Below are positions 1 through 64,000 of a stretch of 64,000 bases of DNA, piece by piece. The position numbers and the translations under genes are program-made. This DNA is from Eledone cirrhosa. Lineage: Eukaryota. The stretch spans positions 15,934,001 through 15,998,000 of the forward strand of contig OZ024766.1 in the NCBI GenBank assembly GCA_964016885.1, written 5' to 3'. The notes below the pieces were generated by a model. The model did not search any database, was not told the origin of the DNA, and saw nothing but the letters and a program-made list of their open reading frames with translations. Within the stretch, counting starts at the first letter, position 1; the number at the start of each line of letters is the position of its first letter.

Positions 1-418
1 CGACCACCTTGCGGTGGGGGCATATTGTTTATATGCTTCAGCATGTACCCATGGGAGGTCGGGTACCCTGTATTACTGCGTGACGCCAGAAGTCACGGTC
101 GTGTGTCATTGACTTTGAGAGGTGTAATTGGGTAAGGTTGGCTTTTATCACCTCATCCCAGGTCATATTGGGTCTCCCCACTCCGCGGTTTCCATCAACT
201 TCTAGTGCTCTGCACCTTTTTATGCAGCTGTCATCCTTCATACGCATCACATGTCCATACCAGCGCAACCGCCTCTCCTGCACACAGCATTTGATTCCTC
301 TTATGTTCAGTGTCTCTCTCAATTCATTTATGCTTTGTCGTTCACGTTTACTACTGTTACACATCCATCGGAGCATGCAGGCTTCGTTTCTCTCTAATCT
401 CCGTAAGTCTTCCACCTT
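1..418 (-). mobile_element. 5'-truncated copy of the RTE LINE (3' end of ORF and start of 3' UTR), runs off the left edge
   Basis: Reverse complement of about 4997-5420 with very few mismatches. ORF 38..424 matches the LINE C-terminus and continues DFWRHAVIQGTRPPMGTC. The junction tccacctt|aaacattttcc falls in the right arm of palindrome A seen in other cassettes. Confidence 0.95.
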
Positions 419-579
419 AAACATTTTCCTATATATATATTATATATATGTATGAGTGTATATGTCAGTGAGTAGAAATTTCTGTCCATGAATATGATTA
501 TCTTTATTTGTATATATATGTGTGTGTATATGTATGTGTATGTTTATATGTTTTCTTATATACATGTGTGCACATCTTG

Positions 580-700
580 ATATATTTTCAGTGTCTGTTC
601 TAGTTCTCAGAGTACAAATCCCACTGAGGTAAAGTTGCTTTGCTATTTTGAGGCCAATAAATGAAATACCAGTGAAATACTGGGGTGGTTAATTCCTCTT
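580..700 (+). mobile_element. Degenerate SINE fragment related to the intronic SINE family; also near 22965, 31078, 43275, 53745 and truncated near 14420
   Basis: gagtacaaatcccactgaggtaaagttgc...aataaatgaaataccagtgaaatactgggg resembles gagttcaaatcccgccgaggttaactttgc...ataaaataaagtaccagtaatgtactggg. Confidence 0.55.
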
Positions 701-1280
701 CTTTGTCATTGTCTGTTTGTCTACTCTTCTCTTTCTCTGTATATATATATATATATATCTTTTTGGTATGACACCCACAATTTGATTTAGATTAATTTTA
801 TTTTAATTTATCTTAATTTTGGATATATATATATATAAATACGGCCCCTTAATTGTAGAGCTAACTCTGTTGAAAGGACCTGACTGCTGTTTCTAGTTGT
901 CAATAACCCTATTCACGCAACTAGGATGAAGCTGGTATGATGTGTGTATTTTTAGTAGATACAGCACGTGTTACTGGTCAGTCGCTGATTTGAACTTGAT
1001 GCGTAAACACAGATGGTTGGACTTCTTCCTGGTTGAGAATCCAAGATCTGGCTACTGTCGCTTACCAATCGATTAATTGGTGAAATATATTTCTTTAATG
1101 GAATATATACAAGGAAGATTAATCATTTTCTAAGGTATCTATCTTTGAAGTTCTAGTTAAACTTTATTTAGTTACCTACCTAGCTATGTGTGCTTACACA
1201 CTTTTACAAATTATCCCCTGTGATTGTTTCATATGTTTATTTATATGTCAATCAATTTCTAGTTGATATATATATAAATA

Positions 1281-2012
1281 TATGCACTTCTTTAAGGCTT
1301 ACTACCCTGTCTTTAACCTAATTCATTCAATCTGAAAATATTGAAGAGATAAGACACTTTCCCATTCTTCTCTGCTAAAATGTATCACTAGAGCTGATTC
1401 CAATTTTCCCAGCCAGCCATCCATCTAATCTACGAAGGTATTTTAGCCTACATATTGTCGTTAATATTATGATGTTCCCTGCTGTATTAGCGATAAATTT
1501 TCGAGGGTTTCTCTTAGTAGTTTTTTTCATGACGTTATTATTGTTAATTTTACTGATGTAGTATTAACTTATTAACTTGGATATTTACCATGCGGTATTC
1601 TAATCCTATTGTATCTCTCTCAGTTATTTACCATGCGACCCTCAGTTCCTACCCCCCCCCCCTCTCTATGCACTTCTTTAAGGCTTACTACCCTGTCTTT
1701 AACCTAATTCATTCAATCTGAAAATATTGAAGAGATAAGACACTTTCCCATTCTTCTCTGCTAAAATGTATCACTAGAGCTGATTCCAATTTTCCCAGCC
1801 AGCCATCCATCTAATCTACGAAGGTATTTTAGCCTACATATTGTCGTTAATATTATGATGTTCCCTGCTGTATTAGTGTTAAATTTTCCCTGCTGTATTA
1901 GCGATAAATTTTCGAGGGTTTCTCTTAGTAGTTTTTTTCATGACGTTATTATTGTTAATTTTACTGATGTAGTATTAACTTGGATATTTACCATGCGACC
2001 CTCAGTTCCTAC
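1281..2012 (+). repeat. Tandem duplication (period about 386 bp) in the LINE 5' UTR
   Basis: tatgcacttctttaaggcttactaccctg... starts at 1281 and again at 1667; both copies end ...cgaccctcagttcctacc. Confidence 0.9.
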
Positions 2013-5000
2013 CTCACAATTTCCCTCCCCCCCACCCCCACACACCACCATAGTCTATTCGACCAATCAAACCTAGCATGCCATTTCCACTGCTGCTGCT
2101 GCTACTACCTGCCTAACTAACTCTCTCCTCCTCTGGCGCATCCCAACACACCCTGCCATTACCCCACCACCACTGTCCTTCTAGCCCTCAATTTTCCCAC
2201 CGTTATGGATGGATGAGCTGGGAATACATGAGCAACTCTGAATCAATAGATGAAATATGAATCTGCGAGCTACCAAGCACCCACGTGAAGCGCCAACCCA
2301 GAGACCCTCCCCTACGAGTGTCGACAAATGCCCAAAACTCCGAGTTGGTACCATCAATGTAGGCTCAATGAAAGGAAGAGCAGGAGAAATCGTAGAAATG
2401 CTAGAGCGAAAGGAAGTTGATGTATGCTGTGTGCAAGAGACTAGATGGAGAGGAGGGTCTGCTAGAGTCCTTGTAGGAAAAAGCCAGTGCTACAAATTTT
2501 TCTGGGTGGGAAATGACGATGGGATGGGTGGTGTAGGTATACTATTAGCTGACAAGTGGGTAGATAAAGTAATCTCAGTGTACAGAGTAAATGCAAGAAT
2601 CATTAAACTCAGACTAGTCCTGAATAAGACAATTACCACAATAATATCAGCTTACGCACCCCAATCGGGGTTGCCAGACGAACTTAAGGATAGGTTTTAC
2701 GAGTCCCTAATACACACTACTGCTCTAACAGACGACAAGGACTTCCTAATCATTGCAGGAGATTTTAACGGACACGTAGGTAAACACTGCGACGGCTTCA
2801 ATAGAGTACATGGAGGCCATGGAGTTGGCACAAGGAATGAGGAAGGATTCAGACTTCTAGAATTCTGCGACGCCAATGACATGTCGATATGTAACACAAA
2901 CTTTAAAAAACCCGACAACCACCTGATCACCTATAGATCAGGGGAGCACTCTAGTCAGTTAGATTTTATCCTCATCAGAGGACGTGACAGATGGACGGTC
3001 GTAAACACAAAAGCCTTCCCTAGTGAGGAATGTACATCCCAACATAGCTTAGTTGTCAGCGACCTCACGGTCAGAACTAGACGAGCCCTGAAACAGAGGC
3101 CAACCTGGAGAAGAAAGATCTGGAAGCTGAAAGTCCCCTCAACCAGTAACAGATTTAAAGATATTTTACTCAACGCCTACGACAGTAAAGAAGAACAGAT
3201 AGAGACATTTAACGTAGAAGAGAACTGGGAGTTCCTAAAAAATAACTTACTAGAGGCAACGGATGAGGTTTGTGGCTGGAGTAAGACCTCAAGCAGGAGG
3301 AGAGTGACTTGGTGGTGGAACAATAAGGTAGATGAAGCAGTCAAGGCCAAGAGACAGGCATGGAAAGAATGGAAGAACGGGGGGAGCAGGGTACATTACA
3401 TAGAGACCAAGAGGGAAGCTAGGCGACAAGTATACTTAGCTAGGAGGGAAGCAGAGGATAGAAAATTCAAGCATGTTTTACAACGTGAGGACCAGAAACA
3501 GGAGGTATTCAAGATTGCGAGGCAGTGTGTCAGAGATAGTTGTGATGTCATTGGAGAGAAGTGTATCCGGAATGATAAAGGTGAGCTTGCCCTCACAAGT
3601 GCTGAGAAGAAAGATGCATGGAAGAGTCATTATGATAGATTACTAAATGAGGAGAATGCATGGGAAGAAGAGACCCTACCCCACGTAGACCCTATAGAGG
3701 GACCAGCAGTACAAGTCAGCGGCAGCGTAGTAAGTAAGGCAATCAGAGATATGAAGATAGGGAAGGCAACCGGTCCATCGGGTATAGCTGCCGAGATGCT
3801 GAAGGCATCTGGGTCTGTAGGTCACACTATAACCACACGTATCGTTAACCAGGTAATACTAGAGGGGGCCATACCAAAAGATTGGTGCAGTAGCATCATT
3901 GTCAACTGCTACAAAGGTAAAGGCGATGCACTAGATAGAGGAAACTATAGAGGTATAAAGTTGATGGACCAGGTCATGAAAGTAACAGAAAGAGTTATAG
4001 CACAGCTGATTAGGGACCGGGTGAATATAGACGAGATGCAATTTGGGTTTGTACCAGGGAAAGGCACCACTGATGCGCTCTTCCTTGTGAGGCAATTACA
4101 GGAAAAGTACCTAGCTAAAAGTAAGCCACTCTACTTGGCATTTGTCGACCTTGAGAAAGCCTTTGACAGAGTTCCACGTGCAGTAATCTGGTGGGCTCTT
4201 AGAAAACTAGGAGTAGATGAATGGCTTGTGAAAGCGGTACAAGCCATGTATAGGGGAGCAGTCAGCAAAGTTAGGATTGGCAATGAGTATAGCGAGGAAT
4301 TTAGCGTACAGGTTGGGGTCCACCAGGGCTCTGTTCTTAGCCCTCTCCTGTTCATCATAGTCCTGCAGGCAATAACGGAGGAGTTTAAGACCGGATGCCC
4401 ATGGGAACTCCTGTATGCTGATGACCTCGCACTCATAGCTGAATCTATGGTAGAACTAGAGAATAAATTCCAAACCTGGAAGCAGGGACTAGAGAGAAAG
4501 GGCCTCAAAGTCAACATGACAAAGACTAAGGTCCTTATAAGTAGACGAGAAAACAGAACCCAGATCCCCTCAGGGAAATGGCCTTGCTCAGTATGTAGGA
4601 AAGGTGTAGGTAGGAACTCCATTCTTTGCCCCAAATGCAAACAATGGGTACACAAGAGATGTAGCGGGATCTCAGGAAGCTTAATTAAGAATGTAGGATT
4701 CACATGCAGCAGCTGTGCTGAAACAGCAAGCAAACAGCCACAGGAAACAAGTACCACCAATCTCTGGGAGGGCCCTGTAGAAACAGTAGACAGCTTCTGC
4801 TACCTAGGTGACCGAATTAGCAACGGAGGTGGGTGCTCAGAAAGTACAATAACTAGGGTAAGAACGGGATGGAAGAAGTTTAGGGAACTACTACCACTGC
4901 TAGCTGCAAAAGGCTTCTCCCTCAGAATGAAAGGCAGACTGTATGATGCGTGTATCCGAACAGCGATGTTGCATGGTAGTGAGACCTGGGCGCTGAAGGT

Positions 5001-5676
5001 GGAAGACTTACGTAGATTAGAGAGAAACGAAGCCTGCATGCTCCGATGGATGTGTAACAGTAATATACGTGAACGACAAAGCATAAATGAATTGAGAGAG
5101 AGACTGAGCATAAGAGGAATCAAATGCTGCGTGCAGGAGAGGCGGTTACGCTGGTATGGACATGTGATGCGTATGAAGGATGACAGCTGCATAAAAAGGT
5201 GCAGAGCACTAGAAGTTGATGGAAACCGCGGAGTGGGGAGACCCAAGATGACTTGGGATGAGGTGATAAAAGCCGACCTTACCCAACTACACCTCTCAAA
5301 GTCAATGACACACGACCGTGACTTCTGACGTCACGCAGTAATACAGGGTACCCGACCTCCCATGGGTACATGCTGAAGCATATAAACAATATGCCCCCCC
5401 CCCCCACCGCAAGGTGGTCGTGGAGGTGCCACGGCAAAAAAGCACCCAGCCCACACTGTAAAGTGGACGTGTAGGCGCCACGAAAAAGCACCCAGCACTC
5501 ACTGTAAATGAGGTTGGTGTTAGGAAGGGCATCCAGCTGTAGAAATCAAGCCAGATCAGTTCCTGTATGAGCAAGGCATGGTCAGCCGACCAGACACTGC
5601 CCACAACAGGACAACCCGTCTAACCCATGCTAGCGTGGAAGAACGGACGTAAAACGGTGATGATGATGATGATGAT
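1283..5676 (+). mobile_element. Near full-length RTE-clade non-LTR retrotransposon inserted in a (TA)n tract
   Basis: Flanks (ctagttgatatata... and ...cgtggaaaagtaaaatatagc) are contiguous in the empty site at 23770-23835. About 970 bp of 5' UTR, a single APE-RT ORF, and a 3' UTR ending ggacgtaaaacgg(tga)n. A short-repeat tail is typical of RTE elements. Confidence 0.93.
2257..5328 (+). CDS. LINE ORF: AP endonuclease + reverse transcriptase with PHD-like C4HC3 insert (1023 aa; stop probably premature by 15 codons)
   Basis: APE motifs GTINVGS, CVQETRW, SAYAPQ, AGDFNGH, SQLDFIL, SQHSLV. RT motifs NYRGIKL, QFGF, FVDLEKAFD, GVHQGSVLSP, LLYADD, FCYLG. RTE-type C-terminus RRLRWYGHVMR...RGVGRPKMTW. 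Confidence 0.96.
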   Translation: MNLRATKHPREAPTQRPSPTSVDKCPKLRVGTINVGSMKGRAGEIVEMLERKEVDVCCVQETRWRGGSARVLVGKSQCYKFFWVGNDDGMGGVGILLADKWVDKVISVYRVNARIIKLRLVLNKTITTIISAYAPQSGLPDELKDRFYESLIHTTALTDDKDFLIIAGDFNGHVGKHCDGFNRVHGGHGVGTRNEEGFRLLEFCDANDMSICNTNFKKPDNHLITYRSGEHSSQLDFILIRGRDRWTVVNTKAFPSEECTSQHSLVVSDLTVRTRRALKQRPTWRRKIWKLKVPSTSNRFKDILLNAYDSKEEQIETFNVEENWEFLKNNLLEATDEVCGWSKTSSRRRVTWWWNNKVDEAVKAKRQAWKEWKNGGSRVHYIETKREARRQVYLARREAEDRKFKHVLQREDQKQEVFKIARQCVRDSCDVIGEKCIRNDKGELALTSAEKKDAWKSHYDRLLNEENAWEEETLPHVDPIEGPAVQVSGSVVSKAIRDMKIGKATGPSGIAAEMLKASGSVGHTITTRIVNQVILEGAIPKDWCSSIIVNCYKGKGDALDRGNYRGIKLMDQVMKVTERVIAQLIRDRVNIDEMQFGFVPGKGTTDALFLVRQLQEKYLAKSKPLYLAFVDLEKAFDRVPRAVIWWALRKLGVDEWLVKAVQAMYRGAVSKVRIGNEYSEEFSVQVGVHQGSVLSPLLFIIVLQAITEEFKTGCPWELLYADDLALIAESMVELENKFQTWKQGLERKGLKVNMTKTKVLISRRENRTQIPSGKWPCSVCRKGVGRNSILCPKCKQWVHKRCSGISGSLIKNVGFTCSSCAETASKQPQETSTTNLWEGPVETVDSFCYLGDRISNGGGCSESTITRVRTGWKKFRELLPLLAAKGFSLRMKGRLYDACIRTAMLHGSETWALKVEDLRRLERNEACMLRWMCNSNIRERQSINELRERLSIRGIKCCVQERRLRWYGHVMRMKDDSCIKRCRALEVDGNRGVGRPKMTWDEVIKADLTQLHLSKSMTHDRDF

Positions 5677-6152
5677 ATATAATAAACGTGGAAAAGTAAA
5701 ATATAGCAGAACAGACCGTTAAAAGATGTTTATTTAAAATAGCACCTATGTACGTTTCACCTGGATGGGCTTCTCAAGGGTATAAATAACTAAAAAGTGT
5801 TCCTTACATGGCCCAGAATGTGTTTTTAGAGATAAGTTCACGTCAGAGTTCATTCTACGCAAAAAAGCGTGTTTTGATTTTGCAGTAGGTCAAGGGAGGT
5901 AACTCTAGCTGGTGTTAGGGCAGTCTTTCCCGGAAATTTTTTTATCTGTTAAAAGATATGGTTACAACCCTACCATTGTCGATACGCACAGGGTCAGGTA
6001 TGCAACGTTTGTTTGCTGCACCTGCCCGCCTGGGTCACTTGAAGCCATGTCTGGGATGCATGGTTAGTTTCCGGATGTTTTTTGCAGCGCCTGCTATATA
6101 TATATATATATGAGCGAGACACGGTCACCCGACCTAACTTGCTTCTAAATAC

Positions 6153-6210
6153 GACAAACCCGTCCAACACATGCTAGCATGGAAGATAGACATTAATCAA
6201 TGATGATGAT
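6153..6210 (+). mobile_element. Short older RTE/SINE 3'-terminal fragment (also 55343-55400)
   Basis: aacccgtccaacacatgctagcatggaagatagacattaatcaatgatgatgat resembles the LINE terminus aacccgtctaacccatgctagcgtggaagaacggacgtaaaacggtgatgat. Confidence 0.7.
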
Positions 6211-6480
6211 ATCTAGGGATTGTAACATTACCACAACAGAAGTCTGACAAGCTTTTAATTCCAGAGTCAGGCTAGATCAATACAGATCAAACCTTGAGCT
6301 GATCGATAGCAAAACGTGCTTCACTGCTCAATAAATGTAATGAAGACATGACAAATTGTCCTCTCGCTCTCTCTCTCTATATAGAGAAAAGGTGAAGTTT
6401 GAAATAGCACGGAAAATATATTTTAGGGCCTGTTTTTCTGTTATATATCTTTTGATTCGTTAAAGTGACCCTATTGAAAA

Positions 6481-6606
6481 AATCATCATTCATCATCATT
6501 TCATTTCACGTCCGCTTTTTCCCTGCTTGCAAGGGTGGTGCGGGAACTGATTGTGGCTGGGTGCCCTTCCTAATGCCAACCTCATTTACAGTGAGTGCTG
6601 GGTGCT
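6481..6606 (-). mobile_element. RTE-tailed SINE/LINE 3' fragment (also about 24031-24170, 32146-32285, 55675-55812)
   Basis: Reverse complement agcacccagcactcactgtaaatgaggttggcattaggaagggc...cccttgcaagcagggaaaaagcggacgtgaaatgaaatgatgat matches the LINE 3' UTR and the SINE tail at 54725-54856. Confidence 0.8.
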
Positions 6607-6609
6607 GTC

Positions 6610-7932
6610 ATGTTGAATGTTTTTCATGATGTTGTGGTAGGCATATTTCTGGTCATCCACCAGTCAAGGTTTATTTTGATCCACAAACTTACGCAACACT
6701 TCAATATCATGGTTTGTCTCCTGAAAAACTGATTGTGTTACCTCAATTTCTTCTGGCTCTGGCATCCCGCATTGCTATTCATTGCTGGAATTCAATGGGA
6801 CAGTTTGCACAGAGGTTGATTGTAAATCCTGGAGGTAGATTCCACATAAACATTGCTATAACATCTTTGGTCTAGGTGTAGATAGTCGTCTGACATATTG
6901 TTTTTGTGCTCCTTCCAGGGTAGATGAGATTTATTCCACATGCTGTGAGTATAGTAGGAAACAACTGTCTTATTTAACTGGCTACTCCAGTGACTGCTCC
7001 TTCTAGTACCTTCTCCCAATGTCAGTTGTCATACAGGTGTCCATGGCCATCTTATTTAACTGGCTACTCCAGTGTCTGCTCCTTCTCGTCTCTTCTTCCA
7101 ATGCCAGTTGTCATACAGGAGTCCATGGCTGTCTTATTTAACTGGCTACTCCAGTTACTGCTCCTTCTAGTCACTTCTTCCAATGTCAGTTGTCATACAG
7201 GTGTCCATGGCTGTCTTATTTAACTGACTACTCCAGTGACTGCTCCTTCTAGTCTCTCTTTCCAATGTCAGTTGTCATACAGAAGTCCATGGCTGTCTTA
7301 TTTAACTGGCTACTCCAGTGACTGCTCCTTCTAGTCCCTTCTTCCAATGTCAGTTGCCATACAGGTGTCCATGACTGTTTTATTTAACTGACTACTCCAG
7401 TGACTGCTCCTTCTAGTCTCTCTTTCCAATGTCAGTTGTCATACAGAAGTCCATGGCTGTCTTATTTAACTGGCTACTCCAGTGACTGCTCCTTCTAGTC
7501 TATTCTTCCAATGTCAATTGCCATGCAGGAGTTGATGTTCTTTAGATGCTTCTTGGTATGTGCTGCACTCTTCCACCAAATCACCTGAGATCCTCAAATG
7601 ACGTTGGTCCTTGAACAATATGCAGAAGTGGCTGTAAATAAAAACTCTCTCTGTCGTTGGGGTGGTCATTGTAAACATGCCCAATAGCATCACTTGCCTT
7701 GACTTCATCACCTTCCACTAAATGACCCTGCTTCCTTTGATTCCAAGTCTTACAATTGGTCCAGGTGTAGTATTTTGGGATGTCAGCATATAGGAGGGAT
7801 CGAACAAATTCTTTATTCTGGCAGTGTTTCAAAAAAGCAGTTAGAGTAGTGTCAGGTGGTGCTGGTGTCAACTGATGAGCAGTGGTTTCAGTGAAGTACA
7901 CACTCTGTCCATTTTCTATATGTATAGAGATA
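6610..7932 (-). pseudogene. Decayed Helitron Rep/helicase fragment (region between Rep and PIF1 motif I), split by the 82-bp minisatellite
   Basis: Minus-strand translation SIHIENGQSVYF...TTLTAF...LLYADIPKYYTW...AIGHVYNDHP...FYLQPLLHIVQGPTSFEDLR...CSTYQEA...LL..N.HW, then beyond the array RQLF..IL..C...WKEHKNNMSDD...GMPEP...ETNHDIEVLRKFVDQNKP*LVDDQKYAYHNIM. These match Helitron RepHel motifs as recalled. Contains stops and frameshifts. Confidence 0.88.
6967..7514. repeat. 82-bp minisatellite, about 6.7 copies
   Basis: Unit gtcttatttaactggctactccagtgactgctccttctagtcccttcttccaatgtcagttgtcatacaggtgtccatggct. Confidence 0.97.
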
Positions 7933-7959
7933 AGGATGAAAAGCAAAGTTAATCTCTCA

Positions 7960-8433
7960 GAGGTTAGCTTTGCCTTTCATCCCTACGGGGTCGATAAAAT
8001 AAAGTACCAGTAATACACTGGGGTAATTGCTGGCCTTGTGCCTAAAGTAGAAACAATTTTTACGGGGTCGATAAAATAAAGTACCAGTAGTACACTGGGG
8101 TAATTGCTGGCCTTGTGGCTGAAGTAGAAACAGTTATTATGGGGTTGATAAAATAAAGTACCAGTAATTCACTGGTGCTATTTGCTGGCCTTGTTCCTAA
8201 AGTAGAAACAGTTATTACGGGGTTGACAAAATAAACTACCAGTAATACACTGGGGTATTGCCGGCCTTGTGGCTAAAGTAGAAACAATTATTACGGGGTT
8301 GATAAAATAAAGTACCAGTAATTCACTGGTGTTATTTGCTGGCCTTGTGCCTAAAGTAGAAACAGTTATTACCTGGCTGATAAAATATAGTACCAGTAAT
8401 TACTGGCCTTGTGTTAAAAGTAGAAACAATTAT
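7960..8433 (+). repeat. Tandem of a ~77-bp SINE 3' half, 6 copies (2 copies at 17408, 25519, 47069; 3 copies at 37802, 58271)
   Basis: Unit acggggtcgataaaataaagtaccagtaatacactggggtaattgctggccttgtgcctaaagtagaaacaattatt matches the 3' half of the SINE at 10075-10250. Confidence 0.88.
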
Positions 8434-9179
8434 CACATTTCTTTTTAATAAATCACATCACTATAGAATTAAATACGACTGGAAATGTGTGTGAAGGTAT
8501 TAAATTATGTCACGGACTTTTAACGTTTGACACCGTACGAGAGTTGAAATATACGCAACGAGACCGAGTACCTGCTGCCTTCATTATAACTTTAATTAAT
8601 CTGATTATATCTTGTGTAACAATTATATATATATACACACACACAAGTTTAATAACCCGACATCTGTCTTACACTGTCATATCTATTCTTACTTTACAAT
8701 TGTGTCTACTAAGAGTTCCATTACAATCTGTAGTAGTAAAACTACTATTTCACCAGAACATCTGCTATCAGTCATTTATAGACAATATATATATTTGAGA
8801 CCACGTATCAACCTAATATATATATATTTCCTATCAAATCTGTAGCTAAAGACATAAAGTCAGCCTCACTACTTCATTCTGACAAGATATCAATTTATGA
8901 CTAAAGATGAAGAAGATACACCAACGTTAATGTCGTGAAATAAAGCTGATAACATTGAAACTTCTAATTTGATAACAAAGAGATTATTTCTTTGGTTGTT
9001 TAGTAACAACTAACAACACAATACATTGATTATATGTTAAGGAGGTAAGTTGACAAAGATTTACTTAATGTCTATATTAATGTGTGTAAATAATATAATT
9101 ATTTTAACCCTACAACGATCTAGTAATTAACCAGATTCCACTGTTACATGTGATATAAAATATATTGTTATCATGACTC

Positions 9180-9748
9180 TTTATTATTTAAATTACCTCC
9201 GTCTATTTAATTATCTTGTTCACTACCTTACATTATAAAATATAGTTTATATTTAGCGGTACCTTGTTGTTGCTTTAAGTAAATTAAAGATATATTTATT
9301 ATTTAAATTACCTCCGTCTATTTAATTATCTTGTTCACTACCATACATTATAAAATATAGTTTATATTTAGCTGTACCTTGTCATTGCTTTAAGTAAATT
9401 AAAGATATTTTTGTTATCTAAATTACCGCCGTCTATTTAATTATCTTGTTCACTACCTTACATTATAAAATATAGTTTATATTTAGCTGTACCTTGTCAT
9501 TGCTTTAAGTAAATTAAAGATATATTTATTATTTAAATTACCTCCGTCTATTTAATTATCTTGTTCACTGCCTTACATTATAAAATATAGTTTATATTTA
9601 GCTGTACCTTGTTGTTGCTTTAAGTAAATTAAAGATATATTTATTATTTAAATTACCTCCGTCTATTTAATTATGTGGTTCACTACCTTACGTTATAAAA
9701 TATAGTTTATATTTAGATGTACCTTGTTATTACTTTAAGTAAATTAAT
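9180..9748. repeat. 115-bp AT-rich intronic tandem repeat, 5 copies
   Basis: aattacc(t/g)cc recurs at 9191, 9306, 9421, 9536 and 9651. Confidence 0.95.
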
Positions 9749-10017
9749 ATTTTGTCTATTTTAGTCTAAACCTCTTACAATTTAATTAACTTCATCTACT
9801 TATGGTTGAACATTATTTTATTGCGGGTTTCATTTAATTGTAATTATGTCTGAGTTAGCCAGCCAAGTAGGGGTTTAGTATCTGTATTTCAGGGAACTGG
9901 TTTGATGGTGAAGGGACATCTGTTGGTGTGGGATCTCGGTGGCTGTACATAATAAGGTTCTAATACTCTAAAGAGCTAGCTGAATAACCGTCTGATACAT
10001 GTCTTGTATAGACGATC

Positions 10018-10382
10018 ATAAAGCCATGTATAGAAGAGCAGTCAGCAATGTCAGGATTTACATTCATAGTGAAGTGGCAGTATCGGTAGGGAGTCGGACA
10101 CCATGGTTTGAGGCACAGAGTTACGTCCCTTTATGATCTGAGTTCAAATCCGTCTGAGGTTAACTTTGCCTTACATCCATACGGGGTCGATAAAATAAAG
10201 TACCAGTAATGTACTGGCTAATTGCTGGCCTTGTGTTTAAAATAGAAACAATTATAGTGAAGAATTTGGAGTGTAGTCTGGTGTCCACCAGGGCTCTGTT
10301 CTTAGCCCTCACTTAGTTATTATCGTCCTGCAGCCTATAACAGATGTTTAAGACTGGCTGCCCATGGGAACTCCTGTATGCA
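10018..10382 (+). mobile_element. Old RTE RT fragment (AMYR..GVHQGSVLSP..GCPWELLY) interrupted by a SINE; present in all six cassettes
   Basis: Aligns to LINE 4240-4420 on both sides of the SINE. Confidence 0.85.
10075..10250 (+). mobile_element. tRNA-derived SINE with target-site duplication
   Basis: A-box-like tggcagtatcgg and B-box gagttcaaatcc, flanked by the (att)atagtgaag direct repeat. Confidence 0.8.
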
Positions 10383-10389
10383 CAGCAGG

Positions 10390-10925
10390 ACCTGAAGAAT
10401 GCGATCATATGCATTTTCAAGGTCTATAAAACGATAATATATACCTCTTAGCAATACTCCCACGATTTCTCAAAGACCTGCCACAGTGTGAATATTTGGT
10501 GGGTTATGTTGCGCCCAGGGATAAAACAGCACTGTCCATCAGCTAGCTCGGACTCGCTACATCACTTTGCCAGAAACTTAGCATAGACTTTACCAGGGAG
10601 GCTTAACAAGGAGATCCCTCTCTATTTGGAACAATCTCTCGTGTGTCCCTTTTTATAAATTGGGATTATCACTCCCGATTGCATTGCTTGAGTGCCATTT
10701 CAGAGACCCAGGCCATCTGACACACATGAGTCGGTCATATTTGAGCTCTTTAATTGCTCTTGTGACCTCAGCCTCCGAGAGATTAGTCACCGCTACCAGA
10801 TTCACCTCATGTACATCCGAAGATGCTGTTGTGATTGGGTTTGGGAGATCAGCAAAGTATTCTCTCCATCTCATAAGGATCCATCTCTCTGAAGAGAAGA
10901 GAACCCCAGATGCACTCATGGTTGC
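10390..10925 (-). mobile_element. Decayed RT fragment of a second RTE-like LINE family (also about 19430-19965, 27541-28078, 39790-40311, 49427-49962, 60207-60742)
   Basis: Minus strand reads ILMRWREYFADLPNP...LSEAEVTRAIKELK...GVIIPIYKKG..RDCSK*RGISLLSLPGKVYAK...FIDLENAYDR, with stops and frameshifts. Confidence 0.85.
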
Positions 10926-11107
10926 AGGTGTGGAGAAAGATTTCTTGTAACTAATTAAAAACTAAAATAATTTGATTTTTCAATAACATGTTTCCAGGGT
11001 TTATAGATGTAAAATTTCCACTGTTAAATCTATCTCTGCTTCTTAAGTATTCTCTATTATCTCATACTGTTTCTTTTTCATTTCAGAATATCAGATGACA
11101 TTGGGAT

Positions 11108-11340
11108 AAATTATTACTTTCAATCTTGGATACATCACCTCTATTTATCATCATTTGAAGATTAAAACGTTTTAAACAGAACTTATATAACACTGTTTAT
11201 ATAAATCTATCAGAATTACTGTGAAAATTATTATTTTCAATCTTGGATACATCACCTCTATTTATCATCATTTGAAGATTACAACTTTTTAAACAGAACT
11301 TATATAACACTGTTTATATAAATCTATCAGAATTACTGTG
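11108..11340. repeat. 117-bp tandem duplication in the 5' UTR (cassettes 1, 2 and 3 only)
   Basis: caatcttggatacatcacc at 11121 and 11238; single copy in cassettes 4-6. Confidence 0.9.
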
Positions 11341-11583
11341 ATATATTTCCTCAGAACTGAGTTTAAAGACAAAATTCCTTTTCTTCACTGTGTGGTATAT
11401 ATATGAGAGATATATTTTGTATTTTAACTCAGCTTCAATAACAAAGAAGTTTGCATCATCTTCAGATCTTAACTGAGATCATAATTGAGGGAAATATAAC
11501 AGAAGTAATATTTTTTAGGAATATAATATAAAAAATATTAAATAATAACATCTGTAAATTCTGCCAAGGGAAGAAGAATTATT

Positions 11584-13194
11584 ATGGAAAATATATTGAG
11601 TGAAAAGAAGATTAAATGTGAAACAATGACTAAAGATATGGCTATTACAGAAGAGATGTCAAAGGATAGAGGAGAGAAGCCATATCACTGTGATGTCTGT
11701 GGTAAATCATTCTTTTTTAAGGGTAATTTAACAAGCCACAAACGTACACATACCGGAGAGAAGCCATACCACTGTGATATCTGTGGTAAATCATTCTCTC
11801 AAAATAGTAATTTAACTAGCCACATGCGTATACATACAGGTGACAAACCATATCACTGTGATATCTGTGGTAAATCATTCTCTCGAAGTAGTATATTAAC
11901 TAGCCACATGCGTATACATACAGGTGAGAAACAATATCACTGTGATATCTGTGGTAAATCATTCTCTCAAAGTGGTCACTTAACTAGCCACAAACGTACA
12001 CATACAGGAGAGAAGCCAAATCACTGTGATATCTGTGGTAAATCATTCTCTCTAAGTAGTATATTAACTAGACACAAACGTATACATACAGGAGAGAAGC
12101 CATATCACTGTGATATCTGTGGTAAATCATTCTCTCAAAGTAGTGCCTTAACTAGCCACAAACATATACATACAGGAGAGAAGCCATATCACTGTGATAT
12201 CTGTGGTAAATCATTCCATAGAAGTAGTAAATTAACTACTCACATACGTTCCCATACAGGAGAGAAGCCATATAACTGTGATATCTGTGGTAAATCATTC
12301 TCTCAAAGTAGTATATTAACTAACCACATGTATATACATATAGGTGAGAAACCATATCGCTGTGATATCTGTGGTAAATCATTCTCTCTAAGTAGTATAT
12401 TAACTTGTCACATCCGTACCCATACAGGTGACAAACCATATCACTGTGATATCTGTGCTAAATCATTCTCTGAAAGTGGTAACTTAACTAGACACAAACG
12501 TATGCATACAGTAGAGAAGCCATATCACTGTGATATCTGTGGTAAATCATTCTTTGTTAATGGTAATTTAACTAAACACAAACATATACATACAGGAGAG
12601 AAGCCATATTGTGATATCTGTGGTAAATCATTCTCTCAAAGTGGTAGTTTAACTATACACGAACGTATACATACAGGAGACAAACCATATGTCTGTGATA
12701 TCTGTGGTATATCATTCTCTGATAGTGGTAGCTTAGCTAGCCACAAACGTATACATACAAAAGAGAAGCCATATCACTGTGATATCTGTGGTAAATCATT
12801 TTCTCAGAGTAATGCCTTAACTAGCCACAAACGTATACATACAGGAGAGAAACCATATCACTGTGATATCTGTGGTAAATCATTCTCTGAAAGTGGTAAC
12901 TTAACTAGCCACAAACGTATACATACGGGAGACAAGCCATATCACTGTGATATCTGTGGTAAATCATTCTCTGATAGTAGTACCTTAACTAGCCACAAAC
13001 GTATACATACAGGAGAGAAGCCATATCACTGTGATATCTGTGGTAAATCATTCTCTGAAAGTGGTAACTTAACTAGCCACATACGTACCCATACAGGTGA
13101 GAAGCCATATCGCTGTGATATCTGTGGTAAATCATTCTCTCAATTAAGTAGTTTAACTAAACACAAATATACCCATACAGGTAAGAAACCATAA
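11584..13194 (+). CDS. Poly-C2H2 zinc-finger protein, 18 fingers (gene 1)
   Basis: 33-aa leader followed by CxxC-x12-HxxxH repeats with TGEKP linkers; open 536-aa frame. Confidence 0.95.
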
Positions 13195-13712
13195 CAAAGT
13201 CATATCTCATTGTCTCAAAATTGTAAATTCATTAGACACAAATACATTCATATGAGTGAGAAGCCATACCACTGTGATATTGCGGAGAAATTATTCTCTT
13301 GTATTGCTACATTAACTACATACAAACATAAATATATACTGGAGAAAAACCATATTACTGTGATATCTGTGGAAATTGTTATCTATAAAAGCTAGCTTAA
13401 CTAGACACAAACATATACATACAGGAGATAAACCATATCACTGTGATATCTGTGGAAATCATTCTCTGAAATAAGTCACTTCACTCAGTACTAACATTTA
13501 CAGAAAAGGAAACATATCATTGTGATATCTGCAGTAAATCATTCTCTAAATGTTGAGGCTTCACTACACACTAACATATACAGGAGAGGAACCATATCAC
13601 TGTGATATCAGCAGTAAATCCTTCACTAAATGTGGCTTCACTAGATACTAACATATACAGGAGAGGAACCATATCACTGTGTTGTCTGTGGTAAATCATT
13701 TTCTAAATGTTC
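13195..13712 (+). pseudogene. Decayed zinc-finger repeats in the 3' UTR (also 21566-22245, 29679-30358, 42119-42560, 52525-53043, 62901-63420)
   Basis: ccatatcactgtgatatctg..aaatcattctct motifs continue past the stop with frameshifts and lost ligands. Confidence 0.85.
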
Positions 13713-13815
13713 TGGTACCAACATAAGGTTACTTAATGTAACACAAACACAATCAGACAAGATAAAAACTATGTCACTCACCCAAAATAGTGCCACCAAT
13801 GTTGTTAATGTTTTG

Positions 13816-13821
13816 AATAAA
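13816..13821 (+). terminator. Putative polyadenylation signal (also 22349, 30462, 42665, 53146, 63522)
   Basis: AATAAA followed by T/GT-rich sequence, conserved after all six ORFs. Confidence 0.6.
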
Positions 13822-14160
13822 ACTTGTTTGTTCTGAAATTATTCTATGTTCATTTTATTTGTAGAAGTTGTAACCAAGACTTATGCTGACAAATCTGTAT
13901 GGTACAGAATTTACAAACACTATATATATATATATATATATATGTGTGCCAAAACCTCTATGATCTCGGTTTACAGCTGATGAAGGGTTTCTTCTCTCCT
14001 TTCATCCATATTACCATCTTAAACTTTGTTTACAGTAACCACACAGCTCCTTTCGTTTCTTATAATTTTATATATAAATATAACAAAGGAGGTGTGGTAA
14101 AGAACCAGATGGACCATATACGCACCAGAGTACTCAATACTTAGGGTAGTAGAGCGGGTA

Positions 14161-14283
14161 ATAGGAAAATGTTTAACCCCGCCGGAAGAGCTCAGTCCGT
14201 TTCGATGGCTATTTCTGGAAACAGTCCAGAAATAACCGTCGAAATGGCTTGAGCTCTGCCGTCGGGGTTAAACATTTTCCTAT
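14161..14283. repeat. Palindrome A: ~59-bp arms, 5-nt loop (also 22696-22818, 30809-30931, 42998-43120, 53481-53602, 63875-63997)
   Basis: ataggaaaatgtttaacccc...ctatttctgga aacag tccagaaata...ggggttaaacattttcctat. Confidence 0.92.
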
Positions 14284-14737
14284 ATATATATATATATATA
14301 TATGTATGAGTGTATATGTCAGTGTGTAGAAATTTCTGTACATGAAAATGATTATCTTTATTCGTGTATATGTATGTGCATGTTTATATGTGTTCTTATA
14401 TACATGTGTGCACATCTTGATATATTTTCAGTGTCTGTTCTAGTTCTCAGAGTACAAATCCCACTGAGGTAAAGTTACTCCATGGAGCTTATTTTACGGG
14501 TGATATGGCGCATGTCTTTCTGGCATGACACCCATAATTTGTTATAGATTAATTTTATTTTAATTTATCTTAATTTTTGATATATATAAATACGGCCTCT
14601 GAATTGTAGTGCTAACTCTGTTGAAAGAACCTGACTGCTGTTTCTAGTTGTCAATAACCCTATTCACGCCACTGGGACGAAGCTGGTATGATGTGTGTAT
14701 TTTTAGTAGATACAGCACGTGTTACTGGTCAGTTACT

Positions 14738-16967
14738 TACTCCAGTGACTGCACCTTCTAGTCTCTTCTGCCAATGTCAGTTGTCATACAGGAGTTCATG
14801 GATGTCTTATTTAACTGACTGCTCCTTATAGTGCCTTCTTCCAATGTCAGTTGACATAAAGGTGTCCATGGCTGTCTTATTTAACTGGCTACTCCAGTGA
14901 TTGCTCCTTCTAGTCTCTTCTTCCAATGTCAGTTGTCATACAGGTGTCCATGGCTGTTTTATTTAACTGGCTACTCCAGTGACTGCTCCTTCTAGTCCCT
15001 TCTTCCAATGTCAGTTGTCATACAGGTGTCCATGGCTGTCTTATTTAAATGGCTACTCCAGTGACTGCTCCTTCTAGTCTCTCTTTCCAATGTCAGTTGT
15101 CATACAGGTGTCCATGGATGTCTTATTTAACCGACTGCTCCTTCTAGTCCCTTCTTCCATTGTCAGTTGTCATACAGGAGTCCATGGCTGTTTTATTTAA
15201 CTGGCTACTCCAGTGATTGCTCCTTCTAGTCCCTTCTTCCAATGTCAGTTGACATAAAGTTATCCATGGCTGTCTTATTTAACTGGCTACTCCAGTGATT
15301 GCTCCTTCTAGTCCCTTCTTCCAATGTCAGTTGACATAAAGTTATCCATGGCTGTCTTATTTAACTGGCTACTCCAGTGACTGCTCCTTTTAGTCCCTTC
15401 TTCCAATGTCAGTTGTCATACAGGAGTCCATGGCTGTCTTATTTAACAGGCTACTCCAGTGACTGCTCCTTCTAGTCCCTTCTTCCAATGTCAGTTGTCA
15501 TACAGGAGTCCATGGCTGTCTTATTTAACTGGCTACTCCAATGATTGCTCCTTCTAGTCTCTTCTTCCAATCTCAGTTGTCATACAGGTGTCCATGGCTG
15601 TCTTATTTAACTGGCTACTCCAGTGACTGCTCCTTCTAGTCCCTTCTTCCAATGTCAGTTGTCATACAGGTGTCCATGGCTGTCTTATTTAACTGGCTAC
15701 TCCAATGATTGCTCCTTCTAGTCTCTTCTTCCAATCTCAGTTGTCATACAGGTGTCCATGGCTGTCTTATTTAACTGGCTACTCCAGTGACTGCTCCTTC
15801 TAGTCCCTTCTTCCAATGTTAGTTGTCATACAGGAGTCCATGGCTGTCTTATTTAACTGGCTACTCCAATGATTGCTCCTTCTAGTCTCTTCTTCCAATC
15901 TCAGTTGTCATACAGGTGTCCATGGCTGTCTTATTTAACTGGCTACTCCAGTGACTGCTCCTTCTAGTCCCTTCTTCCAATGTTAGTTGTCATACAGGAG
16001 TCCATGGCTGACTTATTTAACTGGCTACTCCAGTGACTGCTCCTTCTAGTCCCTTCTTCCAATGTCAGTTGTCATACAGGAGTCCATGGCTGTCTTATTT
16101 AACTGGCTACTCCAGTGACTGCTCCTTCTAGTCCCTTCTTCCAATGTTAGTTGTCATACAGGAGTCCATGGCTGTCTTATTTAACTGGCTACTCCAGTGA
16201 CTGCTCCTTCTAGTCCCTTCTTCCAATGTCAGTTGTCATACAGGAGTCCATGGCTGTCTTATTTAACTGGCTACTCCGGTGACTGCTCCTTCTAGTCCCT
16301 TCTTCCAATGTCAGTTGTCATACAGGAGTCCATGGCTGTCTTATTTAACTGGCTACTCCAGTGATTGCTCCTTCTAGTCTCTTCTTCCAATGTCAGTTGT
16401 CATACAGGTGTCCATGGCTGACTTATTTAACTGGCTACTGCAGTGACTGCTCCTTCTAGTCTCTTCTTCCAATGTCAGTTGTCATACAGGTGTCCATGGC
16501 TGTCTTATTTAACTGGCTACTCCAGTGACTGCTCCTTTTAGTCCCTTCTTCCAAAGTCAGTTGTCATATAGATGTCCATGGCTGACTTATTTAACTGGCT
16601 ACTCCAATGACTACTCCTTCTAGTCCCTTCTTCCAATGTCAGTTGTCCTACAGGAGTCCATGACTGTCTTATTTAACTGGCTATTCCAGTGACTGCTCCT
16701 TCTAGTCTCTTCTTCCAATGTCAATTGTCATACAGGTGTCCATGGCTGTCTTATTTAACTGGCTACTCCAGATACTGCTCCTTCTAGTCTCTTCTTCCAA
16801 TATCAGTTGTCATACAGGTGTCCATGGCTGTCTTATTTAACTGGCTACTCCAGGGACTGCTCCTTCTAGTCCCTTCTTCCAATGTCAGTTGTCATACAGG
16901 AGTCCATGGCTGTCTTATTTAACTGGCTACTCCAGTGACTGCTCCTTCTTGTCTCTTCTTCCAATGT
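14738..16967. repeat. 82-bp minisatellite, about 27 copies
   Basis: Same unit as 6967-7514; left flank deleted (joined to gttactggtcagtt). Confidence 0.97.
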
Positions 16968-17381
16968 CAATTGCCATGCAGGAGTTGATGTTCTTTAGAT
17001 GCTTCTTGTTATTTGCTGCACTCTTCCAACAAATCACCTGAGATCCTCAAATGACGTTGGTCCTTGAACAATATGCAGAAGAGGCTGTATAGAAAACTCT
17101 CACTGTTGTTGGGGTGGTCATTGTAAACATGCCCAATAGCATCACTTGCCTTGACTTCATCACCTTCCACTAAATGACCCTGCTTCCTTTGATTCCAAGT
17201 CTTACAATAGGTCCAGGTGTAGTATTTTGGGATGTCAGCATATAGGAGGGATCGAACAAATTCTTTATTCTGGCAGTGTTTCAAAACAGCAGAGTAGTGT
17301 CAGGTGGTGCTGGTGTCAACTGATGAGCAGTGGTTTCAGTGAAGTACACACCCTGTCCATTTTCTATATGTATAGAGATAA
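16968..17381 (-). pseudogene. Helitron RepHel fragment, cassette 2
   Basis: KHCQNKEFVRSLLYADIPKYYTW...AIGHVYNDHP; paralogous to 7515-7932. Confidence 0.85.
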
Positions 17382-18336
17382 GGATGAAAAGCAAAGTTAA
17401 TCCCTCAGAGGTTAGCTTTGCCTTTCATCCCTACGGGGTCGATAACATAAAGTACCAGTAATGTACTGCCGTATTGCTGGCCTAGTGCCTAATGTAGAAA
17501 CAATTATTACGGGATCGATAAAATAAAGTACCAGTAATTCAATGATTTATTTACTGGCCTTGTGCCAAAAGTAGAAACAATTATCACCTTTCTTTTTAAT
17601 AAATCACATCACTATAGAATTAAATACGACTGGAAATGTGTGTGAAGGTACTAAATTATATCAGGGACTTTTCACGTTTGACACCGTCACGAGACTCGAA
17701 ACATTCGCTAAGACACCGAGTACCTGCTGTCTTCGTTATAACTTTAATTAATCTAATTATATCTTGTGTAACAATTATATATATATATATACACACACAC
17801 AATTTTAATTCCCCGACATCAGTCTTACACTGTCATATCTATTCTTACTTTACAATTGTGTCTACTAAGAGTTCCATTACAATCTGTAGTAGTAAAACTA
17901 CTATTTCACCAGAACATCTGCTATCAGTCATTTATAGACAATATATATATTTTAGACCACATATCAACCTAATATATATATATTTCCTATCTAATCTGTA
18001 GCTAAAGACATAAAGTCAGCCTCACTACTTCATTCTAACAAGATATCAATTGATGACTAAAGATGAAGAAGATACACCAACGTTAATGTCGTGAAATAAA
18101 GCTGATAACATTGAAACTTCTAATTTGATAACAAAGAGATTATTTCTTTGGTTGTTTAGTAACAACTAACAACACAATACATTGATTATATGTGAAGGAG
18201 GTAAGTTGACAAAGATTTACTTAATGTCTATATTAATGTGTGTAAATAATATAATTATTTTAACCCTACAACGACCAGTAATTAACCAGATTCCACTGTT
18301 ACATGTGATATAAAATATATTGTTATCATGACTGTC

Positions 18337-18785
18337 TTTATTATTTAAATTACCTCCGTCTATTTAATTATCTTGTTCACTACCTTACATTATAAAATAT
18401 AGTTTATATTTAGCTGTACCTTGTTGCTTTAAGTAAATTAAAGATATATTTATTATTTAAATTACCTCCGTCTATTTAATTATCTTGTTCACTACCTTAC
18501 ATTATAAAATATAGTTTATATTTAGCTGTACCTTGTTGTTGCTTTAAGTAAATTAAAGATATATTTATTATTTAAATTACCTCCGTCTATTTAATTATCT
18601 TGTTCACTACCTTACATTATAAAATATAGTTTATATTTAGCTGTACCTTGTTGCTTTAAGTAAATTAAAGATATATTTATTATTTAAATTACCTCCGTCT
18701 ATTTAATTATCTTGTTCACTACCTTACATTATAAAATATAGTTTATATTTAGCTGTACCTTGTTATTGCTTTAAGTAAATTAATA
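18337..18785. repeat. 112/115-bp intronic repeat, 4 copies
   Basis: aattacctcc at 18348, 18460, 18575 and 18687. Confidence 0.93.
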
Positions 18786-19113
18786 TTTTGTCTGTTTTAG
18801 TCTAAATCTCTTACAATTTAATTAACTTCATCTACTTATGGTTGAACATTACTTTATTGTGGGTTTCATTTCATTATAATTATGTTTGAGTTAGCCATCC
18901 AAGTAGGGGTTTAGTATCTGTATTTCAGGGCACTGCTTTGATGGTGAAGGGACATCTGTTGGTGTGGGATCTCGGTGGCTGTACATACTAAGGTTCTAAT
19001 ACTCTAAAGAGCTAGCTGAATAACCGTCTGATACATGTCTTGTATACAGGATCATAAATCCACGTATAGAAGAGCAGTCAGCAATGTCAGGATTAACATT
19101 CATTATAGTGAAG

Positions 19114-19289
19114 TGGCAGTATCGGTAGAGAGTCGGACACCGTGCTTTGAAGCACAGAGTTACGTCCCTTTATGATCTGAGTTCAAATCCCGCCGAGGTT
19201 AACTTTGCCTTACATCCATACCGGGTCGATAAAATAAAGTACCAGTAATGTACTGGGTAATTGCTGGCCTTGTGTTTAAAATAGAAACA
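19114..19289 (+). mobile_element. tRNA-derived SINE with 12-bp TSD
   Basis: TSD attatagtgaag at 19102-19113 and 19290-19301; B-box gagttcaaatcc. Confidence 0.85.
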
Positions 19290-20623
19290 ATTATAGTGAA
19301 GAATTTGGAGTGTAGTCTGGTGTCCACCAGGGCTCTGTTCTTAGCCCTCACTTAGTTATTATCGTCCTGCAGCCTATAACAGAGATGTTTAAGACTGGCT
19401 GCCCATGGGAACTCCTGTGTGCTCAGCAGGTCCTGAAGAATGCGATCATGTGCATTTTCCAGGTCTATAAAACGATAATATATACCTCTTAGCAATACTC
19501 CCACGATTTCTCAAAGACCTGCCACAGTGTGAATATTTGGTGGGTTATGTTGCACCCAGGGAGCAAACAGCACTGTCCATCAGCTAGCTCGGACTCGCTA
19601 CATCACTTTGTCAGAAACTTAGCATATACTTTACCAGGGAGGCTTAACAAGGTGATCCCTCTCTATTTGGAACAATCTCTCTTGTCTCCCTTTTTATAAA
19701 TTGGGATTATCACTCCCGATTGCCTTTGCTTGAGTGCCATTTCAGAGACCCAGGCCATCTGACACACGAGTCGGTCACATTTGAGCTCTTTAATTGCTCT
19801 TGTGACCTCAGCCTCCGAGAGATTAGTCACCGCTACCAGATTCACCTCATGTACATCCGAAGATGCTGTTGTGATCGGGTTTGGGAGATCAGCAAAGTAT
19901 TCTCTCCACCTCATGAGGATCCATCTCTCTGAAGAGAAGAGAACCCCAGATGCACTCATGGTTGCAGGTGTGGAGGAAGAATTCTTGTAACTAATTAAAA
20001 ACTAAAATAATTTGATTTTTCAATAAAAAGTTTCCAGGGTTTATAGATGTAAAATTTCCACTGTTAAATCTATCTCTGCTTCTTAAGTATTCTCTATTAT
20101 CTCATACTGTTTCTTTTTCATTTCAGAATATCAGATGACATTGGGATAAATTATTATTTTCAATCTTGGATACATCACCTCTATTTATCATCATTTGAAG
20201 ATTAAAACTTTTTAAACAGAACTTATATAACACTGTTTATATAAATCTATCAGAATTACTGTGAAAATTATTGTTTTCAATCTTGGATACATCACCTCTA
20301 TTTATCATCATTTGAAGATTAAAACTTTTTAAACAGAACTTATATAGCACTGTTTATATAAATCTATCAGAATTACTGTGATATATTTCCTCAGACCTGA
20401 GTTTAAAGACAAAATTCCTTTTCTTCACTGTGTGGTATATATATGAGAGATATATTTTGTATTTTAACTCAACTTCAATGACAAAGAAGTTTATATCATC
20501 TTCAGATATTAACTGAGATCATAATTGAGGGAATATAACAGAAGAAATATTTTTTAGGAATATAATGTAAAAAAATATTAAAGAATAACATCTGTAAATT
20601 CTGCCAAGGGAAGAAGAATTATT

Positions 20624-21565
20624 ATGGAAAATAAATTGAGTGAAAAGAAGATTAAATGTGAAACAATGTCTAAACATATGGCTATTACAGAAGAGATGTC
20701 AAAGGATAGAGGAGAGAAACCATATCACTGTGATGTCTGTGGTAAATCATTCTCTCTAAGTCGTATATTAATTTGTCACATACGTACCCATACAGGTGAC
20801 AAACCATATCACTGTGATATCTGTGGTAAATCATTCTCTCAAAGTAGTACCTTAACTACACACAAACATATACATACAGGAGACAAGCCTTATCACTGTG
20901 ATATCTGTGGTAAATCATTCTCTTTTAGTAGTAATTTAACTTCTCACATACGTACTCATACAGGAGACAAGCCTTATCACTGTGATATCTGTGGTAAATC
21001 ATTCTTTAATAATATTAGTTTAACTAGACACGAACGTACCCATTCAGGAGAGAAGCCATATCACTGTGATATCTGTGGTAAATCATTCTTTGTTAATAGT
21101 AATTTAACTAGACACAAAAGTATACATACAGGAGAGAGGCCATATCACTGTGATATCTGTGGTAAATCATTCTCTCAAAGTGGTCACTTAACTAGCCACA
21201 AACGTATACATACAGGAGAGAAGCCATATCTCTGTGATATCTGTGGTAAATCATTCTCTGATAGGAGTACCTTAACTAACCACAAACGTGTACATACAGG
21301 AGACAAGCCATATCACTGTGATATCTGTAGTAAATCATTCTCTGAAAGTGGTAACTTAACTAGCCACAAACGTATCCATACAGGAGAGAAGCCATATCAC
21401 TGTCATATCTGTGGTATATCATTCTCTCAAAGTAGTCACTTAACTAAGCACTTACGTATCCATACAGGAGACACGCCATACCACTGTGATATCTGTGGTA
21501 AATCATTCTCTCAATTAAGTAATTTAACTAAACACAAATATACCCATACAGGTAAGAAACCATAA
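20624..21565 (+). CDS. Poly-C2H2 zinc-finger protein, 10 fingers (gene 2)
   Basis: 313 aa = 33 + 10x28. Confidence 0.95.
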   Translation: MENKLSEKKIKCETMSKHMAITEEMSKDRGEKPYHCDVCGKSFSLSRILICHIRTHTGDKPYHCDICGKSFSQSSTLTTHKHIHTGDKPYHCDICGKSFSFSSNLTSHIRTHTGDKPYHCDICGKSFFNNISLTRHERTHSGEKPYHCDICGKSFFVNSNLTRHKSIHTGERPYHCDICGKSFSQSGHLTSHKRIHTGEKPYLCDICGKSFSDRSTLTNHKRVHTGDKPYHCDICSKSFSESGNLTSHKRIHTGEKPYHCHICGISFSQSSHLTKHLRIHTGDTPYHCDICGKSFSQLSNLTKHKYTHTGKKP

Positions 21566-21702
21566 CAAAGTCATATCTCATTGTCTCAAAATTGTAAATT
21601 AATTAGACACAAATACATTCATATGAGTGAGAAGCTATACCACCGTGATATTGTGGAGAAATTATTCTCTTGTATTGCTACATTAACTACATACAAACAT
21701 AA

Positions 21703-21864
<162 letters not shown>

Positions 21865-21940
21865 TAACATTTACAGAAAAGGAATCATATCATTGTGATA
21901 TCTGCAGTAAATCATTCTCTAAATGTGGCTTCACTACACA

Positions 21941-22250
21941 CTAACATATACAGGAGAGGAACCATATCACTGTGATGTCTGTGGTAAATCCTTCTCTAAA
22001 TGTTGTGGTTTCTCTAGACACTAACATATACAGGAGAGGAACCATATCACGGTGATGTCTGTGGTAAATCCTTCTCTAAAAGTTGTGGTTTCTCTAGACA
22101 CTAACATATACAGGAGAGGAACCATATCACTGTGATGTCTGTGGTAAATCATTCTCTAAATGTTGTGGCTTCACTAGACACTAACATATACAGGAGAGGA
22201 ACCATATCACTGTGATATCTGTGGTAAATCATTTTCTAAATGTTGTGGTA
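21941..22250. repeat. 80-bp tandem of a dead zinc finger, 4 copies (also about 30054-30363)
   Basis: ctaacatatacaggagaggaacc at 21941, 22021, 22101 and 22181. Confidence 0.9.
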
Positions 22251-23147
22251 CCAACATAAGGTTACTTAATGTAACACAAACACAATCAGACAAGATAAAA
22301 ACCATGTCACTCACCCAAAATAGTGCCACCAATGTTGTTAATGTCTTGAATAAAACTTGTTTGTTCTGAAATTATTCTCCTTTCATTTTATTTGTAGAAG
22401 TTGTAACCAAGACTTATGCTGACAAATCTGTATGGTACAGAATTTACAAACACTATATATATATATATATATATATATATGTGCCAAAACATCTATGATC
22501 TCGGTTTACAGCTGATGAAGGGTTTCTTCTCTCCTTTCATCCATATTACCATCTTAAACTTTGTTTACAGTAACCACACAACTCCTTTCGTTTCTTATGA
22601 TTTTATATATATATATAACAAAGGAGGTGTGGTAAAGAACCAGATGGACCATATACGCACCAGAGTACTCAATACTTACGGTAGTAGAGTGGGTAATAGG
22701 AAAATGTTTAACCCCGACGGCAGAGCTCAATCTGTTTCGACGGCTATTTCTGGAAACAGTCCAGAAATAACCATCGAAATGGCTTGAGCCCTGCCGTCGG
22801 GGTTAAACATTTTCCTATATATATATATATATATATGTATGAGTGTATATCTCAGTGTGTAGAAATTTCTGTCCATGAAAATGACTATCTTTATTTGTGT
22901 ATATATATGTGTGTATATGTATGTGTATGTTTATGTGTTCTTATATACGTGTGTGCACATCTTGATGTATTTTCAGTGTCTGTTCTAGTCCTCAGAGTAC
23001 AAATCCCACTGAGGTAAAGTTGCTTCGTTATTTTGAGGTCAATAAATGAAATACCAGTGAAATACTGGGGGTGTGGGGTTAATTCCTCTTCTTTGTCATT
23101 GTCTGTTTGTCTACTCTTCTCTTTCTCTGTATATATATATATATATA

Positions 23148-23336
23148 TCCAAAATTAAGATAAATAAAATTAATCTATATCAAATTATGGGTGTCTGCCA
23201 GAAAGACAGGCGCCATATCACTCGTAAAATAAGGTCCATGGAGCATATTTCATGAGCGATATGGCGCCTGTCTTATTGGCATGACACCCATGATACGATT
23301 CAGATTAATTTCATTTTAATTTATCTTAATTTTGGA
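23148..23336. repeat. Palindrome B, diverged copy (also 31263-31451)
   Basis: tccaaaattaagataaa...tccatgga...tttatcttaattttgga between (TA)n tracts. Confidence 0.88.
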
Positions 23337-23777
23337 TATATATATATATAAATAGGGCCTCTTAATTGTAGAGCTAACTCTGTTGAAAGGACCTGACTGC
23401 TGTTTCTAGTTGTCAATAACCCTATTCACGCAACTGGGACGAAGCTGGTATGATGTGTGTATTTTTAGTAGATACAGCACGTGTTACTGGTCAGTCGCTG
23501 ATTTGAACTTGATGCGTAAACACAGATGGTTGGACTTCTTCCTTGTTGAGAATCCAAGATCTGGCTACTGTCGTTTACCAATCGATTAATTGGTGAAATA
23601 TATTTCTTTAATGGAATATATACAAGGAAGATTAATCATTTTCTAAGGTATCTATTTTTGAAGTTCTAGTTAAACTTTATTTAGTTACCTACCTAGCTAT
23701 GTGTGCTTACACACTTTTACAAATTATCCCCTGTGATTGTTTCATATGTTTATTTATATGTCAATCAATTTCTAGTT

Positions 23778-23815
<38 letters not shown>

Positions 23816-24171
23816 CGTGGAAAAGTAAAATATAGCAGAACAGACCGTTAAAAGATGTTTATTGAAAATAGCACCTATGTAATGAAGACATGACAAATTG
23901 TCCTCGCGCTCTCTCTATATATAGAGAAAAGGTGAAGTTGGAAATAGCACGGAAAATATATTTTAGGGTCTGTTTTTCTGTTATTTATCTTTTGGTTCGT
24001 CAAAGTGACATTATTGAAAATATGGGAGGGACATCATCATTCATCATCATTTCATTTCACGTCCGCTTTCTCCCTGCTTGCAAGGGTGGGACGGGAACTG
24101 ATTCTGGCTTGATATCTACAGATGGATGCCCGTCTTAACGCCAACCTCACTTACAGTGAGTGCTGGGTACT

Positions 24172-25492
24172 GTCATGTTGAATGTTTTTCATGATGTTGT
24201 GGTCGGCATATTTCTGGTCATCCACCAGTCAAGGTTTATTTTCATCAACAAACTTACGCAACACTTCAATATCATGGTTTGTCTCCTGAAAAACTGATTG
24301 TATTACCTCAATTTCTTCTGGTTCTGGCATCCCGCATTGCTATTCATTGCTGGAATTCAATGAGGAGGTTGCACAGAGATTGATTGTAAATCCTGGAGGT
24401 AGATTCCACATAAATATTGCTATAACATCTTTGGGCTAGGTGTAGATAGTCGTCTGACATATTGTTTTTGTACTCCTGCCAGGGTAGATGAGATTTATTC
24501 CAGATGCTGTGAGTATAGTAGCAAACAACTGTCTTATTTAACTGGCTACTCCAGTGACTGCTCCTTCTAGTCCCTTCTTCCAATGTCAGTTGTCATACAG
24601 GTGTCCATGGCTGTCTTATTTAACTGGCTACTCCAGTGACTGCTCCTTTTAGTCCCTTCTTCCAAAGTCAGTTGTCATATAGGTGTCCATGGCTGACTTA
24701 TTTAACTGGCTACTCCAATGACTACTCCTTCTAGTCCCTTCTTCCAATGTCAGTTGTCCTACAGGAGTCCATGACTGTCTTATTTAACTGGCTATTCCAG
24801 TGACTGCTCCTTCTAGTCTCTTCTTCCAATGTCAATTGTCATACAGGTGTCCATGGCTGTCTTATTTAACTGGCTACTCCAGATACTGCTCCTTCTAGTC
24901 TCTTCTTCCAATATCAGTTGTCATACAGGTGTCCATGGCTGTCTTATTTAACTGGCTACTCCAGGGACTGCTCCTTCTAGTCCCTTCTTCCAATGTCAGT
25001 TGTCATACAGGAGTCCATGGCTGTCTTATTTAACTGGCTACTCCAGTGACTGCTCCTTCTTGTCTCTTCTTCCAATGTCAATTGCCATGCAGGAGTTGAT
25101 GTTCTTTAGATGCTTCTTGTTATTTGCTGCACTCTTCCAACAAATCACCTGAGATCCTCAAATGACGTTGGTCCTTGAACAATATGCAGAAGAGGCTGTA
25201 TAGAAAACTCTCACTGTTGTTGGGGTGGTCATTGTAAACATGCCCAATAGCATCACTTGCCTTGACTTCATCACCTTCCACTAAATGACCCTGCTTCCTT
25301 TGATTCCAAGTCTTACAATAGGTCCAGGTGTAGTATTTTGGGATGTCAGCATATAGGAGGGATCGAACAAATTCTTTATTCTGGCAGTGTTTCAAAACAG
25401 CAGAGTAGTGTCAGGTGGTGCTGGTGTCAACTGATGAGCAGTGGTTTCAGTGAAGTACACACCCTGTCCATTTTCTATATGTATAGAGATAA
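24172..25492 (-). pseudogene. Helitron RepHel fragment with internal minisatellite, cassette 3
   Basis: Paralogous to 6610-7932. Confidence 0.85.
24531..25078. repeat. 82-bp minisatellite, about 6.7 copies (duplication junction)
   Basis: Variant pattern from 24613 onward reproduces 16502-16967. Confidence 0.96.
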
Positions 25493-26311
25493 GGATGAAA
25501 AGCAAAGTTAATCCCTCAGAGGTTAGCTTTGCCTTTCATCCCTACGGGGTCGATAACATAAAGTACCAGTAATGTACTGCCGTATTGCTGGCCTAGTGCC
25601 TAATGTAGAAACAATTATTACGGGATCGATAAAATAAAGTACCAGTAATTCAATGATTTATTTACTGGCCTTGTGCCAAAAGTAGAAACAATTATCACCT
25701 TTCTTTTTAATAAATCACATCACTATAGAATTAAATACGACTGGAAATGTGTGTGAAGGTACTAAATTATATCAGGGACTTTTCACGTTTGACACCGTCA
25801 CGAGACTCGAAACATTCGCTAAGACACCGAGTACCTGCTGTCTTCGTTATAACTTTAATTAATCTAATTATATCTTGTGTAACAATTATATATATATATA
25901 TACACACACACAATTTTAATTCCCCGACATCAGTCTTACACTGTCATATCTATTCTTACTTTACAATTGTGTCTACTAAGAGTTCCATTACAATCTGTAG
26001 TAGTAAAACTACTATTTCACCAGAACATCTGCTATCAGTCATTTATAGACAATATATATATTTTAGACCACATATCAACCTAATATATATATATTTCCTA
26101 TCTAATCTGTAGCTAAAGACATAAAGTCAGCCTCACTACTTCATTCTAACAAGATATCAATTGATGACTAAAGATGAAGAAGATACACCAACGTTAATGT
26201 CGTGAAATAAAGCTGATAACATTGAAACTTCTAATTTGATAACAAAGAGATTATTTCTTTGGTTGTTTAGTAACAACTAACAACACAATACATTGATTAT
26301 ATGTGAAGGAG

Positions 26312-28239
26312 GTAAGTTGACAAAGATTTACTTAATGTCTATATTAATGTGTGTAAATAATATAATTATTTTAACCCTACAACGACCAGTAATTAACCAG
26401 ATTCCACTGTTACATGTGATATAAAATATATTGTTATCATGACTGTCTTTATTATTTAAATTACCTCCGTCTATTTAATTATCTTGTTCACTACCTTACA
26501 TTATAAAATATAGTTTATATTTAGCTGTACCTTGTTGCTTTAAGTAAATTAAAGATATATTTATTATTTAAATTACCTCCGTCTATTTAATTATCTTGTT
26601 CACTACCTTACATTATAAAATATAGTTTATATTTAGCTGTACCTTGTTGTTGCTTTAAGTAAATTAAAGATATATTTATTATTTAAATTACCTCCGTCTA
26701 TTTAATTATCTTGTTCACTACCTTACATTATAAAATATAGTTTATATTTAGCTGTACCTTGTTGCTTTAAGTAAATTAAAGATATATTTATTATTTAAAT
26801 TACCTCCGTCTATTTAATTATCTTGTTCACTACCTTACATTATAAAATATAGTTTATATTTAGCTGTACCTTGTTATTGCTTTAAGTAAATTAATATTTT
26901 GTCTGTTTTAGTCTAAATCTCTTACAATTTAATTAACTTCATCTACTTATGGTTGAACATTACTTTATTGTGGGTTTCATTTCATTATAATTATGTTTGA
27001 GTTAGCCATCCAAGTAGGGGTTTAGTATCTGTATTTCAGGGCACTGCTTTGATGGTGAAGGGACATCTGTTGGTGTGGGATCTCGGTGGCTGTACATACT
27101 AAGGTTCTAATACTCTAAAGAGCTAGCTGAATAACCGTCTGATACATGTCTTGTATACAGGATCATAAATCCACGTATAGAAGAGCAGTCAGCAATGTCA
27201 GGATTAACATTCATTATAGTGAAGTGGCAGTATCGGTAGAGAGTCGGACACCGTGCTTTGAAGCACAGAGTTACGTCCCTTTATGATCTGAGTTCAAATC
27301 CCGCCGAGGTTAACTTTGCCTTACATCCATACCGGGTCGATAAAATAAAGTACCAGTAATGTACTGGGTAATTGCTGGCCTTGTGTTTAAAATAGAAACA
27401 ATTATAGTGAAGAATTTGGAGTGTAGTCTGGTGTCCACCAGGGCTCTGTTCTTAGCCCTCACTTAGTTATTATCGTCCTGCAGCCTATAACAGAGATGTT
27501 TAAGACTGGCTGCCCATGGGAACTCCTGTGTGCTCAGCAGGTCCTGAAGAATGCGATCATGTGCATTTTCCAGGTCTATAAAACGATAATATATACCTCT
27601 TAGCAATACTCCCACGATTTCTCAAAGACCTGCCACAGTGTGAATATTTGGTGGGTTATGTTGCACCCAGGGAGCAAACAGCACTTTCCATCAGCTAGCT
27701 CGGACTCGCTACATCACTTTGTCAGAAACTTAGCATATACTTTACCAGGGAGGCTTAACAAGGTGATCCCTCTCTATTTGGAACAATCTCTCTTGTCTCC
27801 CTTTTTATAAATTGGGATTATCACTCCCGATTGCCTTTGCTTGAGTGCCATTTCAGAGACCCAGGCCATCTGACACACATGAGTCGGTCACATTTGAGCT
27901 CTTTAATTGCTCTTGTGACCTCAGCCTCCGAGAGATTAGTCACCGCTACCAGATTCACCTCATGTACATCCGAAGATGCTGTTGTGATCGGGTTTGGGAG
28001 ATCAGCAAAGTATTCTCTCCACCTCATGAGGATCCATCTCTCTGAAGAGAAGAGAACCCCAGATGCACTCATGGTTGCAGGTGTGGAGGAAGAATTCTTG
28101 TAACTAATTAAAAACTAAAATAATTTGATTTTTCAATAAAAAGTTTCCAGGGTTTATAGATGTAAAATTTCCACTGTTAAATCTATCTCTGCTTCTTAAG
28201 TATTCTCTATTATCTCATACTGTTTCTTTTTCATTTCAG
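26312..28239 (+). other. Putative 5'-UTR intron of ZNF gene 3 (4 copies of the 115-bp repeat, RT fragments, SINE)
   Basis: GAG|GTAAGT ... tttcatttcAG. Confidence 0.7.
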
Positions 28240-28736
28240 AATATCAGATGACATTGGGATAAATTATTATTTTCAATCTTGGATACATCACCTCTATTTA
28301 TCATCATTTGAAGATTAAAACTTTTTAAACAGAACTTATATAACACTGTTTATATAAATCTATCAGAATTACTGTGAAAATTATTGTTTTCAATCTTGGA
28401 TACATCACCTCTATTTATCATCATTTGAAGATTAAAACTTTTTAAACAGAACTTATATAGCACTGTTTATATAAATCTATCAGAATTACTGTGATATATT
28501 TCCTCAGACCTGAGTTTAAAGACAAAATTCCTTTTCTTCACTGTGTGGTATATATATGAGAGATATATTTTGTATTTTAACTCAACTTCAATGACAAAGA
28601 AGTTTATATCATCTTCAGATATTAACTGAGATCATAATTGAGGGAATATAACAGAAGAAATATTTTTTAGGAATATAATGTAAAAAAATATTAAAGAATA
28701 ACATCTGTAAATTCTGCCAAGGGAAGAAGAATTATT

Positions 28737-29678
28737 ATGGAAAATAAATTGAGTGAAAAGAAGATTAAATGTGAAACAATGTCTAAACATATGGCTATTA
28801 CAGAAGAGATGTCAAAGGATAGAGGAGAGAAACCATATCACTGTGATGTCTGTGGTAAATCATTCTCTCTAAGTCGTATATTAATTTGTCACATACGTAC
28901 CCATACAGGTGACAAACCATATCACTGTGATATCTGTGGTAAATCATTCTCTCAAAGTAGTACCTTAACTACACACAAACATATACATACAGGAGACAAG
29001 CCTTATCACTGTGATATCTGTGGTAAATCATTCTCTTTTAGTAGTAATTTAACTTCTCACATACGTACTCATACAGGAGACAAGCCTTATCACTGTGATA
29101 TCTGTGGTAAATCATTCTTTAATAATATTAGTTTAACTAGACACGAACGTACCCATTCAGGAGAGAAGCCATATCACTGTGATATCTGTGGTAAATCATT
29201 CTTTGTTAATAGTAATTTAACTAGACACAAAAGTATACATACAGGAGAGAGGCCATATCACTGTGATATCTGTGGTAAATCATTCTCTCAAAGTGGTCAC
29301 TTAACTAGCCACAAACGTATACATACAGGAGAGAAGCCATATCTCTGTGATATCTGTGGTAAATCATTCTCTGATAGGAGTACCTTAACTAACCACAAAC
29401 GTGTACATACAGGAGACAAGCCATATCACTGTGATATCTGTAGTAAATCATTCTCTGAAAGTGGTAACTTAACTAGCCACAAACGTATCCATACAGGAGA
29501 GAAGCCATATCACTGTCATATCTGTGGTATATCATTCTCTCAAAGTAGTCACTTAACTAAGCACTTACGTATCCATACAGGAGACACGCCATACCACTGT
29601 GATATCTGTGGTAAATCATTCTCTCAATTAAGTAATTTAACTAAACACAAATATACCCATACAGGTAAGAAACCATAA
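28737..29678 (+). CDS. Poly-C2H2 zinc-finger protein, 10 fingers (gene 3; protein identical to gene 2)
   Basis: Translation identical to 20624..21565. Confidence 0.93.
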   Translation: MENKLSEKKIKCETMSKHMAITEEMSKDRGEKPYHCDVCGKSFSLSRILICHIRTHTGDKPYHCDICGKSFSQSSTLTTHKHIHTGDKPYHCDICGKSFSFSSNLTSHIRTHTGDKPYHCDICGKSFFNNISLTRHERTHSGEKPYHCDICGKSFFVNSNLTRHKSIHTGERPYHCDICGKSFSQSGHLTSHKRIHTGEKPYLCDICGKSFSDRSTLTNHKRVHTGDKPYHCDICSKSFSESGNLTSHKRIHTGEKPYHCHICGISFSQSSHLTKHLRIHTGDTPYHCDICGKSFSQLSNLTKHKYTHTGKKP

Positions 29679-29815
29679 CAAAGTCATATCTCATTGTCTC
29701 AAAATTGTAAATTAATTAGACACAAATACATTCATATGAGTGAGAAGCTATACCACCGTGATATTGTGGAGAAATTATTCTCTTGTATTGCTACATTAAC
29801 TACATACAAACATAA

Positions 29816-29977
<162 letters not shown>

Positions 29978-31892
29978 TAACATTTACAGAAAAGGAATCA
30001 TATCATTGTGATATCTGCAGTAAATCATTCTCTAAATGTGGCTTCACTACACACTAACATATACAGGAGAGGAACCATATCACTGTGATGTCTGTGGTAA
30101 ATCCTTCTCTAAATGTTGTGGTTTCTCTAGACACTAACATATACAGGAGAGGAACCATATCACGGTGATGTCTGTGGTAAATCCTTCTCTAAAAGTTGTG
30201 GTTTCTCTAGACACTAACATATACAGGAGAGGAACCATATCACTGTGATGTCTGTGGTAAATCATTCTCTAAATGTTGTGGCTTCACTAGACACTAACAT
30301 ATACAGGAGAGGAACCATATCACTGTGATATCTGTGGTAAATCATTTTCTAAATGTTGTGGTACCAACATAAGGTTACTTAATGTAACACAAACACAATC
30401 AGACAAGATAAAAACCATGTCACTCACCCAAAATAGTGCCACCAATGTTGTTAATGTCTTGAATAAAACTTGTTTGTTCTGAAATTATTCTCCTTTCATT
30501 TTATTTGTAGAAGTTGTAACCAAGACTTATGCTGACAAATCTGTATGGTACAGAATTTACAAACACTATATATATATATATATATATATATATGTGCCAA
30601 AACATCTATGATCTCGGTTTACAGCTGATGAAGGGTTTCTTCTCTCCTTTCATCCATATTACCATCTTAAACTTTGTTTACAGTAACCACACAACTCCTT
30701 TCGTTTCTTATGATTTTATATATATATATAACAAAGGAGGTGTGGTAAAGAACCAGATGGACCATATACGCACCAGAGTACTCAATACTTACGGTAGTAG
30801 AGTGGGTAATAGGAAAATGTTTAACCCCGACGGCAGAGCTCAATCTGTTTCGACGGCTATTTCTGGAAACAGTCCAGAAATAACCATCGAAATGGCTTGA
30901 GCCCTGCCGTCGGGGTTAAACATTTTCCTATATATATATATATATATATGTATGAGTGTATATCTCAGTGTGTAGAAATTTCTGTCCATGAAAATGACTA
31001 TCTTTATTTGTGTATATATATGTGTGTATATGTATGTGTATGTTTATGTGTTCTTATATACGTGTGTGCACATCTTGATGTATTTTCAGTGTCTGTTCTA
31101 GTCCTCAGAGTACAAATCCCACTGAGGTAAAGTTGCTTCGTTATTTTGAGGTCAATAAATGAAATACCAGTGAAATACTGGGGGTGTGGGGTTAATTCCT
31201 CTTCTTTGTCATTGTCTGTTTGTCTACTCTTCTCTTTCTCTGTATATATATATATATATATATCCAAAATTAAGATAAATAAAATTAATCTATATCAAAT
31301 TATGGGTGTCTGCCAGAAAGACAGGCGCCATATCACTCGTAAAATAAGGTCCATGGAGCATATTTCATGAGCGATATGGCGCCTGTCTTATTGGCATGAC
31401 ACCCATGATACGATTCAGATTAATTTCATTTTAATTTATCTTAATTTTGGATATATATATATAAAAATAGGGCCTCTTAATTGTAGAGCTAACTCTGTTG
31501 AAAGGACCTGACTGCTGTTTCTAGTTGTCAATAACCCTATTCACGCAACTGGGACGAAGCTGGTATGATGTGTGTATTTTTAGTAGATACAGCACGTGTT
31601 ACTGGTCAGTCGCTGATTTGAACTTGATGCGTAAACACAGATGGTTGGACTTCTTCCTTGTTGAGAATCCAAGATCTGGCTACTGTCGTTTACCAATCGA
31701 TTAATTGGTGAAATATATTTCTTTAATGGAATATATACAAGGAAGATTAATCATTTTCTAAGGTATCTATTTTTGAAGTTCTAGTTAAACTTTATTTAGT
31801 TACCTACCTAGCTATGTGTGCTTACACACTTTTACAAATTATCCCCTGTGATTGTTTCATATGTTTATTTATATGTCAATCAATTTCTAGTT

Positions 31893-31930
<38 letters not shown>

Positions 31931-32286
31931 CGTGGAAAAGTAAAATATAGCAGAACAGACCGTTAAAAGATGTTTATTGAAAATAGCACCTATGTAATGA
32001 AGACATGACAAATTGTCCTCGCGCTCTCTCTATATATAGAGAAAAGGTGAAGTTGGAAATAGCACGGAAAATATATTTTAGGGTCTGTTTTTCTGTTATT
32101 TATCTTTTGGTTCGTCAAAGTGACATTATTGAAAATGTGGGAGGGACATCATCATTCATCATCATTTCATTTCACGTCCGCTTTCTCCCTGCTTGCAAGG
32201 GTGGGACGGGAACTGATTCTGGCTTGATATCTACAGATGGATGCCCGTCTTAACGCCAACCTCACTTACAGTGAGTGCTGGGTACT

Positions 32287-35200
32287 GTCATGTTGAATGT
32301 TTTTCATGATGTTGTGGTCGGCATATTTCTGGTCATCCACCAGTCAAGGTTTATTTTCATCAACAAACTTACGCAACACTTCAATATCATGGTTTGTCTC
32401 CTGAAAAACTGATTGTATTACCTCAATTTCTTCTGGTTCTGGCATCCCGCATTGCTATTCATTGCTGGAATTCAATGAGGAGGTTGCACAGAGATTGATT
32501 GTAAATCCTGGAGGTAGATTCCACATAAATATTGCTATAACATCTTTGGGCTAGGTGTAGATAGTCGTCTGACATATTGTTTTTGTACTCCTGCCAGGGT
32601 AGATGAGATTTATTCCAGATGCTGTGAGTATAGTAGCAAACAACTGTCTTATTTAACTGGCTACTCCAGTGACTGCTCCTTCTAGTCCCTTCTTCCAATG
32701 TCAGTTGTCATACAGGTGTCCATGGCTGTCTTATTTAACTGGCTACTCCAGTGACTGCTCCTTCTAATCCCTTCTTCCAATGTTAGTTGTCATACAGGAG
32801 TCCATGGCTGTCTTATTTAACTGGCCACTCCAGTGACTGCTCCTTCTAGTCTCTTCTTCCAATGTCAGTTGTCATACAGGTGTCCATGGCTGTCTTACTT
32901 AACTGGCTACTCCAGTGACTGCTCCTTCTAGTCTCTTCTTCCAATGTCAGTTGTCATACAGATGCCCATGGCTGTCTTATTTAACTGGCCACTCCAGTGA
33001 CTGCTCCTTCTAGTCTCTTCTTCCAATGTCAGTTGTCATACAGGTGTCCATGGCTGTCTTACTTAACTGGCTACTCCAGTGACTGCTCCTTCTAGTCTCT
33101 TCTTCCAATGTCAGTTGTCATACAGGTGTCCATGGCTGTCTTATTTAACTGGCTACTCCAGTAACTGTTCCTTCTAGTCTCTTCTTCCAATGTCAGTTGT
33201 CATACAGGTGTCCATGGCTGTCTTATTTAACTGGCCACTCCAGTGACTGCTCCCTCTAGTCCCTTCTTCCAATGTCAGTTGTCATACAGGAGTCCATGGC
33301 TGTCTTATTTAACTGGCTACTCCAGTGACTGCTCCTTCTAGTCCCTTCTTCCAATGTCAGTTGTCATACAGGAGTCCATGGATGTCTTACTTAACTGGCT
33401 ACTCCAGTGACTGCTCCTTCTAGTCTCTTCTTCCAATGTCAGTTGTCATACAGGAGTCCATGGCTGTCTTATTTACCTGGCTACTCCAGTGACTGCTCCT
33501 TCTAGTCCCTTCTTCCAATGTCAGTTGTCATACAGGTGTCCATGGCTGTCTTATTTAACTGGCTACTCCAGTGTCTGCTCCTTCTAGTCCCTTCCTCCAA
33601 TGTCAGTTGTCATACAGGTGTCCATGGCTGTCTTATTTAACTGGCTACTCCAGTGACTGCTCCCTCTAGTCCCTTCTTCCAATGTCAGTTGTCATACAGG
33701 TGTCCATGGCTGTCTTATTTAACTGTCCACTCCAGTGACTGCTCCTTCTAGTCTCTCTTTCCAATGTCAGTTGTCATACAGGAGTCCATGGCTGTCTTAT
33801 TTAACTGGCTACTCCAGTGACTGCTCCTTCTAGTCCATTCTTCCAATGTCAGTTGTCATACAGGAGTCCATGGCTGTCTTATTTAACTGGCTACTCCCGT
33901 GACTGCTCCTTGTAGTCTCTTCTTCCAATGTCAGTTGTCATACAGGAGTCCATGGCTGTCTTATTTAACTGGCTACTCTAGTGACTGCTCCTAGTCTCTT
34001 CCAATGTCAGTTGTCATACAGGTGTCCATGGCTATCTTATTTAACTGGCTACTCCAGTGACTGCTCCTTCTAGTCCCTTCTTCCAATGTTAGTTGTCATA
34101 CAGGTGCCCATGGCTGTCTTATTTAACTGGCCACTCCAGTGACTGCTCCTTCTAGTCTCTTCTTCCAATGTCAGTTGTCATACAGGTGTCCATGGCTGTC
34201 TTATTTAACTGGCTACTCCAGTGACTGCTCCTTCTAGTCCCTTCTTCCAATGTCAGTTGTCATACAGGTGTCCATGGCTGTCTTATTTAACTGGCTACTC
34301 CAGTGACTGCTCCTTCTAGTCCCTTCTTCCAATGTTAGTTGTCATACAGGTGCCCATGGCTGTCTTATTTAACTGGCCACTCCAGTGACTGCTCCTTCTA
34401 GTCTCTTCTTCCAATGTCAGTTGTCATACAGGTGTCCATGGCTGTCTTATTTAACTGGCTACTCCAGTAACTGTTCCTTCTAGTCTCTTCTTCCAATGTC
34501 AGTTGTCATACAGGTGTCCATGGCTGTCTTATTTAACTGGCCACTCCAGTGACTGCTCCCTCTAGTCCCTTCTTCCAATGTCAGTTGTCATACAGGAGTC
34601 CATGGCTGTCTTATTTAACTGGCTACTCCAGTGACTGCTCCTTCTAGTCCCTTCTTCCAATGTCAGTTGTCATACAGGAGTCCATGGATGTCTTACTTAA
34701 CTGGCTACTCCAGTGACTGCTCCTTCTAGTCTCTTCTTCCAATGTCAGTTGTCATACAGGAGTCCATGGCTGTCTTATTTACCTGGCTACTCCAGTGACT
34801 GCTCCTTCTAGTCCCTTCTTCCAATGTCAGTTGTCATACAGGTGTCCATGGCTGTCTTATTTAACTGGCTACTCCAGTGTCTGCTCCTTCTAGTCCCTTC
34901 CTCCAATGTCAGTTGTCATACAGGTGTCCATGGCTGTCTTATTTAACTGGCTACTCCAGTGACTGCTCCCTCTAGTCCCTTCTTCCAATGTCAGTTGTCA
35001 TACAGGTGTCCATGGCTGTCTTATTTAACTGTCCACTCCAGTGACTGCTCCTTCTAGTCTCTCTTTCCAATGTCAGTTGTCATACAGGAGTCCATGGCTG
35101 TCTTATTTAACTGGCTACTCCAGTGACTGCTCCTTCTAGTCCATTCTTCCAATGTCAGTTGTCATACAGGAGTCCATGGCTGTCTTATTTAACTGGCTAC

Positions 35201-37775
35201 TCCCGTGACTGCTCCTTGTAGTCTCTTCTTCCAATGTCAGTTGTCATACAGGAGTCCATGGCTGTCTTATTTAACTGGCTACTCTAGTGACTGCTCCTAG
35301 TCTCTTCCAATGTCAGTTGTCATACAGGTGTCCATGGCTATCTTATTTAACTGGCTACTCCAGTGACTGCTCCTTCTAGTCCCTTCTTCCAATGTTAGTT
35401 GTCATACAGGTGCCCATGGCTGTCTTATTTAACTGGCCACTCCAGTGACTGCTCCTTCTAGTCTCTTCTTCCAATGTCAGTTGTCATACAGGTGTCCATG
35501 GCTGTCTTATTTAACTGGCTACTCCAGTGACTGCTCCTTCTAGTCCCTTCTTCCAATGTCAGTTGTCATACAGGTGTCCATGGCTGTCTTATTTAACTGG
35601 CTACTCCAGTGACTGCTCCTTCTAGTCCCTTCTTCCAATGTTAGTTGTCATACAGGTGCCCATGGCTGTCTTATTTAACTGGCCACTCCAGTGACTGCTC
35701 CTTCTAGTCTCTTCTTCCAATGTCAGTTGTCATACAGGTGTCCATGGCTGTCTTACTTAACTGGCTACTCCAGTGACTGCTCCTTCTAGTCTCTTCTTCC
35801 AATGTCAGTTGTCATACAGGTGTCCATGGCTGTCTTATTTAACTGGCCACTCCAGTGACTGCTCCCTCTAGTCCCTTCTTCCAATGTCAGTTGTCATCCA
35901 GGAGTCCATGGCTGTCTTATTTAACTGGCTACTCCAGTGACTGCTCCTTCTAGTCCCTTCTTCCAATGTCAGTTGTCATACAGGAGTCCATGGATGTCTT
36001 ACTTAACTGGCTACTCCAGTGACTGCTCCTTCTAGTCTCTTCTTCCAATGTCAGTTGTCATACAGGAGTCCATGGCTGTCTTATTTACCTGGCTACTCCA
36101 GTGACTGCTCCCGCTAGTCCCTTCTTCCAATGTCAATTGTCATACAGGTGTCCATGGCTGTCTTATTTAACCGGCTACTCCAGTGTCTGCTCCTTCTAGT
36201 CCCTTCTTCCAATGTCAGTTGTCATACAGGTGTCCATGGCTGTCTTATTTAACTGGCTACTCCAGTGACTGCTCCTTCTAGTCCCTTCTTCCAATGTCAG
36301 TTGTCATACAGGTGTCCATGGCTGTCTTATTTAACTGTCCACTCCAGTGACTGCTCCTTCTAGTCTCTCTTTCCAATGTCAGTTGTCATACAGGAGTCCA
36401 TGGCTGTCTTATTTAACTGGCTACTCCAGTGACTGCTCCTTCTAGTCCCTTCTTCCAATGTCAGTTGTCATACAGGAGTCCATGGCTGTCTTATTTACCT
36501 GGCTACTCCAGTGACTGCTCCTTGTAGTCCCTTCTTCCAATGTCAGTTGTCATACAGGTGTCCATGGCTGTCTTATTTAACTGGCTACTCCCGTGACTGC
36601 TCCTTGTAGTCTCTTCTTCCAATGTCAGTTGTCATACAGGAGTCCATGGCTGTCTTATTGAACTGGCTACTCTAGTGACTGCTCCTAGTCTCTTCCAATG
36701 TCAGTTGTCATACAGGTGTCCATGGCTGTCTTATATAACTAGCTACTCCAGTGATTGCTCTTTCTAGTCTATTCTTCCAATGTCAGTTGTCATACAGGAG
36801 TCCATGGCTGTATTATATAACTGGCTACTCCAGTGACTGTTCCTTCTAGTCTCTTCTTCCAATGTCAGTTGTCATACAGGAGTCCATGGCTGTCTTATAT
36901 AACTGGCTACTCCAGTGACTGTTCCTTCTAGTCTCTTCTTCCAATGTCAGTTGTCATACAGGAGTCCATGGCTGTCTTATTTAACTGGCTACTGCAGTGA
37001 CTGCTCCTTCTAGTCTCTTCTTCCAATGTCAGTTGTCATACAGGAGTCCATGGCTGTCTTATTTAACTGGCTACTGCAGTGACTGTTCCTTCTAGTCTCT
37101 TCTTCCAATGTCAGTTGTCATACAGGAGTCCATGGCTGTCTTATATAACTGGCTACTCCAGTGACTGTTCCTTCTAGTCTCTTCTTCCAATGTCAGTTGT
37201 CATACAGGAGTCCATGGCTGTCTTATTTAACTGGCTACTGCAGTGACTGCTCCTTCTAGTCTCTTCTTCCAATGTCAGTTGTCATACAGGTGTCCATGAC
37301 TGTCTTATTTAACTGGCTACTCCAGTGACTGCTCCTTCTTGTCTCTTCTTCCAATGTCGATTGCCATGCAGGAGTTGATGTTCTTTAGATACTTCTCGGT
37401 ATGTGCTGCACTCTCCCTCCAAATCACCTGAGATCCTCAAATGACGTTGGTCCTTGAACAATATGCAGAAGTGGCTGTAAATAAAAACTCTCTCTGTTGT
37501 TGGGGTGGTCATTGTAAACATGCCCAATAGCATCACTTGCCTTGACTTCATCACCTTCCACTAAATGACCCTGCTTCCTTTGATTCCAAGTCTTACAATT
37601 GGTCCATGTGTAGTATTTTGGGATGTCAGCATATAGGAGGGATCGAACAATTTCTTTATTCTGGCAGTGTTTCAAAAAAGCAGTTAGAGTAGTGTCAGGT
37701 GGTGCTGGTGTCAACTGATGAGCAGTGGTTTCAGTGAAGTACACACTCTGTCCATTTTCTATATGTATAGAGATA
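32287..37775 (-). pseudogene. Helitron RepHel fragment split by a 4.7-kb minisatellite, cassette 4
   Basis: ORFs 37424..37789, 37309..37554 and 32459..32698 carry the same motifs on either side of the array. Confidence 0.85.
32646..37357. repeat. 82-bp minisatellite, about 57 copies with higher-order structure
   Basis: Same unit; a shortened variant monomer recurs at 33971, 35277 and 36665. Confidence 0.97.
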
Positions 37776-38667
37776 AGGATGAAAAGCAAAGTTAATCCCT
37801 CAGAGGTTAGCTTTGCCTTTCATCCCTACGGGGTCGGTAAAATAAAGTACCAGTAATGTACTAGGGTATTGCTGGCCTTGTGCCTAATGTAGAAACAATT
37901 ATTACGGGGTCGATAAAATAAAGTACCAGTAATTCACTGGGGTATTTACTGGCCTTGTGCCTAAAGTAGAAACAATTATTACGGGGTCGATAAAATAAAG
38001 TACCAGTAATACACTGGTGGAATTGCTGGCCTTGTGCCAAAATTAGAAACAATTATCACATTTCTTTTTAATAAATCACATCACTATAGAATTAAATACG
38101 ACTGGAAATGTCTGTGAAGGTACTAAATTATGTCAGGGACTTGTCACGTTTGACACCGTACGAGAGTCGAAACATTCGCTAAGACACCGAGTACCTGCTG
38201 TCTTCGTTATAACTTTAATTAATCTAATTATATCTTGTGTAACAATTATATATATATACACACACACAATTTTAATTCCCCGACATCAGTCTTACACTGT
38301 CATATCTATTCTTACTTTACAATTGTGTCTACTAAGAGTTCCATTACAATCTATAGTAGTAAAACTACTATTTCACCAGAACATCTGCTCTCAGTCATTT
38401 ATAGACAATATATATATATTTTAGACCACATATCAACCTAATATATATATTTCCTATCAAATCTGTAGCTAAAGACATAAAGTCAGCCTCACTACTTCAT
38501 TCTGACAAGATATCAATTTATGACTAAAGATGAAGAAGATACACCAACGTTAATGTCGTGAAATAAAGCTGATAACATTGAAACTTCTAATTTGATAACA
38601 AAGAGATTATTTCTTTGGTTGTTTAGTAACAACTAACAACACAATACCTTGATTATATGTGAAGGAG

Positions 38668-40472
38668 GTAAGTTGACAAAGATTTACTTAATCTCTATAT
38701 TAATGTGTGTAAATAATATAATTATGTGACCCCTACAACGACCAGTAATTAACCAGATTCCACTGTTACATGTGATATAAAATATATTGTTATCATGACT
38801 GTCTTTATTATCTAAATTACCTCCGTCTATTTAATTATCTTGTTCACTACCTTACATTATAAAATATAGTTTATATTTAGCTGTACCTTCTTATTGCTTT
38901 AAGTAAGTTAAGGATATATTTATTATTTAAATTACCTCCGTCTATTTAATTATCTTGTTCACTACCTTACATTATAAAATATAGTTTATATTTAGCTGTA
39001 CCTTGTCATTGCTTTAAGTAAATTAAAGATATATTTATTATTTAAATTACCTCCGTCTATTTAATTATGTGGTTCACTACCTTACATTATAAAATATAGT
39101 TTATATTTAGCTGTACCTTGTTGTTGCTTTAAGTAAATTAATATTTTGTGGATTTTAGTCTAAACCTCTTACAATTTAATTAACTTCATCTACTTATGGT
39201 TGAACATTACTTTATTGTGGGTTTCATTTCATTATAATTATGTCTGAGTTAGCCAGCCAAGTAGGGGTTGAGTATCTGTATTTCAGGGCACTGCTTTGAT
39301 GGTGAAGGGACATCTGTTGGTGTGGGATCTCGGTGGCTGTACATACTAAGGTTCTAATACTCTAAAGAGCTAGCTGAATAACCGTCTGATACATGTCTTG
39401 TATACAGGATCATAAAGCCATGTATAGAAGAGCAGTCAGCAATGTCAGGATTAACATTCATTATAGTGAAGTGGCAGTATCGGTAGAGAGTCGGACACCA
39501 TGCTTTGAGGCACAGAGTTACGTCCCTTTGTGATCTGAGTTCACATCCAGCCGAGGTTAACTTTGCCTTACATCCATACAGGGTCGATAAAATAAAGTAC
39601 CAGTAATGTACTGGTTAATTGCTGGCCTTGTGTTTAAAATAGAAACAATTATAGTGAATAATTTGGAGTGTAGTCTGGTGTCCACCAGGGCTCTGTTCTT
39701 AGCCCTCACTTAGTTATTATCGTCCTGCAGCCTATAACAGAGATGTTTAAGACTGGCTGCCCATGGGCACTCCTGTATGCTCAGCAGGTCCTGAAGAATG
39801 CGATCATGTGCATTTTCAAGGTCTATAAAACGATAATATATACCTCTTAGCAATACTCCCACGATTTCTCAAAGACCTGCCACAGTGTGAATATTTGGTG
39901 GGTTATGTTGCACCCAGGGAGAAAACAGCACTGTCCATCAGCTAGCTTCGACTCGCTACATCACTTTGCCAGAAACTTAGCATATACTTTACCAGGGAGG
40001 CTTAACAAGGTGATCCCTCTCTATTTGGAACAATCTCTCGTGTCTACCTTTTTATAAATTGGGATTATTACTCCCGAGTGCCATTTCAGAGACCCAGGCT
40101 ACCTGACACACATGAGTCGGTCACATTTGAGCTCTTTAATTGCTCTTGTGACCTCAGCCTCCGAGAGATTAGTCACCGCTATCAGATTCACCTCATGTAC
40201 ATCCGAAGATGCTGTTGTGATCGGGTTTGGGAGATCAGCAAAGTATTCTCTCCACCTCATGAGGATCCATCTCTCTGAAGAGAAGAGAACCCCAGATGCA
40301 CTCATGGTTGCAGGTGCGGAGGAAGAATTCTTGTAACTAATTAAAAACTAAAATAATTTGATTTTTCAATAAAAAGTTTCCAGGGTTTATAGATGTAAAA
40401 TTTCCACTGTTAAATCTATCTCTGCTTCTTAAGTATTCTCTATTATCTCATACTGTTTCTTTTTCATTTCAG
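38668..40472 (+). other. Putative 5'-UTR intron of ZNF gene 4 (3 copies of the 115-bp repeat)
   Basis: GAG|GTAAGT ... tttcatttcAG. Confidence 0.7.
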
Positions 40473-40840
40473 AATATCAGATGACATTGGGATAAATTAT
40501 TATTTTCAATCTTGGATACATCACCTCTATTTATCATCATTTGAAGAGTAAAACTTTTTAAACAGAACTTATATAACACTGTTTATACAAATCTATCATA
40601 TATTTCCTCAGAACTGAGTTTAAAGCCAAAATTTCTTTTCTTCACTGTGTGGTGTATATATGAGATATATATTTTGTATTTTAACTCAGCTTCAATGACA
40701 AAGAAGTTTGCATCATCTTCAGGTATTAACTGAGATCATAATTGAGCGAAATATAACAGAAGAAATATTTTTTAGGAATATAATATAAAAAATATTAAAG
40801 AATAACATCTGTAAATTCTGCCAAGGGAAGAAGAATTATT

Positions 40841-42118
40841 ATGGAAAATAAATTGAGTGAAAAGAAGATTAAATGTGAAACAATGACTAAAGATATGGCT
40901 ATTACAGAAGAGATGTCAAAGGATAGAGGAGAGAAGCCATATCACTGTGATGTGTGTGGTAAATCATTCTCTCAAAGTAGTACCTTAACTAGACACAAAC
41001 GTACACATACGGGAGAGAAGCCATACCACTGTGATATCTGTGGTAAATCATTCTCTCATAGTAGTAATTTAACTAGCCACATGCGTATACATACAGGTGA
41101 CGAACCACATCACTGTGATATCTGTGGTAAATCATTCTCTCGAAGTATTATATTAACTAGCCACATGCGTATACATACAGGTGACAAGCCATATCACTGT
41201 GATATCTGTGGTAAATCATTCTCTCATAGTAGTAATTTAACTAGCCACATGCGTATACATACAGGTGACAAGCCATATCACTGTGATATCTGTGGTAAAT
41301 CATTCTCTCGAAGTATTATATTAACTAGCCACATGCGTATACATACAGGTGACAAGCCATATCACTGTGATATCTGTGGTAAATCATTCTCTGAAAGTGG
41401 TCACTTAACTAGCCACAAACGTACACATACAAGAGAGAAGCCATATCACTGTGATATCTGTGGTAAATCATTTTCTCAGAGTAATGCCTTAACTAGACAC
41501 AAACGTATACATACAGGAGACACGCCATATCACTGTGATATCTGTGGTAAATCATTCTCTGAAAGTGGTAACTTAACTAGCCACAAACGTATACATCCGG
41601 GAGACAAGCCGTTTCACTGTGATATCTGTGGTAAATCATTCTCTGATAGTAGTACATTAACTAGACACAAACGTACACATACAGGAGAGAAGCCATATCA
41701 CTGTGATATCTGTGGTAAATCATTCTCTGAAAGTAGTACCTTAACTAGCCACAAACGTATCCATACAGGTGAGAAGCCATACCACTGTGATATCTGTGGT
41801 AAATCGTTCTCTCAAAGTAGTCACTTAACTAAACACATACGTATCCATACAGGAGACACGCCATATCACTGTGATATCTGTGGTAAATCATTCTCTCAAA
41901 GTAGTAACTTAACTAGCCACAAACTTATACATACAGGAGACAAGCCATACCACTGTGATATCTGTGGTAAATCATTCTCTCAAAGTAGTCCCTTAACTCA
42001 ACACTTACGTATCCATACAGGTGAGAAGCCACATCACTGTGATATCTGTGGTAAATCATTCTCTCAATTAAGTTATTTAACTAAACACAAATTTACCCAT
42101 ACAGGTAAGAAACCATAA
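40841..42118 (+). CDS. Poly-C2H2 zinc-finger protein, 14 fingers (gene 4)
   Basis: 425 aa = 33 + 14x28. Confidence 0.95.
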
Positions 42119-43450
42119 CAAAGTCATATCTCATTGTCTCAAAATTGTAAATTAATTAGACACAAATACATTCATATGAGTGAGAAGCCATACCACTGTG
42201 ATATTGTGGAGAAATTATTCTCTTGTATTGCTACATTAACTACATACAAACATAAATATATACTGGAGAAAAGCCATATCACTGTGATATCTGTGGGAAA
42301 TTGTTATCTATAAAAGCTAGCTTAACTAGACACAAACATATATATACAGGAGAGAAACTATATCACTGTGATATCTGTGGGAAATCATTCTCTGAAATAA
42401 GTCACTTCACTCAGCACTAACATTTACAGAAAAGGAACCATATCACTGTGATATCTGCAGTAAATCATTCTCTAAATGTTGTGACTTCACTAGACACTAA
42501 CATATACAGGAGATGAACTATATCACTGTGATGTCTGTGGTAAATCATTTTCTAAATGTTCTGGTACCAACATAAGGTTACTTAATGTAACACAGACACA
42601 ATCAGACAAGATAAAAACCATGTCACTCACCCAAAATAGTGCCACCAATGTTGTTAATGTCTTGAATAAAACTTGTTTGTTCTGAAATTATTCTCCTTTC
42701 ATTTTATTTGTAGAAGTTGTAACCAAGACTTGTGCTGACAAATCTATATGGTACAGAATTTACAAACACTGTATATATATATATGTGCCAAAACATCTAT
42801 GATCTCGGTTTACAGCTGATGAAGGGTTTCTTCTCTCCTTTCATCCATATTACCATCTTAAACTTTGTTTACAGTAACCACACAGCTCCTTTCGTTTCTT
42901 ATAATTTTATATATATATGACAAAGTAAGTGTGGTAAAGAACCAGATGGACCATATACGCACCAGAGTACTCGATACTTAGGGTAGTAGAGCGGGTAATA
43001 GGAAAATGTTTAACCCCGACGGCAGAGCTCAGTCCGTTTCGACGGCTATTTCTGGAAACAGTCCAGAAATAACCGTCAAAATGGCTTGAGCTCTGCCGTC
43101 GGGGTTAAACATTTTCCTATATATATATATATATATATATATGTATGAGTGTATATGTCAGTGTGTAGAAGTTTCTGTCCATGAAAATGATTATCTGTAT
43201 TTGTGTATATGTGTGTGTGTATATATGTATGTGTATGTTTATATGTGTTCTTATATACATGTGTGCACATCTTGATATATTTTCAGTGTCTGTTCTAGTT
43301 CTCAGAGTACAAATCCCACTGAGGTAAATTTGCTTCGATATTTTGAGGCCAATAAATGAAATACCAGTGAAATACTGGGGTGGTTAATTACTCTTCTTTG
43401 TCATTGTCTGTTTGTCTACTCTTCTCTTTCTCTGTATTTATATATATATA

Positions 43451-43646
43451 TCCAAAATTAAGATAAATTAAAATAAAATTAATGTAAATCAAATTATGGG
43501 AGTCATGCCAGAAAGACATGTGACATATCACCCGTAAAATAAGCTCCATGGAGCTTATTTTATGGGTGATATGGCGCATGTCTTTCTGGCATGCCACCCA
43601 TAATTTGATATAGATTAATTTTATTTTAATTTATCTTAATTTTGGA
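43451..43646. repeat. Palindrome B (196 bp, no spacer)
   Basis: Centre aaaataagctcca|tggagcttatttt. Confidence 0.9.
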
Positions 43647-44101
43647 TATATATATATATAAATAGGGCCTCTTAATTGTAGAGCTAACTCTGTTGAAAGA
43701 ACCTGACTGCTGTTTCTAGTTGTCAATAACCCAATTCACGCCACTGGGACGAAGCTGGTATGATGTGTGTATATTTAGTAGATACAGCACGTGTTACTGG
43801 TCAGTCGCTGATTTGAACTTGATGCGTAAACACAGATGGTTGGACTTCTTCCTTGTTGAGAATCCAAGATCTGGCTACTGTCGTTTACCAATCGATTAAT
43901 TGGTGAAATATATTTCTTTAATGGAATATATACAAGGAAGATTAATCGTTTTCTAAGGTATCTATTTTTGAAGTTCTAGTTAAACTTTATTTAGTTACCT
44001 ACCTAGCTATGTGTGCTTACACACATTTACAAATTATCCCCTGTGATTGTTTCATATGTTTATTTATATGTCAATCAATTTCTAGTTGATATATATATAT
44101 A

Positions 44102-46625
44102 TCCATGGCTGTCTTATTTAACTGACTACTCCAGTGACTGCTCCTTCTAGTCTCTTCTTCCAATGTCAGTTGTCATACAGGTGTCCATGGCTGTCTTATT
44201 TAACTAGCTACTCCAGTGACTGCTCCTTCTAGTCCCTTCTTCCAATGTCAGTTGTCATACAGGTGTCCATGGCCATATTATTTAACTGGCTACTCCAGTG
44301 ACTGCTCCTTCTAGTCTCTTCTTCCAATGTCAGTTGTCATACAGGAGTCCATGGCTGTCTTATTTAACTGGCTACTCCAGTGACTGCTCCTTCTAATCCC
44401 TTCTTCCAATGTCAGTTGTCATACAGGTGTGCATGGCTGTCTTATAAAACTAGCTACTCCAGTGACTGCTCCTTCTAGTCCATTCTTCCAATGTCAGTTG
44501 TCATACAGGTGTCCATGTCTGACTTATTTAACTGGCTACTCCAGTGACTGCTCCTTCTAGTCCCTTCTTCCAATGTCAGTTGTCATACAGGAGTCCATGG
44601 CTGTCTTATTTAACTGGCTACTCCAGTGATTGCTCCTTCTAATCCCTTCTTCCAATGTCAGTTGTCATACAGGTGTGCATGGCTGTCTTATAAAACTAGC
44701 TACTCCAGTGACTGCTCCTTCTAGTCCATTCTTCCAATGTCAGTTGTCATACAGGTGTCCATGGCTGTCTTATTTAACTGGCTACTCCAGTGACTGCTCC
44801 TTCTGGTCCCTTCTTCCAATGTCAGTTGTCATACAGGAGTCCATGGCTGTCTTATTTAACTGGCTACTCCAGTGATTGCTCTTTCTAGTCTCTTCTTCCA
44901 ATGTCAGTTGTCATACAGTTGTCCATGGCTGTCTTATTTAACTGGCTACTCCAGTGATTGCTCTTTCTAGTCTCTTCTTCCAATGTCAGTTGTCATACAG
45001 GTGTCCATGGCTGTCTTATTTAACTAGCTACTCCAGTGACTGCTCCTTCTAGTCCCTTCTTCCAATGTCAGTTGTCATACAGGTGTCCGTGGCCATATTA
45101 TTTAACTGGCTACTCCAGTGTCTGCTCCTTCTAGTCCCTTCTTCCAATGTCAGTTGTCATACAGGTGTCCATGGCTGTCTTATTTAACTAGCTACTCCAG
45201 TGACTGCTCCTTCTAGTCTCTTCTTCCAATGTCAGTTGTCATACAGGTGTCCATGACTGTCTTATTTAACTGGCTACTCCAGTGACTGCTCCTTCTAGTC
45301 CCTTCTTCCAATGTCAGTTGTCATACAGGTGTCCATGGCTGTCTTATTTAACTGTCCACTCCAGTGACAGCTCCTTCTAGTCTCTCTTTCCAATGTCAGT
45401 TGTCATACAGGAGTCCATGGCTGTCTTATTTAACTGGCTACTCCAGTGACTGCTCCTTCTAGTCTCTCTTTCCAATGTCAGTTGTCATACAGGAGTCCAT
45501 GGCTGTCTTATTTAATTGGCCACTCCAGTGACTGCTCCCTCTAGTCCCTTCTTCCAATGTCAGTTGTCATACAGGAGTCCATGGCTGTCTTATTTAACTG
45601 GCCACTCCAGTGACTGCTCCTTCTAGTCTCTCTTTCCAATGTCAGTTGTCATACAGGAGTCCATGGCTGTCTTATTTAACTGGCTACTCCAGTGACTGCT
45701 CCTTCCAGTCTCTTCTTCCAATGTTAGTTGTCATACAGGTGTCCATGGCTGTCTTATTTAATTGGCCACTCCAGTGACTGCTCCCTCTAGTCCCTTCTTC
45801 CAATGTCAGTTGTCATACAGGAGTCCATGGCTGTCTTATTTAACTGGCTACTCCAGTGACTGCTCCTTCTAGTCCCTTCTTCCAATCTCAGTTGTCATAC
45901 AGAAGTCCATGGCTGTCTTATTTAACTGGCTACTCCAGTGACTGCTCCTTCTAGTCCCTTATTCCAATATCAGTTGTCATATAGGTGTCCATGGCTGTTA
46001 TTTAACTGGCTACTCCAGTGACTGCTCCTTCTAGTCCCTTCTTCCAATGTTAGTTGTCATACAGGTGTCCATGACTGTCTTATTTAACTGGCTACTCCAG
46101 TGACTGCTCCCTCTAGTCTCTCTTTCCAATGTCAGTTGTCATACAGGAGTCCATGGCTGTCTTATTTAACTGGCTATTCCAGTGACTGCTCCTTCTAGTC
46201 CCTTCTTCCAATGTCAGTTGTCATACAGGTGTCCATGGCTGTCTTATTTAGCTGGCTACTCCAGTGACTGCTCCTTCTAGTCCCTTCTTCGAATGTTAGT
46301 TGTCATACAGGAGTCCATGACTGTCTTATTTAAATGGCTACTCCAGTGACTGCTCCTTCTAGTCCCTTCTGCCAATGTCAGTTGTCATACAGAAGTCCAT
46401 GGCTGTCTTATTTAAATGGCTACTCCAGTGACTGCTCCTTCTAGTCTCTTCTTCCAATCGCAGTTGTCATACAGAAGTCCATGGCTGTCTTATTTAACTG
46501 GCTACTCCAGTGACTGCTCCTTCTAGTCCCTTCTTCCAATGTCAGTTGTCATACAGGAGTCCATGGCTGTCTTATTTAACTGGCTACTCCAGTGACTGCC
46601 CCTTCTAGTCTCTTCTTCCAATATC
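44102..46625. repeat. 82-bp minisatellite, about 31 copies
   Basis: Same unit; left end fused directly to the (TA)n tract. Confidence 0.97.
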
Positions 46626-47042
46626 AATTGCCATGCAGAATTTGATGTTCTTTAGATGCTTCTTGTTATTTGCTGCACTCTTCCACCAAATCACCTGAGA
46701 TCCCCAAATGACATTGGTCCTCGAACAATAAGCAGAAGTGGCTGTAAATAAAAACTCTCTCTGTTGTTGGGGTGGTCATTGTAAACATGCCCAATAGCAT
46801 CACTTTCCTTGACTTCATCACCTTCCTCTAAATGACCCTGCTTCCTTTGATTCCAAGTCTTACAATTGGTCCAGGTGTAGTATTTTGGGATGTCAGCATA
46901 TAGGAGGGATCGAACAAATTCTTTATTCTGGCAGTGTTTCAAAAAAGCAGTTAGAGTAGTGTCAGGTGGTGCTGGTGTCAACTGATGAGCAGTGGTTTCA
47001 GTGAAGTACACACTCTGTCCATTTTCTATATGTATAGAGATA
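46626..47042 (-). pseudogene. Helitron RepHel fragment, cassette 5
   Basis: ORF 46691..47056 ...FYLQPLLLIVRGPMSFGDLR. Confidence 0.85.
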
Positions 47043-47854
47043 AGGATGAAAAGCAAAGTTAATCTCTCAGAGGTTAGCTTTGCCTTTCATCCCTACGGGG
47101 TCTGTAAAATAAAGTACCAGTAATGTCCTTGGGTATTGCTGGCCTTGTGCCTAATGTAGAAATAATTATTACAGGGTCGATAAAATAAAGTACCAGTAAT
47201 ATACTAGGGTAATTGCTGGCCTTGTGCCAAAAGTAGAAACAATTATCACATTTCTTTATAATAAATCACATCACTATAGAATTAAATACGACTGGAAATG
47301 TGTGTGAAAGTACAAATTATGTCAGGGACTTTTCACGTTTGACACCGAACGAGAGTCGAAACATTCGCTAAGACACCGAGTACCTGCTGTCTTCGTTATA
47401 ACTTTAATTAATCTAATTATATCTTGTGTAACAATTATATATATATACACACACAATTTTAATTCCCCGACATCAGTCTTACACTGTCATATATATTCTT
47501 ACTTTACAATTGTGTCTACTAAGAGTTCCATTACAATCTGTAGTAGTAAAACTACTATTTCACCAGAACATCTGCTATCAGTCATTTATAGACAATATAT
47601 ATATTTTAGACCACATATCAACCTAACATATATATATTTCCTATCTAATCTGTAGCTAAAGACATAAAGTCAGCCTCACTACTTCATTCTGACAAGATAT
47701 CAATTTATGACTAAAGATGAAGAAGATACACCAACGTTAATGTCGTGAAATAAAGCTGATAACATTGAAACTTCTAATTTGATAACAAAGAGATTATTTC
47801 TTTGGTTGTTTAGTAACAAGTAACAACACAACACATTGATTATATGTGAAGGAG

Positions 47855-50122
47855 GTAAGTTGACAAAGATTTACTTAATGTCTATATTAATGTGTGTAAA
47901 TAATATAATTATATGACCCCTACAACGATTCAGTAATTAACTAGATTCCACTGTTACATGTGATATAAAATATATTGTTATCATGACTGTCTTTATTATT
48001 TAAATTACCTCCGTCTATTTAATTATCTTGTTCACTACCTTACATTATAAAATATAGTTTATATTTAGCTGTACCTTGTTGTTGCTTTAAGTAAGCTAAA
48101 GATATCTTTATTATTTAAATTACCTCCGTCTATTTAATTATCTTGTTCACTACCTTACATTATAAAATATAGTTTATATTTAGCTGTACCTTCTCATTGC
48201 TTTAAGTAAGTTAAAGATATTTTTATTATCTAAATTACCTCCGTCTATTTAATTATGTGGTTCACTACCTTACATTATAAAATATAGTTTATATTTAGCT
48301 GTACCTTGTTATTGCTTTAAGTAAATTAAAGATATCTTTATTATTTAAATTACCTCCGTCTATTTAATTATCTTTTTCACTACCTTACATTATAAAATAT
48401 AGTTTATATTTAGCTGTACCTTGTTATTGATTTAAGTAAATTAAAGATATCTTTATTATTTAAATTACCTCCGTCTATTTATTTATCTTGTTCACTACCT
48501 TACGTTATAAAATATAGTTTATATTTAGCTGTACCTTGTCATTGCTTTAAGTAAATTAAAGATATATTTATTACTTAAATTACCTCCGTCTATTTAATTA
48601 TCTTGTTCACTACCTTACATTATAAAATATAGTTTATATTTAGCTGTACCTTGTTATTGCTTTAAGTAAATTAAAGATATATTTATTATTTAAATTACCT
48701 CCGTCTATTTAATTATGTGGTTCACTACCTTACATTATAAAATATATTTTATATTCAGCGATTCCTTTAAGCAAATTAATATTTTGTCTATTTTAGTCTA
48801 AATCTCTTACAATTTAATTAACTTCATCTACTTATGGTTGAACATTACTTTATTGTGGGTTTCATTTCATTATAATTATGTCTGAGTTAGCCAGCCAAGT
48901 AGGGGTTTAGTATCTGTATTTCAGGGAACTGCTTTGATGGTGAAGGGACATCTGTTGGTGTGGGATCTCGGTGGCTGTACATAATAAGGTTCTAATACTC
49001 TAAAGAGCTAGCCGAATAACCGTCTGATACATGTCTTGTATACAGGATCATAAAGCCATGTATAGAAGAGCAGTCAGCAATGTCAGGATTAACATTCATT
49101 ATAGTGAAGTGGCAGTATCGGTAGAGAGTCGGACACCATGCTTTGAGGCACAGAGTTACGTCCCTTTATGATCTGAGTTCAAATCCCGCCGAGGTTAACT
49201 TTGCCTTACATCCATACGGGTTCTATAAAATAAAGTATCAGTAATGTACTGGGTAATTGCTGGCCTTGTGTTTAAAATAGAAACAATTATAGTGAAGAAT
49301 TTGGAGTGTAGTCTGGTGTCCACCAGGGCTCTCTTCTTAGCCCTCACTTAGTTATTATCGTCCTGCAACCTATAACAGAGATGTTTAAGACTGGCTGCCC
49401 ATGGGAACTCCTGTATGCTCAGCAGGTCCTGAAGAATGCGGTCATGTGCATTTTCCAGTTCTATAAAACGATAATATATACCTCTTAGCAATACTCCCAC
49501 GATTTCTCAAAGACCTGCCACAGTTTGAATATTTGGTGGGTTATGTTGCACCCAGGGAGAAAACAGCACTGTCCATCAGCTAGCTTGGACTCGCTACATG
49601 ACTTTGCCAGAAACTTTGCATATACTTTACCAGGGAGTCTTAACAAGGTGATCCCTCTCTATTTGGGACAATCTCTCGTGTGTCCCTTTTTATAAATTGG
49701 GATTATCACTCCCGATTGCCTTGCTTGAGTGCCATTTCAGAGACCCAGGCCATCTGACACACATGAGTCGGTCACATTTGAGCTCTTTAATTGCTCTTGT
49801 GACCTCAGCCTCCGAGAGATTAGTCACCGCTATCAGATTCACCTCATGTACATCCGAAGATGCTGTTGTGATCGGGTTTGTGAGATCAGCAAAGTATTCT
49901 CTCCACCTCATGAGGATCCATCTCTCTGAAGAGAAAAGAACCCCAGATACACTCATGGTTGCAGGTGTGGAGAAAGATTTCTTGTAACTAATTAAAAACT
50001 AAAATAATTTGATTTTTCAATAAAAAGTTTCCAGGGTTTATAGATGTAAAATTTCCACTGTTAAATCTATCTCTGCTTCTTAAGTATTCTCTATTATTCA
50101 TACTGTTTCTTTTTCATTTCAG
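47855..50122 (+). other. Putative 5'-UTR intron of ZNF gene 5
   Basis: GAG|GTAAGT ... tttcatttcAG. Confidence 0.7.
47991..48780. repeat. 115-bp intronic repeat, 7 copies
   Basis: aattacctcc every 115 bp from 48003 to 48693. Confidence 0.93.
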
Positions 50123-50502
50123 AATATCAGATGACATTGGGATAAATTATTATTTTCAATCTTGGATACATCACCTCTATTTATCATCATTTGAAGATTA
50201 AAACTTTTTAAACAGAACTTATATAACACTGTTTATATAAATCTATCAGAATTACTGTGATATATTTCCTCAGAACTGAGTTGAAAGACATAATTCCTTT
50301 TCTTCACTGTGTGGTATATATATGAAAGATATATTTTGTATTTTAACTCAACTTCAATGACAAAGAAGTTTGCATCATCTTCAGGTATTAACTGAGATCA
50401 TAATTGAGGAAAATATAACGGAAGAAATATTTTTTAGGAATATAATATAAAAAATATTAAAGAATAAAATCTGTAAATTCTGCTAAGGGAAGAAGAATTA
50501 GT

Positions 50503-52524
50503 ATGGAAAATAAATTGAGTGAAAAGATTAAATGTGAAACAATGTCTAAAGATATGGCTATTACAGAAGAGATGTCAAAGGATAGAGGAGAGAAGTCATA
50601 TCACTGTGATGTGTGTGGTAAATCATTCTCTCGAAGTAGTAGATTAACTAGCCACAAACGTACACATACAGGAGACAAGCCTTATCACTGTGATATCTGT
50701 GGTAAATCATTCTCTTTTAGTAGTAATTTAACTTCTCACATACGTACTCATACAGGAGACAAGCCTTATAACTGTGATATCTGTGGTAAATCATTCTTTA
50801 ATAATATTAGTTTAACTAGACACGAACGTACCCATTCAGGAGAGAAGCCATATCACTGTGGTAAATCATTCTTTGTTAATAGTAATTTAACTAGACACAA
50901 AAGTATACATACAGGAGAGAAGCCATATCACTGTGATATCTGTGGTAAATCATTCTCTCGAAGAAGTTACTTCACTAGCCACAAACGTACCCATACAGGA
51001 GACAAGCCATATCACTGTGATATCTGTGGTAAATCATTCTCTGATAGTAGTACCTTAACTGGCCACAAACGTATACATACAGGAGACAAGCCATATCACT
51101 GTGATATCTGTGGTAATTCATTCTATAATAGTAGTACCTTAACTGGCCACAAACGTACACATACAGGAGACAAGCCATATCACTGTGATATCTGTGGTAA
51201 ATCATTCTCTTTTAGTAGTAATTTAACTTCTCACATACGTACTCATACAGGAGACAAGCCTTATCACTGTGATATCTGTGGTAAATCATTCTTTGTTAAT
51301 AGTAATTTAACTAGACACAAAATTATACATACAGGAAAGAAGCCATATCACTGTGATATCTGTGGTAAATCATTCTCTCGAAGAAGTTACTTAACTGGCC
51401 ACAAACGGACACATACAGGAGAGAAGCCATATCACTGTGATATCTGTGGTAAATCATTCTCTGATAGTAGTACCTTAACTGGCCACAAACGTATACATAC
51501 AGGAGAGAAGCCATATAACTGTGATATCTGTTGTAAATCTTTCTTTAATAATATTAGTTTAACTAGACACGAACATACCCATTCAGGAGAGAAGCCATAT
51601 CACTGTGATATCTGTGGTAAATCATTCTTTGTTAATAGTAATTTAACTAGACACAAAAGTATACATACAAGAGAGAAGCCATATCACTGTGATATCTGTG
51701 GTAAATCATTCTCTGAAAGTGGTACCTTAACTAGCCACAAACGTATCCATACAGGAGAGAAGCCATACCACTGTGATATCTGTGGTAAATCATTCTCTCA
51801 AAGTAGTACCTTAACTAGACACAAACGTATACATACAGGAGAGAAGCCATATAACTGTGATGTCTGTGGTAAATCTTTTTCTGAAAGTGGTACCTTAACT
51901 AGACACAAACGTATACATACAGTAGAGAAGTCGTATCACTGTGATATCTGTGGTAAATCATTCTTTGTTAATAGTAATTTAATAAGACACAAACGTAAAC
52001 ATACAGGAGACAAGCCATATCACTGTGATATCTGTGGTAAATCATTCTTTGTTAATAGTAAATTAACTAGACACAAACGTATACATAAAGTAGACAAGCC
52101 ATACCACTGTGATATCTGTGGTAAATCATTCTCTGAAAGTGGTACCTTAACTAGACACAAACGTACACATACAGGAGACAAGCCATATCGCTGTGATATC
52201 TGTGGTAAATCATTCTCTGTTAGTGGTAGCTTAACTAACCACAGACGTATACATACAAGAGAGAAGCCATATCACTGTGATACCTGTGGTAAATCATTCT
52301 CTCAAAGTCCTGGCTTAACTAGCCACAAACGTACTCATACAGGAGAGAAGCCATATCACTGTGATATCTGTGGTAAATCATTCTCTGAAAGTGGTAACTT
52401 AACTAGCCACAAACGTATACATGCAGGAGAGAAGCCATATCACTGTGATATCTGTGGTAAATCATTCTCTCAATTTAGTAGTTTAACTAGACACAAATAT
52501 ACCCATACAGGTAAAAAACCATAA
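50503..52524 (+). CDS. Poly-C2H2 zinc-finger protein, 23 finger repeats (gene 5; finger 4 lacks one Cys)
   Basis: 673 aa = 32 + 23x28 - 3; in-frame 9-bp deletion gives YHCGKSF. Confidence 0.95.
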
Positions 52525-53597
52525 TAAAGTCATATCTCATTGTTTCAAAATTGTAAATTAATTAGACACAAATACATTCATATGAGTGAGAAGCCATACC
52601 ACTGTGATATTGTGGAGAAATTATTCTCTTGTATTGCTACATTAACTACATACAAACATAAATATATACTGGAGAAAAGCCATATTACTGTGATATCTCT
52701 GGAAATTGTTATCTATAAAAGATAGCTTAACTAGACACAAACATATACATACTGGAGAGAAACCATATCACTGATATCTGTGGGAAATCATTCTCTGAAA
52801 TAAGTCACTTCACTCAGCATTAACATTTACAGAAAAGGAACCATATCACTGTGATATCTGTAGTAAATCATTCTCTAAATATTGTGGCTTCACTATACAC
52901 TAACATATACAGGAGAGGAACCATATCACTGATATCTGCAGTAAATCATTCTCTAAATGTTGAGGCTTCCCTACACACTAACATATACAGGAGAGGAACC
53001 ATATCACTGTGATGTCTGTGGTAAATCATTTTCTAAATGTTGTGGTACCAACATAAGGTTACTTAATGTAACACAAACACAATCAGACAAGATAAAAACT
53101 ATGTCACTCAGCCAAAAGAGTGCCACCAATGTTGTTAATGTTTTGAATAAAACTTGTTTGTTCTGAAATTATTCTCCTTTCATTTTATTTGTAGAAGTTG
53201 TAACCAAGACTTATGCTGACAAATCTGTATGGTACAGAATTTACAAACACTATATATATATATATGTGCCAAAAATTCTATGATCTCGGTTTACAGCTGA
53301 TGAAGGGTTTCTTCTCTCCTTTCATCCATATTACCATCTTAAACTTTGTTTACAGTAACCACACAACTCCTTTCGTTTCTTATAATTTGATATATATATA
53401 TAACAAAGGAGGTGTGGTAAAGAACCAGATGGACCATATACGCACCAGAGTACTCAATACTTACGGTAGTAGAGCGGGTAATAGGAAAATGTTTAACCCC
53501 GACGGCAGAGCTCAATCCGTTTCGACGGCTATTTCTGGAAACAGTCCAGAAATAACCGTCGAAATAGCTTGAGCTCTGCGTCGGAGTTAAACATTTT

Positions 53598-53633
<36 letters not shown>

Positions 53634-53920
53634 CGTGTATATGTCAGTGTGTAGAAATTTCTGTCCATGAAAATGATTATCTTTATTTGTGTATATGTAT
53701 GTGTATGTTTATGTGTTCTTATATACATGTGTGCACATCTTGATATATTTTCAGTGTCTGTTCTAGTTCTCAGAGTACAAATCCCACTGAGGTAAAGTTG
53801 CTTCGTTATTTTGAGGTCAATAAATGAAATACCAGTGTAATACTGGGGTGGTTAATTCCTCTTCTTTGTCGTTGTCTGTTTGTCTACTCTTCTCTTTCTC
53901 TGTATTTATATATATATATA

Positions 53921-54116
53921 TCCAAAATTAAGATAAATTAAAATAAAATTAATCTATATCAAATTATGGGTGTCATGCCAGAAAGACATGAGCCATATCA
54001 CCCGTAAAATAAGCTCCATGGAGCTTATTTTACGGGTGATATGGCGCATGTCTTTCTGGCATGACACCCATAATTTGATATAGATTAATTTTATTTTAAT
54101 TTATCTTAATTTTTGA
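53921..54116. repeat. Palindrome B, near-perfect (98-bp arms, no spacer)
   Basis: Centre between 54018 and 54019; about two arm mismatches seen by eye. Confidence 0.93.
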
Positions 54117-54570
54117 TATATATAAATACGGCCTCTTAATTGTAGAGATAACTCTGTTGAAAGGACCTGACTGCTGTTTCTAGTTGTCAATAACCCTATT
54201 CACGCCACTGGGACGAAGCTGGTATGATGTGTGTATTTTTAGTAGATACAGCACGTGTTACTGGTCAGTCGCTGATTTGAACTTGATGCGTAAACACAGA
54301 TGGTTGGACTTCTTCCTGGTTGAGAATCCAAGATCTGGCTACTGTCGTTTACCAATCGATTAATTGGTGAAATATATTTCTTTAATGGAATATATACAAG
54401 GAAGATTAATCATTTTCTAACGTATCTATTTTTGAAGTTCTAGTTAAACTTTATTTAGTTACCTACCTAGCTATGTGTGCTTACACACTTTTACAAATTA
54501 TCCCCTGTGATTGTTTCATATGTTTATTTATATTTCAATCAATTTCTAGTTGATATATATATATATATAT

Positions 54571-54856
54571 CAGTTCAATTCTCAGACCGGGTGATGTGTT
54601 GTTTCCTTGAGCAAGACACTTTATTTCACATTGCTCCAGTTTACTCAGCTGTAGAAATGAAATGATAGGGACTGGGGTCCCTATCATTCCACTTTAAAGT
54701 GGTCGTGGAGGTGCCACGGCAAAAAAGCACCCAGCACTCACTGTAAATGAGGTTGGTGTTAGGAAGGGCATCCAGCTGTAGAATTCAAGCCAGAATCAGT
54801 TCCCGTCTCACCCTTGCAAGCAGGGAAAAGTGGACGTAAAATGAAATGATGATGAT
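54571..54856 (+). mobile_element. 5'-truncated CORE-like SINE with RTE-derived tail, inserted in (TA)n
   Basis: B-box remnant gttcaattc. tccttgagcaagacacttt...ccagtttactcagctgtagaaatg resembles the MIR CORE domain. Tail from 54697 matches the LINE 3' UTR and ends in (gat)n. Absent from the other cassettes. Confidence 0.82.
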
Positions 54857-55813
54857 ATGTATATATATATACACGTGGAAAAGTAAGATATAGCAGAATA
54901 GACCGTTAAAAGATGTTTATTTAAAATAGCACCTATGTACATTTCACCTGGATGGGCTTCTCAAGGGTATAAATAACTAAAAAGTGTTCTTTACATGGCC
55001 CAGAATGTGTTTTTAGAGATAAGTTCACGTCAGAGTTCATTCTTCGCAAAAAAGCGTGTTTTGATGTTGCAGTAGGTCAAGGGAGGTAACTCTAGCTGGT
55101 GTTAGGGCAGTCTTTCCCGGAAAATTTTTTTATCTGTTAAAAGATATGGTTACAACCCTACCATTGTCGATACGCACAGGGTCAGGTATGCAACGTTTGT
55201 TTGCTGCACCTGCCCGCCTGGGTCATATGAAGCCATGTCTGGGATGCATGGTTAGTTTCCGGATCTTTTTTGCAGCGCCTGCTATATATATATATATATA
55301 TGAGCGAGACACGGTCACCCGAACTAACTTGCTTCTAAATACGACAAACCCGTCCAACCCATGCTAGCATGGAAGATAGACATTAATCAATGATGATGAT
55401 ATCTAGGGATTGTAACATTATTACCACAACAGAAGTCTGACAAGCTTTTAATTCCAGAGTCAGGCTAGATCAATACAGATCAAACCTTGAGCTGATCGAT
55501 AGCAAAACGTGCATCACTGCTCAATAAATGTAATGAAGACATGACAAATTGTCCTCTCGCTCTCTCTCTATATATAGAGAAAAGGTGAAGTTGGAAATAG
55601 CACGGAAAATATATGTTAGGGCCTGTTTTTCTGTTACATATCTTTTGATTCGCTAAAGTGACCCTATTGAAAAAATCATCATTCATCATCATTTCATTTC
55701 ACGTCCGCTTTTTCCCTGCTTGCAAGGGTAGTACGGGAACTGATTGTGGCTTGATTTCTAAAGATGGATGCCCTTCCTAACGCCAACCTCATTTACAGTG
55801 AGTGCTGGGTGTT

Positions 55814-58244
55814 GTCATGTTGAATGTTTTTCAAGATGTTGTGGTAGGCATATTTCTGGTCATCCACCAGTCAAGGTTAATTTTCATCCACAAACTTACG
55901 CAACACTTCAATATCATGGTTTGTCTCCTGAAAAACTGATCGTATTACCTCAATTTCTTCTGGCTCTGGCATCCTGCATTGCTATTCATTACTGGAATTC
56001 AATGGGACAGGTTGCACAGAGGTTGATTGTAAATCCTGGAGGTAGATTCCACATATATATTGCGATAACGTCTTTGGGCTAGGTGTAGATAGTCGTCTGA
56101 CATATTGTTTTTGGGCTAGGTGTAGATAGTCGTCTGACATATTGTTTTTGTACTCCTGCCAGGGTAGATGAGATGTATTCCACATGCTGTGGGTATAGTA
56201 GCAGACAACTGTCTTAGTTAACTGGCTACTCCAGTGACTGCTCCTTCTAGTACCCTCTCCCAATATCAGTTGTCATACAGAAGTCCATGGCTGTCTTATT
56301 TAACTGGCTACTCCAGTGACTGCTCCCTCTAGTCCCTTCTTCCAATGTCAGTTGTCATACAGGAGTCCATGGCTGTCTTATTTAACTAGCTACTCCAGTG
56401 ACTGCTACTTCTAGTCCCTTCTTCCAATGTCAGTTGTCATACAGGAGTCCATGATTGTCTTATTTAACTGGCTACTCCAGTGACTGCTCCTTCTAGTCTC
56501 TTCTTCCAATGTCAGTTGTCATACAGGAGTCCATGGCTGTCTTATTTTACTGGCTACTCCAGTGACTGCTCCTTCTAGTCTCTTCTTCCAATGTCAGTGG
56601 TCATACAGGTGTCCATGGCTGTCTTATTTAACTAGATACTCCAGTGACTGCTCCTTCTAGTCCCTTCTTCCAATGTCAGTTGTCATACAGGAGTCCATAG
56701 CTGTCTTATTTAACTGGCTACTCCAGTGACTACTCCTTCTAGTCCCTTTTTCCAATGTCAGTTGTCATACAGGTGTCCATGGCTGTCTTATTTAACTGGC
56801 TACTGCAGTGACTGCTCCTTCTAGTCTCTTCTTCCAATGTCAGTTGACATACAAGTGTGTCCATGGCTGTATTATTTAACTGACTGCTCCTGTGACTGCT
56901 CCCTCTAGTCCCTTCTTCCAATGTCAGTTGTCATACAAGTGTCCATGGCTGTCTTATTTAACTGACCACTCCAGTGACTGCTCCCTCTAGTCCCTTCTTC
57001 CAATGTTAGTTGTCATACAGGTGTCACTGGCTCTCTTATTTAACTGGCTACTCCGGTGACTGCTCCTTCTAGTCCCTTCTTCCAATGTCAGTTGTCATAC
57101 AGGTGTCCATGTCTGTCTTATTTAACTGGCTACTCCAGTGACTGTTCCTTCTAGTCCCTTCTTCCAATGTCAGTTGTCATATAGGTGTCCATGGCTGTCT
57201 TATTTAACTGGCTACTCCAGTGACTGCTCCTTCTAGTCCCTTCTTCCAATGTCAGTTCTCATACAGGAGTCCATGGCTGTCTTATTTAACTGGCCACTCC
57301 AGTGACTGCTCCTTCTAGTCCCTTCTTCCAATGTCAGTTGTCATACAGGTGTCCATGGCTGTCTTATTTAACTGGCTACTCCAGTGACTACTACTTCTAG
57401 TCCCTTCTTCCAATGTCAGTTGTCATACAGGAGTCCATGGCTGTCTTATTTAACTGGCTACTCCAGTGACTGCTCCTTCTAGTCCCTTCTTCCAATCTCA
57501 GTTGTCATATAGAAGTTCATGGCTGTCTTATTTAACTGGCTACTCCTGTGACTGCTCCCTCTAGTCCCTTCTTCCGATGTCAGTTGTCATACAGGTGTCC
57601 ATGGCTGTCTTATTTAACTGGCCACTCCAGTGACTGCTCCTTCTAGTCTCTTCTTCCAATGTCAGTTGTCATACAGGCGTCCATGGCTGTCTTATTTAAC
57701 TGGCTACTGCAGTGACTGCTCCTTCTAGTCTCTTCTTCCAATGTCAGTTGTCATACAGGAGTCCATAGCTGTCTTATTTAACTGGCTACTCCAGTGACTG
57801 CCCCTTCTTGTCTCTTCTTCCAATGTCGATTGCCATGCAGGAGTTGATGTTCTTTAGATGCTTCTCGGTATGTGCTGCACTCTTCCACCAAATCACCTGA
57901 GATCCTCAATTGACGTTGGTCCTTGAACAATATGCAGAAGTGGCTGTAAATAAAAACTCTCTCTGTTGTTGGGGTGGTCATTGTAAACATGCCCAATAGC
58001 ATCACTTGCCTTGACTTCATCACCTTGCACTAAATGACCCTGCTTCCTTTGATTCCAAGTCTTACAATTGGTCCAGGTGTAGTATTTTGGGATGTCAGCA
58101 TATAGGAGGGATCGAACAAATTCTTTATTCTGGCAGTGTTTCAAAAAAGCAGTTAGAGTAGTGTCAGGTGGTGCTGGTGTCAACTGATGAGCAGTGGTTT
58201 CAGGGAAGTACACACTCTGTCCATTTTCTATATGTATAGAGATA
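55814..58244 (-). pseudogene. Helitron RepHel fragment with internal minisatellite, cassette 6
   Basis: ORFs 57893..58258, 57778..58023 and 55982..56263; small ~38-bp tandem duplication near 56072-56150. Confidence 0.85.
56211..57826. repeat. 82-bp minisatellite, about 20 copies
   Basis: Same unit. Confidence 0.97.
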
Positions 58245-59129
58245 AGGATGAAAAGCAAAGTTAATCCCTCAGAGGTTAGCTTTGCCTTTCATCCCTACGG
58301 GTTTGATAAAATAAAGTACCAGTAATGTACTGGGGTATTGCTGGCCTTGTGCCTAATGTAGAAACAATTATTACGTGGTCGATAAAATAAAGTACCAGTA
58401 ATTCACTGCCGTATTTACTGGCCTTGTGCCTAAAGTAGAAACAATTATTACGGGGTCGATAAAATAAAGTACCAGTAATACACTAGGGTAATTGCTGGCC
58501 TTGTGCCAAAAGTAGAAACAATTATCACATTTCTTTTTAATAAATCACATCACTATAGAATTAAATACGACTGGAAATGTGTGTGAAGGTACTAAATTAT
58601 GTCAGGGACTTGTCACGTTTGACACCGTACGAGAGTCGAAACATTCGCTAAGACACCGAGTACCTGCTGTCTTCGTTATAACTTTAATTAATCTAATTAT
58701 ATCTTGTGTAACAATTATATATATATACACACACACAATTTTAATTCCCCGACATCAGTCTTACACTGTCATATATATTCTTACTTTACAATTGTGTCTA
58801 CTAAGAATTCCATTACAATCTAGTAAAACTACTATTTCACCAGAACATCTGCTATCAGTCATTTATAGACAATATATATATTTTAGACCACATATCAACC
58901 TAATATATATATTTCCTATCAAATCTGTAGCTAAAGACATAAAGTCAGCCTCACTACTTCATTCTGACAAGATATCAATTTATGACTAAAGATGAAGAAG
59001 ATACACCAACGTTAATGTCGTGAAATAAAGCTGATAACATTGAAACTTCTAATTTGATAACAAAGAGATTATTTCTTTGGTTGTTTAGTAACAACTAACA
59101 ACACAATACATTGATTATATGTGAAGGAG

Positions 59130-60912
59130 GTAAGTTGACAAAGATTTACTTAATGTCTATATTAATGTGTGTAAATAATATAATTACTTGAACCTTACAA
59201 CGATCTAGTAATTAACCAGATTCCACTGTTACATGTGATATAAAATATATTGTTATGACTGTCTTTATTATTTAAATTACCTCCGTCTATTTAATTATGT
59301 GGTTCACTACCTTACATTATAAAATATAGTTTATATTTAGCTGTACCTTGTTATTGCTTTAAGTAAATTAAAGATATATTTATTATTTATATTACCCCCG
59401 TCAATTTAATTATCTTGTTCACTACCATACATTATAAAATATAGTTTATATTTAGCTGTACCTTGTTATTGCTTTAAGTAAATTAAAGATATATTTATTA
59501 TTTAAATTACCCCCGTCAATTTAATTATCTTGTTCACTACCTTACATTATAAAGTATATTTTATATTCAGTTTTAGTCTAAATCTCTTACAATTTAATTA
59601 ACTTCATCTACTTATGGTTGAACATTACTTTATTGTGGGTTTCATTTCATTATAATTATGTCTGATTAGCCAGCCAAGTAGGGGTTGAGTATCTGTATTT
59701 CAGGGAACTGCTTTGATGGTGAAGGGACATCTGTTGGTGTGGGATCTCGGTGGCTGTACATAATAAGGTTCTAATACTCTAAAGAGCTAGCTGAATAACC
59801 GTCTGATACATGTCTTGTATAGAGGATCATAAAGCCACGTATAGAAGAGCAGTCAGCAATGTCAGGATTAACATTCATTATAGTGAAGTGGCAGTATCGG
59901 TAGAGAGTCGGACACCATGGTTTGAGGCACAGAGTTACGTCCCTTTATGATCTGAGTTCAAATCCCGCCGAGGTTAACTTTGCCTTACATCCATACGGGG
60001 TTGATAAAATAAAGTACCAGTAATGTACTGGGTAATTGCTGGCCTTGTGTTTAAAATAGAAACAATTATAGTGAAGAATTTGGAGTGTAGTCTGGTGTCC
60101 ACCAGGGCTCTGTTCTTAGCCCTCACTTAGTTATTATCGTCCTGCAGCCTATAACAGAGATGTTTAAGACTGGCTGCCCATGGGAACTCCTGTATGCTCA
60201 GCAGGTCCTGAAGAATGCGATCATGTGCATTTTCAAGGTCTATAAAACGATAATATATACCTCTTAGCAATACTCCCACGATTTCTCAAAGACCTGCCAC
60301 AGTGTGAATATTTGGTGGGTTATGTTGCACCCAGGGAGAAAACAGCACTGTCCATCAGCTAGCTTGGACTCGCTACATCACTTTGCCAGAAACTTTGCAT
60401 ATACTTTACCAGGGAGTCTTAACAAGGTGATCCCTCTCTATTTGGAACAATCTCTCGTGTGTCCCTTTTTATAAATTGGGATTATCACTCCCGATTGCCT
60501 TTGCTTGAGTGCCATTTCAGAGACCCAGGCCATCTGACACACATGAGTCGGTCACATTTGAGCTCTTTAATTGCTCTTGTGACCTCAGCCTCCGAGAGAT
60601 TAGTCACCGCTATCAGATTCACATCATGTACATCCAAAGATGCTGTTGTGATCAGGTTTGGGAGATCAGCAAAGAATTCTCTCCACCTCATGAGGATCCA
60701 TCTCTCTGAAGAGAAAAGAACCCCAGATGCACTCATGGTTGCAGGTGTGGAGGAAGATTTCTTGTAACTAATTTAACTAATTAAAAACTAAAATAATTTG
60801 ATTTTTCAATAAAAAGTTTCCAGGGTTTATAGATGTAAAATTTCCACTGTTAAATCTATCTCTGCTTCTTAAGTATTCTCTATTATTTCATACTGTTTCT
60901 TTTTCATTTCAG
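59130..60912 (+). other. Putative 5'-UTR intron of ZNF gene 6 (3 copies of the 115-bp repeat)
   Basis: GAG|GTAAGT ... tttcatttcAG. Confidence 0.7.
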
Positions 60913-61286
60913 AATATCAGATGACATTAGGATAAATTATTATTTTCAATCTTGGATACATCACCTCTATTTATCATCATTTGAAGATTAAAACTTTTTA
61001 AACAGAACTTATATAACACTGTTTATATAAATCTATCAGAATTACTGTGATATATTTCCTCAGAACTGAGTTTAAAGACAAAATTCCTTTTCTTCACTGT
61101 GTGGTATATATATATGAGAGATATATTTTGTATTTTAACTCAGCTTCAATGACAAAGAAGTTTGCATCATCTTCAGGTATTAACTGAGATCATAATTGAG
61201 GGAAATATAACAGAAATAATATTTTTTAGGAAAAAAAATATTAAAGAATAACATCTGTAAATTCTGCCAAGGGTAGAAGAATTATT

Positions 61287-62900
61287 ATGGAAAATAAATT
61301 GAGTGAAAAGAAGATTAAATGTGAAACAATGTCTAAAGATATGGCTATTCCAGAAGAGATGTTAAAGGATAGAGGAGAGAAGCCATATCACTGTGATGTT
61401 TGTGGTAAATCATTCTCTGAAAGTAGTACCTTAACTAGCCACAAACGTACACATACAGGAGAGAAGCCATATCACTGTGATATCTGTGGTAAATCATTCT
61501 TTGTTAATGGTGAATTAACTAGACACAAACGTACACATACAGGTGAGAAGCCATATCACTGTGATATCTGTGGTGAATCATTCTCTCAAAGTAGTACCTT
61601 AACTAGCCACAAACGTACACATACAGGAGAGAAGCCATATCACTGTGATATCTGTGGTAAATCATTTTCTGGAAGTGGTCATTTAAATAGCCACATGCGT
61701 ATACATACAGGTGAGAAGCCATATCACTGTGATATCTGTAGTAAATCATTCTCTTTTAGGAGTAATTTAACTAGCCACGTGCGTATACATATAGGTGACA
61801 AACCATATCACTGTGATATCTGTGGTAAATCATTCTCTCGAAGTAGTATATTAACTTGTCACATCCGTACCCATACAGGTGATAAGCCATATCACTGTGA
61901 TGTCTGTGGTAAATCATTCTCTCACAGTGATACCTTAACTAGCCACGTACGTACCCATACAGGAGACAAACCATATAACTGTGATATCTGTGGTAAATCA
62001 TTCTCTAAAAGTAGTATATTAACTAACCACATGCTTATACATATAGGTGAGAAACCATATTGCTGTGATATCTGTGGTAAATCATTCTTTGTTAATAGTG
62101 AATTAACTAGACACAAACGTACACATACAGGTGAGAAGCCATATCACTGTGATATTTGTGGTAAATCATTCTCTGAAAGTGGTAGCTTAACTAGACACAA
62201 ACGTATACATACAGGAGAGAAACCATATCACTGTGATATCTGTGGTAAATCATTCTCTCGAAGTAGTCATTTAACTACACACAAACATATACATACAGGA
62301 GAGAAGCCATATCACTGTGATATCTGTGGTAAATCATTCTCTTTTAGTAGTAATTTAACTTCTCACATACGTACTCATACAGGAGACAAGCCTTATCACT
62401 GTGATATCTGTGGTAAATCATTCTTTGTTAATAGTAATTTAACTAGTCACAAAAGTATACATACAGGAGAGAAACCATATCGCTGTGATATCTGTGGTCA
62501 ATCATTCTCTCTAAGTAGTATATTAACTTATCACATCCGTACCCATACAGGTGACAAGCCATATCACTGTGATATCTGTGGTAAATCATTCTCTAGAAGT
62601 GGTAACTTAACTACACACAAACGTATACATACAGTAGAGAAGCCAAATCACTGTGATATCTGTGGTAAATCATTCTCTGAAAGTAGTAATTTAACTAGCC
62701 ACATGCGTACCCATACAGGTGACAAACCATATCACTGTCATATCTGTGGTAAATCATTCTCTCGAAGAAGTTACTTAACTCAACACTTACGTATCCATAC
62801 AGGTGAGAAGCCACATCGCTGTGATATCTGTGGTAAATCATTCTCTCAATTAAGTAGTTTAACTAGACACAAACATAACCATACAGGTAAGAAACCATAA
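61287..62900 (+). CDS. Poly-C2H2 zinc-finger protein, 18 fingers (gene 6)
   Basis: 537 aa = 33 + 18x28. Confidence 0.95.
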
Positions 62901-62983
62901 CAAAGTCATATCTCATTGTCTCAAAATTGTAAATTAATTAGACACAAATACATTCATATGAGTGAGAAGCCATACCACTGTGA

Positions 62984-63172
<189 letters not shown>

Positions 63173-63623
63173 TGAAATAAGTCACTTCACTCAGCACTAA
63201 CATTTACAGAAAAGGAACCATATCGTTGTGATATCTGCAGTAAATCATTCTCTAAATGTTGTGGCTTCCCTACACACTAACATATACAGGAGAGGAACCA
63301 TATCACTGTGATATCTGCAGTAAATCCTTCTCTAAATGTGGCTTCACTAGACACTAACATATACAGGAGAGGAACCATATCACTGTGTTGTCTGTGGTAA
63401 ATCATTTTCTAAATGTTGTGGTACCAACACAAGGTTACTTAATGTAACACAAACACAATCAGACAAGATAAAAACCATGTCACTCAGCCAAAATAGTGCC
63501 ACCAATGTTGTTAATGTTTTGAATAAAACTTGTTTGTTCTGAAATTATTCTCCTTTCATTTTATTTGTAGAAGTTGTAACCAAGACTTATGCTGACAAAT
63601 CTGTATGGTACAGAATTTACAAA

Positions 63624-63668
<45 letters not shown>

Positions 63669-64000
63669 CCAAAACATCTATGATCTCGGTTTACAGCTGA
63701 TGAAGGGTTTCTTCTCTCCTTTCATCCATATTACCATCTTAAACTTTGTTTACAGTAACCACACAGCTCCTTTCGTTTCTTATATATATATATATAACAA
63801 AGGAGGTGTGGTAAAGAACCAGATGGACCATATACGCACCAGAGTACTCGATACTTAGGGTAGTAGAGCGGGTAATAGGAAAATGTTTAACCCCGACGGC
63901 AGAGCTCAATCTGTTTCGACGGCTATTTCTGGAAACAGTCCAGACATAACCGTCGAAATGGCTTCAGCTCTGCCGTCGGGGTTAAACATTTTCCTATATA

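Follow-up and report, generated by a model that had tools for sequence, protein, structure and literature searches.

An 82-bp minisatellite that probably arose from a Helitron RepHel reading frame in a zinc-finger gene cluster of Eledone cirrhosa

The origin of tandem repeats from the open reading frames (ORFs) of transposons is already known as a principle. What appears to be the closest known case is the satellite CficCl-61-40 of Chenopodium, where a 40-bp piece of tnp2 of the CACTA-like element Jozin is described as the starting monomer (PMC7320549). Retroelement ORFs have also given rise to tandem repeats, among them PROsat and Pvc20 (both from LINE-1 ORF2), HinfI (CR1) and E3900 (gag) (PMC9659126). 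According to the same source, non-coding parts prevail as the origin of transposon-derived repeats, with LINE ORF2, gag and CACTA tnp2 listed, and the only Helitron row in its Table 1 is for the central tandem repeats of DINE, DINE-TR1 of Drosophila being the Helitron-tied repeat named there (PMC9659126). In Xenopus, arrays are described that consist either of duplicated non-autonomous elements or of a 166-bp minisatellite, Heli2Xen, at the ends of the element (PMC12001565). Helitron-like pieces at the centromeres of Meloidogyne are described as having no correspondence to RepHel (PMC13404089).

Here we describe an 82-bp tandem repeat of the octopus Eledone cirrhosa. Very probably, 27 codons of a broken RepHel fragment were amplified in tandem to form it; it was born once, then likely spread passively with a zinc-finger (ZNF) gene unit, and is likely to have served as a substrate for unequal crossing over. 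The window, by which we mean the whole stretch of DNA that was analysed, is 64 kb long (assembly GCA_964016885.1, contig OZ024766.1, positions 15,934,001 to 15,998,000). Tandem Repeats Finder reports six arrays of one 82-bp monomer in it, with 6.9, 26.6, 6.9, 57.9, 31.0 and 19.9 copies (called A1 to A6 below), so that array size ranges from 0.6 to 4.7 kb, or from 7 to 58 monomers. Each array lies in its own unit of 8–11 kb, together with a 77/78-bp array, a 115-bp array and a C2H2 zinc-finger ORF, and the units are arranged head-to-tail. A RepHel flank has been kept on at least one side by all six.

All six arrays are given here on the minus strand. Tandem Repeats Finder places the 6.9 copies of A1 at 6965–7532; counted in register, A1 has seven monomers at 6965–7538, of which 7457–7538 is a diverged monomer at the entry edge. 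A2 (14734–16991) has about 27 monomers and has kept its right RepHel flank at 16992–17428, the left flank being lost in a deletion that ends inside the array. A3 (24529–25102) has 7 monomers and is a hybrid, its left part and left flank being of A4 type and its right part and right flank of A2 type. A4 (32644–37381), with 58 monomers and both RepHel flanks, has a higher-order repeat of 16 monomers (1306 bp), which occurs about 2.7 times and is marked by a monomer with a 76-bp deletion. A5 (44103–46648; 31 monomers) has lost its left flank through a deletion that reaches from an (AT)n run into the array, and A6 (56209–57850; 20 monomers) has RepHel flank on both sides. A separate tandem duplication of 37 bp is found in the left RepHel flank of A6 (56073–56150), and looks like the two-copy start of another ORF-derived repeat.

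The C2H2 zinc-finger ORF of A1's unit was taken from the ORF list and lies at 11542–13194 on the plus strand, with paralogues at 20582, 28695, 40799, 50461 and 61245; Pfam gives a zf-C2H2 match on the ZNF paralogue at 20624. The RepHel fragment is antisense to this ORF, about 3.6 kb upstream of it. Among 120 ZNF matches listed, one Octopus vulgaris protein has the linker motif of the window's ZNF proteins four times, and four other proteins have it no more than once. Every ZNF ORF is followed, behind its stop codon, by decayed, out-of-frame zinc-finger repeats with periods of 78–86 bp (13195–13710 and paralogues).

The units contain several other repeats and mobile elements. The first unit holds an intact non-LTR retrotransposon ORF of 1024 codons (2254–5328) with endonuclease, reverse transcriptase and PHD finger, and an inverted 418-bp piece of the 3' end of this retrotransposon, 95.5% identical, is found at 1–418. 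An exact-sequence look-up of this LINE ORF and of four ZNF ORFs found none of them in the protein collection searched. Beside the RepHel fragment lies the 77/78-bp array, with 2–6 copies per unit (7984–8400, 17399–17584, 25510–25695, 37794–38056, 47061–47246 and 58263–58525). The source that was expanded in tandem is the 3' part of a short dispersed repeat, a single copy of which is seen at 10147–10255, and the array would be a second minisatellite born in place in the 8–11 kb unit. The short dispersed repeats that flank the fragment and gave the 77/78-bp array are SINE-like, and we take them to be octopus SINEs. Every unit also has an AT-rich 115-bp array (9180–9747 and paralogues; 2.6–6.7 copies) and, by a (TA)n run, a MITE-like hairpin of 123 bp with 59-bp arms that are 88% complementary (14161–14283 and near 22700, 30810, 43000, 53480 and 63880). 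A duplication of 117 bp (11108–11341 and paralogues) is present in the first three units, and the sequence is single in the last three.

The flanks of the arrays resemble RepHel proteins. A stop-free piece of 93 amino acids (7584–7862) gave six protein matches, five of them to proteins with Helitron_like_N and/or PIF1 domains, and matched 908 cluster representatives at E up to 0.001. No Pfam family was found on the 93-aa peptide itself; the region falls between Pfam domains. As a reference we used P0003, a RepHel protein of 1483 residues in which Pfam identifies Helitron_like_N and PIF1, the Rep domain at 391–571 and Pif1 from 1032 onwards. In tblastn its residues 766–886 match 7931–7566 on the minus strand with 54% identity (E 1e-42), and residues 885/897–913 match the monomers. 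On the exit side, residues 504–653 of another protein, P0004, match 7036–6616 in three collinear pieces (sum E 2e-11). By tblastn, translation and collapse alignment, the part upstream of A1 (7539–7931, minus strand) thus corresponds to P0003 residues 766 to about 896, and the frameshifted part downstream (6616–6964, minus strand) extends to about residue 1047, at the start of the Pif1 domain. The whole minus-strand fragment (6616–7931) holds about 830 bp of RepHel, from between Rep and the start of Pif1. Judged by this collinear homology, over residues 766–1047 of P0003, the sequence is derived from a Helitron RepHel gene. Chance similarity is ruled out by the tblastn matches together with the collapse test described below, and an autonomous Helitron is rejected as well, only the inter-domain part and the first Pif1 residues being left, with stops and frameshifts. 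No RepHel match outside the fragment was found with 28 long proteins on the whole window, apart from one stray match inside the LINE ORF, and none beyond it when four intervals were searched with 73 long proteins. A closer RepHel protein named from a cephalopod was not seen among the 6, 150 and 120 matches listed, and the best identities were 56–62%.

A first-pass annotation of this stretch, made from the letters alone, had proposed that the minisatellite came from Helitron coding sequence, and the collapse test, the spacing of motifs and the single-unit relatives all bear this out. The peptides that it quoted are found on the minus strand by translation, HQLLHGN*HWKNRLEGAVTGVAS*IRQ at the entry and RQLFPTILTAC and WKEHKNNMSDD at the exit. 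It had also stated that the Helitron frame enters the array and resumes after it; collinear RepHel sequence is indeed present on both sides, but the frame is not continuous: ahead of the array it is broken by a stop that follows EDLR and by a frameshift near 7570, and beyond the array by more frameshifts.

For the collapse test, 156 proteins were fetched, a RepHel profile was built from the 74 that cover the whole region, and the DNA was aligned to it with frameshifts allowed. When A1 is collapsed to one unit, as the annotation had suggested, the sequence aligns collinearly across the monomer and scores 158.3 bits over P0003 residues 861–1047, against 91.9 with no unit and 108.1 with two or three. 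The monomer corresponds to 27 codons plus one base, from the stretch between the Rep and Pif1 domains (RepHel residues 897–924 minus one codon). With the flanks held fixed, seven real cores (five inner monomers, the consensus and a hybrid with the edge) score 85.5–94.8, compared with a mean of 54.4 (sd 6.0, maximum 72.1) for 60 shuffled monomers and 45.2 for the reversed monomer. Taken without its flanks the monomer has no significant match to the RepHel profile, the consensus reaching 16.9 bits and 18 of 300 shuffles scoring as high, and two of the five inner monomers had their best match at the wrong place or in the wrong frame; the identification is therefore carried by the flanks. That each monomer repeats a RepHel segment, another claim of the annotation, is thus borne out for the anchored monomer and not for the monomer on its own. 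Since the flanks fix where in the ORF the monomer should align, and it does align there, the array is a tandem repeat from a transposon ORF.

The spacing of conserved motifs gives a measure that needs no alignment. Of 116 further RepHel proteins, 89 have G(PTSF) and R(xLF) at a distance of 51 codons (153 nt) and one at 49 codons, the motifs being unmatched in 26. The same distance in the window is 640 nt, and if 6 × 82 is subtracted, 148 nt are left, 5 short of 153. The span from W to R is 18 residues in 56 of the 74 and 84 of the 116 RepHel proteins, and 17 in the monomer. The five missing bases would fit one lost codon plus two bases at the frameshift near 7570, where some relatives carry two extra letters, although other one-letter indels are also seen there. 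The spacing agrees with the collapse test.

Seven public sequencing runs contain part of the stretch, and four of them were compared at 80% likeness. In run X1, one contig has a joint from 6996 to 7486 that skips 489 bases, which is 6 × 82 − 3; two further joints (6998–7174 and 7203–7535), both at a depth of 7.91 and taken to be one contig, net 161 + 328 = 489. One record (20) of run X7 spans both flanks in 158 bases, against 651 in the window, and one joint in X4 nets 500 bases. The joint evidence comes from 15 of 24 joints, several of which fit no simple arithmetic, and in three of those relied on here the two sides are separated by unknown or replaced letters. Loose ends translated by hand read D-N-G-H-W-K-K-T-L-E (8 contigs, X1) and F-A-I-M-L-T-I-C-E (1 contig, X4). 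These peptides are closer to the columns of the RepHel profile than the monomer is, and are without the stop. Like RepHel proteins, the single-unit relatives have one codon more than the monomer. Related elements with a single unit thus exist, seen as short pieces from diverged cousins. Their long pieces differ from the window by 12–19% and they are therefore cousins and not the direct parent. The annotation had proposed to look for parent Helitrons with a single unit in the genome; single-unit copies are present in public contigs, with joints netting 489, and a direct single-unit parent was not recovered in the contigs examined.

The depth of these contigs also gives some idea of abundance. 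The flanks in X1 average 1500–2100, against 8–11 in the diverged contigs, and one 322-base contig of the left flank has a depth of 297. We infer a copy number of the flanks between tens and a few hundred, as an order of magnitude only, since summed depth is not itself a measure of copies. Summed contig depth corresponds to 62–86 monomers per flank, against 25 in the window, which may be due to bias, longer arrays or unlinked arrays. Runs X4, X5 and X7, from organisms B, C and D, hold small shares of the stretch at low depth, and the almost identical pieces of the monomer in X4 and X7 may reflect either real presence or carry-over. A search of metagenome contigs with an exact 31-base monomer pattern gave 0 matches.

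The monomers themselves record what happened after the expansion began. Statistics are based on the 142 of 149 rows that are 82 bp long, 7 with indels being left out. None of the 142 is open in the RepHel frame; codon 8 is a stop in 138 of them and codon 24 in 135, and no frame of any array stays free of stops for more than 81 codons. A coding expansion is thereby excluded, and since no monomer is open and the stops are shared, the expanding unit was non-coding, in line with the annotation. As a refinement, the amplified unit would have come from a fragment that was already damaged, as it lacks a codon and 135 of the 142 monomers have the stop at codon 24. Codon 8 encodes Arg in the edge monomers of A4 and A6, so that its stop may be older or younger than the first duplication, and the ORF was not necessarily dead before the array began. 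A duplication of 82 bases would by itself break the frame.

The entry-side edge monomer is the same in all six arrays. It differs from the consensus at 9–12 of 82 positions, compared with 2.7–4.3 for inner monomers, and nearly all of these differences are in its outer half, with six fixed positions within 22 bases. The arrays are homogenised on the exit side and not on the entry side. Edge monomers in old satellites and minisatellites escape homogenisation and diverge. Apart from one recent pair, the flanks of the arrays are 1.4–5.4% apart. Because edge monomer and flanks are common to all six arrays, there was one birth followed by copying with the 8–11 kb unit, and six independent births are excluded by the common edge monomer.

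One such copying event can be followed closely. Two tandem copies of one unit, 8112 and 8116 bp long and 99.9% identical in alignment, occupy 16463–32689 (16463–24574 and 24574–32689). They differ by four substitutions and two two-base gaps in 8116 columns, and each carries the same ZNF ORF of 327 codons (20582–21565 and 28695–29678). The junction of this duplication lies in an interval of 75 bp inside A3 (24574–24648), between the last A2-type mismatch at 24573 and the first A4-type mismatch at 24649. A3 is identical to A4 up to 24648 and to A2 from 24574, except for a single mismatch of its own at 24683; on the left its flank is 0.0% from that of A4, and on the right 0.0% from that of A2 and 3.7% from that of A4. 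Arrays 2 and 4 exchanging unequally within the 75 bp would explain this structure. As the junction is inside an array, the array is likely a crossover site. It is the only duplication junction located inside an array. Two deletions end in arrays (A2 and A5) and other deletions end outside them; the arrays make up 21% of the DNA and contain 3 of the roughly 9 ends of deletions and duplications, which is no clear enrichment of breakpoints. That the 82-bp array is a recurrent crossover site driving copy number in a large octopus C2H2 ZNF subfamily of about a hundred units is a tentative idea, which we would not favour at present; if true, the monomer variants would record the order of the gene duplications.

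The history that we propose starts from an internal RepHel piece of about 830 bp (residues 766–1047), which lies in antisense orientation some 3.6 kb upstream of the ORF of a C2H2-ZNF gene. Its segment H-G-L-L...I-R-Q, present seven times in A1 and once in relatives, may have been duplicated long ago as 82 bases by slippage or mis-repair, and this would have started the array. One X1 loose end, with two shared bases and one added base, suggests microhomology at the junction of this first duplication, and is a lead only. The expanding unit would already have lacked one codon and gained a stop, so that the expansion took place in non-coding DNA. The six arrays descend from this one by copying along with the 8–11 kb unit, and their lengths have since changed to between 7 and 58 monomers, one array acquiring a higher-order repeat. 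Out-of-register exchange between arrays 2 and 4 may finally have produced the hybrid A3 and the second copy of a ZNF gene. A different start can be imagined, in which two diverged Helitron copies exchanged out of register and joined the front half of one to the whole unit of the other. The entry-edge monomer, with its 9–12 differences concentrated in the outer half against 2.7–4.3 in inner monomers, and with the six fixed ones within 22 bases, would suit such an origin, as would relatives that are 12–19% different from the window. Diverged edge monomers are, however, expected in any old array, and the codon-8 stop is common to four of the six edges and to the inner monomers, and we consider an exchange between two copies possible but rather unlikely.

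It does not appear that Helitron machinery spread the arrays, which move together with the ZNF gene in a segmental duplication. The whole 8–11 kb unit might instead be a non-autonomous Helitron with a captured ZNF gene, amplified in tandem by rolling-circle replication, the array being its internal repeats; the units are head-to-tail, and tandem arrays and gene capture are reported for Helitrons (PMC12001565). Against this, there is no RepHel sequence beyond residues 766–1049, the fragment is bounded by short dispersed repeats on both sides, and the sole resolvable junction between units is inside an array and not at a terminus. A crude scan of both strands for CTAG|T behind a GC-rich hairpin (stem 7–10 bp, CTAG|T only, a scan that misses decayed or variant ends) gave 0 sites. 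With no further RepHel sequence and no terminus found, Helitron transposition of the unit is therefore unlikely, and we hold this account to be highly improbable. A role of the array in regulating ZNF genes, through binding sites or the seeding of heterochromatin, could explain why it is found in all six units about 3.6 kb from the ZNF ORF, and ZNF proteins are said to target satellites (PMC10547256). Yet copy number varies eightfold, flanks are deleted in two of six units, the monomer folds no better than shuffles (z −1.5 and 0.1), Rfam gives 0 matches on 5300–11600, and duplication alone accounts for the array in all units, which makes retention for such a role quite improbable. The origin could also be as proposed while the hybrid A3 and the 8.1-kb duplicate are an artefact of assembly, with two alleles written in tandem. 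Alleles could be as similar as the two copies, which are 99.9% identical with 4 substitutions and 2 dinucleotide gaps over 8116 columns, and the junction is within a repeat; but A3 is only 574 bp long, the two flanks that it connects by way of 75 bp of identity can be told apart, and as the assembly resolves a 4.7-kb array with higher-order structure, the reads probably span 574 bp. An artefact is thus unlikely.

Gene clusters can be duplicated by non-allelic homologous recombination between repeats. The present locus is like such cases in having tandem gene copies and a junction in a common repeat, and differs in that the substrate is a transposase-derived minisatellite and that the junction is narrowed to 75 bp. 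Expansion of C2H2-ZNF clusters in cephalopods was reportedly described by Albertin in 2015. If the arrays are usual breakpoints across the cluster, they would offer a testable mechanism and markers for cephalopod zinc-finger expansion.

No tandem repeat from a RepHel ORF, nor this 82-bp repeat, was found in a search of the open-access literature. As far as the sources describe them, DINE-TR1 and Heli2Xen resemble the 82-bp repeat in being minisatellites linked to a Helitron family, and they sit within non-autonomous elements or at both ends of an autonomous copy and travel with the element. The 82-bp repeat, in contrast, is a piece of the ORF itself, with no termini found; a central repeat of the DINE-TR1 type, non-coding and between termini, is rejected because the monomer is ORF-derived. 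With PROsat, Pvc20, HinfI and E3900, as described, it has in common that coding sequence of a mobile element has turned into tandem non-coding DNA, but those repeats come from Class I elements. With this locus the ORF of the Helitron transposase joins the known sources of tandem repeats, and the birth of one is recorded with unusual completeness: the array is flanked by the ORF on either side, relatives have a single unit, the edge monomer is fixed, and higher-order structure and a duplication junction are present. CficCl-61-40, as far as it is described, is similar in that a piece of a DNA-transposon ORF is the monomer and a fragment of the parent ORF still adjoins the array. It differs from the present case, where the monomer is a Helitron RepHel segment, the host is an animal, and arrays of 0.6–4.7 kb lie in a gene cluster. 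Here, moreover, both flanks are kept, and therefore the array collapses back into the ORF, and the window shows one birth and not a repeated supply.

Follow-up and report, generated by a model that had tools for sequence, protein, structure and literature searches.

Two near-identical zinc-finger gene blocks of Eledone cirrhosa adjoin within an 82-bp minisatellite of Helitron origin

The zinc-finger cluster and its duplicated unit

The window considered here is a stretch of 64,000 nucleotides from Eledone cirrhosa (GenBank assembly GCA_964016885.1, contig OZ024766.1, positions 15,934,001 to 15,998,000 of the forward strand). It carries six open zinc-finger (ZNF) frames with 10-22 fingers, all on the plus strand and organized as a tandem cluster, each being preceded by an array of an 82-bp monomer and by smaller 77-, 115-, and 117-bp arrays. 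The units of the cluster show 95-96% identity across kilobases. Two of the frames, located at 20624-21565 and 28737-29678 on the plus strand, each code for 313 aa with 10 C2H2 fingers and are identical even as DNA, so that the identity of the two proteins, noticed in a first-pass annotation, extends to the coding nucleotides. These frames display a poly-C2H2 array, TGEKP-type linkers, and an octopus-like leader, in the context of a tandem cluster. Starting at residue 1, the N-terminal leader can be aligned with a protein of Octopus bimaculoides (17 of 39 residues identical), and the motif EKKIKCE was found in one of the 120 matches listed, an O. bimaculoides protein. Since the top-scoring matches overall are generic ZNFs from other animals, the designation "octopus-type" rests on this leader. 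An exact look-up of five proteins in a sequence collection returned no match (0/5).

The two identical frames belong to an 8.1-kb gene block which occurs twice in head-to-tail tandem and direct orientation, with about 99.9% identity and a period of 8,111-8,115 bp. Self-BLAST of the window recovers 16418-25093 against 24529-33208 as one single match of 8,680 bp at 99.5% identity, far exceeding every other non-array self-match of the window. In a global alignment, the near-identity spans 16463-24648 against 24574-32763, i.e., about 8.2 kb, in which the two copies are distinguished by four substitutions (16572/24683, 19575/27686, 23349/31464, and 24022/32137) and two dinucleotide indels (AT at 19768/27879 and TA at 23130/31243), none of the differences being a homopolymer indel. 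The overall divergence thus amounts to about 0.05%. Both the self-BLAST and the alignment agree with the two near-identical 8.1-kb blocks first described, and the three changes then named (a 2-bp indel at about 19767/27879, an atg/gtg difference at 24022/32137, and the TA length) are all seen in the alignment. Derived states are found on both sides, copy 1 having lost AT at 19768 and copy 2 carrying a T at 27686 and an A at 31464. Copy 1 of the block can be placed at 16463-24573, each end being allowed to shift by up to 75 bp rightward, and copy 2 at 24574-32688, with a right end reaching as far as 32763. Within the block, a 112/115-bp tandem array (18337-18783 in copy 1, 26448-26894 in copy 2) holds 3.9 copies in each, and a 117-bp tandem pair (20148-20381 and 28261-28494, respectively) is alike in both copies.

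The duplicated block belongs, as a single unit, to an older octopus-type tandem ZNF cluster. In their aligned 5' part, the other units diverge by 2.6-4.0%, while only one out of 3,755 columns differs between the members of the new pair in the 5' alignment. Given the overall divergence of 0.05%, the duplication would be, as judged from the sequence, roughly 50-80 times more recent than the divergence of the other units from one another. The 5' alignment of five units contains 34 informative sites; the splits they support are mixed and do not form blocks, so that older crossovers are not mappable in this way.

The junction between the 82-bp arrays

The six 82-bp arrays of the window were split into monomers and the variants of these monomers were compared. 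Three arrays are directly concerned by the duplication: the upstream array A1 (14738-16985, 27 scored monomers), the junction array A2 (24529-25096, seven monomers), and the downstream array A3 (32644-37375, 58 monomers), the last one containing an exact internal duplication of 1,377 bp. A2 consists of A3 monomer 1 followed by copies of A1 monomers 22-27. More precisely, its first monomer does not differ from A3 monomer 1, and its monomers 2-6 differ from A1 monomers 22-26 at one of 410 bases, as against at least 21 differences from any other block, be it of A1 or of the other arrays. The order along the DNA is consequently that of a whole A1, a block, a hybrid made of an A3 head and an A1 tail, a second block, and a whole A3.

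The passage from the A3 type to the A1 type takes place within a 75-bp stretch of perfect identity at 24574-24648, which maps the junction inside the minisatellite, as had been proposed. The breakpoints then given (16502, 24613, and 32727) all fall within this 75-bp interval of uncertainty, and the five private A1 variants cited in their support (ccaaagtc, ccaatgactac, gtccta, gatactg, and cagggac) are all present in the junction array. The likeness of this short array to the beginning of A3 was also rightly perceived, monomer 1 being identical, whereas its start has to be moved from 24531 to 24529.

The junction is in register, perfectly identical, and devoid of inserted bases. The register around it extends over 565 bp at 93.5% identity, of which 45-120 bp of homology lie to the left of the switch in the visible register. 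There are 60 exact runs of at least 75 bp in common between A1 and A3, so that substrate for exchange is plentiful. Among the variants of the junction monomer, three of four A1-type and none of three A3-type ones are present, and a blended zone is absent. The sequence thus shows a homology-directed junction of two 82-bp arrays. This part of the first-pass annotation, which had suggested non-allelic homologous recombination (NAHR) between two 82-bp arrays, stands on register and identity; the crossover itself is the likeliest reading of the event, although it is inferred and the hybrid array is short. In this regard, when all registers are equally weighted, 21 out of 1,566 (1.3%) would yield a hybrid of seven monomers or fewer, a share that rises to 1.9% if A3 had 42 monomers. 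Another, natural array of seven monomers is located at 6965.

A Helitron remnant as the source of the minisatellite

The 82-bp monomer corresponds approximately to residues 642-669 of a Helitron protein (P0001). A 131-aa minus-strand frame adjoining A3 matches seven longer proteins (best E 4e-33), all seven of which bear the Pfam accessions PF14214 (Helitron_like_N) and/or PF05970 (PIF1). While a Pfam search on four Helitron ORFs returned no family, the homology search did match. By tblastn with P0001, RepHel similarity is found beside five arrays, and taken together, a Helitron RepHel remnant lies at all six. Around the junction array, the tblastn matches are collinear, with residues 508-641 on the right, about 642-669 in the monomer, and the following residues on the left down to 24172. 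The broken coding remnant so delineated runs through the junction array on the minus strand (24172-25490), and the corresponding part adjoining A1 in copy 1 lies at 16910-17379, also on the minus strand. The portion of RepHel that is present is solely the central one (residues 508 to about 725 of P0001 and 765-1053 of P0002).

Since this collinearity holds on both sides of the array and within the monomer, the minisatellite grew within a dead remnant, out of an 82-bp piece of the RepHel coding sequence. Minisatellites arising from transposons are a known phenomenon (PMC6947457); the Helitron source of this 82-bp monomer is new here. The element's (minus) strand of the duplicated unit (16985-24528) revealed no hairpin followed by a CTRR end, and the remnant is regarded as the source of the repeat only, without a role in mobilizing the unit.

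Origin of the duplication

An unequal homologous exchange between A1 and A3, the arrays that flank the block, is the probable origin of its duplication, with a non-allelic crossover as the likeliest form of the event. In such an exchange, A3 on one chromatid or homologue would pair out of register with A1 on another one before being exchanged with it, and the reciprocal product would be devoid of the block, with one single long array made of an A1 head and an A3 tail. The few differences between the copies would then be either later mutations or allelic differences of the two donor chromosomes. The hybrid array would probably have been trimmed later, unless the parent arrays were shorter at that time, and the visible junction may accordingly differ from the first crossover point. 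Trimming after the event is plausible because the arrays turn over fast, as suggested by the exact 1,377-bp duplication of A3 and by the seven-monomer array at 6965. Nevertheless, the 45-120 bp of homology to the left of the switch speak against the simplest form of exchange, as does a hybrid so unusually short with regard to the 21 of 1,566 registers, which leaves room for later trimming, for template switching, and for a false assembly join alike. The perfect tract of 75 bp can be set beside two quoted NAHR lengths, both of which are thresholds from organisms other than octopus: in the accessible text of one review, the requirement in human meiosis is put at 300-500 bp, and NAHR between nearby repeats, as recorded for alpha-globin, is reported on matches of less than 50 bp (PMC2583991).

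The first alternative, judged rather unlikely, is a false duplication, in which the assembler would have linked two haplotypes, one through a read that stops shortly after entering A3 and the other through a read that begins in the A1 tail, the two copies then being alleles. A short join of the overlap type would yield precisely a short seven-monomer hybrid, and a divergence of 0.05% with derived changes on both copies would be in line with alleles of an animal of low diversity; on the other hand, a natural array of this very length is known from the same window, and the junction monomer has mostly A1-type variants and no blended zone. Besides, the window is without any N and the junction therefore without a gap, and both the 8.1-kb block and the 565-bp junction array are shorter than common long reads, harder repeats nearby having apparently been resolved. 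A heterozygosity of about 1.2% would also be far above 0.05%, if applicable, this being a squid value which may not be that of the present species (PMC9068888).

As regards the public reads, four of the nine listed runs were aligned to 23850-30500, and none of these four contains a read spanning or singling out the junction, so that the latter is without support from the collapsed contigs and RAD reads examined. In the contigs of X4 and X5, 34 of the 40 other-letter rows listed, out of 97, agree with a paralog of the window, which identifies these contigs as a collapsed consensus of the family that does not separate the two copies and whose depth does not reflect copy number. X1-X3, with shares under 0.2, do not count as evidence. 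The RAD reads, which mostly come from interspersed repeats and of which 94% run on into unlike sequence, have a depth of 0 in the junction bin (24516-24737). An accurate assembly is nonetheless suggested by the six ZNF frames being open and by the exact 1,377-bp duplication of A3 being kept. Altogether, the indirect signs (a gap-free junction, a lack of homopolymer differences, derived changes in either copy, open frames, and well-resolved arrays) favor a real event. Two of these signs are also compatible with two alleles.

One-ended replication, by break-induced replication or template switching, is an unlikely second alternative: a fork broken just inside A3 would have restarted from the A1 tail on the sister chromatid and would have recopied the block. 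Template switching is a recognized source of tandem duplications (PMC2583991), and since short homology suffices, it would fit the 45-120 bp to the left of the switch and produce the short hybrid in one step. Its product is, however, the same as that of a crossover, with neither a templated insertion nor a second switch to be seen. Moreover, an intrachromosomal origin would imply that all six differences are mutations posterior to the duplication, and trimming would have been possible in that time.

A two-step history, with a larger duplication through a crossover in the unique sequence of the units (U1 with U4) followed by an array-to-array deletion of the chimeric middle unit that left the hybrid, is very unlikely. 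The 95-96% identity of the units over kilobases would allow the first step, and deletions ending in an array did occur, at A1 and A4, so that the short hybrid would be accounted for; this history yet requires two events in one short period, and its intermediate left no trace within the window. Finally, a copying of the unit by Helitron rolling-circle replication, with the ZNF gene as cargo, is hardly credible, for although a RepHel remnant lies at every array and oyster Helentrons bear satellite-like arrays (PMC7492417), the junction is internal to a broken coding remnant instead of being at an element end, RepHel is represented by its central part alone, and the hairpin with its CTRR end is absent from the element's strand of the duplicated unit.

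Comparison with known systems

The human 19p12 ZNF cluster was reportedly linked to beta-satellite blocks by Eichler et al. in 1998, every one of its tandem C2H2 genes being said to lie with a satellite whose monomer is of similar size and which was proposed to promote duplication. The present case differs from this one in that the monomer corresponds to an 82-bp piece of Helitron coding sequence, that private monomer variants locate one junction to within 75 bp, and that no KRAB domain was detected by Pfam in the frame tested, among the best 25 of 44 families. In octopus, tandem repeats of 70-90 bp are said to be enriched near C2H2 genes (Albertin, 2015), a parallel to the beta-satellite having reportedly been drawn at that time. 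A term search of the literature for such a statement on 70-90-bp repeats near octopus C2H2 genes returned no paper. The repeats of 70-90 bp may in part correspond to the 84-bp period of the fingers.

In mammals, clustered C2H2 genes are generally considered to duplicate in tandem (PMC2443715), and the number of ZNFs has been tied to transposon load (Wells 2023). Octopus genomes hold about 1,800-2,300 C2H2 genes (PMC6279123). The C2H2-ZNF expansions of octopus and other coleoids consist of clustered poly-finger genes, as here; whereas the accessible text of the corresponding papers describes the expansion without a mechanism at the level of breakpoints, a breakpoint is mapped in the present case (PMC9068888, PMC12513265, PMC6279123). 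In the accessible text of one of them (PMC12513265), the words "recombination" and "helitron" occur 0 times.

Two further systems can be compared. In the Sp185/333 cluster of sea urchin, tandem repeats likewise edge near-identical segmental duplications and deletions, for which mispairing and unequal crossing-over were proposed (PMC5103432), but the repeats are GA/GAT microsatellites and the genes are immune genes, instead of a minisatellite of 82 bp in which the junction is recorded by monomer variants. In the Pacific oyster, Cg_HINE resembles the present case as a tandem array within a Helitron-superfamily element of a mollusc, being described as a group of non-autonomous mobile elements with central repeats (PMC7492417); here, by contrast, the monomer derives from RepHel coding sequence, the remnant has no detected ends, and it has spread with the gene unit.

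Among the titles, abstract openings, and few subscription papers covered, none deals with a minisatellite of Helitron origin at the junction of a ZNF duplication in octopus, and supplements of cephalopod papers may describe the repeat. The satellite-associated growth of tandem ZNF clusters is already a known idea, of which the present locus would be a well-resolved instance and not a new mechanism. If the junction is real, it would, being located to within 75 bp inside a transposon-derived minisatellite, exemplify one concrete way in which a gene copy can be gained, and the monomer variants would constitute a marker system for tracing other duplications. As a single event, it does not imply that the route of array exchange dominates.

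The 82-bp minisatellite as a candidate exchange hot spot

A broader proposal would be that the Helitron-derived 82-bp minisatellite is a preferred site of exchange driving gene birth and loss across the ZNF cluster, as a counterpart of the 19p12 beta-satellite, and that the order of the monomer variants records past unequal exchanges. This proposal is considered doubtful. Since the 82-bp arrays cover 19% of the window, one single junction within one of them is, alone, no strong evidence of preference. Seven other large indels, other than those in tandem-repeat number, were counted by eye (one of them borders another tandem array), two of which have one end in an 82-bp array; these 2 out of 14 ends, compared to 19% of the bases, reveal no enrichment, and a hot spot is thus not demonstrated by this window. 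If the minisatellite were nonetheless a preferred site, the hypothesis of a satellite-driven expansion would become directly testable across haplotypes. Deletions ending inside the array have removed the left flank of both A1 and A4: the left edge of A1 is a deletion junction with a few inserted bases, and A4 directly abuts an (AT)n run.

Zinc-finger frames

Within the tandem C2H2 zinc-finger cluster, identical finger bodies are found in non-sister units (positions 20624-21565, 50503-52524 and 61287-62900), one and the same body recurring, for example, in the units U2 and U3, twice in U5, and also in U6. This recurrence suggests that the zinc-finger paralogs have exchanged sequence at the level of the finger. 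All the zinc-finger frames share a common end, TGKKP followed by the stop codon, and downstream of each of them lies a series of fingers that are degenerate and frameshifted and that repeat every 80 bp (21566-22248 and its equivalents).

82-bp arrays

The downstream array A3 contains an exact internal duplication of 1,377 bp (33073-35755), with a 16-monomer period of 1,306 bp, together with a diverged, older copy at about 35748-36725. At the site 16572/24683, located 35 bp past the switch in the junction array, the upstream array A1 carries a variant and the junction array the consensus base, a difference which could reflect patchy conversion, an allelic difference or a later mutation. Deletion junctions mark the start of A1 (14730-14740, with a few inserted bases) and of the further array A4 (44095-44105, joined to an (AT)n run), and the 3' end of the unit and the left Helitron part were lost through these deletions.

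Other features of the cluster units

A plus-strand open frame of 1,024 codons (2254-5328), matching endonuclease, reverse transcriptase and PHD-finger, represents an apparently intact non-LTR retrotransposon, which has inserted into a cluster unit at its (TA)n run (near 1283). Finally, by-eye inspection of the duplicated block revealed an inverted-repeat structure flanked by two (TA)n runs (23150-23337), which may be a small non-autonomous element.
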